A stretch of DNA of 18,175 bases, from the IMG/VR virus record IMGVR_UViG_2547132279_000005. The stretch is one strand, 5' to 3'. Both the position numbers and the translations under genes were made by a program. The DNA comes from a virus. Its lineage: Duplodnaviria; Heunggongvirae; Uroviricota; Caudoviricetes. The notes beneath the pieces were generated by a model. The model saw only the letters and a list, made by a program, of their open reading frames with translations. It was not told the origin of the DNA and ran no database searches. How positions within the stretch are numbered: position 1 is the first letter of the stretch; every line of letters starts with the position of its first letter. This document shows, piece by piece, positions 1 to 18,175 of the stretch.

Positions 1-1450
<1,450 letters not shown>

Positions 1451-1464
1451 ATTGACAGAAAGCG

Positions 1465-2100
1465 ATGGATAAGGCATTCACCCGCGTGGATGAAACCTTT
1501 GAGGCCATCCGCGACAGCCTGAATCAGCAGGCCATCAATAACATCGCCAGAAAGCTGGCACAGGATTTACGCCGCGCCCAGCAGGCGCGTATCCGGTCAC
1601 AAAAAGCGCCGGACGGGACCGCGTGGACACCACGCAGACGCCGCGTAACCCGGATACAGGAACGCATTCGCTTTATCTGGAATAACGAAGCACGCACGCT
1701 GAAAAACTGGCATCACGACACGGGGAAATACGGGCGAACCATTACCGGGTGGGATGAGGATAAAAATAATATCCGCACGTTTTACCGGGATGACATCGAC
1801 CGTTTTCTGGAAATACGCACCCGGCGCATCAACCAGGACAGCACAAAGCGCGTCCCCATGTTCGTAAAACTGCGCACCGCCCGCTACCTGAAAGCCCGTG
1901 CAGATGCTTCCGGTGTGACGGTGGGTTACAGCGGCGTGGCCGCACGTATTGCCCGCGTTCATCAGTTCGGTGAGCGCGATCAGGTTGCGCCGGGCATTTT
2001 CACCGATTACCCGGTACGTGAGCTGCTGGGTATCAGCCAGGCAGATGAGCGCCTGATTTATAACACGGTGCTGGGCCGGATTGCGGAGGCTGTACGGTGA
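1465..2100 (+). CDS. Phage virion morphogenesis / tail completion protein (P2 gpS, Mu G family), possibly N-terminally altered by the IS insertion
   Basis: 211-aa ORF immediately upstream of and overlapping V (ggTGAgcg), which is the position of S in the P2 order R-S-V. An APDGTAWTP stretch resembles the conserved motif of this family. An in-frame stop at 1453-1455 lies inside the predicted IS end. Confidence 0.55.
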   Translation: MDKAFTRVDETFEAIRDSLNQQAINNIARKLAQDLRRAQQARIRSQKAPDGTAWTPRRRRVTRIQERIRFIWNNEARTLKNWHHDTGKYGRTITGWDEDKNNIRTFYRDDIDRFLEIRTRRINQDSTKRVPMFVKLRTARYLKARADASGVTVGYSGVAARIARVHQFGERDQVAPGIFTDYPVRELLGISQADERLIYNTVLGRIAEAVR

Positions 2101-2678
2101 GCGCAGAACTCATGCGACTGCTGAGCAATATCATCCGCACCGGGATCATCTCTGAAGTTGATGAGAAGTCCTGGCGCGTGCGCGTTCGCAGCGGCGAACT
2201 GGAAACAGGCTGGTTGCGCTGGAACACCACGCGCGCGGGAGCCTTCAATGTGTGGCTGCCGCCATCACCAGGCGAACAGGTGGTAATTGCCTGCATTGGC
2301 GGCAACCCGGAAACCGCCATGATAATTGGCAGCCTGTGGAGTGATACCAGTCCGGCACCCGGCAAAAGCCTGAAAGAAATCGTGATCAGCGCGCCGGACG
2401 GCGCGGTGTTCCGCTACGACGCGGACGCAGGCGCACTGAGCGCCAGCGGCATGAAAACGGCCACCCTGCAGGCATCCGTCAGCGTGAAACTGGATACGCC
2501 CGTCGTGGAATGCACAAACCTTCTGAGAACGGCGACGCTTGACGTCACAAAAGGAGGAAAGATGAGCGGCAATATCACGCACAGCGGCGGCAACTTCACC
2601 TCAAACGGCATTACCGTGCATACGCATAAACACGGTGGCGTGAAAGGCGGCGGCGATTCGACAGGAGGCCCGCAGTGA
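2097..2678 (+). CDS. V: Baseplate assembly / spike protein gpV
   Basis: 193 aa. Motifs IIRTGIISEVD, PDGAV and TKGGKMSGNITHSGG...SNGITVHTHKH match the P2 gpV pattern (NMIRTGII...VQKGGTMRGNIEHTGG...HTHKH). GTG start overlaps the upstream stop. Confidence 0.9.
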   Translation: MSAELMRLLSNIIRTGIISEVDEKSWRVRVRSGELETGWLRWNTTRAGAFNVWLPPSPGEQVVIACIGGNPETAMIIGSLWSDTSPAPGKSLKEIVISAPDGAVFRYDADAGALSASGMKTATLQASVSVKLDTPVVECTNLLRTATLDVTKGGKMSGNITHSGGNFTSNGITVHTHKHGGVKGGGDSTGGPQ

Positions 2679-3025
2679 CAACCCGCTACACAGGAATGAA
2701 CCCGGACGGAACGGGAAACCTGAATGATATGGAGCACCTGAAACAGTCAGTCAGGGACATCCTGACCACCCCGCTGGCAAGCCGGGTTATGCGACGGGAA
2801 TATGGCAGCCTTGTGCCTGATTTGATTGACGAACCCATGAATAACACCACGCGTCTGCAATGCATGAGTGCTGCCGTGATTGCGCTGACACGATGGGAAC
2901 CCCGCATTGCCCTGGATGCCATCGACGTTGTCTGGAAAGCGGGAGGCCGCGCCGGGGTGACACTGTCGGGCACTGTCATGCAGACCATGCAGAATGTTGA
3001 GTTAACCATCACGCTGAGGGAGTAA
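2675..3025 (+). CDS. W: Baseplate wedge protein gpW (gp25-like)
   Basis: 116 aa, similar to P2 gpW (MTARYLGMN...SRVMRRDYGS...WEPR). GTG start overlaps the V stop. Confidence 0.9.
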   Translation: MTTRYTGMNPDGTGNLNDMEHLKQSVRDILTTPLASRVMRREYGSLVPDLIDEPMNNTTRLQCMSAAVIALTRWEPRIALDAIDVVWKAGGRAGVTLSGTVMQTMQNVELTITLRE

Positions 3026-3028
3026 ATC

Positions 3029-3936
3029 ATGCCCGCCGTTGACCTTTCCCAGTTACCGGAACCCGCCATCATCGCGGAGCCTGACTTTGAAGCAATTCTG
3101 GCTGACACAAAAGCCATGATGATTGCGTCCTATCCCGCCGAACAGCGTGAAGCCGTTTCCGCCGCACTGGAGCTGGAATCGGAACCCCTTAACGTTATCG
3201 CTCAAACCATGTCGTTTCGTGAAATGCTGTTACGCCAGCGGGTCAATGAGGGTGCACGCGCCTGCATGTTAAGCCACAGCGCCGGGACAAACCTGGACAA
3301 CCTCGCAGGCAATATGAACACAAAGCGCCTGGTTATCACTCCGGCAACGGATACCACCGACGCAGTGATGGAAAGTGACACCTCGCTGAGACTGCGGGCG
3401 CAACGGGCGTATGACGGTCTGAGTGTTGCTGGCCCGTCAGGTGCATACGAGTATTTTGCACGCAGCGCCAGCGGTCTGGTACGCGACGCGCGGGCCATCA
3501 GTCCGTCTCCGGCAAATGTGACGGTTTCCATCCTGTCCACTGACTGTCCACTGAAGGCGACGGCACAGCAACGGAGGCGTTGCTTAATACCGTTCGCGCC
3601 GTTCTGAATGCAGAGGATACCCGCCCGGTGGCCGACCGCCTGACCGTACAGAGTGCCAGAATCGTGACATGGCGGCTGAATGCAAAACTGTACTTTTACC
3701 CCGGCCCGGAATCCGAACCTATTCTGGCCGCGGCTGAATCGTCGTTCAGGAAGTGGCTGGCTGAGCAGGGGCTTATCGGTCAGGACGTGGCGTTGTCCGC
3801 CATTGCTGCCGCACTGCATGTGCACGGTGTGCAACGCGTGGAGATAATCGAACCCACACAGAATATGGCCATCAGCGACATACAGGCGGCGCGCTGTGAG
3901 TCGTTCACCATCAGCGAAGGTGGGCGCAATGAGTAA
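3029..3936 (+). pseudogene. J: Baseplate protein gpJ, disrupted by an 11-bp tandem duplication causing a frameshift
   Basis: The J homologue is split between ORF 3029..3607 and ORF 3580..3936. CTGTCCACTGA occurs twice in perfect tandem at 3533-3543 and 3544-3554. Deleting one copy restores a single 299-codon frame reading ...VTVSILSTEGDGTATEALLNTVRAVLNAEDTRPVADRLTVQ..., colinear with P2 gpJ (...VTISVLS...VRPVADRVTVQ...). Confidence 0.85.
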
Positions 3937-4459
3937 TTCACTGTTACCACCATCAGCCAGCAGTTTCATGCGTTGTGCCGAAGCTGTCGGAACGCGCATT
4001 ACAGACATCCCGGTAGACCTCAACACGCTGTGGTCGCCGGACACCTGCCCGGTGCACCTGCTGCCTTATCTCGCCTGGGCATTTTCCGTTGACCGTTGGG
4101 ATCGCAACTGGCCGGAAGAGGCAAAACGACAGGTGATTCGTGATGCATGGCTGATACACCGACACAAAGGGACCATCAGCGCACTGCGCAGGGCCATTGA
4201 GCCGCTGGGATACCTCATTCGCGTGTCTGAGTGGTGGGAGTTCGGCGGAGAACCGGGAACATTTACCGTTGAAGTCGGCACACTGGACAGTGGCGTGACG
4301 GAGGAAATGTATCTGGAAATGGAGCGGTTGATTGCTGATGCCCGTCCGGTCAGCCGCCACATGACAGGGCTGAATATCATTCAGGAAATTCCGGGGGATA
4401 TTTTTGCAGCGGCGGCAACTTATGACGGTGAAGTTATTACCATTTATCCGGACGATTAA
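3929..4459 (+). CDS. I: Baseplate protein gpI
   Basis: Starts at ATG 3929, overlapping the J stop. WSPDTCPVHLLPYLAWAFSVDRWD and KRQVIRDAW...HKGTI...EMERLIADA closely match P2 gpI (WNPDTCPANLLPWLAWAFSVDRWD...). Confidence 0.9.
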   Translation: MSNSLLPPSASSFMRCAEAVGTRITDIPVDLNTLWSPDTCPVHLLPYLAWAFSVDRWDRNWPEEAKRQVIRDAWLIHRHKGTISALRRAIEPLGYLIRVSEWWEFGGEPGTFTVEVGTLDSGVTEEMYLEMERLIADARPVSRHMTGLNIIQEIPGDIFAAAATYDGEVITIYPDD

Positions 4460-4461
4460 GC

Positions 4462-6756
4462 ATGAGTACCACAACACGAAAATTTAAAACCGTTATCACC
4501 GATACAGGTGCCAAAAAATTAGCTCAGGCAGCCGCGCCAGATGGTAAGCCTGTTCGCCTGACTCATATGGCCGTGGGCGACGGTGGCGGCACGTTGCCCA
4601 CACCAGACAGTAAGCAGACCCGTCTGGTGCATGAGGTGTGGCGACACACAGTTAATCGCGTCATCCTGGACGCAACACATCAGAACCGCATTATTGCGGA
4701 GCTGGTTATTCCTCCTGAAACGGGCGGATTCTGGATCCGGGAAATTGGTGTATTTGATGAGCACGGCGATTTAATCGCGGTGGGCAATACTGCCGAAAGT
4801 TACAAGCCAGCCGTTGCTGAAGGGTCCGGTCGTGCACAAACATTTCGCACCATTCTGACCGTATCCAGCACGGCCACCGTGGCGCTTACCGTGGATAACA
4901 CCATGGTGATGGCCACAGTGGATTACGTGGATGACAAACTGAAAGAGCATGAACAGTCACGACGTCACCCGGACGCCTCGCTGACCGCAAAAGGCTTTGT
5001 TCAACTCAGTAGCGCCACTAACAGCGTGTCTGAAACGCAGGCTGCAACGCCGAAAGCGGTTAAGGCCGCATATGACCTGGCTAACGGAAAATATACCGCT
5101 CAGGACGCCACGACGGCACGAAAAGGCCTTGTCCAGCTCAGTAGCGCCACCAACAGCACGTCTGAAACGCAGGCTGCAACGCCGAAAGCAGTAAAGGCCG
5201 CGTATGACCTTGCTAACGCAAAATATACCGCTCAGGACGCCACGACGGCACAAAAAGGGATAGTCCAGCTCAGTAGTGCCACCAACAGCACGTCTGAAAC
5301 ACTGGCCGCGACATCGAAAGCGGTTAAGGCGGTAATGGATGAAACGAACAAGAAAGCGCCCTTAAACAGTCCTGCGCTGACCGGAACGCCAACAACACCA
5401 ACTGCGCGACAGGGAACGAATAATACCCAAATCGCAAGCACGGCTTTCGTTATGGCTGCGATTGCCGCCCTTGTAGATTCGTCACCTGACGCACTGAATA
5501 CGCTGAACGAGTTAGCGGCGGCGCTGGGAAACGACCCGAATTTTGCGACCACCATGACTAACGCGCTTGCGGGTAAGCAACCGAAAGATGCCACCCTGAC
5601 GGCGCTGGCCGGGCTTGCTACTGCGGCAGACAAGTTTCCGTATTTTACGGGGAATGATGTCGCCAGCCTGGCAACCCTGACAAAAGTCGGGCGGGATATT
5701 CTTGCGAAATCGACCGTTGCTGCCGTTATCGAATACCTCGGTTTACAGGAAACGGTAAACAGGGCTGGTAACGCCGTGCAAAAAAATGGCGATACCTTGT
5801 CCGGTGGGCTTACTTTTGAAAACGACTCAATCCTTGCCTGGATTCGAAATACTGACTGGGCAAAGATTGGTTTTAAAAATGATGCCGATAGCGATACTGA
5901 TTCATACATGTGGTTTGAAACAGGCGACAACGGCAATGAATATTTCAAATGGAGAAGCAAACAAAGCACCACAACAAAAGACCTGATGAATCTTAAATGG
6001 GATGCTTTGTCTGTTCTTGTTAAAGCCCTTTTCAGCAGTGAAGTAAAAATATCGACAGTCAATGCACTGAGGATATTTAATTCATCTTTTGGTGCCATTT
6101 TTCGCCGTTCTGAAGAATGCCTGCATATCATCCCTACACGAGAGAATGAGGGGGAAAATGGCGATATAGGGCCGCTACGCCCCTTTACGCTTAATCTCAG
6201 AACTGGTCGCATAAATATGGGGCATGGTCTGGATGTTACAGGAGATATAACAACTAACGCATGGGTGTACGCAAACCGCCTTGCAATTAACAGCAGTACA
6301 GGCATGTGGATTCATATGCGTGACCAGAATGTTATTTTTGGACGTAATGCGGTATCCACTGATGGTGCTCAGGCTTTGCTCCGTCAGGACCATGCCGACC
6401 GCAAATTTATGATTGGCGGTCTGGGAAATAAGCAATTTGGCATCTACATGATTAATAACTCAAGGACAGCCAATGGCACCGATGGTCAGGCGTACATGGA
6501 CAATAACGGTAACTGGCTTTGCGGTGCGCAAATTATTCCCGGAAATTATGGCAATTTTGACTCACGCTATGTGAGAGATGTCCGACTTGGCACACGTGTT
6601 GTTCGATTGATGGCGCGTGGAGGGCGTTATGAAATAGCCGGACACGCACTTACCGGATTAAGGATTATTGGTGAAGTTGATGGCGATGATGAAGCTATCT
6701 TCAGGCCGATACAAAAATACATCAATGGCATATGGTATAACGTCGCACAGGTGTAA
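4462..6756 (+). CDS. H: Tail fibre protein gpH (constant N-terminal part fused to the currently expressed variable C-terminal segment)
   Basis: 764 aa. The N-terminus (MSTTTRKFKTVITDTGAKKLAQAA) and overall architecture are gpH-like, with 44-aa tandem repeats. The gix-like crossover site lies in frame at codons VIEYLGLQE (5725-5751). The C-terminus ends ...RPIQKYINGIWYN.., the same motif as the alternative cassette. Confidence 0.9.
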   Translation: MSTTTRKFKTVITDTGAKKLAQAAAPDGKPVRLTHMAVGDGGGTLPTPDSKQTRLVHEVWRHTVNRVILDATHQNRIIAELVIPPETGGFWIREIGVFDEHGDLIAVGNTAESYKPAVAEGSGRAQTFRTILTVSSTATVALTVDNTMVMATVDYVDDKLKEHEQSRRHPDASLTAKGFVQLSSATNSVSETQAATPKAVKAAYDLANGKYTAQDATTARKGLVQLSSATNSTSETQAATPKAVKAAYDLANAKYTAQDATTAQKGIVQLSSATNSTSETLAATSKAVKAVMDETNKKAPLNSPALTGTPTTPTARQGTNNTQIASTAFVMAAIAALVDSSPDALNTLNELAAALGNDPNFATTMTNALAGKQPKDATLTALAGLATAADKFPYFTGNDVASLATLTKVGRDILAKSTVAAVIEYLGLQETVNRAGNAVQKNGDTLSGGLTFENDSILAWIRNTDWAKIGFKNDADSDTDSYMWFETGDNGNEYFKWRSKQSTTTKDLMNLKWDALSVLVKALFSSEVKISTVNALRIFNSSFGAIFRRSEECLHIIPTRENEGENGDIGPLRPFTLNLRTGRINMGHGLDVTGDITTNAWVYANRLAINSSTGMWIHMRDQNVIFGRNAVSTDGAQALLRQDHADRKFMIGGLGNKQFGIYMINNSRTANGTDGQAYMDNNGNWLCGAQIIPGNYGNFDSRYVRDVRLGTRVVRLMARGGRYEIAGHALTGLRIIGEVDGDDEAIFRPIQKYINGIWYNVAQV
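4989..5340 (+). repeat. About three tandem copies of a 132-bp (44-aa) coding repeat inside H
   Basis: Units begin near 4989, 5121 and 5252 and encode KG(F/L/I)VQLSSATNS(V/T)SETQAATPKAVKAAYDLAN(G/A)KYTAQDATTA(R/Q); the third copy is diverged. Confidence 0.85.
5726..5751. promoter_or_regulatory. Left gix/hix-like invertase crossover site, inside H
   Basis: TTATCGAATACCTCGGTTTACAGGAA matches the reverse complement of the site at 8797-8822 at 24 of 26 positions, and has the two-half-site layout around a central dinucleotide seen in Gin/Hin/Cin sites. Confidence 0.85.
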
Positions 6757-6759
6757 ATT

Positions 6760-7287
6760 ATGCAGCATTTAAAAAATATTAAGTCTGGAAATCCAAAAAC
6801 AAAAGAACAATATCAGCTAACAAAGAATTTTGATGTTATCTGGTTATGGTCCGAAGACGGAAAAAACTGGTATGAGGAAGTGAAAAACTTTCAGCCAGAC
6901 ACAATAAAGATTGTTTACGATGCAAATAATATTATTGTCGCCATCACCAAAGATGCCTCCACGCTTAACCCTGAAGGTTATAGCGTCGTTGAGGTTCCTG
7001 ATATTACAGCTAATCGTCGTGCTGATGATTCCGGTAAGTGGATATTTAAGGACGGAGCTGTGGTTAAACGGATTTATACGGCAGACGAGCAACAACAACA
7101 GGCCGAATCACAAAAGGCCGCGTTACTTTCCGAAGCAGAAAACGTTATTCAGCCACTGGAACGCGCTGTCAGGCTGAATATGGCGACGGATGAGGAACGC
7201 GCACGACTGGAGTCATGGGAACGCTATAGTGTTCTGGTCAGCCGTGTGGATACGGCAAATCCTGAATGGCCACAAAAGCCTGAATAA
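6760..7287 (+). CDS. G: Tail fibre assembly chaperone (P2 gpG / Mu U / Tfa family), paired with the current fibre C-terminus
   Basis: 175 aa, immediately downstream of H. The N-terminus [24 protein letters not shown] is paralogous to the minus-strand gene at 7316..7849. Confidence 0.85.
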
Positions 7288-7292
7288 AAATT

Positions 7293-7312
7293 AAGGCCCG
7301 ATAGCGGGCCTT
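7293..7312. terminator. Bidirectional hairpin terminator between the convergent tfa genes
   Basis: AAGGCCCG-ATAG-CGGGCCTT stem-loop, flanked by an A-run upstream and a T-rich tract downstream, between the stops of the two convergent chaperone genes. Confidence 0.6.
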
Positions 7313-7315
7313 GTT

Positions 7316-7849
7316 TCATTCTGGTTGTTCTGGAAACGTTACTGGCAGGCTGTAGGTGTCTGTGGATTCGACCTTCTGCGCATAGAGCATCCACTCGGTT
7401 AATTTTTGTTTATTCTCGTCGGAAATGATACCCAGCCGTAGCTGTGAGTCCCATAGCTGGGTTTTATCCCTGACAAGTTGCAACAGGCTTTGCTTTTCAT
7501 TCTCTGCCTGCTGCCTCTGTTCCTCCTCGGTATAAGTTCGCTTTATCACTACGCCATCTTTGAACATCCATTTACCCGAAATATCAGCCCGGCGATTTGC
7601 TGTAATATCAGGTAATTCAACGACGCTTGCGCCTTCTGGATTAATTGCTGAAACATCCTTTTCAATACAAATAATAACGCCGTTACGGTCATAGACCATT
7701 TTCAACGTATCAGGCTGAAAGTTCTTTTGTTCCTCATACCAGTTTTTTCCATCATCTGAATAAAGCCATTTGATGTTAAATTGTTTCGTTAGCTGGTATT
7801 GCTCTTTTGTTTTAGGGTTGCCAGCAGTAATGTTTTTTAAGTGCATCAT
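7316..7849 (-). CDS. Alternative tail fibre assembly chaperone (Tfa'/U'-like)
   Basis: 177 aa. N-terminus [24 protein letters not shown] and central [10 protein letters not shown] are paralogous to the plus-strand tfa. Lies immediately downstream of the alternative fibre segment. Confidence 0.85.
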   Translation of the reverse strand: MMHLKNITAGNPKTKEQYQLTKQFNIKWLYSDDGKNWYEEQKNFQPDTLKMVYDRNGVIICIEKDVSAINPEGASVVELPDITANRRADISGKWMFKDGVVIKRTYTEEEQRQQAENEKQSLLQLVRDKTQLWDSQLRLGIISDENKQKLTEWMLYAQKVESTDTYSLPVTFPEQPE

Positions 7850-7851
7850 AA

Positions 7852-8796
7852 TTAAATACTCCCCGCGTTATACCACCTTCCATTAATGCAATACTGAATT
7901 GGCCTTGCCTGAGTTGTATCAATTAATTCATCACGGTTTCCGTTAACTGAACCCGTAACGACATAACCTGACCTGTCAGACCAGCCGGGACCATTCCATG
8001 TCTGAACAGATGACAGACCGCCCAGGCGAATACCTGTAATAAACCTTGAGTTACATTCTGCCTGCGTATATGCACCAACATCCCCCGCAGAGGGTTTGCG
8101 GGTTGTGGTGTAAAACTCTGACCAGTTAGCTTCAAAGCCATAACCATCACGCGCTGAACGATAAAAGATACCGCCGTTTTTATAATTCACGCGGAACTGT
8201 ACAGCAGGGCAACTCCCCGCATTCATATTAAAGTGGAGGATTAATGTCGATGCGCCACTGATATCTGCATCATAAACGCCGCTATTCCAGTTCCAGCCAA
8301 CAGCTTTATCATTTGCAACCCTGCTTCCTGTTTGCCCTAAAGCAAATGCAGGCTGCTGGTTTTTCGTGTTGTAGTCTCGTCGCCAGCCAGGAGCATAAGC
8401 ATCACCATGATTAATATAGGTGAATTGAGCGTTAGTAATTCCGCCACCGCTGGATGTACTCGGCGTAGTAACGCGTATGGTCATTGCGCCGCGAGTGCCA
8501 ATAACTTCCACCACAGCACCTGCAAGACAAATATTTCCGCAACCTGTATCTGTAATGACCTTATTGTTTGCATAAGCCCATGAGCCTTTGCACATCCAGT
8601 AAGGATGGTTAAATGCCCCCTGACTCTCCAGCCACGAAATGAATTGTGCGGTTGTCCAGGTCTGACTATCGCCACCAATATTCAGCCATGCGCTATATGC
8701 GCGGCAGGCACCAATATTTTTGGTGAAGGTATCTTTTCCTGGAATATCTGCGCCGTTCTGTTTTTTCTGTAATGCACCAGAAGCCTGATTTACCGT
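7852..8796 (-). CDS. Promoterless alternative tail-fibre C-terminal segment (Hv'), expressed only after inversion fuses it to the constant part of H
   Basis: The minus-strand frame is open from the right crossover site (8797-8822) to the stop at 7852. Reading across the site gives ...QETVNQASGALQKKQNGADIP...MCKGSWAYANNKV..., in frame with H codons ...VIEYLGLQE. It ends ...RPIQYCINGRWYN.., like the current C-terminus. Confidence 0.8.
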   Translation of the reverse strand, partial: TVNQASGALQKKQNGADIPGKDTFTKNIGACRAYSAWLNIGGDSQTWTTAQFISWLESQGAFNHPYWMCKGSWAYANNKVITDTGCGNICLAGAVVEVIGTRGAMTIRVTTPSTSSGGGITNAQFTYINHGDAYAPGWRRDYNTKNQQPAFALGQTGSRVANDKAVGWNWNSGVYDADISGASTLILHFNMNAGSCPAVQFRVNYKNGGIFYRSARDGYGFEANWSEFYTTTRKPSAGDVGAYTQAECNSRFITGIRLGGLSSVQTWNGPGWSDRSGYVVTGSVNGNRDELIDTTQARPIQYCINGRWYNAGSI

Positions 8797-8822
8797 TTCC
8801 TGTAAACCGAGGTTTTAGATAA
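8797..8822. promoter_or_regulatory. Right gix/hix-like invertase crossover site
   Basis: TTCCTGTAAACCGAGGTTTTAGATAA closely matches the remembered Mu/P1 gix-cix sequence (TTCCTGTAAACCGAGGTTTTGGATAA). It lies about 55 bp upstream of the invertase start, as in Mu. Confidence 0.85.
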
Positions 8823-8876
8823 TGGCCGTTTCTGGCCTGCATGGCATGATTTGCGCTTTTGGACGGGAGATTCAGT

Positions 8877-9464
8877 GTGCTGATTGGCTATGTAAGGGTA
8901 TCAACAAATGACCAGAATACAGACCTGCAACGAAACGCTCTTGTTTGTGCAGGATGTGAACAGATATTTGAAGATAAATTAAGCGGGACAAAGACAGACC
9001 GACCGGGATTAAAACGCGCTTTAAAGCGCCTTCAAAAAGGTGACACGCTGGTTGTCTGGAAACTGGATCGCCTCGGGCGAAGCATGAAACATCTGATTTC
9101 TCTCGTCGGGGAACTACGGGAGCGAGGGATTAATTTTCGCAGTCTGACCGACAGCATAGATACATCTTCTCCAATGGGGCGTTTTTTCTTCCACGTGATG
9201 GGGGCCCTGGCTGAAATGGAACGTGAATTAATTGTTGAACGTACACTGGCCGGACTGGCGGCAGCGCGCGCACGGGGGCGCACAGGCGGACGTCGACCGA
9301 AGCTGACAAAAGAACAGCATGAGCAAATAGCAAGGCTGATTAAAAACGGTCACGACAGAAAACAACTGGCAATAATTTACGGCATTGGTATATCGACGAT
9401 TTATCGTTACCACCCCGCAGGAGAACCAAGCGGAACAATTGAGAAGAGTCAGGAAACAAAATAA
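8877..9464 (+). CDS. Site-specific DNA invertase, serine recombinase of the Hin/Gin/Cin/Pin family
   Basis: LIGYVRVSTNDQNTDLQRNAL...GDTLVVWKLDRLGRSMKHL...MGRFFFHVMGALAEMERELIVERTLAGLAAARARGRTGGRRPKLT is near-identical in pattern to Hin/Gin, including the catalytic serine in VRVST. GTG 8877 is preferred as the start; the ORF track begins at TTG 8859. Confidence 0.9.
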   Translation: MLIGYVRVSTNDQNTDLQRNALVCAGCEQIFEDKLSGTKTDRPGLKRALKRLQKGDTLVVWKLDRLGRSMKHLISLVGELRERGINFRSLTDSIDTSSPMGRFFFHVMGALAEMERELIVERTLAGLAAARARGRTGGRRPKLTKEQHEQIARLIKNGHDRKQLAIIYGIGISTIYRYHPAGEPSGTIEKSQETK

Positions 9465-9494
9465 CCGCTAATCTGACCATTAGCGGTTTTTGTG
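9464..9494. terminator. Bidirectional rho-independent terminator between the invertase (+) and U (-)
   Basis: ACCGCTAAT-CTGACC-ATTAGCGGT stem-loop followed by TTTTGTG on the plus strand and by a T-rich run on the minus strand, between two convergent stop codons. Confidence 0.75.
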
Positions 9495-9499
9495 TTAAA

Positions 9500-9994
9500 T
9501 CAGAACATCCCTTTAACTGAACTGGCCGCGCTGTTAAGAGATGATGTCACCTTATCTTTGAAGCCGGACAGCATATCGCTGAATGATGAGGATTGCAGGC
9601 GCTCCCGCAAATCCTCATCACAGCGTTCAAGTGTCAGTGAAAATTCTATCTTTTTCGCCTTACCGTAGCGATCAAACTCGGAACGGGTCGTATTCGTTCC
9701 GGTCAGGACATACATGCCGTAAATCTGCCCGACACCATCAATCAGAGGCCAGGGGCGTCCTGTATATGCCTGCGTGGTCAGCAGCGAAAGCGACACTTCG
9801 CCACCTGTAATTTCAGGATAAAGCACGCCAGAAAGCACGATGCGATCATCACCTGCACCGATATACTGCCAGCTTGCTGAGCGGTTTACGCGCTCATTTT
9901 TCACATGCCGCCAGCTTTTGTTTTGCTGTAACTGCTGATGCGGCAATGTGCGCAGCTCAAAAACAAACATGCCGTAGATCATCATCATGGCCAT
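9500..9994 (-). CDS. U: Tail protein gpU
   Basis: 164 aa. MAMMMIYGMFVFELRTLPHQQLQQNKSWRH...LSGVLYPEITGG matches P2 gpU (MMMVLGLFVFMLRTVPYQELQYQRSWRH...LSGVLLPEVTGG). The start overlaps the T stop. Confidence 0.9.
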   Translation of the reverse strand: MAMMMIYGMFVFELRTLPHQQLQQNKSWRHVKNERVNRSASWQYIGAGDDRIVLSGVLYPEITGGEVSLSLLTTQAYTGRPWPLIDGVGQIYGMYVLTGTNTTRSEFDRYGKAKKIEFSLTLERCDEDLRERLQSSSFSDMLSGFKDKVTSSLNSAASSVKGMF

Positions 9995-10000
9995 GACTCC

Positions 10001-12844
10001 TCAATCTTTATCGTAAAAACTGCCACGTCCGGCACGGGCGCGCTGTTCCATTTCTGCCCTGACCATTTCACCGACCAGTTTCGCCAGTTCGCGGGGATTC
10101 TGTGTAACAACGTTATGCAGATGAACATGAATTTCACCGCCAAATCCGGAGGCAACAGGCTCCCGGTTACGGGAATTTGCAGGAACTGATGCCACTGGCG
10201 ATCGTATAGCCTCTGCCACCGGGCGGGAGCTGGCCGCAACAACAGGGACCAGCGCCGGAGGCAGCGGAGCCGGAACCACGGGTGTGATAGTAATTGCGGG
10301 GGCAGGCTTACTGACCTGCGCAATCTTCCGCTCCTGCCACTCCCCACGAACAGCAAGTGCGCGGGGCAGGTTCTTAAAGACAATATCACCGGGGCCAATG
10401 CGTTTTTTCGTCTCATCAACCAGCTTACCTGTGTTATCAGCAATTTTGCTGAGTCTGCGTAGCGTACCGGTATTGCTGTCTGTGAGTGGTTTGTTGTCTT
10501 TGGGTTTATCACCTCCGGTGCCATTGCCATTTTCCACAGGCTTCGGCGGATTGATTTTCGCCAGGTCCCCCTGAAGCAAGGCAACCTTGTCCTGAAGAAT
10601 GGCCGCACGCTGTGCGTCTTCGATTTTCTTGCGCGCCCTTTCAGCTTCATCCGGAAGGACGCCAAGTTTTTCAAGTATCCACGCCAGCGTATCCAGTAGC
10701 ATTTTTGCAGGTGTCAGAACAAGCTGTAACGCACCGCCAAGAACGTTACCGAATATCTCGCCAGCACTGGTACATTTATCCAGCGTTTCCTTACTGGACT
10801 CCATCGGTGACAGCAGCGATTTAAACCAGTTAAACACCTGGCTGATCCCGCTTCCGATTGCGTCAAAAACAGGGCCAAACCGTTCAAAGGTTTCGCGCAA
10901 CGGAGCCAGCCGTTCCATAATCCCACTGAACACCCCTGCATAAAACGCCTTGATGGGTTCCCAGTATTTCCAGATGAGAACCGCCGCAGCCACAAACGCA
11001 GCAGCAATCAATCCGACCGGACTGAACAGCGCCCCGATAGCGCCTCCCAGTAACGAAATGGAACCCGTCACCATTCCCCATAATGCAGGCAGAACCCTGA
11101 CAACATTCAATGATCCGGTCAGGAGGGAAAAACCAAGACGCAGTTTTGCCAGTGGGCCAGCAAGCACACCAATAGCCAGCGACAACGAGCCTATGGTTGC
11201 AGTCATTGCCAGCAGAGCACCGCCTGCAACCAGTAGCTGGCGCGTCAGTGCCGGATGGGCCTGCGCCAGCGCCGTCACCTTCGATACCACCCGCGTGAGC
11301 CACTGCGTGACAGAACGCTGCGGACCGTCAATCAGATCTGCAATGCGGATGCGCACCCCTTCCCATGCACTGCCGAGTGATTTCAGATCGCCGTCAAGGT
11401 TGTTGGCCATAACCTTTGCTGTGCGTTCAGCCTCACCGCGCGCGCCTTCAAGTTCTTTTCTCAGTTTGGGTAAGGAGCCGTCACCTGCCGCATCAACGAG
11501 GGCCATAAATGATGTGAAAGCCTCTTCTCCGGCAATATCCTTAAAGAACGATACCCGGTCAACTTCCCCGTATTTGCGGGTGGCTTTATAAAGGTCAGCC
11601 AGCAGATCTTCCATCGGGCGCATTTTGCCGTTCGCGTCAGAGACGGACACGCCCAGCTCTTTCAGCGCCTCTGCTGCTGCCTTTGGCGGTGATGCCAGAC
11701 GAGCCAGGCTGGCACGCATTGCCGTCCCGGCATCACTCCCTCTGATACCCATATTCGCCAGCACGCCAGCCATCGCTGCAGCCTGCTCCAGCGATATTCC
11801 CAGCTTACCCGCCACCGGACCGGCATATTTCATGGTTTCGCCCAGTGCGCGAAGGTCAGTGTTGGTACGGGTAAACGCTGCAGTGAGTGTGTCACCGACC
11901 CGGTCCATCTGGTCAGCAGAAAGGCCGAACTGCGTCAGGATATTTGAGCCAATATCCGCCGTCTCGCCGAGATCCATACCGCCAGCCGTTGCCATGCTCA
12001 ACACGCCGGGAAGCGCAGCCTGAATGGCCTGCGGTGTGAAGCCAGCCATTGCAAGAAATGCCTGCCCACTGGCGGCATCGCCTGCGGTGAACTGCGTTTC
12101 AGAGCCAAGTTTTAACGCCTGCTCACGCAGCGCCTTAAACTGCGGGCTGTTCTGGTCGATTCGCGTCAGCGCCTGAACGCGGGACATCTCTTTCCCGAAC
12201 CCGATTGCGGGCTGCAAAAAACGCCCGGCAGCATAGCCGCCCGCCGCTGCCGCACCAATTGCCAGTACACCACCTGTTTTCAGTTTTCCCGCTGTTTCCT
12301 GCGCACGCGAATACCGCTCACGCGCCCGCGTTACACGCGCAAGCGACTGCCGTTCGCGTTCAAGCTGGTTGTTGTACTGTTCGGTGCGCCTGATGGCCTG
12401 TTGAATGGTGTTATCGCTGCCTGTCAGGGAAATGCCGTGGCGTTTCAGCTCTCCGCCAAGCTCCCGCATTTTCTGAATTTCCCGTATGCGCGATTCATTC
12501 AGGCGTTCAAGCCGGGTGCTTAACTGCTGCATCAGCTTTTGTTGCTTTTCGCTGAGCACTGTACCCGTGCGTTGTAACTGATTAAGGGCGTTAAGCTGGC
12601 GTCGTGCTTTCACGATACCCGCATCCGCTTTACTGACAGCGTCGCGGGCGCGCTCAAATGAACGCGCCTGACGCTCGAGATTTTTGATCGCCCCCTGCGT
12701 TCGCTGGATGGAGTCACCAAACTGCCCCATCAGGCGGCGGGCGTTTTCGGCAGGCCGGGTCAGCCTGTCAACGGCGCTGAAAGCGACCCGGATATCAAGA
12801 GTCTTCATTGTCTGCATTCCCGCTGCGAAGTGCCGCCCGCTCAC
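10001..12844 (-). CDS. T: Tail tape measure protein gpT
   Basis: 947 aa, coiled-coil-rich N-terminus with central hydrophobic and glycine-rich segments, positioned between E/E' and U. The true start may be an internal Met (MQTMK or MKTLD), since the E' frame overlaps the 5' end. Confidence 0.85.
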   Translation of the reverse strand: MSGRHFAAGMQTMKTLDIRVAFSAVDRLTRPAENARRLMGQFGDSIQRTQGAIKNLERQARSFERARDAVSKADAGIVKARRQLNALNQLQRTGTVLSEKQQKLMQQLSTRLERLNESRIREIQKMRELGGELKRHGISLTGSDNTIQQAIRRTEQYNNQLERERQSLARVTRARERYSRAQETAGKLKTGGVLAIGAAAAGGYAAGRFLQPAIGFGKEMSRVQALTRIDQNSPQFKALREQALKLGSETQFTAGDAASGQAFLAMAGFTPQAIQAALPGVLSMATAGGMDLGETADIGSNILTQFGLSADQMDRVGDTLTAAFTRTNTDLRALGETMKYAGPVAGKLGISLEQAAAMAGVLANMGIRGSDAGTAMRASLARLASPPKAAAEALKELGVSVSDANGKMRPMEDLLADLYKATRKYGEVDRVSFFKDIAGEEAFTSFMALVDAAGDGSLPKLRKELEGARGEAERTAKVMANNLDGDLKSLGSAWEGVRIRIADLIDGPQRSVTQWLTRVVSKVTALAQAHPALTRQLLVAGGALLAMTATIGSLSLAIGVLAGPLAKLRLGFSLLTGSLNVVRVLPALWGMVTGSISLLGGAIGALFSPVGLIAAAFVAAAVLIWKYWEPIKAFYAGVFSGIMERLAPLRETFERFGPVFDAIGSGISQVFNWFKSLLSPMESSKETLDKCTSAGEIFGNVLGGALQLVLTPAKMLLDTLAWILEKLGVLPDEAERARKKIEDAQRAAILQDKVALLQGDLAKINPPKPVENGNGTGGDKPKDNKPLTDSNTGTLRRLSKIADNTGKLVDETKKRIGPGDIVFKNLPRALAVRGEWQERKIAQVSKPAPAITITPVVPAPLPPALVPVVAASSRPVAEAIRSPVASVPANSRNREPVASGFGGEIHVHLHNVVTQNPRELAKLVGEMVRAEMEQRARAGRGSFYDKD

Positions 12845-13031
12845 GCCAGCTAACCACTTCGCCGGGCGTCATCATGAAGATTTCGGCGGGCGACCAGTTA
12901 AAAATAACGGCAATATCTGCCACAAAGTCTTCTATGTGCTCAAAGCACACAACCGTGATCAGGCTTCCGTCGCCTGTTCGTTCTTCCCGCCAGAGTCCGC
13001 ACCGCTCAAAAAATTTACGGCAACCACACAT
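12795..13031 (-). CDS. E' frame: C-terminal extension of the tail assembly chaperone, reached by -1 programmed frameshift from E
   Basis: This -1 frame overlaps the 3' end of E and runs into the T start region. The slippery heptamer TTTTTTG is on the coding strand at 13007-13013. Same arrangement as P2 E/E'. Confidence 0.75.
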   Translation of the reverse strand: MCGCRKFFERCGLWREERTGDGSLITVVCFEHIEDFVADIAVIFNWSPAEIFMMTPGEVVSWRERAALRSGNADNEDS

Positions 13032-13324
13032 AACTGAATAAAGTCACGGGATGCCATTTTTTTGATCGTCACTTCATCCAGTCGCGGTGATGTCACGCGT
13101 GACAGCAGCGTAAACATGGATTCCGCTTTCAGACTCAGCACATCAGACAGCGACAAATCTCGCAGAGATCCAGCCTGCTCAATAGCCCCGGTGATCTCCA
13201 CATACGTGATTTTTTCGCCGCTTCGCTCAATTGGTTGGGTAAGTTTTACGCCACGCTCACTGGTTTCTTTCACAGTGTCAGTAACTACCGTGTTTTCGGT
13301 ATCGATGTTTTTCGTCTCTTTCAT
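12959..13324 (-). CDS. E: Tail assembly chaperone gpE
   Basis: 121 aa, acidic, between FII and T. The slippery site lies near the 3' end (...AVNFLSGADSGGKNEQATEA). Confidence 0.8.
   Translation of the reverse strand: MKETKNIDTENTVVTDTVKETSERGVKLTQPIERSGEKITYVEITGAIEQAGSLRDLSLSDVLSLKAESMFTLLSRVTSPRLDEVTIKKMASRDFIQLCVVAVNFLSGADSGGKNEQATEA
13007..13013 (-). promoter_or_regulatory. -1 programmed ribosomal frameshift slippery site (T TTT TTG) for E to E+E'
   Basis: The coding strand reads AAA TTT TTT GAG; the E frame continues N-F-L-S and the -1 frame continues F-F-E-R into the E' ORF. Confidence 0.75.
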
Positions 13325-13378
13325 CAGGAAACTCCTTTCAGTCAGAGGCGACGCACTGCGCCGCCTGCATATTACTTA

Positions 13379-13891
13379 TCAGCCAAGCCCAAGCGCGGAA
13401 CGGATGCGATCGGGCACAATGTCCTTGCCGTCCTTCCGGTAAATGAAGTTCAGCAGGTCAATCTCCCACAACGGGCGATCGTTAACACTCAGCTTGTAGT
13501 AGGTGTTTTTAATGGCATAAGTGTGTGATGTGGCTTCGCCCTGTTTGGCTTCCCCCATATCAATTTCCGTCACACGTCCGCGCATTTCGACTTCATACAG
13601 GTCGCTTTCTGCATCGGTGTAGTATTCACCTGCAAAACGCAGCAGTGTGCCGTCAATCGTGCCGCCATACTTAAGGAACAGCTCACGAACTGCGCCCCCC
13701 ATGACAAAGCTCGCATCAAGCGCGGAGTCGTCCAGGCCGAGATCAATACTTACCGCCCCCATCATGCCACCACCCCGGTAGCTGTCGGTTTTGCGCGTCA
13801 GCTTAGGCAGAGTGACGGACGTCACCTTACCCACTTCGTTTTCACCATCCACAAACAGCGTAAAAAAGCGAAGATGTTTTGGCACAGCCAT
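13379..13891 (-). CDS. FII: Tail tube protein gpFII
   Basis: 170 aa. SVTLPKLTRKTDSYRGGGMMGAVSIDLGLDD matches P2 FII (SVTLPKLTRKLENYRGAGMNGSAPVDLGLDD). Confidence 0.9.
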   Translation of the reverse strand: MAVPKHLRFFTLFVDGENEVGKVTSVTLPKLTRKTDSYRGGGMMGAVSIDLGLDDSALDASFVMGGAVRELFLKYGGTIDGTLLRFAGEYYTDAESDLYEVEMRGRVTEIDMGEAKQGEATSHTYAIKNTYYKLSVNDRPLWEIDLLNFIYRKDGKDIVPDRIRSALGLG

Positions 13892-15075
13892 CAGGCACCT
13901 CCCAGCACCGCAAATGCGGGTTCAAAGTATTCATCAGTAAACGTCTGGTAAAGCTCCATGTCTTCCAGTGGCGGAACGGGCGTATATTTGTAGCGAATAC
14001 GCACACGTCCCTGACGTAAATCCGTGGTGCTGTTATCCACCACGTCATACCAGCACTCCGCGCCAATCAGTTTCCCGGCAGTAACCAGTGAATCCAGTTT
14101 TGCCCTGATGGCACTGATAACATCCTTCACGTTCGCAGGCGTCAGTGGACTGTCGATGGTTTCAAACTGCGCTTCCGCAATTGAATCAGCCAGCACCTGT
14201 GCGGTTCGGGTATACACCTCAAAGATGTAGGCGTTCGTTTCCGGTGTGCGGTTGCCCCAGAAGCGGAACCCGTTGCGACGAATAATGGTCGTGATTTCTT
14301 TGTTGTTGAGGCTGTTGGCATCGCTGTCTTCGGCCTGCAACGACCAGAACACATGCCTCGACATCCCCAGCACATTTTTAACCGGAACGTTGGACAGTGA
14401 TTTGTGCCATCCCTGCTCATGGTCAATGTACGCACGAAGGCCGCACGCATAGGCAGGCGCGGGGAACGTTTCGTTTTTGCCACTTTTCGGGTTGTAGGCG
14501 ATGAAGTCCGGCCATAAGAGCATCACCTCACGTTCGTTGAATTTCTGGCGGTAGGTAATCGCCTCAGCCATCGTGTTACAGCCGTGACATGAGGCATACA
14601 CAAACGCGCGCAGTTTACCTGCAATCACGCACAGGGATTTTGTTACAGCCTCCGTGTCCAGCTCCGGCGCGGCCAGAATACGCGGACGGTATCCGATGCT
14701 TTCATCCTGCTCTGCAACAAGCAGCGCATACATCCCCGTATAGCTGCCGTCATCCTCAGAACCACCGATAACCAGTTGATCCTGCGTCTTTCCGTCTTCT
14801 TCTTTGTGTTCAGCCACGCGAACGACGATCACCTTTGTGCTCACCTGGTCTGCGATGGCCTTAAGCGCACGATAAAGCGTCCCCGTTGTCCCGCATTTTC
14901 CCAGCACGTCATTGACGCGGGTCAGCAGTGTGGGCTTGTTCAGCGGGAACAGCTTCGCGTCCGCATCATCCGCCGTTGCCACGATACCGATAACGCTGGA
15001 ATCAACATCGTTAATCGCTGTTACCAGGTCGGTATTTTCCGTAACACGGGCACCATGAAAACGAGTTTCACTCAT
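13891..15075 (-). CDS. FI: Contractile tail sheath protein gpFI
   Basis: 394 aa with FPLNKP, KLRAF, GWHKSLSNV, IRRNGFRFWGNRT, YTRTAQV and YTPVPPLE, all matching the P2 FI pattern. Confidence 0.9.
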   Translation of the reverse strand: MSETRFHGARVTENTDLVTAINDVDSSVIGIVATADDADAKLFPLNKPTLLTRVNDVLGKCGTTGTLYRALKAIADQVSTKVIVVRVAEHKEEDGKTQDQLVIGGSEDDGSYTGMYALLVAEQDESIGYRPRILAAPELDTEAVTKSLCVIAGKLRAFVYASCHGCNTMAEAITYRQKFNEREVMLLWPDFIAYNPKSGKNETFPAPAYACGLRAYIDHEQGWHKSLSNVPVKNVLGMSRHVFWSLQAEDSDANSLNNKEITTIIRRNGFRFWGNRTPETNAYIFEVYTRTAQVLADSIAEAQFETIDSPLTPANVKDVISAIRAKLDSLVTAGKLIGAECWYDVVDNSTTDLRQGRVRIRYKYTPVPPLEDMELYQTFTDEYFEPAFAVLGGA

Positions 15076-15232
15076 AGCTTCAGCCCCTTGTATCCGTTAA
15101 ATGATTCGGCAACAATCATCACCCACCACGCGCGTAATCTCACCCCTGCGCCGTTCTCCCGTCACGGCGACAACAAAAAGCAGTAACCCCCTCCGCACGC
15201 ACATGCGACCATGCCGCACAGGGAGGGAACAG

Positions 15233-16342
15233 ATGACCGATACCACCATGCAATTGCTCAGTCAGGGCACAGACCCCGTGAAAATGCCGGATTTTGATAT
15301 TCTCGCGGAGGGTAAAACGCTGTCAGGCGTGGCCGAGCGCCTGATGAGCCTGTCACTGACCGACAACCGGGGATTTGAGGCGGACCAGCTCACCATCACG
15401 CTGGATGATGCGGATGGTCAGTTGCAGCTACCGCCACGGGGCGCGCGCCTGACGGTTCTCATTGGCTGGAAAGGAGAACCGCTGACAGAAAAAGGCACTT
15501 ACATTGTTGATGAAATCGCTCACGAAGGACCGCCGGACAGGCTGACTGTTTCAGCCAGAAGCGCAGATTTTCGGGATGAATTTAACGTTAAACGTGAGGT
15601 GTCCTGGCATGATGTGACCATTGAGCGTGTGGTATCCGCCATCGCTCATCGGTATGGTCTGAAACCGCAAATCAGCGAAATGCTGATGGATATCGAAATC
15701 GACCACGCCGACCAGACTGAAGAAAGCGACATGTCCTTCCTTACGCGCATGGCGGAAATGCTGGGCGCAATCACCACGGTAAAAAGCGGTAATCTGTTAT
15801 TCATCATGCCCGGCGGTGGCGTGAACGCACAGGGCCAGCCGTTGCCATCGTTCGCCATCACACGCAGCAGCGGCGATCGCCATCAGTTCCGCATTGCTGA
15901 CCGCGAGGCGTATACGGGGGTACGCGCTTACTGGCTTGATCTTAATTACGGGAAAAAGAAAAAAGTCAGCGTGAAACGCCGCAAACCGCCAAAACCCAAA
16001 AAGGAGAAAAGCAGCAGCCGTGAAGGTGATTATATGGAAGGCGCGGAAGGCAATGTGTTTGTGTTACGCAAGACTTATCAGAACGAGCAGGCAGCAAGAC
16101 GCGCAGCGGCGGCAAAGTGGCAGCAGCTACAACGCGGAGCCGCATCATTCTCCATCACGCTGGCGCGTGGACGCGCAGAACTCTATCCCGAAATGCATGG
16201 CACGGTGAAAGGCTTCAAAAGTGACATCGACAATCAGGACTGGATTATTGCAAAAGCTGAGCACACCATTGATAACAGCGGCTTTACCACACAGCTTGAG
16301 CTTGAGGCAAAAATCCCGGAATGGATAGCGGAAACAGAGTGA
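15233..16342 (+). CDS. D: Tail protein gpD (late control gene D / baseplate hub)
   Basis: LMSLSLTDNRGFEADQLTITLDDADGQLQLPPRGARLTVLIGWKG, RSADFR, SDMSFLTRMAE and a lysine-rich linker followed by EGDYMEGAEGNVF are colinear with P2 gpD. Start chosen at ATG 15233, preceded by GGGAGGG; the ORF track extends upstream to 15101. Confidence 0.85.
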   Translation: MTDTTMQLLSQGTDPVKMPDFDILAEGKTLSGVAERLMSLSLTDNRGFEADQLTITLDDADGQLQLPPRGARLTVLIGWKGEPLTEKGTYIVDEIAHEGPPDRLTVSARSADFRDEFNVKREVSWHDVTIERVVSAIAHRYGLKPQISEMLMDIEIDHADQTEESDMSFLTRMAEMLGAITTVKSGNLLFIMPGGGVNAQGQPLPSFAITRSSGDRHQFRIADREAYTGVRAYWLDLNYGKKKKVSVKRRKPPKPKKEKSSSREGDYMEGAEGNVFVLRKTYQNEQAARRAAAAKWQQLQRGAASFSITLARGRAELYPEMHGTVKGFKSDIDNQDWIIAKAEHTIDNSGFTTQLELEAKIPEWIAETE

Positions 16343-16384
16343 AGAACTTAGAATAGCGGCAGCACCACGTTAAGGGAGGTCGCT

Positions 16385-16645
16385 ATGTTCCGTTGTCCGC
16401 TTTGTGGCGCATCTGCCCGTATCCGCACCAGTCGTCCGGAAAATGATTCAAACACCGTGCGGCAAAAGTATTACCAGTGTAACAACCTGGAATGCGGCGT
16501 ATGCTTCTCAACACTGGAAGCCTTCCATAAATTCACATCGAAACACGCCTCCGGCGTTCACTCATCAGAAGGTATTCCGTGGCATGAGCTGCCAGCTTCA
16601 CACAGGGGAAACAATCAGATGAGTTTGCCTTTACCTCAGAATTAA
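16385..16645 (+). CDS. ogr: Ogr/Delta-family zinc-finger late transcription activator
   Basis: MFRCPLCGASARIRTSRPENDSNTVRQKYYQCNNLEC has the same CxxC...CxxxxC layout and ARTSR motif as P2 Ogr (MFHCPLCQHAAHARTSR...YHQCQNVNC). Preceded by an AGGGAGG Shine-Dalgarno sequence. Confidence 0.85.
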   Translation: MFRCPLCGASARIRTSRPENDSNTVRQKYYQCNNLECGVCFSTLEAFHKFTSKHASGVHSSEGIPWHELPASHRGNNQMSLPLPQN

Positions 16646-16718
16646 CAGGCAGAATTGCCGGAGTAACAAAAAAGCGATAGATTACGCGCGGGTGCCTTTC
16701 GGCTGATGGTCGGAGGGA

Positions 16719-16916
16719 ATGCCCGAAGGCCAGATGTGGAAAGGCCCCGGAAAACATCTCTGTTTAACCGAGGCCCTAACCGTCTACCTAGCAAGTGATA
16801 GGTTAGCGCCTCCCCGAAAAAGGAGCAAGCGCTATGTCGCAAAAATCGCTTACAGCCATCACGTTCTGTGTGACGGCAATCCTCATCATCTGGATGCTGC
16901 ACGGCTCGCTGTGTGA
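16719..16916 (+). CDS. mok-like overlapping reading frame upstream of and overlapping the hok-like gene
   Basis: A 65-codon ORF begins 115 nt upstream of the hok-like start and overlaps it in another frame, as mok does in hok/sok loci. There is no independent sequence support. Confidence 0.35.
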   Translation: MPEGQMWKGPGKHLCLTEALTVYLASDRLAPPRKRSKRYVAKIAYSHHVLCDGNPHHLDAARLAV

Positions 16917-16974
16917 AATACGGATGAACTTCTGGGGAGCGGAGTTTGCGGCGTTCTTACAGTGTAAACAGTAA
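16834..16974 (+). CDS. Hok/Gef-family type I toxin (small membrane protein)
   Basis: The 46-aa product MSQKSLTAITFCVTAILIIWMLHGSLCEIRMNFWGAEFAAFLQCKQ has an N-terminal transmembrane segment and the family motifs SLCE(I/L)R and AAFL.CK (compare Hok RKSLCEIR; HokA ...WMIRDSLCEL...ELAAFLACK). SD is AAGGAG. A 9-bp-stem hairpin at 16984-17007 lies just downstream. Confidence 0.75.
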   Translation: MSQKSLTAITFCVTAILIIWMLHGSLCEIRMNFWGAEFAAFLQCKQ

Positions 16975-17064
16975 GGAAACCGCGACGGGGGAAGAGATTC
17001 CCCCGTCAATCGGTTGCCAGGGTAAGGTCGATAAGGCACCCTATCTCACAGACATGAACAACAA

Positions 17065-17098
17065 ACCCGCAGCGTAAAAACTGCGGGTTTTCTTTTTG
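17065..17098 (+). terminator. Rho-independent terminator downstream of the hok-like gene
   Basis: ACCCGCAG-CGTAAAAA-CTGCGGGT stem-loop followed by TTTCTTTTTG. Confidence 0.75.
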
Positions 17099-17144
17099 CT
17101 ACCCTCACAAATGAGGGCACCATACATAAGCAATAGGCATAACA

Positions 17145-17182
17145 GATCGATGCAATAAATCCGATCGATAAAAACGATCGAT
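17145..17182. promoter_or_regulatory. Cluster of three GATCGAT motifs (Dam GATC sites) in the com-like promoter region
   Basis: GATC at 17145-17148, 17163-17166 and 17176-17179, each within GATCGAT, spaced 18 and 13 bp apart, 45-80 bp upstream of the com-like start. Confidence 0.6.
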
Positions 17183-17226
17183 TTGTTATCATATCGGCAG
17201 CAGTAACCACACAAGAGGTGCCGCAA

Positions 17227-17424
17227 ATGACGCAAAATGTACGATGCAAAAATTGCAACAAACTACTTGCCCGCGCCTCATTTCACTACATTGAAATAAA
17301 ATGTCCGCGCTGCAAAACACTTAACCAGATAACGAGAGCCATCGAGCACCCCACACACATGAGGAGTTATGACCGTGGGGATCGCAATCCAGCACCAACC
17401 AGCACATACACCGGAACACACTAA
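17227..17424 (+). CDS. com: Com-like zinc-finger translational regulator (Mu Com homologue)
   Basis: MTQNVRCKNCNKLLARASFHYIEIKCPRCK matches Mu Com (MKSIRCKNCNKLLFKADSFDHIEIRCPRCK), with four Cys in a CxxC...CxxC layout. SD AAGAGG lies 9 nt upstream of ATG 17227. The 3' end overlaps the methyltransferase start. Confidence 0.85.
   Translation: MTQNVRCKNCNKLLARASFHYIEIKCPRCKTLNQITRAIEHPTHMRSYDRGDRNPAPTSTYTGTH
17349..17380 (+). promoter_or_regulatory. RNA hairpin enclosing the methyltransferase Shine-Dalgarno sequence and start codons (candidate Com target)
   Basis: CCCCAC (17349-17354) and GTGGGG (17375-17380) are exactly complementary. They flank GAGGAG (17361-17366) and ATG 17369, and the in-frame GTG 17375 is part of the 3' arm. 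Confidence 0.45.
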
Positions 17425-18175
17425 GGTTTATCAGACTGACAATGCCACGCTCTGTCGTGGGAATGCGCTGGAAATATTGCCGCTGATTGAGCCAGAAAGC
17501 ATTGATGCCTTAATCACTGACCCGCCTTACAGTTCGGGTGCGACACACAAGGCCGGACGCACCAACCAGGGCAGCCATGCAAAATATCTGAACGGCGAGA
17601 ACCTTCACCGCTTTGATGGGTTCGCGGGTGAAAACATGGACGCCCGTTCGTGGGCTTACTGGACACAATTATGGATGGCACAGGCACACCGCGCAGTCAG
17701 GCCGGGCGGTTATGCCCTGGTATTTACTGACTGGCGACAACTACCAGCTTTAACCGATGCGTTTCAGGCCAGTGGCTTTACATGGCGCGGCATCATTGCG
17801 TGGAACAAGGGGAGGGGGTCACGAACACCACATACCGGGTATTTCCGGCATCAGTGCGAATACATCGTCTGGGGCAGCAAAGGCCATTTAGATAAATCGC
17901 CTTCGGGACCGTTCGACGGCTGCATGACGTTCCCGGTTATCCCGTCAAAGAAAATGCACCCGACCGGAAAACCAGAAGAACTAATGGCGGAACTGGTCAG
18001 GACTGTGAATAGTGGCGGAACAGTCCTCGATCCTTTTATGGGGTCAGGGACAACGGGTGTGGCTGCACTGAAAGCAGGGCGAAAATTTATTGGTATAGAA
18101 ACCAGTGATCATTATTTTGAGGTAGCAGCGCAGAGGCTTCGGGGGACTATTACCACAACCATTTCGGCTACATAA
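17369..18175 (+). CDS. DNA methyltransferase, beta-class amino-methyltransferase (probable N6-adenine), com-linked
   Basis: Motif IV DPPY (ITDPPYSS) precedes motif I FxGxG (LDPFMGSGTTG), with HPTGKP between, the motif order of beta-class N6/N4 methyltransferases. The start overlaps the com 3' end; ATG 17369 or GTG 17375. The stop TAA is at 18173-18175. Confidence 0.85.
   Translation: MTVGIAIQHQPAHTPEHTKVYQTDNATLCRGNALEILPLIEPESIDALITDPPYSSGATHKAGRTNQGSHAKYLNGENLHRFDGFAGENMDARSWAYWTQLWMAQAHRAVRPGGYALVFTDWRQLPALTDAFQASGFTWRGIIAWNKGRGSRTPHTGYFRHQCEYIVWGSKGHLDKSPSGPFDGCMTFPVIPSKKMHPTGKPEELMAELVRTVNSGGTVLDPFMGSGTTGVAALKAGRKFIGIETSDHYFEVAAQRLRGTITTTISAT

Follow-up and report, generated by a model that had tools for sequence, protein, structure and literature searches.

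An 11-bp tandem duplication breaks the reading frame of the baseplate gene J in a prophage of ETEC strain TW10828

The window analysed here, i.e. the whole stretch of 18,175 nucleotides, corresponds to contig AELC01000001.1 (GCA_000166575.2) from position 1. The AELC assembly belongs to ETEC strain TW10828, an isolate from Guinea-Bissau obtained in 1996 (PMC4309559). Positions 1458-17097 form one colinear block with nucleotides 19569-35188 of phage P88 at 97.4% identity, and this alignment covers both the inverted FI-U genes and the invertible fibre segment. Judged by its sequence, the element is a P88-like (Xuanwuvirus), P2-related prophage next to raiA; raiA and bamD lie just beyond the window, which places the right end of the prophage about 150 bp past position 18175. 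The genes S, V, W, I, H and G, the alternative fibre and assembly genes, the invertase gene, U, T, E', E, FII, FI, D, ogr and hok all have the lengths found in P88 or in close relatives, and J is the sole broken ORF across 1458-17097. As in P2 and P88, J (3029-3936) sits between W and I (Table 1).

Table 1 Features of the prophage region in the window.
Feature	Position	Strand	Remarks
IS100, right part (IS21 family)	1-1457	+	1,457 bp; 3' part of istA and complete istB (609-1391)
Gene R, 3' remnant (tail completion)	1458-1472	+	last 15 nt, four codons plus stop; window 1458 = P88 19569, P88 R ends at 19583
Gene S (tail completion / virion morphogenesis)	1465-2100	+	211 aa, full length; start codon overlaps end of R
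Gene V (baseplate spike)	2097-2678	+	193 aa, full length; overlaps S at 2097-2100
Gene W (gp25-like baseplate wedge / sheath initiator)	2675-3025	+	116 aa, full length
J pseudogene, 5' fragment	3029-3607	+	192 codons; stop TGA 3605-3607
Copy 1 of CTGTCCACTGA	3533-3543	+	counterpart of the sole copy in all homologues
Copy 2 of CTGTCCACTGA	3544-3554	+	inserted copy; missing in every related sequence compared; shifts J frame
J pseudogene, 3' part in shifted frame	3544-3936	+	native gpJ residues 172-298; stop 3934-3936
Gene I (triplex partner of gpJ, tail-fibre anchor)	3929-4459	+	176 aa, full length; start overlaps end of J
Gene H (tail fibre)	4462-6756	+	764 aa, full length
Opposed fibre-assembly genes	6760-7287, 7316-7849	+, -	
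Alternative fibre C-terminus	7852-8595	-	
Resolvase-family DNA invertase	8877-9464		
Right-end accessory block	16834-18175		hok/gef 46 aa, Com zinc-ribbon 65 aa, N6/N4 DNA methyltransferase 268 aa

The tail-fibre gene H contains a 132-bp tandem repeat at 4989-5330 (2.6 copies, 88% identity), which presumably represents a repeated fibre-shaft motif (Pfam Phage_fiber_2), and a P2/P88-like prophage of strain ETEC-2264 aligns over this repeat in several registers. All ORFs of the invertible tail-fibre segment (6760-9464) are intact and of P88 length. The FI-FII-E-E'-T-U tail operon (9500-15075) lies on the minus strand and is thus inverted relative to P2, an arrangement shared with P88 and other relatives. 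At the right end, the methyltransferase ORF stops at the last base of the window; the block of hok, Com and methyltransferase genes was also found in two further loci (L001 and L027) and is absent from P88 and ETEC-2264.

The left edge of the window is occupied by IS100. The contig begins inside this element, and the window shows the prophage only to its right. The right end of IS100, at 1457, falls within the final 15 nt of R and 7 nt upstream of the start of S, and the native sequence upstream of S is replaced. The junction between IS100 and the prophage was absent from all 5,426 complete E. coli genomes searched (RefSeq; the complete genome of TW10828 is not part of this set). The insertion is a second lesion of the late region, independent of the one in J. 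Since S overlaps V (2097-2100) in P88-like phages, IS100 may be polar on S-V-W-J-I-H-G and may lower transcription of the whole block.

ETEC-2264 has been reported as the closest strain to TW10828, and we considered it as a carrier of the same prophage. This was rejected, as its prophage (L025, NZ_CP023349.1) lies at a different site (tRNA-Leu/pgsA) and has an intact J. The IS100 part in the window is 100% identical to the 1,954-bp IS100 copy of ETEC-2264, which is located in the P2/P88-like prophage of that strain between U and T (L025 27119-29072) and is flanked by a 5-bp target duplication at window-equivalent 10033-10037. The R gene of ETEC-2264 has an internal stop. Decay of the ETEC-2264 prophage is parallel to, but independent of, that in TW10828.

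Within J, direct reading of the window sequence gave two copies of CTGTCCACTGA arranged head to tail, the order at the site being ...TTTCCATC, then CTGTCCACTGA, CTGTCCACTGA and AGGCGACGG..., with ...GGTTTCCATC as the longer 5' flank of the pair. Tandem Repeats Finder returned the same structure with a period of 11, 2.0 copies and 100% matches. The repeat is exactly 22 bp long and its boundaries are unambiguous, as neither C3532 nor A3555 extends it. Copy 1 comprises the codons L169, S170 and T171 and two further bases, the first two of codon 172. It ends in the TGA at 3541-3543, the stop that bounds the downstream frame at its 5' end. By chance, a perfect tandem repeat of an 11-mer would occur about 0.004 times per 18,175 random bases, and three such repeats in total were found across 300 mononucleotide shuffles. 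The only other near match to the 11-mer within the window is a single one on the opposite strand at 14142, with one mismatch.

With regard to the origin of the duplication, the sequence around the site contains no flanking microhomology. The internal repeats CTG...CTG and TCCA...TCCA were rejected as a source, since they would yield duplications of 7 bp or 9 bp instead of 11 bp, and a hairpin-driven origin was rejected likewise, as the single-copy context folded as DNA gave no significant hairpin (z = -0.95). We infer the mutational mechanism, and neither microhomology nor a hairpin accounts for the origin of the second copy. The site offers a clear-cut case of a short tandem duplication that lacks microhomology at its flanks.

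The duplication shifts the frame of J at codon 172 of 298 and leaves the final 127 codons out of frame. The product of the 5' fragment consists of residues 1-171 of native gpJ followed by 21 out-of-frame missense residues (172-192, DCPLKATAQQRRRCLIPFAPF). The 3' part, with TTG 3580 and GTG 3628 as candidate internal starts, is nucleotide-identical to the intact J genes of four related loci (L032, L033, L035 and L036). The two frames overlap across 3544-3607 (64 nt), and a shift of -1 would be required to pass from one to the other. Deletion of one copy gives an 897-bp ORF of 298 codons and brings back the precise wild-type allele. In amino-acid sequence, the restored protein equals the intact ETEC-2264 J and shares 98-99% identity with J of the other prophages in the comparison; it also matches the Pfam family PF04865 (Baseplate_J) with 69.8 bits and E=2.9e-19. 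In the interrupted gene, the Baseplate_J profile is split between the fragments, one of which matches positions 112-171 and the other 180-255, and the precomputed Pfam assignments are Baseplate_J_N for the 5' ORF and Baseplate_J_C for the 3' ORF.

The first-pass annotation had read this site as a perfect 11-bp tandem duplication at 3533-3554 that splits J over two overlapping ORFs, with removal of one copy restoring a single frame colinear with P2 gpJ. The whole reading holds: Tandem Repeats Finder and direct inspection agree on the repeat, the two ORFs are 3029-3607 and the frame open over 3544-3936, and the restored 298-aa protein aligns with P2 gpJ end to end at 55% identity. Full-length colinearity with P2 gpJ and the pyocin protein PA0618 is obtained only once one 11-bp copy is removed, and the window has no uninterrupted ORF for the whole protein (frameshift at codon 172, stop at 3605-3607). 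J of this prophage is a pseudogene of the Baseplate J / P2 gpJ / Mu gp47 / pyocin Tri1 family and not a functional member, and as a practical consequence it should be annotated in TW10828 as a frameshifted pseudogene.

Single-copy sequences were found in all relatives compared. A J gene was present in 1,016 records of the 5,426 complete E. coli genomes with a best identity of 97.2%, and the best 40 of these 1,016 all span 897 bp, not 908 bp. A 131-nt query with the site at its centre reached at most 90.8% identity, and all matches listed had subjects of 118-120 nt, i.e. a single copy; judged by the subject lengths in the matches listed, 1,006 E. coli records lack 11 bases relative to the window. 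A 40-nt query that seeded only across the two-copy junction gave no match in the 5,426 complete E. coli genomes. All 13 phage records compared, including P88, 500465-2, PhiR44_2 and Shae_phiSM, were single-copy as well, and the exact 22-mer had no match in the IMG/VR viral contigs. When metagenome and GTDB-representative collections were scanned, the 22-mer was met at three loci, one in a Chlorobiaceae MAG and two in metagenome contigs, which were dismissed as unrelated, their flanks being unlike J.

Assemblies with C-terminal J products of 118 aa or 102 aa were considered as co-carriers and rejected, as they do not contain the duplication and represent contig-edge calls or other J lesions. 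Their breakpoints cluster shortly before GTG 3628 because the look-up, made with that exact product, selected for such cases. Seven draft contigs begin at window-equivalent 3577, exactly 3 bp upstream of TTG 3580, and have a different gpI allele (202 aa); their common start is probably an assembly-graph break at a mosaic boundary common to two P2-like prophages and not a biological lesion.

An H protein identical to that of the window is encoded by 13 contigs. J is an intact 298-aa ORF in the four identical-H loci inspected other than the window (L032, L033, L035 and L036, representing twelve contigs). Three of them (L032, L033 and L036, all from draft genomes) are base-for-base the same as window positions 3308-7352 save for the 11 additional bp, and not one substitution relative to these relatives is present in the 381 nt that the shift has put out of frame. 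With some 4 kb otherwise identical and no decay behind the lesion, the duplication is very recent. No related phage or prophage has the two-copy sequence, in keeping with the interpretation of the first-pass annotation. These comparisons show that one copy is the ancestral state of J and that the duplication is private to strain TW10828, and we regard them as stronger evidence for an insertion than the repeat statistics.

The first-pass annotation had also raised the concern of an assembly artefact, in which case the true genome of TW10828 would have a single 11-mer. The window indeed stems from a 2010-era draft assembly (AELC01), and the duplication occurs in no other genome. An 11-bp duplication outside a homopolymer is, however, an atypical error for 454 or nanopore sequencing. 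Moreover, a later nanopore de novo assembly from another laboratory encodes the identical 192-aa product, including the out-of-frame tail of 21 residues, as WNT85102.1 / QMY51_03961 on a 4.95-Mb contig. The locus tags that begin with QMY51 belong to GCA_032368225.1, the complete genome of TW10828, which was produced from R10.4 nanopore reads at >100x by Flye de novo assembly, Medaka polishing and Prokka annotation (PMC10761095). The same frameshifted J product was thus obtained with two platforms and two assemblers, 13 years apart and in different laboratories. This agreement between two independent assemblies places the duplication in the DNA of the strain, and we consider the probability of an artefact to be negligible. 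Since both assemblies derive from the same strain stock, the mutation could date from nature or from culture of the stock.

We also weighed explanations in which the two-copy sequence is not simply a loss-of-function mutation. The 64-nt overlap of the frames and the required shift of -1 would be compatible with a programmed frameshift in 3544-3607 that makes full-length J with a small insertion. However, this segment contains no slippery heptamer of the type X XXY YYZ and no homopolymer run of four or more, it has no notable local structure (z = -0.95), and the roughly 1,000 E. coli and 13 phage homologues are single 897-bp ORFs. As an alternative to recoding, the fragments may join in trans, with complementation conceivable between a truncated N-terminal fragment and a C-terminal domain translated from its own start: a start at GTG 3628 would give residues 197-298, which nearly match the independently folding C-terminal domain of PA0618 crystallised as 5CES. 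Such a product would nevertheless miss the highly conserved residues 172-196, and the N-terminal fragment would have the missense tail of 21 residues at its end. Recoding or a split gene is accordingly an explanation to which we give hardly any credence.

A reversible ON/OFF switch by slippage, in which cells that lose one copy regain particle production in a manner similar to phase variation, would be in line with the instability of tandem duplications, with the fact that exact loss of one copy recreates the wild-type allele and with the integrity of the remaining tail module. A phase-variable locus would be expected to vary in copy number among strains or within populations, but there are only two copies here, the roughly 1,000 homologues all have exactly one, and both TW10828 assemblies report two. 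In addition, the arrangement shows no sign of selection, and IS100 in R, upstream of S, would persist after reversion. We therefore judge a switch to be very unlikely. The 11-bp repeat may also be viewed as the target-site duplication of an IS that was once present in J and has since been lost. The lack of flanking microhomology, which would have favoured simple slippage, and the active IS elements of the strain, with IS100 in the same prophage, speak for this view, and some IS4-family elements produce target duplications of 10-13 bp. Yet the two copies abut with no trace of an IS between them, an IS at this site in J is seen in no related genome, and E. coli rarely loses an IS cleanly with both target copies left behind, all of which makes a transposition footprint exceedingly improbable. 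On a more speculative note, the two-copy allele might be metastable and serve as a crude reversible switch of particle production in the ETEC lineage or, separately, be the record of a vanished IS; the data favour neither idea, and both appear very doubtful. If the allele was metastable, a small fraction of cells could regain tail production via precise loss of one copy at low frequency.

The explanation that we prefer, with a probability of about 0.9, is that a spontaneous and very recent 11-bp duplication in J of this P88-like prophage abolishes gpJ and hence the production of particles. The duplication shifts the frame at codon 172, and translation ends after 171 native and 21 wrong residues. 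The frameshift removes the most conserved stretch of the protein (residues ~172-205 in the alignment with PA0618) together with the C-terminal domain, and neither segment would be made as part of the same protein. The P2 baseplate comprises six heterotrimeric wedges; each combines two gpJ with one gpI, the subunit by which the tail fibre is anchored (bioRxiv 10.64898/2026.09.14.750843). As each wedge requires two full-length gpJ and one gpI, wedges, baseplates and tails would be expected to fail in assembly. Loss of gpJ function should thus entail absence of tails, and the prophage would yield neither infectious particles nor a working tailocin unless one copy is lost again. The earlier description of gpJ as a baseplate component is consistent with its place as a core part of the P2 wedge and with the full-length match of restored J to the pyocin protein Tri1.

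The first-pass annotation had further inferred a decaying or domesticated prophage from J and an IS at the left edge, with accessory genes kept intact. The IS is real, namely IS100 with its right end at 1457, and the ORFs of hok, com, the methyltransferase and the invertase are intact. Decay is supported by the frameshift in J and by IS100 in R. Domestication, on the other hand, is not: a domesticated tailocin would be expected to retain an intact tail and baseplate module while losing head and replication genes, and it is exactly this module that is damaged here, J by the frameshift and R by IS100. The duplication in J is an ordinary, strain-private pseudogenising event and an early step of prophage decay. 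It provides one dated decay step of a P2/P88-like prophage in an ETEC strain that is under study, and its wider importance is small. TW10828 would not be expected to release phage or tailocin from this prophage, which could matter for bacterial competition experiments with this strain, e.g. those in PMC10761095.

Among known systems, the closest counterpart of the interrupted gene is J of P88 (gp37, YP_009113080.1; Xuanwuvirus, Peduoviridae), which has the same position in the S-V-W-J-I-H-G order. Once one copy is removed from the window sequence, both genes are 897 bp long; they share 95.4% nucleotide identity with the 11-bp gap counted, and 98% protein identity for the restored form. P88 has a single CTGTCCACTGA and an intact ORF of 298 aa, whereas the window has two copies and a frameshift. 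P2 gpJ (NP_046773.1) is an intact protein of 302 aa and a more distant allele, to which restored J aligns with one 4-residue indel; the W-J-I-H-G neighbourhood and the structural role in the wedge are the same in P2, and the FI-U tail operon of P2 runs in the other direction from that of the window and P88. The relationship extends to the R-type pyocin protein Tri1 (PA0618; PDB 6U5B/6U5K), which restored J matches over its full length with E=3e-74 (residues 4-297 versus 3-294) and whose C-terminal domain was crystallised separately as 5CES. Tri1 is an intact tailocin component of Pseudomonas, whereas J in the window is a broken prophage gene of E. coli.

Other E. coli P2-like prophages have broken J genes as well. 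At six such loci (L010, L011, L012, L014, L015 and L019), none of which has the 11-bp duplication, the lesions were a premature stop without indel, a 1-bp deletion and 5' truncations; three multi-indel cases (L013, L016 and L018) may be long-read sequencing errors. Two of the six loci come from unusually large chromosomes, L015 (CP050218.1, 7.05 Mb) and L012 (CP050215.1, 5.98 Mb), in which J is 5'-truncated at J nucleotides 496 and 530, respectively. The break in L015 (at about 3900-3920) precedes the 11-mer by only 9 bp and has an integrase fragment and IS1 genes as neighbours, and that in L012 adjoins a fes-like gene with IS1 genes close by; that both breaks lie near the duplication site seems to reflect selection by the look-up. 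The different lesions by which J is broken in these genomes show that inactivation of J is a common route of prophage decay, and the inactivation of tail genes is a routine path in the decay of P2-like prophages.

Follow-up and report, generated by a model that had tools for sequence, protein, structure and literature searches.

A probable Gin-type inversion switch joining the Mu G segment to a P2-type tail fiber gene in a P88-like prophage

The 18,175-nucleotide stretch of Caudoviricetes DNA analyzed here (IMG/VR record IMGVR_UViG_2547132279_000005; hereafter the window) very probably carries a Gin-type inversion switch in which the G segment of phage Mu, together with the 5' end of gin, is joined to the P2-type tail fiber gene, H, of a P88-like (P2-family) E. 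coli prophage. The segment is the Mu G segment by descent, and its fusion to H falls precisely at gixL, an arrangement shared with phage P88. An original prediction had assigned the locus to the Mu G, P1 C, and e14 P type of host-range switch, and all elements of such a switch that are visible in sequence are present, while the predicted inversion product is found in nature. That reading is supported by the recombination sites, the reading frames, the invertase, the occurrence of the inverted junction (junction B) in other genomes, and the presence of both orientations among relatives. The switch type is already known, and its P2-like form can be found, with annotation, in the deposited record of phage P88.

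Recombination sites, invertase, and enhancer

The elements that would carry out and regulate the inversion are as follows.

5726-5751, no strand assigned: gixL-like recombination site on the left, located within H and in its reading frame
8797-8822, no strand assigned: right recombination site (gixR-like), 67 nt 5' of the invertase start
8877-9464, plus strand: serine DNA invertase of 195 aa, initiated at GTG (Pfam Resolvase, 1.3e-50; HTH_7, 1.6e-13)
8895-8962, no strand assigned: putative sis-like recombinational enhancer, Fis-dependent, within the 5'-terminal part of the invertase gene
9463-9488, no strand assigned: hairpin that lies between the invertase and convergent gpU genes and has T-runs on either strand

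The predicted inverted pair of 26-bp sites was recovered, with the left site (TTATCGAATACCTCGGTTTACAGGAA) and the reverse complement of the right site (TTATCTAAAACCTCGGTTTACAGGAA) matching at 24 of 26 positions. Their proposed likeness to gix also held, with two mismatches (left) and one (right) to the Mu reference sequence (TTCCTGTAAACCGAGGTTTTGGATAA). Both differences between the sites lie in the outer half-sites, the left outer half-site carrying two changes relative to Mu gix, and the inner half-sites are identical. The crossover dinucleotides are TC at 5738-5739 and GA at 8809-8810, and the sites are therefore compatible in inverted orientation. As had been described, the left site is read in frame within H, where residues 422 to 430 are VIEYLGLQE. 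Scanning for gix with up to 3 mismatches returned just these two sites, against 0.00 expected from 200 shuffles. A third gix-like site, which would make the locus a shufflon like one described in enteropathogenic E. coli (EPEC), was absent even at up to 8 mismatches. Weaker inverted complementarity surrounds the sites, extending over 65 nt at 77% identity with a core of ∼25 identical nt.

The invertase is 86% identical to Gin in the BLAST alignment and 69% identical to Cin, with E values of ∼1e-100 to the Gin structures 4M6F and 3UJ3 and 2e-12 to the Hin DNA-binding domain (1HCR). Identity is concentrated in the catalytic domain, where 118 of 120 residues match Gin and Ser9, Met114, and the YVRVSTNDQ motif are kept; the HTH domain (aa 121 to 195) is ∼60% identical by hand count from the alignment. 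In Gin, S9 is the nucleophile, and the M114V substitution frees the enzyme from its Fis requirement (PMC3575834). A frameshifted invertase is ruled out, the open reading frame (ORF) being 195 uninterrupted codons and full length relative to Gin. For this protein, an NCBIfam search gave only sub-threshold matches. A small serine recombinase with a Ser9 catalytic domain and a C-terminal HTH, acting on paired inverted 26-bp sites with identical central dinucleotides, is characteristic of the Din family, and both are found here; a Fis-dependent enhancer in cis, which in the Gin, Cin, and Hin systems occupies the start of the invertase gene, is also likely to be present, by homology.

The position of this putative enhancer was taken from the P7 GenBank record, in which nt 19 to 86 of cin are annotated as enhancer, and 8877-8962 is identical to nt 1 to 86 of Mu gin. 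Fis-binding sites had been anticipated in the first 150 bp of the invertase gene, and two candidate 15-bp cores (G-N13-C) occur there, at 8898-8912 and 8947-8961, although the enhancer as such is assigned by homology. The candidate cores are 49 bp apart from start to start by hand count and have the same sequence as in Mu. The spacing quoted for the Hin enhancer is 48 bp. A crude sigma-70 scan of 8500-9600 gave no consensus promoter upstream of the invertase, a result that its crudeness makes uninformative rather than negative; gin expression is weak. The hairpin at 9463-9488 is likely a bidirectional terminator.

Two fiber tips and their chaperones

Two fiber C-termini and two chaperones lie between the sites, downstream of a constant part of H.

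4462-5736, plus strand: H constant part, codons 1 to 425 (Pfam Phage_tail_fib and Phage_fiber_2)
5738-8810, no strand assigned: invertible segment, 3073 bp, G-segment homolog, in an orientation that corresponds to Mu G(+)
5737-6756, plus strand: Sv, the variable H C-terminus expressed now, 339 codons plus stop
6760-7287, plus strand: U-like tail fiber assembly chaperone of 175 aa, in the same orientation as Sv (Pfam Caudo_TAP, 1.4e-37)
7316-7849, minus strand: U'-like chaperone, 177 aa, silent in the present orientation (Pfam Caudo_TAP, 2.3e-35)
7852-8811, minus strand: Sv', the alternative fiber C-terminus, 319 codons plus stop, by translation

The constant part of H, which lies outside the invertible segment, comprises a P2-type collar domain and three 44-aa fiber repeats and is collinear among relatives of either orientation. 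The two cassettes are close to Mu S-U and S'-U', for which structures have been solved (5YVQ and 8JU3). Sv has a divergent tip and shares 68.5% identity with its Mu equivalent (E = 1.9e-145 to 5YVQ), and the accompanying U-like chaperone is 94.9% identical to Mu U (E = 8.7e-109 to 5YVQ_B). Sv' is 95.9% identical to its Mu counterpart (E = 1.6e-213 to 8JU3), the U'-like chaperone is 96.6% identical to Mu U', and identity between Sv and Sv' is just 25%. The two Caudo_TAP proteins thus agree with the expectation of a separate chaperone for each tip; in the NCBIfam search the fiber and chaperone proteins had no family-level match. The proposed common ending of the two tips, RPIQ.YING.WYN, needs correction, since one cassette reads RPIQKYINGIWYN and the other RPIQYCINGRWYN, and the shared motif is therefore RPIQ..ING.WYN.

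The minus-strand frame leading out of the right site is open, as predicted, but its length is 320 codons rather than 315, counted from the TAA at 8815-8817 to the stop at 7852-7854, or 319 from the crossover codon. Its predicted lack of a start codon is true of the first 73 codons and fails beyond them, where an internal ATG at 8595 opens a 247-aa ORF (7852-8595). This ORF is labeled "tail fiber protein" in the P88 GenBank record, and its equivalent in relatives carries the RefSeq label "missing N-terminus"; it is an artefact of annotation, arising from a cassette that lacks a promoter. The view that Sv' can be expressed only after inversion, as a fusion to H, agrees with an in silico fusion that is in frame. 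The locus thus has the architecture of Mu G and P1 C: a site inside the fiber gene and two promoterless tips in opposite orientations, each followed by a chaperone.

In the proposed mechanism, dimers of the Gin-type invertase would bind both gix-like sites, assisted by host Fis, which presumably occupies the enhancer within the 5'-terminal part of the enzyme's own gene. Both sites would be cut at the central TC/GA, and the strands rotated and rejoined, to invert the 3073 bp between them. The H promoter, its start codon, and codons 1 to 425 would stay fixed and serve either tip, with H read into Sv and then the U-like chaperone in the present orientation to give a 764-aa fiber, and into Sv' and then the U'-like chaperone after inversion to give a 744-aa fiber; H is in frame in both cases. 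Different receptor-binding tips would in turn give two host ranges.

Comparison with known systems

The closest described phage is P88 (KP063541; Xuanwuvirus, Peduoviridae), which shares 98% nucleotide identity over 4400-9600, the same gene order, and the same annotated gene set. Both of its sites are identical to those of the window, as are 761 of 764 residues of H and 192 of 195 of the invertase. The window copy differs from P88 by an 11-bp duplication that frameshifts the baseplate gene J and by an IS100 insertion beside an S-like gene, adjoining the late genes. In the paper on P88 host range (PMC5285337) no word starts with "inver," and inversion in P88 is therefore not described there; the host-range regions that it maps at aa 716 to 746 correspond to 6607-6699, inside Sv. 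Because Sv and Sv' are so dissimilar, because Sv' matches its Mu counterpart at 96%, and because the P88 determinants fall inside Sv, we infer that the two orientations correspond to two host ranges. Flipping in the source strain and the receptors of the two tips are likewise inferred.

Across the G segment and the 5' end of gin, the window is ∼93% identical in nucleotide sequence to Mu and collinear with the Mu record. In megablast this homology starts exactly at 5726, the first base of gixL, and ends at 9256, nt 380 of the invertase gene. In Mu, too, gin starts with GTG and lies 67 nt from the site, and the G segment/Gin system of D108 resembles the window as that of Mu does. Unlike Mu, the window has a P2-type H (425 codons) rather than Sc as the constant part, its Sv tip and the C-terminal domain of its invertase have diverged, and the invertase is followed by a convergent tail-gene block in place of com-mom. 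The C segment/Cin system of P1 and P7 has the same architecture and matches most of the segment at 90 to 94% nucleotide identity, and the P7 enhancer is annotated at the position homologous to that in the window, but the P7 cin gene is located across the segment from the position seen here, and cixL overlaps its 3' end.

Goldberg et al. (2014; PMC4272514) demonstrated inversion in the P2-like prophages of EPEC E2348/69 by sequencing and PCR, with experimental evidence of coexisting fiber orientations in clonal cultures. There and in e14 (Pin), a prophage-borne Din-family invertase flips fiber C-termini, as we propose for the window. One EPEC locus has three repeats and four variants, whereas the window locus has two sites only.

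Orientations among relatives and alternative explanations

The window itself contains a single orientation (junction A), which is present in 355 complete E. coli genomes, and the junction produced by in silico inversion (B) is present in 124, with matches of up to 98.7% identity. For the window as a whole, the best match among complete RefSeq E. coli genomes was 96.5% identical and covered 91% of its length. When its segment is inverted in silico, the window aligns to prophage E94 as a single 7072-nt match. The segment is inverted in E94, 2020N21-110-24, L008, L009, L011, L012, and L015, and the invertases of flipped relatives are 98.5 to 99% identical to that of the window. Eight loci encode the identical invertase protein, three in orientation A and five in B, and one genome carries two such copies in opposite orientations. 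The clinical isolate 2020N21-110 and its derivative 2020N21-110-24 have flanks that are 100% and 99.95% identical, and their sole difference is inversion of the segment.

Such differences could in principle have arisen if RecA recombined the two inverted homologous stretches. When relatives are compared, the breakpoints cannot be located more precisely than the identical core (5722-5763 and 8784-8826), and sequence alone therefore cannot separate this route from site-specific exchange. However, ∼25 bp of identity seems too short for frequent RecA recombination, the locus has an invertase of its own, gix sites of canonical sequence whose central dinucleotides match, and an enhancer that is conserved, and inversion recurs, both across the 355 and 124 genomes and within the clonal pair. 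We consider a RecA origin extremely improbable. A more plausible, though still very unlikely, rival is that the switch, although its sequence is intact, is frozen, the prophage decaying and the invertase unexpressed or inactive on slightly altered sites, such that orientation is fixed. The IS100 insertion and the J duplication do indicate decay, no promoter consensus was seen 5' of the invertase in the crude scan, and the window shows one orientation. Against this, the locus retains an intact invertase ORF, an intact pair of sites, and an intact enhancer, and relatives with identical sites and invertases 98.5 to 100% identical in protein sequence occur both ways. In addition, Pin of the defective prophage e14 still flips its segment at ∼1:1 in MG1655 derivatives (PMC4272514).

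A Gin-type switch thus remains our preferred reading, and a further process may be considered alongside it. Whole fiber-tip cassettes could move between unrelated co-resident Mu, P1/P7, and P2-like phages not by homologous recombination alone but also through invertase-catalyzed intermolecular gix/cix exchange, a suggestion that we regard as unlikely. It was prompted by the limits of Mu homology (5726 and 9256) and by the public assembly of L012, which has the same invertase and right flank and a P1-type R-S left flank. If true, the switch would also be a portable site for module swapping.

Significance

The locus adds little that is new, being a classical phage host-range switch whose P2-like form is common among E. 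coli genomes. Given the IS100 insertion and the frameshifted J gene, virion production by the window prophage is doubtful. In the source strain, where the prophage appears crippled, the switch may flip without a phage phenotype, and the population may be mixed in DNA orientation yet without two kinds of phage. Assemblies of such prophages record one of two coexisting states, and host-range studies of P88-like phages (e.g., PMC5285337) should consider the second fiber tip.

Architecture of the invertible fiber module

The tail fiber gene H contains a 26-bp gix-like site in frame, and a second site lies in inverted orientation ahead of a serine invertase gene, as the original prediction had it. 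The features of the module are listed below, with the alternative fiber C termini named Sv and Sv' and their chaperones U and U', as in Mu.

Features of the fiber switch
4462-6756: H, 764 aa, P2-type collar domain and fiber repeats
5726-5751: left site, TTATCGAATACCTCGGTTTACAGGAA, in frame in H (aa 422-430)
6760-7287: Caudo_TAP chaperone 3' of H, 175 aa
7316-7849, strand opposite to H: second chaperone, 177 aa
8797-8822: right site, reverse complement TTATCTAAAACCTCGGTTTACAGGAA
8877-9464: serine invertase gene, 195 aa, Resolvase and HTH_7 domains
8895-8962: predicted inversion enhancer, from identity to gin and the P7 cin annotation; two candidate Fis cores, 8898-8912 and 8947-8961
9463-9488: hairpin with T-runs on both strands, between the invertase gene and the convergent gpU gene

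The sites agree at 24 of 26 positions and differ from Mu gix by two mismatches (left) and one (right), so that their placement, mutual match, and likeness to gix were all borne out. They are the only gix-like sites in the window (both strands, ≤3 mismatches; 0.00 expected from 200 shuffles), and because no further site appears in it even with ≤8 mismatches, the switch is a simple, two-site system and not a shufflon. Both left/right mismatches fall in the outer, stationary half-sites, the inner half-sites being identical, and the central dinucleotides (TC at 5738-5739, GA at 8809-8810) are compatible when inverted.

On the strand opposite to H, the frame reaching the right site is open for 320 codons rather than the 315 first counted, and the claim that it has no start codon holds only for its first 73 codons, which are free of ATG, GTG, and TTG. 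The earliest start is an internal ATG at 8595, giving a 247-aa ORF that corresponds to the "tail fiber protein" annotated in the P2-like Escherichia phage P88 and whose counterpart RefSeq labels as lacking an N terminus. In silico inversion of 5738-8810 joins H codons 1 to 425 in frame to this cassette, yielding a 744-aa protein. Each fiber tip is paired with its own chaperone, as predicted, and both cassettes share a C-terminal motif, although its form is RPIQ..ING.WYN and not the RPIQ.YING.WYN originally read.

The constant part of H includes three 132-nt tandem repeats (4971-5366) encoding 44-aa Phage_fiber_2 units; repeat number may vary among relatives, given fiber lengths of 656 to 804 aa. 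Central Sv (6028-6549) gave no megablast alignment to three related loci in the same orientation (L010, L013, and L014) that are elsewhere 97 to 98% identical; it also differs from Mu Sv, overlaps region HR1 of P88 (aa 576-695), and looks like a local hypervariable stretch.

Invertase and enhancer

Comparison with Gin gave 86% identity over the BLAST alignment and 118/120 identical residues in the catalytic domain, with the Ser9 nucleophile and Met114 both kept; the substitution M114V frees Gin from Fis dependence (PMC3575834). The C-terminal DNA-binding domain is more diverged, and nucleotide homology to Mu stops at 9256. The gene starts, exactly like Mu gin, at a GTG preceded by GGAG, and the 67 nt from the right site to this start equal the distance in Mu. 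Because 8877-8962 matches gin nt 1 to 86 with no difference and the P7 record annotates the enhancer at cin nt 19 to 86, we place the enhancer at 8895-8962. The Fis sites to be sought at the 5' end of the gene are represented by two candidate cores, which Fis would presumably bind.

Relationship to P88, Mu, P1, and P7

The closest named phage is P88 (Xuanwuvirus), with 98% identity across a 5.2-kb region, a matching gene set (fiber, two assembly proteins, second "fiber," and DNA invertase), and an H protein identical at 761 of 764 residues. The Mu G segment and the 5' part of gin align at ∼93% identity exactly from 5726 to 9256, oriented as the Mu G(+) record is, and the P1 and P7 C segments show 90 to 94% identity. 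Protein identities to Mu are 94.9% for U, 96.6% for U', and 95.9% for Sv', but 68.5% for Sv, whose tip is divergent; for both tips and the chaperone there are matches to solved structures from Mu (5YVQ, S-U; 8JU3, S-S'). These nucleotide and protein identities, together with the structure matches, indicate that the module descends from the Mu G module, with a P2-type H gene joined at gixL.

Downstream, the tail block U-T-E-FII-FI (9500-16645) is encoded by the minus strand and converges with the invertase gene; D and ogr are on the plus strand. This block is presumably inverted relative to the P2 gene order, and no gix-like sites flank it. The right end (about 16400-18175) carries an N6/N4 DNA methyltransferase gene (17369-18175). 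At 15887-17599 of a related locus, L007, the methyltransferase gene is preceded by genes for Hok/Gef, a TM2-domain protein, and a Com-family regulator, the last overlapping the methylase start, an arrangement reminiscent of Mu com-mom but with a methyltransferase instead.

Segment orientation in related prophages

Flipping was judged from public genomes. A left-junction query of 600 nt matched 355 complete Escherichia coli genomes at full length in the window form, and 124 in the predicted inverted form (identity up to 98.7%). The window aligns with the prophage of strain E94 as three pieces, the middle one reversed (breakpoints 5722-5763 and 8784-8826); once inverted, it aligns with that prophage as a single match of 7,072 nt. 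Eight loci share the exact invertase protein and both sites, three in the window orientation and five inverted. One E. coli chromosome (CP035879.1) carries two prophage copies (L009 and L010), both with the window's exact invertase and with opposite segment orientations. The 3.1-kb segment is inverted in one relative to the other in 2020N21-110, a clinical isolate, and 2020N21-110-24, derived from it; their flanks are 100% (4,791 nt) and 99.95% (4,201 nt) identical, and the invertase of both is identical to the window's at 193/195 residues. Coexisting orientations were shown experimentally for EPEC P2-like prophages and e14 (PMC4272514).

With all components intact and switching frequent in relatives that carry identical ones, the switch is unlikely to be a frozen relic, and inversion by RecA across the short inverted homology is also an improbable source of the two forms. 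The predicted process is standard Din-family inversion. The observation is confirmed, and its interpretation as a Mu G-type host-range switch is supported; the system was already known.

One related locus, L012 (UASF01000009.1, 583450-596037), shares with the window its invertase, its right site, and its P2-like right flank, but on the left it holds a P1-type R gene and a 1,267-aa fiber and lacks a left site of the window type. Either recombination via the homologous invertible segments, yielding a cointegrate or recombinant, or chimeric assembly could account for it.

Host range and state of the prophage

Invertase dimers at both sites and Fis at the enhancer would form an invertasome on supercoiled DNA, in which Ser9 would cut the central dinucleotides, subunits rotate 180 degrees, and strands be religated (PMC3575834, PMC3798978). 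Either Sv and U or Sv' and U' would then follow the H promoter and N terminus, which stay fixed. Host-range determinants of P88 were mapped experimentally to aa 716 to 746 and single sites nearby (PMC5285337), a paper containing no word starting with "inver"; these residues correspond to 6607-6699, within the invertible Sv.

This copy carries two lesions. Positions 1-1457 belong to an IS21-family element, IS100/IS100kyp, of which the 3' part is present (IstA C terminus, 7-612; IstB, 609-1391); plasmids of E. coli isolates from diarrheal stool carry copies that match it at 100% identity. The element ends 7 nt ahead of an S-like virion morphogenesis gene, so that the R-like tail gene found in related prophages is interrupted here; the related loci L013 and L014 instead have this IS between gpU and the tape-measure gene. 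Baseplate gene J (3029-3936) contains an 11-bp tandem duplication, CTGTCCACTGA, at 3533-3543, not present in P88, E94, or U90, which frameshifts it into two ORFs (3029-3607 and 3580-3936). Given the insertion and the frameshift, the prophage is probably defective and may be incapable of making virions. By analogy with Pin in the defective e14, its switch could still flip.

Follow-up and report, generated by a model that had tools for sequence, protein, structure and literature searches.

Fixed tail gene order and a predicted divergent late promoter region in P88-like prophages and related P2-like phages

In bacteriophage P2, the F operon (pF-FI-FII-E-E'-T-U-D, then ogr) has all of its genes in one direction, with U overlapping D and D having no promoter of its own. 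Another part of the P2 late region is arranged divergently: the P2 record gives one activator site (3057-3087) for the promoters pP (start 3016) and pO (start 3127), and both starts lie 55.5 nt from a TGT-N12-CCA core located in this site (centre 3071.5). According to our own reading of the P2 sequence, the pF and pP/pO boxes both have the form TGT-N12-CCA, one base off the consensus, and the -10 hexamers of the mapped P2 promoters are situated 44-50 nt from the box centre. Rearranged late operons have been described in the P2-like phage Smp131, where PP' and PO' were assigned to the same box (PMC3931495). Among the phages closer to the locus described here, P88 has been shown to be functional by plaque formation, one-step growth and electron microscopy (PMC5285337), PhiSM forms plaques and lysogenises (PMC6456863), and PFU and EM images have been reported for SEN4/5 (PMC5261728).

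The DNA analysed here (the window, 18,175 nt in full) represents the tail region of a P2-type E. coli prophage that is P88-like (genus Xuanwuvirus, family Peduoviridae). P88 matches positions 1458-17097 in one piece of 15.6 kb, with 97.4% identity and identical strands, and this match within the window is the basis of the Xuanwuvirus placement. Other Xuanwuvirus records are 94-96% identical to the window, and PhiSM/Shae_phiSM, 503458, 520873 and P884B11 make up its closest group besides P88. As listed in Table 1, the P2-like (Peduoviridae) contractile tail module is complete, comprising FI, FII, E with an E' frameshift extension, T, U, D and an Ogr/Delta activator; all members exceed the curated Pfam cut-offs except the E open reading frame (12959-13324, minus strand), which has no Pfam match of its own. 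A search of Rfam yielded no match that reached the gathering threshold in any part of the window. The reading frame of D is open already from an ATG at 15101, and its start has been placed at 15233 because of the GGAGGG Shine-Dalgarno sequence, the P88 annotation and the point where homologue alignments begin. A preliminary description of the window had placed FI to U on the minus strand and D on the plus strand, with 157 bp (15076-15232) separating D from FI and with U converging on the invertase at a bidirectional terminator. Gene identities and strands from Pfam agree with this layout, and a hairpin at 9463-9488 that scores as a terminator on both strands sits between the invertase and U stops. 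The genes and their internal order are those of the P2 operon, with ogr after D, at protein identities of only 31-49%; the difference is that FI-U is inverted and D-ogr forms a separate unit divergent from FI. As the P2 genes FI to ogr are co-directional, the topology of the window is therefore that of an inverted FI-U block, as the preliminary description had recognised.

Table 1. Genes, recombination sites and predicted regulatory elements in the window.
Feature	Position	Strand	Basis or remark
Left gix recombination site, invertible tail-fibre segment	5726-5751	.	2 mismatches to right-hand site
Right gix recombination site, TTCCTGTAAACCGAGGTTTTAGATAA	8797-8822	.	gix-like site search of window
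Gin/Cin-type serine DNA invertase	8859-9464	+	Pfam Resolvase plus HTH_7
Bidirectional intrinsic terminator, invertase/U converging	9463-9488	.	10-bp stem, flanked by A-run and T-run
Tail protein U	9500-9994	-	Pfam Phage_P2_GpU, 1.5e-38
Tape measure protein T	10001-12844	-	Pfam PhageMin_Tail, 7e-59
E' frameshift extension (GpE motif)	12795-13031	-	Pfam Phage_P2_GpE, 1.7e-12
Tail chaperone E	12959-13324	-	position between FII and T; tblastn 100% identical to P88 E
Tail tube FII	13379-13891	-	Pfam Phage_tube, 7.5e-47
Tail sheath FI	13891-15075	-	Pfam Phage_sheath_1, Gp18_domIII_N, Phage_sheath_1C
Predicted -10 hexamer GATGAT, FI-directed late promoter (pF)	15115-15120	-	44-49 nt from box centre; start near 15108
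Predicted Ogr-type activator box GTTCTCCCGTCACGGCGACAAC	15153-15174	.	core TCT-N12-ACA 15155-15172, centre 15163.5
Predicted extended -10 TGcGACCAT, D-directed late promoter	15204-15212	+	start near 15218-15220
Baseplate hub/tail protein D	15233-16342	+	Pfam Phage_GPD; GGAGGG Shine-Dalgarno at 15222-15227
Ogr/Delta-type zinc-finger late activator	16385-16645	+	Pfam Ogr_Delta, 5e-14

P88 shares with the window the order and strands of the tail-fibre genes, the invertase, U-T-E-FII-FI (minus) and D-ogr (plus), as well as a FI-D gap of 157 bp with the same GTTCT...ACAAC box. The two differ in that an IS21-family element stands in the window where P88 has the end of R, an 11-bp duplication frameshifts J in the window, and a com-like gene and a methylase follow beyond 17097, neither being present in P88 at that position. 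The prophage looks damaged at two of these places, with the IS element adjoining S and J frameshifted. This collinearity in one piece, on the same strands, identifies the arrangement as the ordinary order of a lineage, and the same gene order has been found in PhiSM, SEN5 and a Klebsiella Reginaelenavirus; SEN5 and the Klebsiella phage Kp4871-3 have it with no invertase. A term search of the P88, PhiSM and SEN4/5 papers gave no mention of the inversion (PMC5285337, PMC6456863, PMC5261728). Of 5,426 complete E. coli genomes, 1,357 have the FI-D junction intact. Matches to a synthetic query for the canonical U->D junction were obtained in 1,412 E. coli genomes, and in none of them were U and D joined. 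The gene order is thus not polymorphic and is common to independently isolated plaque-forming phages. A lineage with a distinct late-operon architecture, one of two possibilities raised in the preliminary description, is borne out by an order that is fixed in P88, PhiSM, SEN4/5 and a quarter of complete E. coli genomes, multiple independent functional phages among them.

A survey of 166 related loci, drawn from the best 80 matches per collection and with canonical relatives thinly sampled, separated the two orders: each of the 129 classifiable loci whose D shows 60.6% identity or more has the inverted order, and each of the 16 whose D shows 53.7% or less has the canonical one. The inverted loci group as a single clade in neighbour-joining (NJ) trees both of D and of FI, which lie on either side of the breakpoint. 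They do so although identities inside the clade fall as low as 53.4% (D) and 49.9% (FI) and those between inverted and canonical loci rise as high as 58.3% and 60.1%, respectively. This deep inverted clade of enterobacterial P2-like phages includes Xuanwuvirus, Reginaelenavirus and Senquatrovirus together with many unnamed prophages. The canonical order is the outgroup state, being found in P2, Kapieceevirus, Felsduovirus, Burkholderia Mana, Shewanella M16-3, Ralstonia YO140_2 and Vibrio VP58.5. Protein ends were also considered as markers of the breakpoints; beyond residue 128 or so, the C-terminal tail of U varies in all lineages, the canonical ones included, as do roughly the first 18 residues of D, and therefore no breakpoint can be read from them.

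The preliminary description had reported no TGT-N12-ACA box in 15076-15232, and a pattern search finds this to be literally true. Its further suggestion, that D may lack a late promoter, depended on an exact box, too strict a demand; the P2 pF and pP/pO boxes are themselves one base off. One good box, and only one, is present in the FI-D gap. Among 126 inverted sequences (the window and 125 loci), 58 have an exact TGT-N12-ACA at the homologous site, as SEN5 and Kp4871-3 do, while the window itself has TCT-N12-ACA. For 124 of the 126, the distance between the best box and the FI ATG is 78.5-88.5 nt, and for the other two it is 74.5 and 175.5 nt; it measures 88.5 nt in the window and 82.5 nt at P2 pF. 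In 37 diverged representatives the ACA half is invariant (37/37) and the left half degenerate, with C in 17 and G in 20 at its centre base. The FI-D box of the window is the same variant as the P-O box of P88, and the variants of the P-O and FI-D boxes match within P88, SEN5 and Kp4871-3, a comparison of three genomes with only two states. The sole exact TGT-N12-ACA of the window, at 17302-17319, is inside a Com-like zinc-ribbon open reading frame, where it encodes a CPRCK motif, and was treated as a chance match. An extended-box search of P88 for a third late promoter (the pV equivalent) gave no convincing candidate outside the P-O and FI-D gaps; T contains a 10/10 match that is probably due to chance.

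Conserved -10-like elements have been detected on both sides of this box, in line with the divergent FI and D promoters that the preliminary description had envisaged. When the 37 representatives are anchored on the box, the hexamer gAtnAT on the FI side and the extended -10 TGnaAnnAT on the D side stand mirror-symmetrically 44-49 nt from the centre, the geometry of a site shared in the manner of P2 pP/pO, and the columns neighbouring both elements are unconserved in the same sequences. Positions 2 (A) and 6 (T) of the FI-side hexamer are kept in 35 and 36 of the 37, respectively. On the D side, the columns from +41 to +49 have T in 26 and G in 29 at the first two, A in 24 and 33 at the fourth and fifth, and A in 28 and T in 30 at the last two. 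Seven canonical-order control loci have the FI-side -10, and their opposite side shows nothing comparable. From conservation and geometry, we infer two divergent Ogr-dependent promoters that would use, back to back in the FI-D gap, one dyad-symmetric Ogr-type site centred at 15163.5. The promoter pF would read leftward from near 15108 and the D-ogr promoter rightward from near 15219, each predicted start being about 55 nt from the box centre, and late ogr transcription would come from a short D-ogr unit. D would not be orphaned in the inverted order, because its predicted promoter shares the box with pF. Some features of the window count against such a model, namely the departure of its box from the consensus (TCT vs TGT), the weak D-side -10 (GACCAT) and the shortness of the predicted D leader (about 14 nt). 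The conserved D-side block (CGCGCGCG-ATG/GTG-AA) contains a GC-rich run and could serve another purpose. It is judged to be probably non-coding, since conservation falls on third-codon positions and not on the first and second ones, an argument rather than a test.

A recent inversion in this prophage, for example by a Gin-type invertase acting on secondary sites, would give the same topology and deprive D of a late promoter. Such an event is suggested by the invertase adjoining the FI-U block and by the damage to the prophage elsewhere (the IS element beside S and the frameshift in J), but 1,357 E. coli genomes and the functional phages P88, PhiSM and SEN4/5 have the same order, which effectively refutes it. 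Gix-like sites were found in the whole window only at 5726-5751 and 8797-8822. Near 9464-9500 and in 15076-15232, the junctions of the block, neither the full 26-mer nor a degenerate core with at most 3 mismatches revealed a secondary gix site. The short inverted repeats for which the preliminary description had suggested a search did not turn up either: none joins the two junctions, and apart from the terminator hairpin no pair at a junction stands out. Treating FI-U as an invertible segment of the Gin/Hin/Cin type was likewise rejected, as it has no gix at its ends and the other orientation was not found among close relatives. A link between the inversion and the neighbouring invertase is thus not supported by the sequences, because gix sites are confined to those two positions, an invertase is missing from most inverted relatives (from the fetched region of 107 of 129 inverted loci, among the best 80 matches per collection) and the alternative orientation occurs in no genome. 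An assembly artefact is hardly conceivable, as both junctions recur in independent complete genomes and phage isolates. That the inverted order arose several times, or spread by recombination of the tail module, has some grounds in the mosaicism of P2-like phages, in the rearranged late operons of others such as Smp131 (PMC3931495) and in the clear exchange of the cassette of tail-fibre genes and invertase, which shares about 94% identity with Mu, D108 and P1. Such a history is nevertheless improbable in view of the single inverted clade in the trees of D and FI alike, the clean split between inverted and canonical identity ranges (best 80 matches per collection) and the homologous architecture of the promoter region across the clade. 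The data point instead to what would be one old inversion, unconnected with the invertase; most likely, the order arose once, by an inversion within the ancestral F operon that took in FI-U and the promoter pF, though further inversions may have occurred independently elsewhere in the family. The proposal in the preliminary description that an inversion separated D from its operon would accordingly hold for the origin of the order, but the event appears ancient and clade-wide and D was probably not left promoterless, so that the earlier interpretation is partly supported overall.

With the order accepted as a lineage trait, D-ogr might still be driven from outside the shared box, either by a promoter dependent on sigma-70 or another factor or by a second, unrecognised activator site. 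The degenerate left half of the box (17 C vs 20 G at its centre) and the GC-rich run in the conserved D-side block lend this some weight. A sigma-70 scan of 15076-15232, however, found no promoter on the plus strand, the nearby match being on the minus strand inside D; the gap has a single good box; and the D-side -10 is fixed at 44-49 nt from the box centre in 37 diverged sequences, mirroring both the FI side and P2 pP/pO. An independent D promoter is for these reasons considered unlikely. A lineage of fixed gene order, a single origin of the inversion and divergent promoters sharing one box are together given a probability of roughly 80% as the whole explanation.

These results serve mainly as a correction, in that this gene order is not to be read as a rearrangement or as a mark of a defective prophage: a P2-like lineage present in roughly one in four complete E. 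coli genomes and in many other Enterobacterales has it as its standard arrangement. The inversion is a clean synapomorphy separating Xuanwuvirus, Reginaelenavirus, Senquatrovirus and their relatives from P2, 186 and Fels-2-type phages, and may aid classification. One point is modestly new, the predicted bidirectional FI/D late promoter with its single shared Ogr-type site. We lean slightly towards the view that an ancient inversion split the F operon and that D-ogr was rescued when a -10 element evolved at the mirror position of the pF site, which would have been possible because that activator site is a dyad. If this is true, one Ogr box drives both the sheath-to-U operon and the short D-ogr unit, and the late, auto-activated ogr transcript is about 1.4 kb long instead of a read-through of a 6.6-kb operon. 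The locus would then be a natural example of an operon break mended by turning an existing activator site bidirectional; if confirmed, it would indicate that a dyad-symmetric activator site lets an operon survive splitting.

Two known systems frame this locus. Like the invertible segments of Mu (G) and P1 (C), the gix-bounded segment of the window carries alternative fibre and chaperone genes with an invertase, and positions 5726-9232 are about 94% identical to the Mu/D108 G region, but the segment of the window stops before the FI-U block. The likeness to P2 pP/pO concerns the promoters: in both cases, two divergent genes have a single dyad box midway between them, flanked at 44-49 nt on each side by -10 hexamers, predicted ones in the window, and the gaps are of similar size (157 bp for FI-D in the window, 154 bp for P-O in P88 and 173 bp for P-O in P2). 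The P2 site serves terminase and scaffold genes from mapped starts, whereas the predicted starts in the window would serve the sheath operon and D.

The window covers a P2-like prophage over its late/tail region, and the table below collects the features. In P2, the genes FI-FII-E-E'-T-U-D-ogr all run in one direction, whereas in the window the block from the sheath gene FI to U lies on the strand opposite to D. The preliminary description of this topology as an inverted FI-U block was therefore accurate. A hairpin at 9463-9488, with an A-run and a T-run at its flanks, occurs between the converging invertase and U genes and receives a terminator score on either strand. Read from an ATG at 15101, which is just 26 nt away from the start of FI, the D frame contains no stop, and an ORF caller could therefore lengthen D by 44 codons over the promoter region; in the P88 record, a doubtful 43-codon "hypothetical protein" has been annotated over the FI start and the FI-D gap.

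Coordinates of annotated and predicted features in the window
Feature	Position	Strand	Remark
IS21-family element, truncated	1 to about 1457	+	
IstA, C-terminal part	7-612		
IstB	609-1391		
S, V, W, J (split), I, tail fibre H, its chaperone G		+	in this order after the IS element
gix recombination sites	5726-5751 and 8797-8822		bound the invertible tail-fibre segment
Alternative fibre and chaperone genes		-	within the gix-bounded segment
Gin-type invertase	8859-9464		downstream of the invertible segment
U	9500-9994	-	
T	10001-12844	-	
E' extension	12795-13031	-	
E	12959-13324	-	
FII	13379-13891	-	
FI	13891-15075	-	
Predicted FI-side -10 (GATGAT)	15120-15115	-	
Predicted D-side extended -10 (TGcGACCAT)	15204-15212	+	
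D	15233-16342	+	
ogr	16385-16645	+	
Com-like zinc-ribbon ORF	17218-17424		Pfam Zn_ribbon_Com
N6/N4 DNA methyltransferase gene	17369 onward		start overlapped by the Com-like ORF

The suggestion that a rearrangement had befallen this particular locus did not hold, the order being common to phages P88 and PhiSM and to many E. coli genomes. P88 (Xuanwuvirus P88, Peduoviridae) aligns with window positions 1458-17097 as one collinear piece of 97.4% identity, with every gene annotated on the same strand, and the window prophage falls within this known, ICTV-classified genus. P88 is induced by mitomycin C and forms plaques, with its burst size measured and electron microscopy images available (PMC5285337). 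Citrobacter phage PhiSM has the same gene order and shows plaques and lysogeny in E. coli K-12 (PMC6456863), and several further Xuanwuvirus records share it, to judge by matches that stay on a single strand throughout the block. When 5,426 complete E. coli genomes were searched with 757 bp centred on the passage from FI to D, 1,357 contained this query essentially in full. A synthetic canonical query, in which U (3' end) was fused to D (5' end) after the P2 arrangement, matched by its halves in 1,412 E. coli genomes and was joined, at 80% coverage or more, in none. The FI-U orientation is therefore fixed, without polymorphism.

The trait extends well beyond this genus. U-T-E-FII-FI likewise lie on the strand opposite to D in the Salmonella phage SEN5 (genus Senquatrovirus), whose D is 63% identical, and in the Klebsiella phage Kp4871-3 (genus Reginaelenavirus), whose D is 70% identical; SEN4/5 is a myovirus giving plaques (PMC5261728). 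The canonical order is seen in Kapieceevirus and in Felsduovirus SEN8, with D proteins of 52-53% identity, and the invertase of SEN8 is followed directly by a co-directional FI. A further 160 loci were found by D protein alignment, the best 80 each from one-genome-per-species bacterial contigs and from IMG/VR, and their orientation was assigned by local tblastn with the window proteins. Among these best 80 per collection, all 129 classifiable loci with a D at least 60.6% identical to that of the window were inverted, and all 16 with a D at most 53.7% identical were canonical. Hosts of inverted loci include Escherichia, Salmonella, Citrobacter, Klebsiella, Enterobacter, Kosakonia, Pantoea, Erwinia, Brenneria, Pectobacterium, Symbiopectobacterium, Serratia, Edwardsiella, Xenorhabdus, Photorhabdus, Providencia, Morganella, Yersinia and Hafnia. 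A contig labelled as the Gram-positive "Vagococcus sp. WN89Y" (NZ_JBQPOM010000071.1) carries a prophage D 98% identical to the E. coli-type D of the window, and is most likely a contamination or a mislabelled assembly.

Simple neighbour-joining distance trees, calculated separately for D and FI, place the inverted loci in one clade. Identity within this clade falls to 53.4% (D) and 49.9% (FI), while that between the clade and canonical phages reaches 58.3% (D) and 60.1% (FI), so the split is not a mere effect of distance from the query. Other parts of the family were sampled by spot checks, and the more distant relatives were all canonical, namely P2, Mana (Burkholderia), M16-3 (Shewanella), YO140_2 (Ralstonia) and, from outside the Peduoviridae, the Vibrio phage VP58.5. 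The simplest reading would be one old inversion in the ancestor of the inverted clade. A recent or invertase-driven flip of the block can effectively be excluded, as can an assembly artefact. Nothing points to the invertase as the cause: the only two gix-like sites in the window are those of the tail-fibre segment, with none at the FI-U junctions, and the search of the window for inverted repeats linking the two junctions, which had been proposed earlier, likewise yielded none. An invertase was detected in only 22 of 129 inverted loci and in 3 of 16 canonical ones, and both SEN5 and Kp4871-3 lack one. The segment 5726-9232, comprising the invertible fibre segment and the invertase, shares 93-95% DNA identity with the G region of Mu and D108 and with P7's C region, falling to about 90.5% for the P1 C region, while the tail region outside this cassette is P88-like only; these identities point to a recent exchange of the host-range cassette.

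With regard to transcription, the absence of an exact Ogr-type activator box (TGT-N12-ACA) from the 157-bp FI-D gap (15076-15232) was confirmed. The conclusion drawn from it, that D may lack a late promoter, was not, as a conserved box is present and the exact consensus is too strict: by our own reading of the P2 sequence, the box of its FI-directed late promoter pF and that shared by its divergent pair pP/pO are both TGT-N12-CCA, with one mismatch each. The window box is GTTCTCCCGTCACGGCGACAAC (15153-15174), with a TCT-N12-ACA core centred at 15163.5, and SEN5 and Kp4871-3 have an exact TGT-N12-ACA at the aligned position. The window and 125 loci together gave 126 inverted sequences in which the FI start could be used. 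For 124 of them the distance between the best box and the FI start codon is 78.5-88.5 nt, and for the other two it is 74.5 and 175.5 nt; the distance from the P2 pF box centre to FI is 82.5 nt. The left half reads TGT in 58 and TCT in 63, and the right half ACA in all 126. Given this constant, P2-like distance and the retention of ACA, the box is probably the pF activator site, which would have moved along with FI during the inversion, and an Ogr homologue would be expected to bind it. The C/G variant of the left half agrees between the P-O and FI-D gaps in P88 (C/C), SEN5 (G/G) and Kp4871-3 (G/G), which, for these three genomes only, would fit one activator reading both sites.

Conservation around the box was assessed in 37 representatives sharing less than 80% mutual identity over the anchored region, anchored ungapped on the box centre. 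The right half ACAAC is kept in 37, 37, 37, 36 and 33 of the 37, base by base. On the FI side, gAtnAT (FI strand) occurs 44-49 nt from the centre, with A2 in 35 and T6 in 36; on the D side, TGnaAnnAT occurs at +41 to +49, its T, G, A, A, A and T being kept in 26, 29, 24, 33, 28 and 30. The latter is a putative extended -10, with its hexamer likewise at 44-49. Columns between and outside these blocks are essentially unconserved in the same sequences, so that common descent by itself does not account for the blocks. Seven canonical-order loci treated in the same way have the FI-side hexamer, and no element comparable to the D-side block on the opposite side. The D-side block could serve another role; a coding function is argued against by its third-codon positions being kept while the first and second are free. 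A separate, non-Ogr promoter for D appears rather unlikely. Should the two hexamers act as the -10 elements of functional promoters, transcription towards FI would start near 15108, with a 33-nt leader, and towards D near 15218-15220, with a leader of about 14 nt including a GGAGGG Shine-Dalgarno. The same profile shows two more conserved blocks to the left of the box: TTGAGTTCG (plus strand), 55-65 nt from the centre (about 15098-15108) and near the predicted pF start, and TCACGC, 19-24 nt from the centre (about 15140-15145) and roughly in the pF -35 region. Between +31 and +38, towards D, an alternating CGCGCGCG run resembles the pP spacer of P88 and P2.

This prophage copy is probably defective, for reasons unconnected with the inversion, as suggested by its IS element and a duplication in J. 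The IS21-family element stops some 8 bp short of the S start codon and replaces sequence encoding the end of R in P88. Related phage records show it as IS100-like, and records 503458 and 520873, which match from window position 1 onward, have IS100-family annotations. A tandem duplication of 11 bp absent from P88 (CTGTCCACTGA twice, at about 3532-3542) breaks J into two ORFs, 3029-3607 and 3580-3936. Downstream of ogr, a 46-residue ORF (MSQKSLTAITFCVTAILIIWMLHGSLCEIRMNF..., 16834-16974) looks like a Hok/Gef-type toxin, with a hok/gef-family CDS at a roughly corresponding position in P88 (34928-35068), terminator-like hairpins following it (16983-17008 and 17063-17090) and no Sok or other RNA family found by Rfam in the window. 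The Com-like ORF and methyltransferase (17218-18175) recall the com-mom layout of Mu. The sole exact TGT-N12-ACA of the window (17302-17319) encodes a CPRCK motif inside the Com-like ORF, and is therefore probably not a promoter element.

As a feature of the window, the gene order is already known and ordinary, being readable in the deposited annotations of P88, PhiSM and SEN5. In the literature searched, which did not extend to the most pertinent review (Casjens & Grose 2016), no paper remarks on the inversion or maps FI/D promoters. The geometry of the predicted FI/D promoters was calibrated on P2, in which starts are mapped and a single activator site (3057-3087) is annotated for the pair pP and pO, with starts at 3016 and 3127, respectively. 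Measured from the centre (3071.5) of the TGT-N12-CCA core that we located in this site, each start is at a distance of 55.5 nt, and the -10 hexamers are at 44-49 nt. PP' and PO' of Smp131 have likewise been assigned to one box (PMC3931495). By analogy, the predicted FI/D promoter with its shared site would be a modest extension of P2's own pP/pO design.

Follow-up and report, generated by a model that had tools for sequence, protein, structure and literature searches.

[quoted passage not shown] In R1, translation of the overlapping frame mok up to the hok Shine-Dalgarno sequence is mandatory (PMC9841398), and the definitions of the RNA elements tac, ucb, dcb and fbi used here were taken from the same account. 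The closest characterised prophage system, and the only experimentally studied prophage hok that we found in the literature, is hokW-sokW of the Stx2 prophage Sp5 (E. coli O157:H7 Sakai), shown to work as a type I toxin-antitoxin module, with a toxin that appears once the prophage is induced and helps the phage to be released (PMC8621323). Literature searches on hok in P2-like phages returned nothing specific, and a recent survey of Hok peptides explicitly left mok and Sok unannotated (bioRxiv 10.1101/2025.08.07.668861).

The window analysed here (the whole stretch of DNA, 18,175 nucleotides) carries at 16655-17098 a self-contained segment of about 445 bp, which is very probably a complete Hok/Sok-type type I toxin-antitoxin module held as cargo between ogr and com/methyltransferase in a P88-like (P2-family) prophage. 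The locus is already known from Hok/Gef annotation in public records, and our finding mostly confirms that annotation. Public records show the 46-aa coding sequence only, to which the present map adds the two predicted promoters, the putative Sok gene, a likely processing hairpin and the elements tac, ucb, dcb and fbi. The sole unusual feature of the locus is that its branch of the family seems to be without the usual helper frame mok.

The Hok peptide and its relatives

The genes of the segment are as follows.

16385-16645, plus strand: ogr, the upstream flank (PF04606)
16820-16825, plus strand: hok Shine-Dalgarno sequence AAGGAG, read from the sequence, 8 nt upstream of the ATG
16834-16974, plus strand: hok coding sequence, 46 aa plus stop, peptide MSQKSLTAITFCVTAILIIWMLHGSLCEIRMNFWGAEFAAFLQCKQ
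Hok residues 6-22: predicted N-terminal transmembrane segment LTAITFCVTAILIIWML, from hydropathy
17218-17424: com, the downstream flank (PF10122), followed by an N6/N4 DNA methyltransferase gene

The preliminary description of this DNA had placed a 46-codon Hok/Gef-like reading frame, preceded by a Shine-Dalgarno sequence, between ogr and com, and each of these assignments was borne out. The homology searches, which could have put the peptide outside the Hok family, put it inside: it matches PF01848 (HOK_GEF) with 30.4 bits (E 3e-7; cut-off 22), its residues 7-44 covering profile positions 5-42 of 42, and PHROG 251 with 81.7 bits. In a set of 1264 Hok peptides, seven positions are shared by more than 80% of the members (M1, C16, T18, L30, C31, E32 and E41; bioRxiv 10.1101/2025.08.07.668861), and all of them are present here, as M1, C12, T14, L26, C27, E28 and E37 (offset 4), and C44 corresponds to position 48 (C48) in the logo of that set. 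The peptide thus has the family's hallmarks in its length (46 aa; family about 45-55), its N-terminal hydrophobic stretch, the C..T, LCE and E residues and the C-terminal cysteine. The SLCEIR and AAFL.CK motifs named at the outset are found at residues 25-30 and 39-45 (AAFLQCK), and the proposed transmembrane N-terminus agrees with a mean hydropathy of 2.44 over residues 6-22, compared with 2.66 in R1 Hok. The relationship to R1 Hok is distant, with 46 residues here against 52 and a BLASTP identity of 39% over only 31 residues. The NCBIfam Hok models score below their cut-offs (NF007279, Hok family toxin, 22.2 against 73 bits; NF007290, HokA, 34.7 against 89), and because these cut-offs are missed, the RefSeq name of the protein is 'Hok/Gef family protein' and not 'type I toxin-antitoxin system Hok family toxin'. 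A sequence search for a relative in the PDB returned none. Comparison of the three reading frames gave the highest synonymous fraction to that of hok (0.42, against 0.21 and 0.12 in the others); the hok coding frame is under purifying selection.

Related loci were sought with an alignment of six homologous Hok peptides. Copies of the module, sharply bounded, occur in P2-like and Stx phages, on plasmids (IncI1 and others) and in chromosomes. The same locus, at 93-97% DNA identity, is found in the P88-like Xuanwuvirus phages (P88, Chuche, 500465-2 and P884B11) and in E. coli prophages, with the shared order gpD - ogr - hok - (com - methyltransferase) - att/int; differences between these copies and the window are allelic only, notably indels in the Sok target loop that alter the upstream reading frames. 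Its annotation reads 'MokW-like host killing' in P88-like phages, while among 5426 complete E. coli genomes 1546 label it 'Hok/Gef family protein', and in the two P88-like-locus records inspected neither sok nor RNA features are annotated. Stx2 phages hold a separate copy of the 46-aa type with about 82% DNA identity to the window. We considered whether this copy is the published hokW and rejected the identification, HokW being a 51-aa Gef/HokC-like peptide (MKQQKAM... according to its primer), 44% identical to R1 Hok and not of the 46-aa MSQKSL type.

RNA elements of the module

The DNA of the module aligns along its whole length with R1-type hok/sok and with K-12 hokC/sokC; the similarity of the R1 locus to it is too low for blastn. 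Together with the Pfam match, the fold-back of tac on fbi and the public annotation, these alignments support the reading that the segment between ogr and com of a P2-like prophage is a type I toxin locus of the Hok family, and intact. Along with the Hok/Gef membrane peptide, the locus shares with R1 the order of its elements: a 5' end that pairs with fbi, an alternative tac/ucb pairing, a GAGG/dcb target hairpin, a predicted cis-antisense Sok whose putative promoter stands back-to-back with the hok Shine-Dalgarno sequence, a stable 3' hairpin, fbi and a terminator. The leader is about 29 nt shorter than that of R1, placing the hok ATG at +145 and not +174. The elements were located as follows.

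16655-16683, plus strand: predicted hok promoter, -35 TTGCCG (16655-16660), 17-nt spacer, -10 TAGATT (16678-16683)
16690-17098, plus strand: predicted full-length hok mRNA of about 409 nt, with the conserved GGGUGCC at its 5' end and the intrinsic terminator at its 3' end
16690-16704, plus strand: tac, the mRNA 5' end (from 16690, GGGUGCCUU), pairing with fbi in the closed form or ucb in the open form
16736-16748, plus strand: ucb-like box GUGGAAAGGCCCC, partner of the GAGG box in the closed form and of tac in the open form
16770-16780, plus strand: GAGG box GAGGCCCUAAC, at the position that the mok Shine-Dalgarno sequence has in R1 and hokC
16781-16799, plus strand: loop of the target hairpin; it is variable, complements the 5' end of the predicted Sok and contains a YUNR-type CUAG
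16801-16813, plus strand: dcb-like box GGUUAGCGCCUCC, including the anti-SD CUCC (16810-16813); its opposite strand contains the putative sok -10 box
16984-17007, plus strand: stable 10-bp stem-loop just after the hok stop codon
17026-17041, plus strand: fbi, core AAGGCACCC at 17033-17041, pairing with the mRNA 5' end
17063-17098, plus strand: intrinsic terminator, stem 17063-17090 followed by a U-run
16800-16828, minus strand: predicted sok promoter, -35 TTGCTC (16828-16823), 17-nt spacer, -10 TAACCT (16805-16800)
16734-16792, minus strand: predicted Sok RNA, about 53-59 nt, its 5' tail single-stranded, followed by a GC-rich hairpin (GGGCCUCGG...CCGGGGCC) and the tail UUUCC

The putative hok promoter begins 10 nt past the ogr stop codon. 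In the alignment its -10 box falls on the -10 region that precedes the mRNA starts of R1-type hok and K-12 hokC, and both hexamers are retained although the flanks diverge among phage, plasmid and chromosomal contexts. A generic promoter scan listed neither the hok nor the sok promoter. The former escaped it because only 8 of 12 sigma-70 consensus positions match; the latter matches at 6 of 12, and these two weak promoters are therefore placed by homology only. The 5' end of the mRNA was fixed by alignment with the R1-type GGCGCUU and the hokC GGGUGCU, the 3' end by the terminator, and we infer both transcript ends on this basis. In diverged copies the DNA homology covers 16681-17097. Homology between contexts stops just past fbi; the terminator, which the preliminary description had put at 17065-17098 and which is confirmed at 17063-17098, is conserved among P2-like copies, and other contexts carry different terminators.

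The fold of the full-length hok RNA is more than chance would give. The minimum free energy (MFE) of 16690-17098 is -170.1 kcal/mol, compared with -130.8 +/- 5.8 for shuffled sequences (z -6.8), and none of 100 shuffles folded as well. The RNA architecture is conserved as well, since across 34 distinct homologous loci 94.5% of cells are paired, compared with 37-45% in slid controls. Variability is lower in the regulatory boxes (0.00-0.08 bits) than in the coding sequence (0.21). Between tac and fbi there is a perfect complement of 9 nt (16690-16698 with 17033-17041), extended in the MFE structure to a helix of 15 pairs; 97.8% of the cells of this helix (helix 1) are paired in the 34 loci, and most fbi-side substitutions retain a standard pair, with a U-U mismatch in seven loci. 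Because tac is invariant (entropy 0.00), the helix offers no two-sided covariation. The stem-loop that had been noticed just after the hok stop codon is confirmed as a perfect 10-nt inverted repeat (16984-16993/16998-17007), and this helix (helix 16) has five pairs with compensatory changes among homologues and 99.4% of its cells paired. By analogy with the R1 model (PMC9841398), it is likely the hairpin protecting the 3' end of a processed, truncated hok mRNA.

The predicted folds provide two alternative states for the leader. Tac is paired with 17026-17041 in the full-length MFE structure and with 16736-16748, the ucb-like box (0.01 bits), in the truncated MFE structure and the RNAalifold consensus. 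The dcb-like box (0.08 bits) pairs the hok Shine-Dalgarno region (16822-16832) in the full-length fold, where helix 7 has 100% and helix 8 has 99.3% of its cells paired, and pairs the GAGG box in the truncated fold. The GAGG box, aligned with R1 ACGAGGCA and hokC CGAGGCC, is joined to 16801-16812 in the truncated and consensus folds and so forms the 5' arm of the open-form Sok-target hairpin. The predicted structure of truncated RNA 16690-17010 contains the tac/ucb stem plus an SD-box/dcb target hairpin, with which the RNAalifold consensus of the 34 loci agrees. The loop of this hairpin in both the truncated and consensus folds is, together with the Sok hairpin loop, the most variable part of the module (0.61 bits, with indels) and is likely the region of Sok recognition and specificity; for its CUAG we infer, by analogy with R1, a U-turn role.

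Homology now places the putative sok gene, which the first inspection had failed to locate by eye, at about 16792-16734 of the minus strand. The alignment of this region with R1 Sok and with annotated SokC takes in the -10 box, the hairpin and the tail. The placement was made by reference to SokC: its K-12 annotation (NC_000913.3 16952-17010) maps through the alignment to window positions 16786-16734, and promoter geometry puts the predicted start near 16792. The sok -35 box overlaps the complement of the hok Shine-Dalgarno sequence, an arrangement also seen in R1 and hokC. The -10 box, TAACCT, is nearly invariant in the 34 loci and aligns with TATCCT, which we take to be the sok -10 box of R1. 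The predicted Sok RNA folds at -24.6 kcal/mol (z -3.1). A scan with a family RNA model had been suggested in the preliminary description. At gathering thresholds an Rfam search of the whole window gave no match, whereas a permissive E-value search aligned the complete RF01794 (sok) model (positions 1-157) to 16690-16847 on the plus strand (E 1.4e-8), its 44.4 bits falling short of the gathering score, which is 59. The consensus of that model reads as the sense-strand hok leader.

Taken as a working model, these elements would act in the following way. The weak promoter would give rise to the hok mRNA of about 409 nt, whose tac end pairs with fbi, and in this closed form the hok ribosome-binding site would be held in a 10-bp hairpin with the upstream anti-SD. 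Slow 3' trimming to the hairpin at 16984-17007, presumed from R1, would remove fbi, after which the 5' end would re-pair with the ucb box and the freed GAGG box would capture the anti-SD (dcb) strand, rendering the RNA both translatable and accessible to Sok. Sok, a short and presumably unstable minus-strand antisense RNA, would pair with the target hairpin, and the duplex would presumably be cut by RNase III. Should the supply of Sok stop, the 46-aa Hok would be made and inserted into the inner membrane, and the cell would be killed or lysed. The map of the module supplies exact targets for engineering or deletion in P88-like phages.

Candidate roles in the prophage

Candidate roles for the module are to retain the prophage by killing cells that are cured of it, to exclude other phages, and to assist lysis once the prophage has been induced, as reported for hokW-sokW. 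That it serves mainly as a phage lysis or release accessory, with induction shutting off Sok and Hok helping to permeabilise the membrane, is possible but somewhat unlikely. The case for such a role comes from Sp5, where sokW is lost after mitomycin C, HokW builds up in dependence on RecA and phage release falls by half without the locus (PMC8621323), but HokW belongs to a different Hok subfamily. The position of hok in the window, just downstream of the late-gene activator ogr, on the same strand and with no terminator predicted between the two, also speaks for it; however, no sequence link joins the module to the lysis genes, and the same 46-aa module also occurs on plasmids and at non-phage chromosomal sites, a distribution that speaks for a selfish or stabilising role whatever the context. 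The abundant P2-like copy is a tractable test case for the use of hok to a prophage.

The overlapping frame and the hok ribosome-binding site

The preliminary description expected a hok/mok/sok architecture with an overlapping mok-like frame. The tac/fbi, ucb and dcb elements, the 3' hairpin and the sok homology all agree with that expectation, and the overlapping frame does exist in the window; a mok start at the position used in R1 and hokC is lacking, and the frame is not conserved.

16719 (or 16734)-16916, plus strand: mok-like overlapping ORF, 65 aa, with ATG starts

This ORF begins about 45 nt upstream of the mok start position in R1 and hokC, and it has no Pfam or PHROG match. No conserved start codon (ATG, GTG or TTG) was found in any of the three frames at the R1/hokC mok position, no in-frame start codon lies 3' of the GAGG box in the window, and the in-frame upstream extension of hok is shut by a conserved TAG. 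Of 42 distinct leaders, only six have an ORF from the conserved ATG that reaches hok; in the others it ends 28-98 nt before the hok ATG. The frame is unconserved because indels shift it, and its codons have the lowest synonymous fraction (0.12). The mok-like ORF is therefore probably fortuitous and not a conserved part of the module. The window copy belongs to the minority whose ATG-initiated frame reads into hok.

The predicted cost of opening the hok ribosome-binding site was compared among the three states of the RNA. It is 11.5 kcal/mol in the full-length form, 6.7 in the truncated form and 12.1 in the truncated form with the Sok target masked, and the same closed, open and closed pattern was obtained in seven of eight loci, the IncI1 copy showing no opening. 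In an R1-type control the hok ribosome-binding site stays shut throughout (17.5, 17.4 and 18.2) and it is the mok ribosome-binding site that opens (12.4 to 7.1); the predicted switch thus opens the hok site here and the mok site in the R1 type. Base-pair probabilities of the Shine-Dalgarno sequence are high (0.57-0.95) even in the truncated form and do not discriminate between the states. Opening energies with an R1-type control are the more informative measure.

These calculations suggest that in the 46-aa 'MSQKSL' Hok subfamily (P2-like and Stx prophages, some plasmids) the 3'-processing switch and Sok binding may act directly on hok's own ribosome-binding site. Processing at the 3' end would open that site and Sok binding would reclose it by releasing the anti-SD, without translation of a leader peptide, and R1's mok-SD box would have been retained only as the RNA strand that captures the hok anti-SD. 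We tentatively propose, with a confidence a little short of even, that the subfamily is a mok-less variant of hok/sok. The argument draws on the absence of a counterpart to the R1/hokC mok start, the conserved TAG, the read-through in six of 42 leaders and the opening energies against the R1-type control, and it rests on thermodynamic predictions. The literature searched yielded no paper stating a hok subfamily without mok. If the proposal is true, the textbook coupling of hok, mok and sok is not universal in the family, a single RNA with three states offers a simpler natural switch for studying type I toxin silencing, and the indel-rich target loop is free to diversify as the determinant of Sok specificity.

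The canonical alternative holds that the ORF from ATG 16734 (or 16719) is a working mok, needed for Hok and blocked in its translation by Sok. We regard it as unlikely. Such a requirement is established for R1, and the ORF has an ATG, an SD-like GAAGG (16725-16729) before 16734 and an overlap with hok to 16916; yet ATG 16734 is base-paired in the closed and open folds alike. The 3' tail of the predicted Sok does extend to this ATG, but the start lies outside the Sok 5' recognition region, displaced from the R1/hokC mok position. Against a working mok also stands the loss of the frame in 36 of the 42 distinct relatives, with Hok peptides as much as 98% identical to that of the window, and the six leaders that read through stem from different indels. 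The low synonymous fraction of the mok-like codons points the same way, but what counts in R1 is solely that translation takes place. The folding control likewise sets the 'MSQKSL' subfamily apart from the R1 type. An evolutionary relic, intact-looking but silent as argued for chromosomal E. coli hok loci, is very improbable: chromosomal hokA, hokB and hokC are described as unable to mediate killing and are proposed to be inactive (bioRxiv 10.1101/2025.08.07.668861), and both promoters of the module are weak, but here the hok ORF is intact and selected, the regulatory boxes are nearly invariant in phage, plasmid and chromosomal copies, the module is spread over many mobile elements and those 1546 E. 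coli genomes, and 42 of 45 diverse Hok peptides tested were toxic (same report), a set that may or may not include the 46-aa cluster.

As the preliminary description had noted, the window locus is also free of insertion sequences, being uninterrupted where K-12 hokC is followed by IS186. Within the peptide, the window Hok has N32 and most copies have S32.

The hok locus and its distribution

The preliminary description placed an intact Hok-family locus between ogr and com, and the matches of the peptide and of both flanking genes bear this out. Taken as a whole, the window shares 95-97% identity with P88-like P2-family phages and with E. coli prophages.

Features at the right end of the window
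15101-16342, + strand, gpD-like tail gene
16385-16645, + strand, ogr (PF04606)
16655-16660 and 16678-16683, + strand, predicted hok promoter (-35 TTGCCG, -10 TAGATT)
16786 to 16734, - strand, Sok, predicted by homology (SokC mapping)
16805 to 16800, - strand, predicted sok -10 box TAACCT, with TTGCTC 17 nt further upstream
16820-16825, + strand, hok Shine-Dalgarno sequence (SD) AAGGAG
16834-16974, + strand, hok ORF of 46 codons, encoding MSQKSLTAITFCVTAILIIWMLHGSLCEIRMNFWGAEFAAFLQCKQ
16984-17007, + strand, hairpin past the hok stop
17063-17098, + strand, terminator
17218-17424, + strand, com (PF10122), overlapping the methyltransferase gene
17369 to window end, + strand, N6/N4 DNA methyltransferase (PF01555, 116 bits)

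The 46-aa peptide falls inside the Hok family, with 30.4 bits to Pfam HOK_GEF (cut-off 22) and 81.7 bits to PHROG 251 'MokW-like host killing', and shares 39% identity with R1 Hok across 31 residues. The positions that are over 80% conserved in a set of 1264 Hok peptides (bioRxiv 10.1101/2025.08.07.668861) are all present in it, at an offset of four residues. Its N-terminal hydrophobic stretch, noted earlier, is on par with that of R1 Hok, and the SD, post-stop hairpin and terminator are all present as described.

The Hok locus is already known, ordinary and widely annotated, since RefSeq E. coli genomes name it 'Hok/Gef family protein', likewise placed between ogr and com, and the records of phages P88, Chuche, 500465-2 and P884B11 list it as 'MokW-like host killing'. 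DNA matches were found in 1546 of 5426 complete E. coli genomes (990 nearly full length), and diverged copies (74-86% identity) occur in Stx phages, on IncI1 and other plasmids, and at chromosomal sites. The homology spans the -35 box to just past fbi, the 3' partner of the mRNA 5' end, and the module is therefore mobile as a unit. A 2026 preprint counts 3852 prophages and 2501 phages with Hok and reports enrichment in prophages; it leaves Mok and Sok explicitly unannotated and states that prophage function awaits study (bioRxiv 10.1101/2025.08.07.668861). Our additions are only a map of the module and the probable absence of mok.

In the IMG/VR collection the module is routinely cut short. 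Roughly half of its viral contigs (homologous loci L017-L096) stop exactly 3 nt past the end of the coding match to hok, at a locus length of 2641, so that the prophage boundaries predicted there leave out the 3' UTR with fbi and the terminator. Three genome contigs assigned to Planococcaceae bacterium, Vagococcus sp. and Xanthomonas pisi (L011, L012, L015) encode this enterobacterial Hok at 74-96% identity; the likeliest explanation is contamination of those assemblies with enterobacterial sequence, or its mislabelling.

Folding of the hok mRNA and placement of Sok

Alignment with R1-type hok/sok, K-12 hokC/sokC and diverged homologues placed the mRNA 5' end (tac) at 16690 (GGGUGCC, against GGCGCUU in R1 and GGGUGCU in hokC). 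The first nine bases have a perfect complement at 17033-17041, which in the minimum-energy fold of 16690-17098 (-170.1 kcal/mol, z -6.8) grows to a 15-pair helix enclosing the whole RNA. A tac/fbi fold-back is the defining feature of hok mRNAs (element definitions in PMC9841398), and the predicted 5'-3' helix is this fold-back. In the same closed fold, the box GGCCCCGG is predicted to pair with CCGAGGCC, and a predicted 10-bp hairpin of GCGCCUCC with GGAGCAAGCGC holds the hok SD. When the 3' processing known for R1 was mimicked by cutting the RNA back to the stable hairpin (16690-17010) and refolding it, the predicted fold switched: the 5' end now paired with GUGGAAAGGCCCC (16736-16748, ucb), GAGGCCCUAAC (16770-16780) paired with GGUUAGCGCCUC (16801-16812, dcb), and the long SD hairpin was gone.

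RNAalifold of 34 distinct full-length homologues returned the open fold. Closed-fold pairs counted on that alignment were paired in 94.5% of cells, versus 37-45% in slid controls; the tac/fbi helix reached 97.8% and the hairpin holding the SD 99-100%, and five pairs of the 3' hairpin covary. Conservation within the module is highest in the regulatory boxes, with entropies of 0.00-0.08 bits versus 0.21 for the coding sequence.

The sok gene, which had not been seen by eye, was placed by carrying the annotated K-12 SokC through the alignment, giving a candidate with a weak consensus promoter. Its TAACCT aligns to TATCCT, which we take to be the R1 sok -10 box, and its TTGCTC overlaps the complement of the hok SD. 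Promoter geometry puts the predicted Sok start near 16792, and the predicted fold consists of a 5' tail, a GC-rich hairpin and then UUUCC (z -3.1). The Rfam sok family RF01794, whose consensus starts at the hok mRNA 5' end and finishes at an AUG, matched the sense strand of 16690-16847 over the full model at 44.4 bits, below the gathering score of 59.

The core mechanism, for which the sequence and structure features are present and for which we infer processing, Sok action and toxicity, is most likely the Hok/Sok paradigm. The full-length hok mRNA would be stable, closed and untranslatable, and slow 3' trimming would yield a form either bound by Sok and destroyed, or translated; once the unstable Sok is no longer made, the membrane peptide would kill the cell.

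The mok-like frame and control of hok translation

In R1, translation of mok starts 58 nt ahead of the hok start, within the Sok target, and is required (PMC9841398). The annotated mokC start of hokC is at the same place. No start codon aligns to this position in the window, and a TAG within the sok -10 box closes the in-frame upstream extension of hok. The overlapping mok-like frame of the preliminary description is present, beginning at ATG 16719 or 16734, some 45 nt upstream of the mok position, but it is not conserved. Collections of phages, plasmids and genomes yielded 42 distinct leaders, and in only six of them does the ORF that opens at the conserved ATG run into hok; 17 have its stop at -43, 8 at -28 and the rest at -44 to -98, and one plasmid copy reads ATG TAG. 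The frame is lost in most leaders because of indels in 16781-16799, the target-hairpin loop, which with the Sok hairpin loop is the most variable part of the module. Because so few leaders read through, the putative Mok has no family match in Pfam or PHROG, and the frame has the lowest synonymous fraction (0.12; hok 0.42), we consider it most likely fortuitous in the window. Mok is thus the one component excepted from an otherwise supported interpretation, and its absence is probable.

Opening energies of the ribosome-binding site were computed for three states of the RNA.

Opening energy (kcal/mol): full length; truncated; truncated with Sok target masked
Window hok: 11.5; 6.7; 12.1
R1-type control hok: 17.5; 17.4; 18.2
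R1-type control mok: 12.4; 7.1; not meaningful, as the site lies inside the masked region

The window's pattern was seen in seven of eight representative loci, with one deviating. In the R1-type control, a plasmid hok/mok/sok locus, the modelled mok site opens instead, consistent with the known mok dependence. On these thermodynamic grounds we propose that translation may be controlled by a direct switch on the hok ribosome-binding site. The GAGG box of the leader would be a former mok SD, kept as a strand titrating the anti-SD, and Sok pairing with it would return the anti-SD to the hok SD. SD pair probabilities stay high in every state, and the chances that this clade has a variant of the hok/sok switch that lacks mok and acts directly on the SD appear about evenly balanced.

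Related copies, Sok-facing loops and window edges

The hokW-sokW locus of Stx2 prophage Sp5, which aids phage release after induction (PMC8621323), was the only experimentally studied prophage hok found in the literature searched. The HokW toxin is of another, Gef-like subfamily, has 51 aa and differs at its N-terminus from the 46-aa type. The 46-aa type occurs in Stx2-converting phages, Stx2a phages included, at about 82% DNA identity, adjoining a membrane protein gene (Stx2 phage Lyz12581Vzw, L003, 1670-1810), and is unannotated ('none') in most Stx-phage records among the matches listed. In an R1-type IncFII plasmid copy (L005, NZ_CP128973.1, 300-760) the mok ATG is 57 nt upstream of the hok ATG and in frame, whereas the R1 spacing is 58 nt and out of frame (PMC9841398), so the mok frame relation varies even within the R1 group. 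The RefSeq CDS of L005 is a shortened hok.

The target-hairpin loop (16781-16799) and the Sok hairpin loop (16750-16767) correspond to columns 97-118 and 61-81 of alignment A2. These Sok-facing loops are the most variable and indel-rich segments (0.61 bits, versus 0.00-0.08 in the flanking boxes), and as many as four copies occur in one E. coli genome. Such variation could stem from diversification that keeps the Sok RNAs of co-resident copies from cross-talking.

The window contains three GATCGAT heptamers, all in a 38-bp stretch immediately ahead of com (17145-17182), where they overlap short inverted repeats as well as the one sigma-70-like promoter detected in this region (17165-17192). 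The mom/com operon of phage Mu is controlled via a cluster of Dam (GATC) sites, an analogy suggesting that methylation controls the com-methyltransferase pair as well. At 17218-18175 the com homologue precedes and overlaps an N6/N4-type DNA methyltransferase rather than a Mom-type modification enzyme, a pair annotated likewise in E. coli prophages and phage Chuche. In phage P88, the match to the window ends at 17097, and the pair seems to be missing. At the other edge, window 1-1457 (ORFs 7-612 and 609-1391) is unmatched by P88, Shae_phiSM, PhiR44_2, 500465-2 and the best-matching E. coli prophages, in all of which the match starts at 1458, and phage 503458 matches from base 1; the pattern suggests that a mosaic junction of the prophage lies near 1458.

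Follow-up and report, generated by a model that had tools for sequence, protein, structure and literature searches.

A com gene of the phage Mu type was found at the right end of a P2-like prophage sequence, where it overlaps the gene for a beta-class DNA methyltransferase. We consider it likely (probability of about 0.7) that both genes form a cargo cassette of a P2-like prophage in which Com activates translation of an anti-restriction methyltransferase, and in which an OxyR/Dam-type site overlaps the promoter. The window (the whole stretch of viral DNA analysed, 18,175 nt; IMG/VR record IMGVR_UViG_2547132279_000005) had been described before as carrying a Mu Com homologue, a DPPY/FxGxG methyltransferase, a hairpin that buries the start codons of the latter, and three GATC sites just upstream. 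This initial annotation located all four elements correctly. The features are as follows (+, strand as given; positions within the window):

17063..17090, +, intrinsic terminator of the upstream hok unit, 10-bp stem and T-run
17142..17178, no strand, candidate OxyR-type binding site with three Dam sites (GATC at 17145-17148, 17163-17166 and 17176-17179)
17165..17192, +, candidate sigma-70 promoter with -35 TCGATA, a 16-nt spacer and extended -10 TGtTATCAT at 17184-17192
17227..17424, +, com, 65 aa, CxxC...CxxC zinc ribbon, predicted translational activator (Pfam, PHROG, alignment to Mu Com)
17334..17350, +, predicted Com recognition site on the mRNA, GAG-AG-CC-AUC-GAG-CA-CC, matching the SELEX motif
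17349..17380, +, predicted translation-inhibition hairpin (TIS) enclosing the Shine-Dalgarno sequence GAGGAG (17361-17366), AUG 17369 and GUG 17375
17375..18175, +, beta-class DNA methyltransferase; 266 aa if initiated at GUG 17375, 268 aa if initiated at AUG 17369

Genes for gpD, Ogr, gpU, the tail sheath and the tape measure protein support the P2-like prophage setting that had been proposed for the right end of the window. Most likely, a P2-like (Peduoviridae) E. coli prophage carries the cassette as a self-contained cargo at its ogr-attachment-site end. The left boundary of the cassette is marked by the terminator of the hok unit. About 960 E. coli genomes match the window only from 17000 to about 17100-17122 (positions 1 to roughly 100-123 of the query 17000-18175) and are devoid of com and the methyltransferase gene. 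Among complete E. coli genomes, 170 carry the cassette intact, as does one isolated phage, and about 3% of the complete E. coli genomes have a copy. Carrier strains include ETEC4069 (CP122679). The DNA of Escherichia phage Chuche is 95% identical to the cassette.

The com gene has a Shine-Dalgarno sequence (GAGG) at 17215-17218, and its product matched Pfam family PF10122 (Zn_ribbon_Com; E = 9.5e-12, 44.6 bits versus a cut-off of 22.9) as well as PHROG 13819, "gpCom control of modification" (E = 2e-17). Mu Com, which acts in trans, is 60% identical to this protein over 42 aa with four of four cysteines aligned, in agreement with the homology claimed in the initial annotation. The zinc ribbon fits the family spacing CxxC-N(15-16)-CxxC, and its residues are conserved. 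The overlap of com with the methyltransferase ORF is 56 nt when counted from ATG 17369, as had been noted, and 50 nt when counted from GUG 17375.

In Mu, the com product is a positive regulator of mom translation (Wulczyn et al. 1989, as cited in PMC3299994 and PMC3378877). The predicted Com site, GAGAGCCAUCGAGCACC at 17334-17350 with the core CC-N3-GAG at 17339-17346, is an exact match to the bipartite Com SELEX motif NGAGNNCC(N)2-3GAGNNCCNN and aligns with the Mu target GAAUGCCUGCGAGCAUCCC (PMC6483171). The exact motif is kept across lineages with saturated synonymous sites, which indicates selection for protein binding. A covarying 4-bp hairpin around the Com motif was seen at 44% of the occurrences in com loci versus 8% of controls, and this across 60+ distinct com loci irrespective of the payload. 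In the present lineage 3/4 positions of this stem pair, with an internal A-A, A-C or C-A mismatch, and due to this imperfect stem the geometry of Com binding may differ from that in Mu. Rfam gave no family over the Com site or the start-codon hairpin; the sole match was a sub-threshold sok, beside hok.

The outer stem of the start-codon hairpin pairs CCCCAC (17349-17354) with GUGGGG (17375-17380), and the inner stem is formed by CAUGA/UUAUG. Folded as an isolated 40 nt segment it reached −14.3 kcal/mol with z = −2.67, and 4/200 shuffles were equally stable; folding of a longer region of 121 nt was uninformative (z = −0.9). In Y. kristensenii and Salmonella the stem shows no change, although the loop has diverged. 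The outermost pair, C-G in the cassette, is changed in Mu (UCCCAC/GUGGGA), which represents a compensatory C-G/U-A change, and this association is perfect across 19 distinct sequence variants. One copy (L151) has a C-to-U change in the stem that leaves a G-U pair. The 5′ arm also codes for the conserved Com residues EHPT, a constraint that could add to the conservation of this arm. The hairpin that had been read from its complementary arms is both predicted by folding and conserved in its stem among homologues.

GUG 17375 rather than ATG 17369 is the probable start of the methyltransferase, since it lies 8 nt past GAGGAG (2 nt for the AUG), since the Salmonella homologue keeps the GUG and lacks the AUG, since the main NCBI cluster of these proteins has 266 aa, and since the equivalent GUG is the start codon of Mu mom (PMC6483171).

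The methyltransferase ORF, whose stop codon coincides with the end of the window (18175), matched PF01555 (N6_N4_Mtase; E = 2.7e-33, 116.2 bits versus a cut-off of 26.7). DPPY is encoded at nt 17519-17530 and FMGSG at 18035-18049, thus motif IV is N-terminal to the AdoMet motif I, which is the order of the beta class and confirms the earlier assignment. DPPY, HPTGKP and FMGSG are invariant or nearly so in 25 relatives. The catalytic motifs are intact, and by its dN/dS of 0.08-0.17 the gene is under purifying selection. The DPPY motif favours N6-adenine as target base, and a relative, Bpm of Bordetella phage BPP-1, has the annotation of an adenine methylase; the cassette enzyme probably modifies N6-adenine as well. 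BPP-1 carries the same methyltransferase family downstream of cro and without Com. Com accompanies the family in 6/79 genomic loci and is missing from 73/79, and we therefore rejected the view that the family always comes with Com. Judging from these loci and BPP-1, the enzyme does not inherently need a Com gate. The ST131 methylome paper does not cover the cassette methyltransferase.

The three GATC sites are spaced by 18 and 13 nt, identical to Mu Pmom. Their clustering was discarded as evidence on its own, since Markov-1 simulations of the window produced a GATC triple within 35 nt in about 20% of cases; the exact 18/13 spacing arose in 0.03%. The pattern GATCGA-N12-GATCG-N8-GATCGAT occurs 55 times in 2.9 million viral contigs, 48 times directly upstream of a com gene, and hardly any occurrence is found that does not precede com or a methyltransferase gene. 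With clustering being non-significant, it is the spacing and the scan of the viral contigs that make the case for the triad. Scored against the OxyR consensus ATAGnTnnnAnCTAT-N7-ATAGnTnnnAnCTAT, the candidate site reached 15/20, the best value in the window; Mu Pmom scored 13/20 and agn43 14/20. All GATC sites are lost in 3/21 near-identical viral copies and a single one is lost in one copy; control by Dam/OxyR is therefore dispensable.

The candidate promoter at 17165..17192 is the only promoter-like match in 16600-17500. GATC-II lies inside its -35 and GATC-III inside the spacer. The extended -10 is conserved in Y. kristensenii (TGaTATCAT), in Salmonella (TtgTATAAT) and in 21/21 near-identical viral copies, and viral copies lacking the GATC sites still keep it. 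No activator site was found at the cassette promoter. An Ogr-type late promoter (consensus TGT-N12-ACA) found no support, as the only match that the window has is within com and chance alone would yield more than one; this test is weak, since the late promoters of the phage itself also fail to match the consensus.

The cis elements of the cassette are more than similar to the com-mom control region of Mu, they are homologous to it. Both have three GATC sites of the same spacing within an OxyR-type site (a candidate in the cassette), a com zinc ribbon and a Com target motif, a Shine-Dalgarno sequence in the loop of a hairpin with the GUG start in its 3′ arm, and a com gene that overlaps the payload, with sequence homology extending to GUG-GG. 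The payload itself differs, being Mom in Mu and an AdoMet methyltransferase (PF01555) in the cassette, and the host phage is P2-like with Ogr, whereas Mu has C. The hairpin of the cassette is longer and more stable, with the above value for the isolated 40 nt versus −12.1 kcal/mol in Mu, the latter for a folded 51-nt segment that includes the Com hairpin. Mu Pmom is a weak promoter with poor -35 and -10 elements, a 19-bp spacer and a T-tract, and depends on the activator C (for the com-mom mechanism see PMC6483171, PMC3378877 and PMC3299994). Alignment to Mu revealed no counterpart of this C-dependent promoter segment: the cassette lacks the stretch of about 40 bp that in Mu holds the T-tract, the C-dependent start site and the -10 TAAGAT, and in its place the 30 nt from GATC-III to ACCACA contain the near-consensus extended -10. 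The candidate promoter lies within the GATC region, whereas the GATC sites of Mu lie upstream.

Thus, of the control layout of Mu mom, the GATC triad, com, the Com motif and the hairpin are found in the cassette, and the C-dependent promoter is not. The description as "tightly gated, late-expressed" in the initial annotation had been derived from Mu and was not supported. As the C-dependent segment is absent, nothing in the sequence ties the cassette to the late phase, and Com alone gives no timing, because it is co-transcribed with its own target. With the candidate extended -10 promoter, the cassette may also be expressed in lysogens.

The pairing of com with a methyltransferase in place of mom, which the initial annotation implied to be new, had already been described (PMC3299994), and P2-like phages have annotated cases (PMC3091744). 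It is a known arrangement and common in phages, with examples in Mu-like prophages, KS5, Smp131, Chuche and RefSeq. Among the best 80 Com loci in viral contigs a downstream ORF was identified in 76, with the same layout of com followed by an overlapping payload. These payloads comprise 29 beta-class PF01555 methyltransferases, 23 Mom proteins and 24 others, and 17 of the 20 other payloads scanned against Pfam are alpha-class D12 methyltransferases. Beta-class methyltransferases, Mom and alpha-class methyltransferases are hence found about equally often downstream of Com homologues.

In Mu-like prophages, com is found with the alpha-class adenine methyltransferases Hia5, Hin1523 and Nme1821 (PMC3299994), and a similar pair is ORF47/48 of B3. 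As in the cassette, the Com homologue is directly upstream and the methyltransferase takes the position of mom; Com-dependent silencing was proposed there, as it is here. The Hia5-type enzymes are alpha-class (D12/Dam-like, PF02086) with a measured specificity close to none, whereas the cassette enzyme is beta-class and belongs to a P2-like prophage. An alpha-class identity of the Hia5/Hin1523 type was rejected for the cassette methyltransferase, which has no PF02086 match. Further examples are gp21/gp20 of the P2-like phage KS5, annotated as a pair of Com and N4/N6 methylase (PMC3091744), and the annotated pairs of Smp131 (gp05/gp04) and Escherichia phage Chuche. All are Peduoviridae and share with the cassette both protein families, their order and the overlap. 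The methyltransferases of KS5 and Smp131 are 40-46% identical to the cassette enzyme, and these two pairs sit within late structural operons, unlike the cassette. A literature search retrieved no published regulatory analysis of the Com pairs of KS5, Smp131 or Chuche.

A relation to M.EcoGII, suggested in the initial annotation, was not supported. M.EcoGII and M.EcoGI are also beta-class, prophage-borne E. coli enzymes (PMC5778455), but have 349-352 aa compared to 266-268 aa, and no com is noted for them. Phage 1720a-02 has an M.EcoGII-like enzyme of 352 aa, encoded between the Q antiterminator and stx2A, which matches the cassette enzyme in the regions around the catalytic and AdoMet motifs only (33% identity over 67 aa, 22% over 129 aa). 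With similarity limited to the motif level, membership in the M.EcoGII family was rejected.

Based on these data we propose that a Mu-type com control module became fused to a beta-class S-adenosylmethionine-dependent methyltransferase two codons past the start codon. A single mRNA would begin downstream of the extended -10 at 17184-17192, and OxyR could block its transcription when the GATC sites are unmethylated or hemimethylated, as we infer from Mu and agn43. Translation of com would be unhindered, while the ribosome-binding site and GUG start of the methyltransferase would be locked in the hairpin. Com would then bind the CC-AUC-GAG motif, which abuts the 5′ arm of the hairpin and has one nucleotide in common with it, and by homology with Mu would open or remodel the hairpin, so that initiation at GUG 17375 can occur. 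The methyltransferase would modify phage DNA, and unavoidably also host DNA, and progeny would be protected from restriction in the next host.

The promoter region allows a different reading, in which the cassette acts in lysogens as a Dam/OxyR phase switch: a constitutive extended -10 under an agn43-like OxyR site would flip heritably between ON (GATC sites methylated) and OFF (OxyR bound, GATC sites unmethylated). A subpopulation of lysogens would then show an extra methylation pattern, serving bet-hedging or lysogenic conversion instead of a late lytic function; Com could still gate translation. We regard such a switch as rather unlikely, yet several observations speak for it. The near-consensus TGtTATCAT is conserved in relatives, the GATC sites coincide with the -35 and spacer, whereas in Mu they are upstream of these elements, and neither an activator site nor the Mu C-dependent promoter was found. 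Like the cassette, agn43 (flu) has three GATC sites and an OxyR site (a candidate in the cassette) that overlaps the region of transcription initiation. The spacing of GATC-II and GATC-III is 13 nt in both, with the same sequence geometry CGATCG-N7-CGATCGAT; GATC-I and GATC-II are 19 nt apart in agn43 and 18 nt in the cassette, and the OxyR score even exceeds that of agn43. Moreover, the cassette sits at the prophage end as an autonomous unit with a terminator in front of it, which is typical of lysogenic-conversion cargo. However, agn43 governs an autotransporter without a Com layer, and the likeness is one of sequence geometry only. The triad is shared by Mu, which does not vary in phase in this sense; copies without GATC sites persist, and the other known Com payloads (Mom, Hia5-type) are toxic late functions (PMC3299994, PMC3378877). 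That the Mu cassette as such was rewired in P2-like prophages into an agn43-style epigenetic switch, as the loss of the C-dependent promoter and the strong extended -10 inside the OxyR/GATC triad would allow, is a speculative idea to which we give a low probability.

It is improbable, in our view, that translational coupling replaces the Com protein, with ribosomes on com unwinding the hairpin and Com being unneeded in trans. The com ORF covers the whole hairpin and continues past the methyltransferase start to 17424, and the imperfect Com-binding stem of this lineage would also fit. Mu, however, has the same overlap, and there the com product positively regulates mom translation according to the cited work of Wulczyn et al. 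(1989); the retention of the exact SELEX motif despite saturated synonymous sites and the conserved zinc-ribbon residues likewise argue for a function of the protein. A decaying remnant, carried as inactive cargo, is very improbable: the methyltransferase ORF is truncated in 2/21 near-identical viral copies (L085, L099) and some copies have lost GATC sites, but the low dN/dS, the near invariance of the catalytic motifs across the 25 relatives and the intact copies in 170 complete genomes and an isolated phage stand against it.

The cassette extends a published theme and does not overturn current understanding. The analysis shows that the Mu com control region travels as a unit of Dam/OxyR site, com, Com site, start-codon hairpin and first two codons, and that it was joined to no fewer than three DNA-modification enzymes unrelated to each other, namely Mom, alpha-class and beta-class methyltransferases. 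The rewired promoter offers a cheap, testable hypothesis of heterogeneity controlled by Dam/OxyR. If it holds, production of a second DNA methyltransferase would depend on Dam methylation in each lysogenic cell; this would represent a prophage-borne, methylation-controlled methylation switch, a "phasevarion" without repeat slippage. Considering that about 3% of complete E. coli genomes carry a copy, activity of the methyltransferase, if present, would affect both the reading of E. coli methylomes and the passage of P2-like phages across restriction barriers.

All the features that the initial annotation had listed are present, and we read them as Com-activated translation from a start buried in a hairpin, downstream of a Dam/OxyR-type site. 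Homology and conservation support this reading well, and we give it a probability of roughly 0.7. The prophage is P2-like, and the window is its right arm, with tail fibre, tail-fibre assembly genes, gpU, tape measure, sheath, gpD and Ogr. The cassette (com, the overlapping methyltransferase gene and their control elements) and its left neighbours are:

16834-16974, hok/gef toxin ORF (PF01848), downstream of ogr and just left of the cassette
17063-17090, strong terminator, after hok/gef and before the cassette
17145, 17163 and 17176, GATC triad, upstream of com
17227-17424, com, 65 aa (Pfam Zn_ribbon_Com)
17369-18175, methyltransferase ORF, 268 aa (PF01555), overlapping com
17519-17530, DPPY motif
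18035-18049, FMGSG motif

The Mu com-mom region was fetched and aligned with the window. Judged from this alignment, the control region is homologous to that of Mu element by element, beyond mere resemblance. The proposed Com homologue was borne out by the Zn_ribbon_Com match (44.6 bits, cut-off 22.9) and by 60% identity to Mu Com across the zinc ribbon. A Com homologue from what is annotated as a Mu-like phage insertion in two Stx-converting phages (LC727881, LC727895) is 65% identical to the window Com over 53 aa and nearer to it than Mu Com is. Com recognizes CC(N)2-3GAG presented in a hairpin loop, with the bipartite SELEX form NGAGNNCC(N)2-3GAGNNCCNN (PMC6483171). The sequence GAG-AG-CC-AUC-GAG-CA-CC at 17334-17350 matches the bipartite motif exactly and aligns with the Mu target GAAUGCCUGCGAGCAUCCC. 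At com loci, 44% of CC-N(2-3)-GAG occurrences lie within a 4-bp hairpin versus 8% elsewhere in the same loci, and across these loci the stem covaries widely (AUGC/GCAU, ACGC/GCGU, GCAC/GUGC, GGGC/GCCU, and others). The stem in the window's lineage has an internal mismatch, with 3 of 4 positions able to pair; this imperfect stem is the sole atypical aspect of the window's Com site.

Directly 3' of the Com site, with one nucleotide in common, CCCCAC (17349-17354) and GUGGGG (17375-17380) enclose 20 nt including GAGGAG. Folding confirmed the pairing suggested earlier (-14.3 kcal/mol, z = -2.67). The translation-inhibition structure of Mu is UCCCAC-GGAGAAACAUU-GUGGGA, whose 3' arm holds the GUG at which mom starts (PMC6483171). 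Among 19 distinct variants from all loci the outermost pair co-changes, a 5' C always occurring with a 3' G and a 5' U with a 3' A; one hairpin variant has a C-to-U change leaving a G-U pair. In the Y. kristensenii and Salmonella copies, in which synonymous sites of the methyltransferase are saturated, 12 of 12 stem nucleotides are unchanged and the loop has diverged. The GUG at 17375 is more likely the start than the AUG at 17369, since it lies 8 nt past GAGGAG (2 nt for the AUG), is kept in the Salmonella copy, which has no AUG, agrees with the 266 aa of the main NCBI cluster, and is the homologue of the mom GUG. With this start, the Mu homology stops two codons into the payload. The end of homology marks the recombination joint and shows the control region to be a cassette that moves as one piece. 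The Salmonella homologue (L164, 1896-1940) is annotated with an ATT start at 1938; this start is probably wrong, because an in-frame GUG at 1896 lies inside the conserved hairpin, 8 nt past AGGAG.

The PF01555 match and the order of DPPY before FMGSG establish the overlapping ORF as a beta-class methyltransferase. All 25 relatives compared share its catalytic and AdoMet motifs unchanged, and dN/dS is 0.08-0.17 (versus five close variants). Among solved structures, the closest are those of small adenine methyltransferases of the beta class (M1.HpyAVI/DpnA-type and CcrM), and Bpm, 53% identical to the window enzyme, is annotated as an adenine methylase. DPPY and the Bpm annotation point to N6-adenine as the predicted target base. 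The suggested kinship with M.EcoGII, a non-specific adenine methyltransferase, was rejected: the 1720a-02 phage homologue, which the M.EcoGII paper names, has 352 aa and is similar only in the surroundings of the two motifs.

Scanning viral contigs with the Com alignment yielded 498 relatives, and at 76 of the best 80 a payload, i.e., an ORF overlapping the com 3' end, was identified. Among these 76, the window's beta-class methyltransferase family accounts for 29 (21 near-identical to the window and a divergent group of 8; phmmer about 600 bits versus 220-233 bits), Mom for 23 and others for 24, with alpha-class D12 methyltransferases making up 17 of the 20 others scanned against Pfam. Com loci often carry the window's family but the converse is false, since com lies upstream at only 6 of 79 genomic loci of the family; among relatives elsewhere, the one in Bordetella phage BPP-1 follows cro, and a Mu-like Salmonella prophage has one flanked by its holin and lysozyme genes. 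Com homologues before methyltransferases in place of Mom are known from FluMu, Pnm1, the H. influenzae biogroup aegyptius island and B3, and silencing that depends on Com has been proposed for them (PMC3299994). KS5, a P2-like phage of Burkholderia, is tabulated as having a "Com translational regulator" that overlaps an N4/N6 methylase (PMC3091744). Smp131 carries the same pair, RefSeq labels it "Com family ..." and "DNA-methyltransferase", and Escherichia phage Chuche, 95% identical, is annotated with gpCom and DNA methyltransferase. We found no paper analysing regulation or specificity of the E. coli P2-type cassette.

Among 5426 complete E. coli genomes, 170 carry the cassette, as the last gene pair ahead of the attachment site (adjoining raiA in one example). 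About 960 further E. coli genomes share only the flank to roughly 17100-17122, and the cassette is therefore optional cargo. An inverted repeat at its left edge (CCCTCA-caaa-TGAGGG, 17103-17118), found in L004 and L005 and lacking in Chuche and the Y. kristensenii copy, could have been left by recombination or could bind a protein. The trio of hok, com and methyltransferase also occurs in Y. kristensenii and Chuche; a sok RNA match (RF01794) beside hok/gef, within 16690-16974, is sub-threshold (44 bits versus a gathering score of 59). Further left lie:

within 4462-9464, + strand, tail fibre
6760-7287, + strand, first tail-fibre assembly gene
7316-7849, - strand, second tail-fibre assembly gene
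7852-8595, - strand, alternative fibre C-terminal ORF
8859-9464, serine invertase (Resolvase and HTH_7)

With its assembly genes facing opposite ways, 4462-9464 resembles the Mu G-segment and is probably an invertible host-range segment. At 9500-16342, U, T, FII and FI are on the - strand and D and ogr on the + strand, an arrangement that presumably differs from the P2 gene order; because Chuche shows the same layout, it is a lineage feature and not an assembly artefact.

The three GATC sites reported upstream of com were found again, with a spacing (18 and 13 nt) identical to that of Pmom, the Mu mom promoter. By chance, three GATCs fall inside a 35-nt stretch fairly often (in ~20% of Markov simulations of the window), but the exact 18/13 spacing arose in only 0.03%. 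In 2.9 million viral contigs, GATCGA-N12-GATCG-N8-GATCGAT has 55 sites, 48 directly upstream of com and 3 immediately before alpha-class methyltransferase ORFs that have no com. Such com-less 18/13 triads precede Dam-like ORFs with a PWxGGK motif in L180 (~1510-1620, reverse strand), L181 (3515-3630) and L191, which suggests that the Dam/OxyR-type site is usable without the Com layer. Scored against the OxyR consensus, the triad region reaches 15/20, the top score in the 18-kb window; the experimentally established control sites Mu Pmom (13/20) and agn43 (14/20) are both below this value.

An extended -10 (TGtTATCAT, 5/6 matches) lies between GATC-III and the shared TAACCACAC (30 nt). It is preceded at 16-nt spacing by TCGATA, a candidate -35, into which GATC-II falls, while GATC-III is in the spacer. 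Y. kristensenii (TGaTATCAT) and Salmonella (TATAAT) both retain this -10, as do 21 of 21 near-identical viral copies. Three of the 21 (L085-type, among loci L083-L103) have lost the whole triad by a ~31-bp deletion between GATCGAT repeats plus mutation, leaving 0 GATCs, and one has GATC-II mutated to GAAC; L005 (2297-2330) has a single GATC left. All triad-loss variants, including L005, retain the -10.

The claim of a tightly gated, late-expressed module was not established. Mu has ~40 bp with a T-tract, a -10 TAAGAT and a C-dependent start site, whereas the window has no counterpart of this segment and the extended -10 instead. An Ogr-type element was not found by a weak test, and Com itself gives no timing because it is co-transcribed with its own target. 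Mu has its OxyR site upstream of a promoter that needs an activator (PMC3378877); in the window the triad overlaps the candidate promoter, a geometry similar to that of the Dam/OxyR phase-variation switch agn43, in which OxyR blocks the region of initiation. With GATC-II and GATC-III inside the candidate promoter and the C-dependent segment replaced, the rewired promoter would allow an agn43-like phase switch in lysogens, which we consider unlikely. Of all the readings, this one alone would come as a surprise, if true.

Follow-up and report, generated by a model that had tools for sequence, protein, structure and literature searches.

A predicted Dam-sensitive OxyR operator upstream of a com-methyltransferase operon in a P2-like prophage

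Control of the mom operon of phage Mu by Dam methylation and OxyR is textbook material and is usually treated as a peculiarity of Mu. In the passages of PMC7549136 and PMC3378877 that deal with mom, with reference to Bolker and Kahmann 1989 and Sun and Hattman 1996, the operon is under OxyR repression while unmethylated, and methylation by Dam of three GATCs in a 43-bp stretch before mom blocks OxyR binding. The Mu operator lies upstream of a weak, C-dependent promoter that has a TTAT-N6-ATAA site, a poor −35 hexamer, and a 19-bp spacer with a T6 run (PMC3378877, PMC4461284). Phase variation of agn43 is run by the same Dam/OxyR logic (PMC2909390), and at both mom and agn43 OxyR represses whatever its redox state (PMC2909390, PMC3378877).

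Related arrangements are found elsewhere in mobile DNA. At gtr of P22 and Salmonella and at opvAB, GATC pairs 13 bp apart lie in OxyR half-sites within phage or horizontally acquired DNA (PMC2909390, PMC3350482). These regions hold four GATCs in two separated pairs, with alternative occupancy of the OxyR half-sites, and control surface-modification genes. In the Mu-like prophage systems Hia5, Hin1523, and Nme1821, the gene directly downstream of a com homologue encodes an adenine methyltransferase in place of Mom, and the com homologue presumably controls translation of this enzyme; the paper describing them does not mention OxyR or propose Dam/OxyR control (Drozdz et al. 2012, PMC3299994). 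Dam/OxyR control of mom and agn43 and com-linked, Mom-replacing methylases in Mu-like prophages (PMC3299994) are already known. A literature search found no report of this type of operator in a P2-like prophage, before a beta-class methylase, or overlapping an activator-independent promoter. The locus described here appears to have all three features. Comparison of sequences suggests, with a probability of roughly 70%, that positions 17133 to 17182 form a Dam-methylation-sensitive OxyR operator homologous to that of Mu com-mom, which would control a cargo com-methyltransferase operon by promoter occlusion.

The stretch of DNA analyzed, hereafter the window, is 18,175 bp long and is the right-hand part of a P2-like prophage (ogr, gpD), whereas Mu is a transposable phage. 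Features preceding the region of interest are as follows.

15101 to 16342, plus strand: gene for the gpD tail protein (Pfam)
16385 to 16645, plus strand: gene for an Ogr/Delta zinc-finger late activator (Pfam)
16690 to 16847: sok-like RNA, a sub-threshold Rfam match near hok
16834 to 16974, plus strand: Hok/Gef toxin gene (Pfam)
17063 to 17090, no strand assigned: bidirectional intrinsic terminator, a stem-loop with a T run on both strands

An Rfam scan of positions 16300 to 18175 returned nothing beyond the sub-threshold sok match. The terminator is kept in relatives, even in those with a TM2-domain gene inserted upstream, and insulates what follows from ogr and hok, making the com operon an independent transcription unit. 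Phage Chuche (PP925824) is 94.8% identical over the region and encodes its integrase next after the com-methylase pair, which places the pair in a cargo slot beside the attachment site. The regulatory region is present in 172 of 5,426 complete Escherichia coli genomes (about 3%) and also in Salmonella (locus L005).

The first-pass annotation had called the gene downstream of the GATC sites com-like, and domain searches identify it as com. The operon consists of these features.

17213 to 17218, plus strand: Shine-Dalgarno sequence AAGAGG of com, read from the sequence and conserved in alignment A1
17227 to 17424, plus strand: com, encoding a zinc-ribbon translational activator of 65 aa (Pfam PF10122 Zn_ribbon_Com, E = 9.5e-12)
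17349 to 17380, plus strand: predicted translation-inhibition hairpin with arms CCCCAC and GUGGGG (RNA fold)
17369 to 18175, plus strand: beta-class N6/N4 DNA methyltransferase with a DPPY motif (Pfam PF01555, E = 2.7e-33)

Com is the first product of the operon; it has the zinc-ribbon pattern CxxC...CxxC and shares 60% identity with Mu Com over 42 aa. Phage Chuche and RefSeq E. coli genomes carry the same annotation. As in Mu, com overlaps a DNA-modification gene, here by 56 nt, and the Shine-Dalgarno sequence and start of that gene sit in a CCCAC...GUGGG hairpin. In the window the predicted hairpin encloses the methylase Shine-Dalgarno sequence GAGGAG (17361 to 17366), an AUG at 17369, and a GUG at 17375, with a folding energy of −16.5 to −17.5 kcal/mol (z of about −1.9 to −2.1). 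A hairpin of this kind also surrounds the start of the downstream gene in Mu and in loci L240 and L250. Because the downstream open reading frame of L240 and L250 starts at the GUG of the 3′ arm, the true start of the window methylase may be 17375.

The regulated gene in the window is not Mom (PF25680), which is the payload in Mu and is also present in L010 and L250, but a beta-class N6/N4 methyltransferase. It is 97% identical to the methyltransferase of phage Chuche, and the closest relatives with solved structures are CcrM and adenine methylases of the DpnA type. Identity with M.EcoGII was rejected, as that enzyme has 349 aa and belongs to a different prophage (PMC5778455). Kinship with Hia5 and Hin1523 was also rejected, there being no tblastn match in the fetched Haemophilus and Neisseria com loci. 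In those loci the region upstream of com also has no GATC cluster, and the Hia5-type systems belong to Mu-like prophages, not P2-like ones.

The segment between the terminator and com, which reads 5'-aacaGATCGATgcaataaatccGATCGATaaaaacGATCGATttgttatcat-3' across the cluster, contains three Dam sites.

17145 to 17148, no strand assigned: GATC I, invariant in alignment A1 and placed as in Mu relative to sites II and III
17163 to 17166, no strand assigned: GATC II, overlapping the predicted −35 hexamer
17176 to 17179, no strand assigned: GATC III, inside the predicted promoter spacer

Each site opens a copy of GATCGAT, exactly as the first-pass annotation had described, and these three copies (17145 to 17151, 17163 to 17169, and 17176 to 17182, all on the plus strand) are the only ones in the window. 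Successive GATCs begin 18 and 13 bp from each other, and all three fit within 35 bp. GATC is depleted across the window, with 41 sites observed versus 63.7 expected. Random placement of the 41 sites gave a bare triple within 35 bp with P = 0.08, and 77 of 400 first-order Markov simulations contained one. A bare triple is therefore not significant by chance, and the argument rests on the clustering of the 7-mer (P of about 1e-5 for all three copies falling inside 38 bp) and on comparative data; the exact 18/13 spacing arose in 0 of 400 simulations. The main support for the cluster is comparative rather than statistical. One further candidate in this segment, CGATCGATAAAAACGATCG (17162 to 17180), was flagged as terminator-like on both strands; it lies 70 bp after the true terminator and was rejected as a by-product of the repeated palindromic CGATCG in the promoter region.

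The spacing of the three sites is identical in Mu (NC_000929), where GATC occurs at positions 1160, 1178, and 1191 of locus L002, and a by-eye count gives 29 of 38 identical bases across the cluster. The window com gene starts 51 bp after GATC III, 27 bp closer than in Mu (78 bp). At agn43 (flu) of E. coli K-12, three GATCs lie in the OxyR site with a spacing of 19/13, compared with 18/13 here. In the window, L227, L240, Mu, L279, and agn43, GATC I is preceded at a distance of exactly 8 nt by the tetrad ATAG. From GATC II to GATC III, the related com loci of Citrobacter (L007) and O157 (L003) match agn43 almost base for base. The 13-bp distance between sites II and III is common to Mu, agn43, the O157 Sp18-like and Citrobacter com loci, and the P22 gtr pairs (PMC2909390); the gtr and opvAB regions, with their two separated pairs, differ from the single compact three-site operator proposed for the window, and their surface-modification genes differ from its methylase.

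The first-pass annotation had proposed aligning homologous loci as a check. For this comparison, loci were gathered by Com homology rather than GATC content, giving 80 loci of species-representative genomes and 80 of viral contigs. A GATC cluster was found upstream of com in every enteric lineage compared, individual variants without a cluster being L006 and L237 to L239. The sites and their spacing are kept across diverged enteric com loci, some variants excepted, in the following groups.

Window-type lineage, L227 and L240 among its members (the L240 Com is 71% identical): N6/N4 methylase; GATC spacing 18/13
Mu and L010: Mom; GATC spacing 18/13
L279 group: Mom-like by sequence alone; GATC spacing 18, then CATC at the position of site III
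O157 Sp18-like group (L003, L250): Mom; GATC spacing 13
Citrobacter group (L007): C5-cytosine methylase; GATC spacing 13

The Salmonella locus L005 also has the 18/13 spacing. Outside the enteric lineages, no upstream GATC cluster was found in com loci of Acinetobacter, Neisseria, Haemophilus, Methylophaga, Pseudoalteromonas, Magnetococcales, and others. Across six com lineages, GATC columns are 92 to 100% identical versus 37 to 79% for other operator columns, a contrast somewhat inflated by an alignment anchored between lineages on the GATCs themselves. Beyond GATC itself, columns at OxyR tetrad positions are kept as well, namely ATAG, the second tetrad's AT, and the G that follows the GATCs. 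Alignment A1, of the window-type lineage, shows no change in ATAG, the three GATCs, or TGnTATCAT alongside complete divergence of the upstream flank; most of these relatives are at least 95% identical, so this invariance is weak evidence.

Scanning viral contigs for GATCG-N13-GATCG-N8-GATCG gave at least 120 matches. Among the matches listed, 15 lie directly upstream of com (10 of window type and 5 of Mu type), and most of the others listed are in GC-rich DNA and look like chance occurrences. An 18/13 GATCG triple was also found without com, directly before Dam-family methylase genes.

The likeness to OxyR sites extends beyond the GATCs. All window positions were scored against the OxyR consensus ATAGnTnnnAnCTAT-N7-ATAGnTnnnAnCTAT (37 bp, 20 specified bases). 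The top four scores were at 17133 (15/20), 17142 (15/20), 17146 (14/20), and 17155 (13/20), and four of the five positions scoring at least 13 in the window lie in the GATC cluster. Validated sites scored 13 (Mu) and 14 (agn43) on the same measure. The register starting at 17133 opens with the conserved ATAG, and in the register starting at 17142 the offsets of GATC II and III equal those of the 14/20 agn43 register (start 316). Neither register is preferred; together they delimit a candidate operator of about 50 bp.

17133 to 17182, no strand assigned: predicted OxyR-type operator of about 50 bp, from the consensus score and the conserved ATAG

Within it, tetrads recur with a period of about 11 bp (ATAG at 17133, AGAT at 17144, ATAA at 17155, CGAT at 17166, and ATCG at 17177). 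The hexamer ATCGAT holds ATCG and CGAT, each one mismatch from the OxyR tetrads ATAG and CTAT, and we infer that the extended GATCGAT repeat is the outcome of laying GATC over an OxyR tetrad. Spacing, consensus score, and conservation all support the proposal, made in the first-pass annotation, that a Dam-sensitive OxyR site like that of Mu mom may precede the com-methyltransferase operon.

The predicted promoter of the operon overlaps this candidate operator.

17165 to 17170, plus strand: predicted −35 hexamer TCGATA (4/6)
17184 to 17192, plus strand: predicted extended −10, TG-n-TATCAT (5/6 plus TG), after a 16-bp spacer

In a scan of positions 16600 to 17500, this pair was the single sigma-70-like site, where shuffled sequences lead one to expect 1.0. 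The TGnTATCAT element is invariant in all window-type relatives, the diverged L227 and L240 included, and the Citrobacter lineage has TATACT at an equal distance (11 nt) from GATC III. Transcription would start near 17199. With this geometry, GATC I falls near −55, GATC II in the −35 hexamer, and GATC III between the two promoter elements. This overlap would seat the operator over what appears to be an activator-independent promoter, in the manner of agn43 and unlike Mu, whose operator precedes an activator-dependent one. The agn43 operator lies just downstream of the −10, unlike the window operator, which covers the predicted −35 and spacer. In the window, by prediction, and at agn43, the promoter needs no activator and is overlapped or adjoined by the operator, and OxyR would act through occlusion.

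Other promoter types were considered. No TTAT-N6-ATAA, the site of the Mu C activator, follows GATC III, and a C-dependent promoter of the Mu kind was rejected on that basis. Similarly, no Ogr box (TGT-N12-ACA) occurs upstream of com; an Ogr-dependent P2 late promoter was rejected, as the only TGT-N12-ACA of the window lies inside com (17302 to 17319), where it encodes the CPRCKT zinc knuckle. The 9-mer TAACCACAC is shared with Mu, but in the window it falls in the predicted 5′ leader, 11 bp farther from GATC III, and is probably a vestige. A leader stem (CGGCA/UGCCG) around the com Shine-Dalgarno sequence was rejected, as natural substitutions at 17197 and 17198 are uncompensated.

A mechanism consistent with these features has four steps. 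An OxyR tetramer would bind the operator when the three GATCs are unmethylated, and possibly also when they are hemimethylated. OxyR bound over the −35 and spacer of the extended −10 sigma-70 promoter would block RNA polymerase. Dam methylation of the GATCs would keep OxyR off, allowing com-methylase mRNA to be transcribed. Com would then bind this mRNA and open the hairpin that hides the ribosome binding site and start codon of the methylase, as in Mu. The sequence shows the sites, their spacing and conservation, the consensus match, com, the hairpin, and the methylase; binding by OxyR, the influence of methylation on it, the promoter with its start point, and repression as the direction of control are inferred.

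Natural variants show how far the operator can change. GATC II is kept in all lineages compared, the sole exception being variant L211, which has GAAC in its place. In L006, a 31-bp deletion between GATCGAT I and III collapses the three repeats to one, and the collapsed copies of L237 to L239 read AATCAAT, leaving zero GATC. The existence of these cluster-less variants indicates that the switch is dispensable. The collapse puts TAGGCA (17134 to 17139 in the window) at a 16-bp spacing from TATCAT, so the promoter may survive without the operator. The collapsed operators and the GATC II to GAAC change provide ready-made controls.

One alternative is that the cluster is Dam dependent and OxyR independent, with methylation of the GATC in the −35 or spacer altering the affinity of RNA polymerase or, after replication, with SeqA on the hemimethylated sites silencing the promoter for a time. 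A direct effect of GATC methylation on polymerase affinity operates at the IS10 transposase promoter, and here GATC II in the predicted −35, GATC III in the spacer, and strict conservation limited to GATC cores would all suit it. SeqA pairing suits GATCs about three helical turns apart, as are sites I and III (31 bp, in phase), but neighboring sites, at 18 and 13 bp, do not keep this phase. The retention of non-GATC columns at OxyR tetrad positions and the homology of the arrangement to Mu mom and agn43, where OxyR is the proven reader, make a Dam-only switch an unlikely account.

Another alternative keeps OxyR as the reader and reverses its role, so that OxyR would act as an activator or redox sensor, the methylase would be induced by oxidative stress, and Dam methylation would modulate the response. 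With a start near 17199, the 17133 register, one of the two best scoring and opening with a perfect ATAG, would span about −67 to −31, an arrangement known too from OxyR-activated promoters; taken as positions 17133 to 17169, it borders the −35, like the OxyR sites of katG/oxyS-type promoters. Alternative half-sites at P22 gtr let OxyR act as activator and as repressor (PMC2909390). However, OxyR represses independently of redox state in the two systems nearest to this one, Mu mom and agn43 (PMC2909390, PMC3378877). A good predicted extended −10 should need no activator, and GATC III, which lies beyond this register, is equally conserved. Activation by OxyR is on these grounds improbable, and occlusion by OxyR is the reading we prefer.

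The first-pass annotation had offered as a fallback that the longer GATCGAT unit might be read by a dedicated repressor. In this form of explanation, the unit would be recognized by a phage repressor or by the methylase itself, and the embedded GATC would be incidental. Three perfect 7-mers within 38 bp, the palindromic ATCGAT, and the presence in the operon of a DNA-binding enzyme of unassigned specificity are compatible with it. Relatives nevertheless carry other sequences at homologous positions: GATCAAT at site I of EC291 and at site III of L227, RIVM, and SC418; GATCGTC at site II of L240; GATCGGT at site III of L235 and site II of Mu; and GATCGAA at site I of Mu. Positions 5 to 7 of the 7-mer vary and only GATC(G/A) is conserved, which makes a dedicated GATCGAT-binding protein unlikely. 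The same sites also precede Mom and C5-methylase genes in unrelated phages, improbable sharers of one repressor, and we regard the fallback as disfavored to the point of being very unlikely. That the cluster is a chance or slippage-made repeat with no regulatory role is hardly credible: bare triples within 35 bp do occur in 8 to 19% of comparable sequences and collapsed variants (L006, L237 to L239) exist, but the 18/13 spacing, absent from all simulations, recurs where Coms are only 50 to 70% identical and operators otherwise 37 to 58%.

Taken across the com loci, the cassette is found before three unrelated classes of DNA-modifying enzyme: Mom, a beta-class N6/N4 methylase, and a C5-cytosine methylase. 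This suggests that operator, com, and mRNA hairpin travel together as a module. On a broader and tentative reading, the GATC/OxyR operator plus com would form a portable cassette that makes toxic DNA-modification genes safe to carry.

The rewired promoter predicts agn43-like bistability of the methyltransferase. Phase variation is proven at agn43, which encodes an autotransporter and is without com or a translational layer. With an apparently activator-independent promoter under an OxyR operator, as at agn43, heritable ON and OFF subpopulations could arise. It is therefore possible, though we propose it only tentatively and with more doubt than confidence, that competition between Dam and OxyR after replication yields heritable ON and OFF lysogens, making the enzyme a phase-variable methyltransferase ("phasevarion") in the style of agn43, possibly a self-reinforcing one. 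Self-reinforcement of the ON state would follow if the methylase can modify adenines in the operator that controls it. If such switching is real, clonal lysogens would differ in their methylomes and in their susceptibility to restriction, and about 3% of the complete E. coli genomes would harbor a phasevarion.

Across the window (positions 1 to 18175), GATC was under-represented: the dinucleotide shuffles predicted 63.7 ± 7.5 sites and the window has 41, a number below which none of the 200 shuffles fell. This deficit fits the avoidance of GATC reported for prophages (PMC4659465, PMC6602927). Because GATC is scarce across the window, the local cluster of three sites in the predicted OxyR-type operator stands out more.

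Between ogr and the com operon is a hok/sok-like module spanning 16690 to 16974, as judged from one domain match and one sub-threshold RNA match:

16690-16847, sok antitoxin match, below threshold (Rfam, E = 3e-8; 44.4 bits, gathering score 59)
16834-16974, Hok/Gef-family toxin open reading frame (PF01848, E = 3e-7)

Positions 17102 to 17117, which separate the terminator from the operator, include a small palindrome without mismatches, CCCTCAcaaaTGAGGG. Most window-type relatives have it, but loci of the phage Chuche type and of the L227 type have unrelated sequence in its place. Downstream of GATC III, the 9-mer TAACCACAC was common to the window (17204 to 17212) and phage Mu (locus L002, 1208 to 1216). 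In Mu it overlaps the C-site/−35 region. The window copy is 11 bp farther from GATC III; it falls within the predicted 5′ leader, immediately ahead of the Shine-Dalgarno sequence of com, and may be a vestige of a Mu-type promoter. The only perfect copy in the window of TGT-N12-ACA, the P2 Ogr-box pattern, was within com (17302 to 17319), 50 to 67 bp upstream of the methylase start, and codes for the CPRCKT zinc knuckle of Com. Chance alone would give about five copies across the window, and this Ogr-box-like sequence is probably coincidental.

Natural variants of the operator included losses of one or more GATC sites. In locus L006 (about 1440 to 1500), a 31-bp collapse reduced the three GATCGAT repeats to one; in L237 to L239 (about 1440 to 1500), the repeats had collapsed and GATC was lost altogether, leaving AATCAAT; and in L211 (about 1437), GAAC replaced GATC II. 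Some E. coli relatives carried an additional gene for a TM2-domain protein inserted 5′ of the com operator (L004, 1631 to 1927, and hits H14 and H16 to H18), and the methylase of L004 carries a frameshift annotation.

Among the viral-contig matches listed for the GATCG triple with 18/13 spacing were contigs in which no com gene was found near the triple. Seven AT-rich ones (L126, L185, L197, L170, L124, L194, and L116) had OxyR-consensus scores of 11 to 13 out of 20, and in L197 and L170 divergent small lipoprotein-like open reading frames adjoined the triple. In two others, L163 and L176, where com was absent, GATCG-N13-GATCG-N8-GATCG lay directly upstream of genes for Dam-family (Pfam D12-class, PF02086) methyltransferases. 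If the triple is a GATC-sensitive operator, a GATC-methylating enzyme encoded behind it would be self-regulating.

L126, 7284-7319, AT-rich viral-contig triple with no com nearby
L163, 1510-1545 (orientation used), triple before a PF02086 methyltransferase (1578-2333)
L176, 3515-3550, triple before a PF02086 methyltransferase (from 3569)

In Citrobacter braakii (L007, 1501 to 2707) and viral contigs L270 to L277, a com homolog preceded by two GATCs with 13-bp spacing was followed by a C5-cytosine DNA methylase gene (PF00145). The GATC II-III segment of agn43, the E. coli Dam/OxyR switch, was nearly the same as in these loci. Because a C5-cytosine methylase lies behind com and a GATC pair, the com/GATC cassette serves three unrelated classes of modification enzymes.
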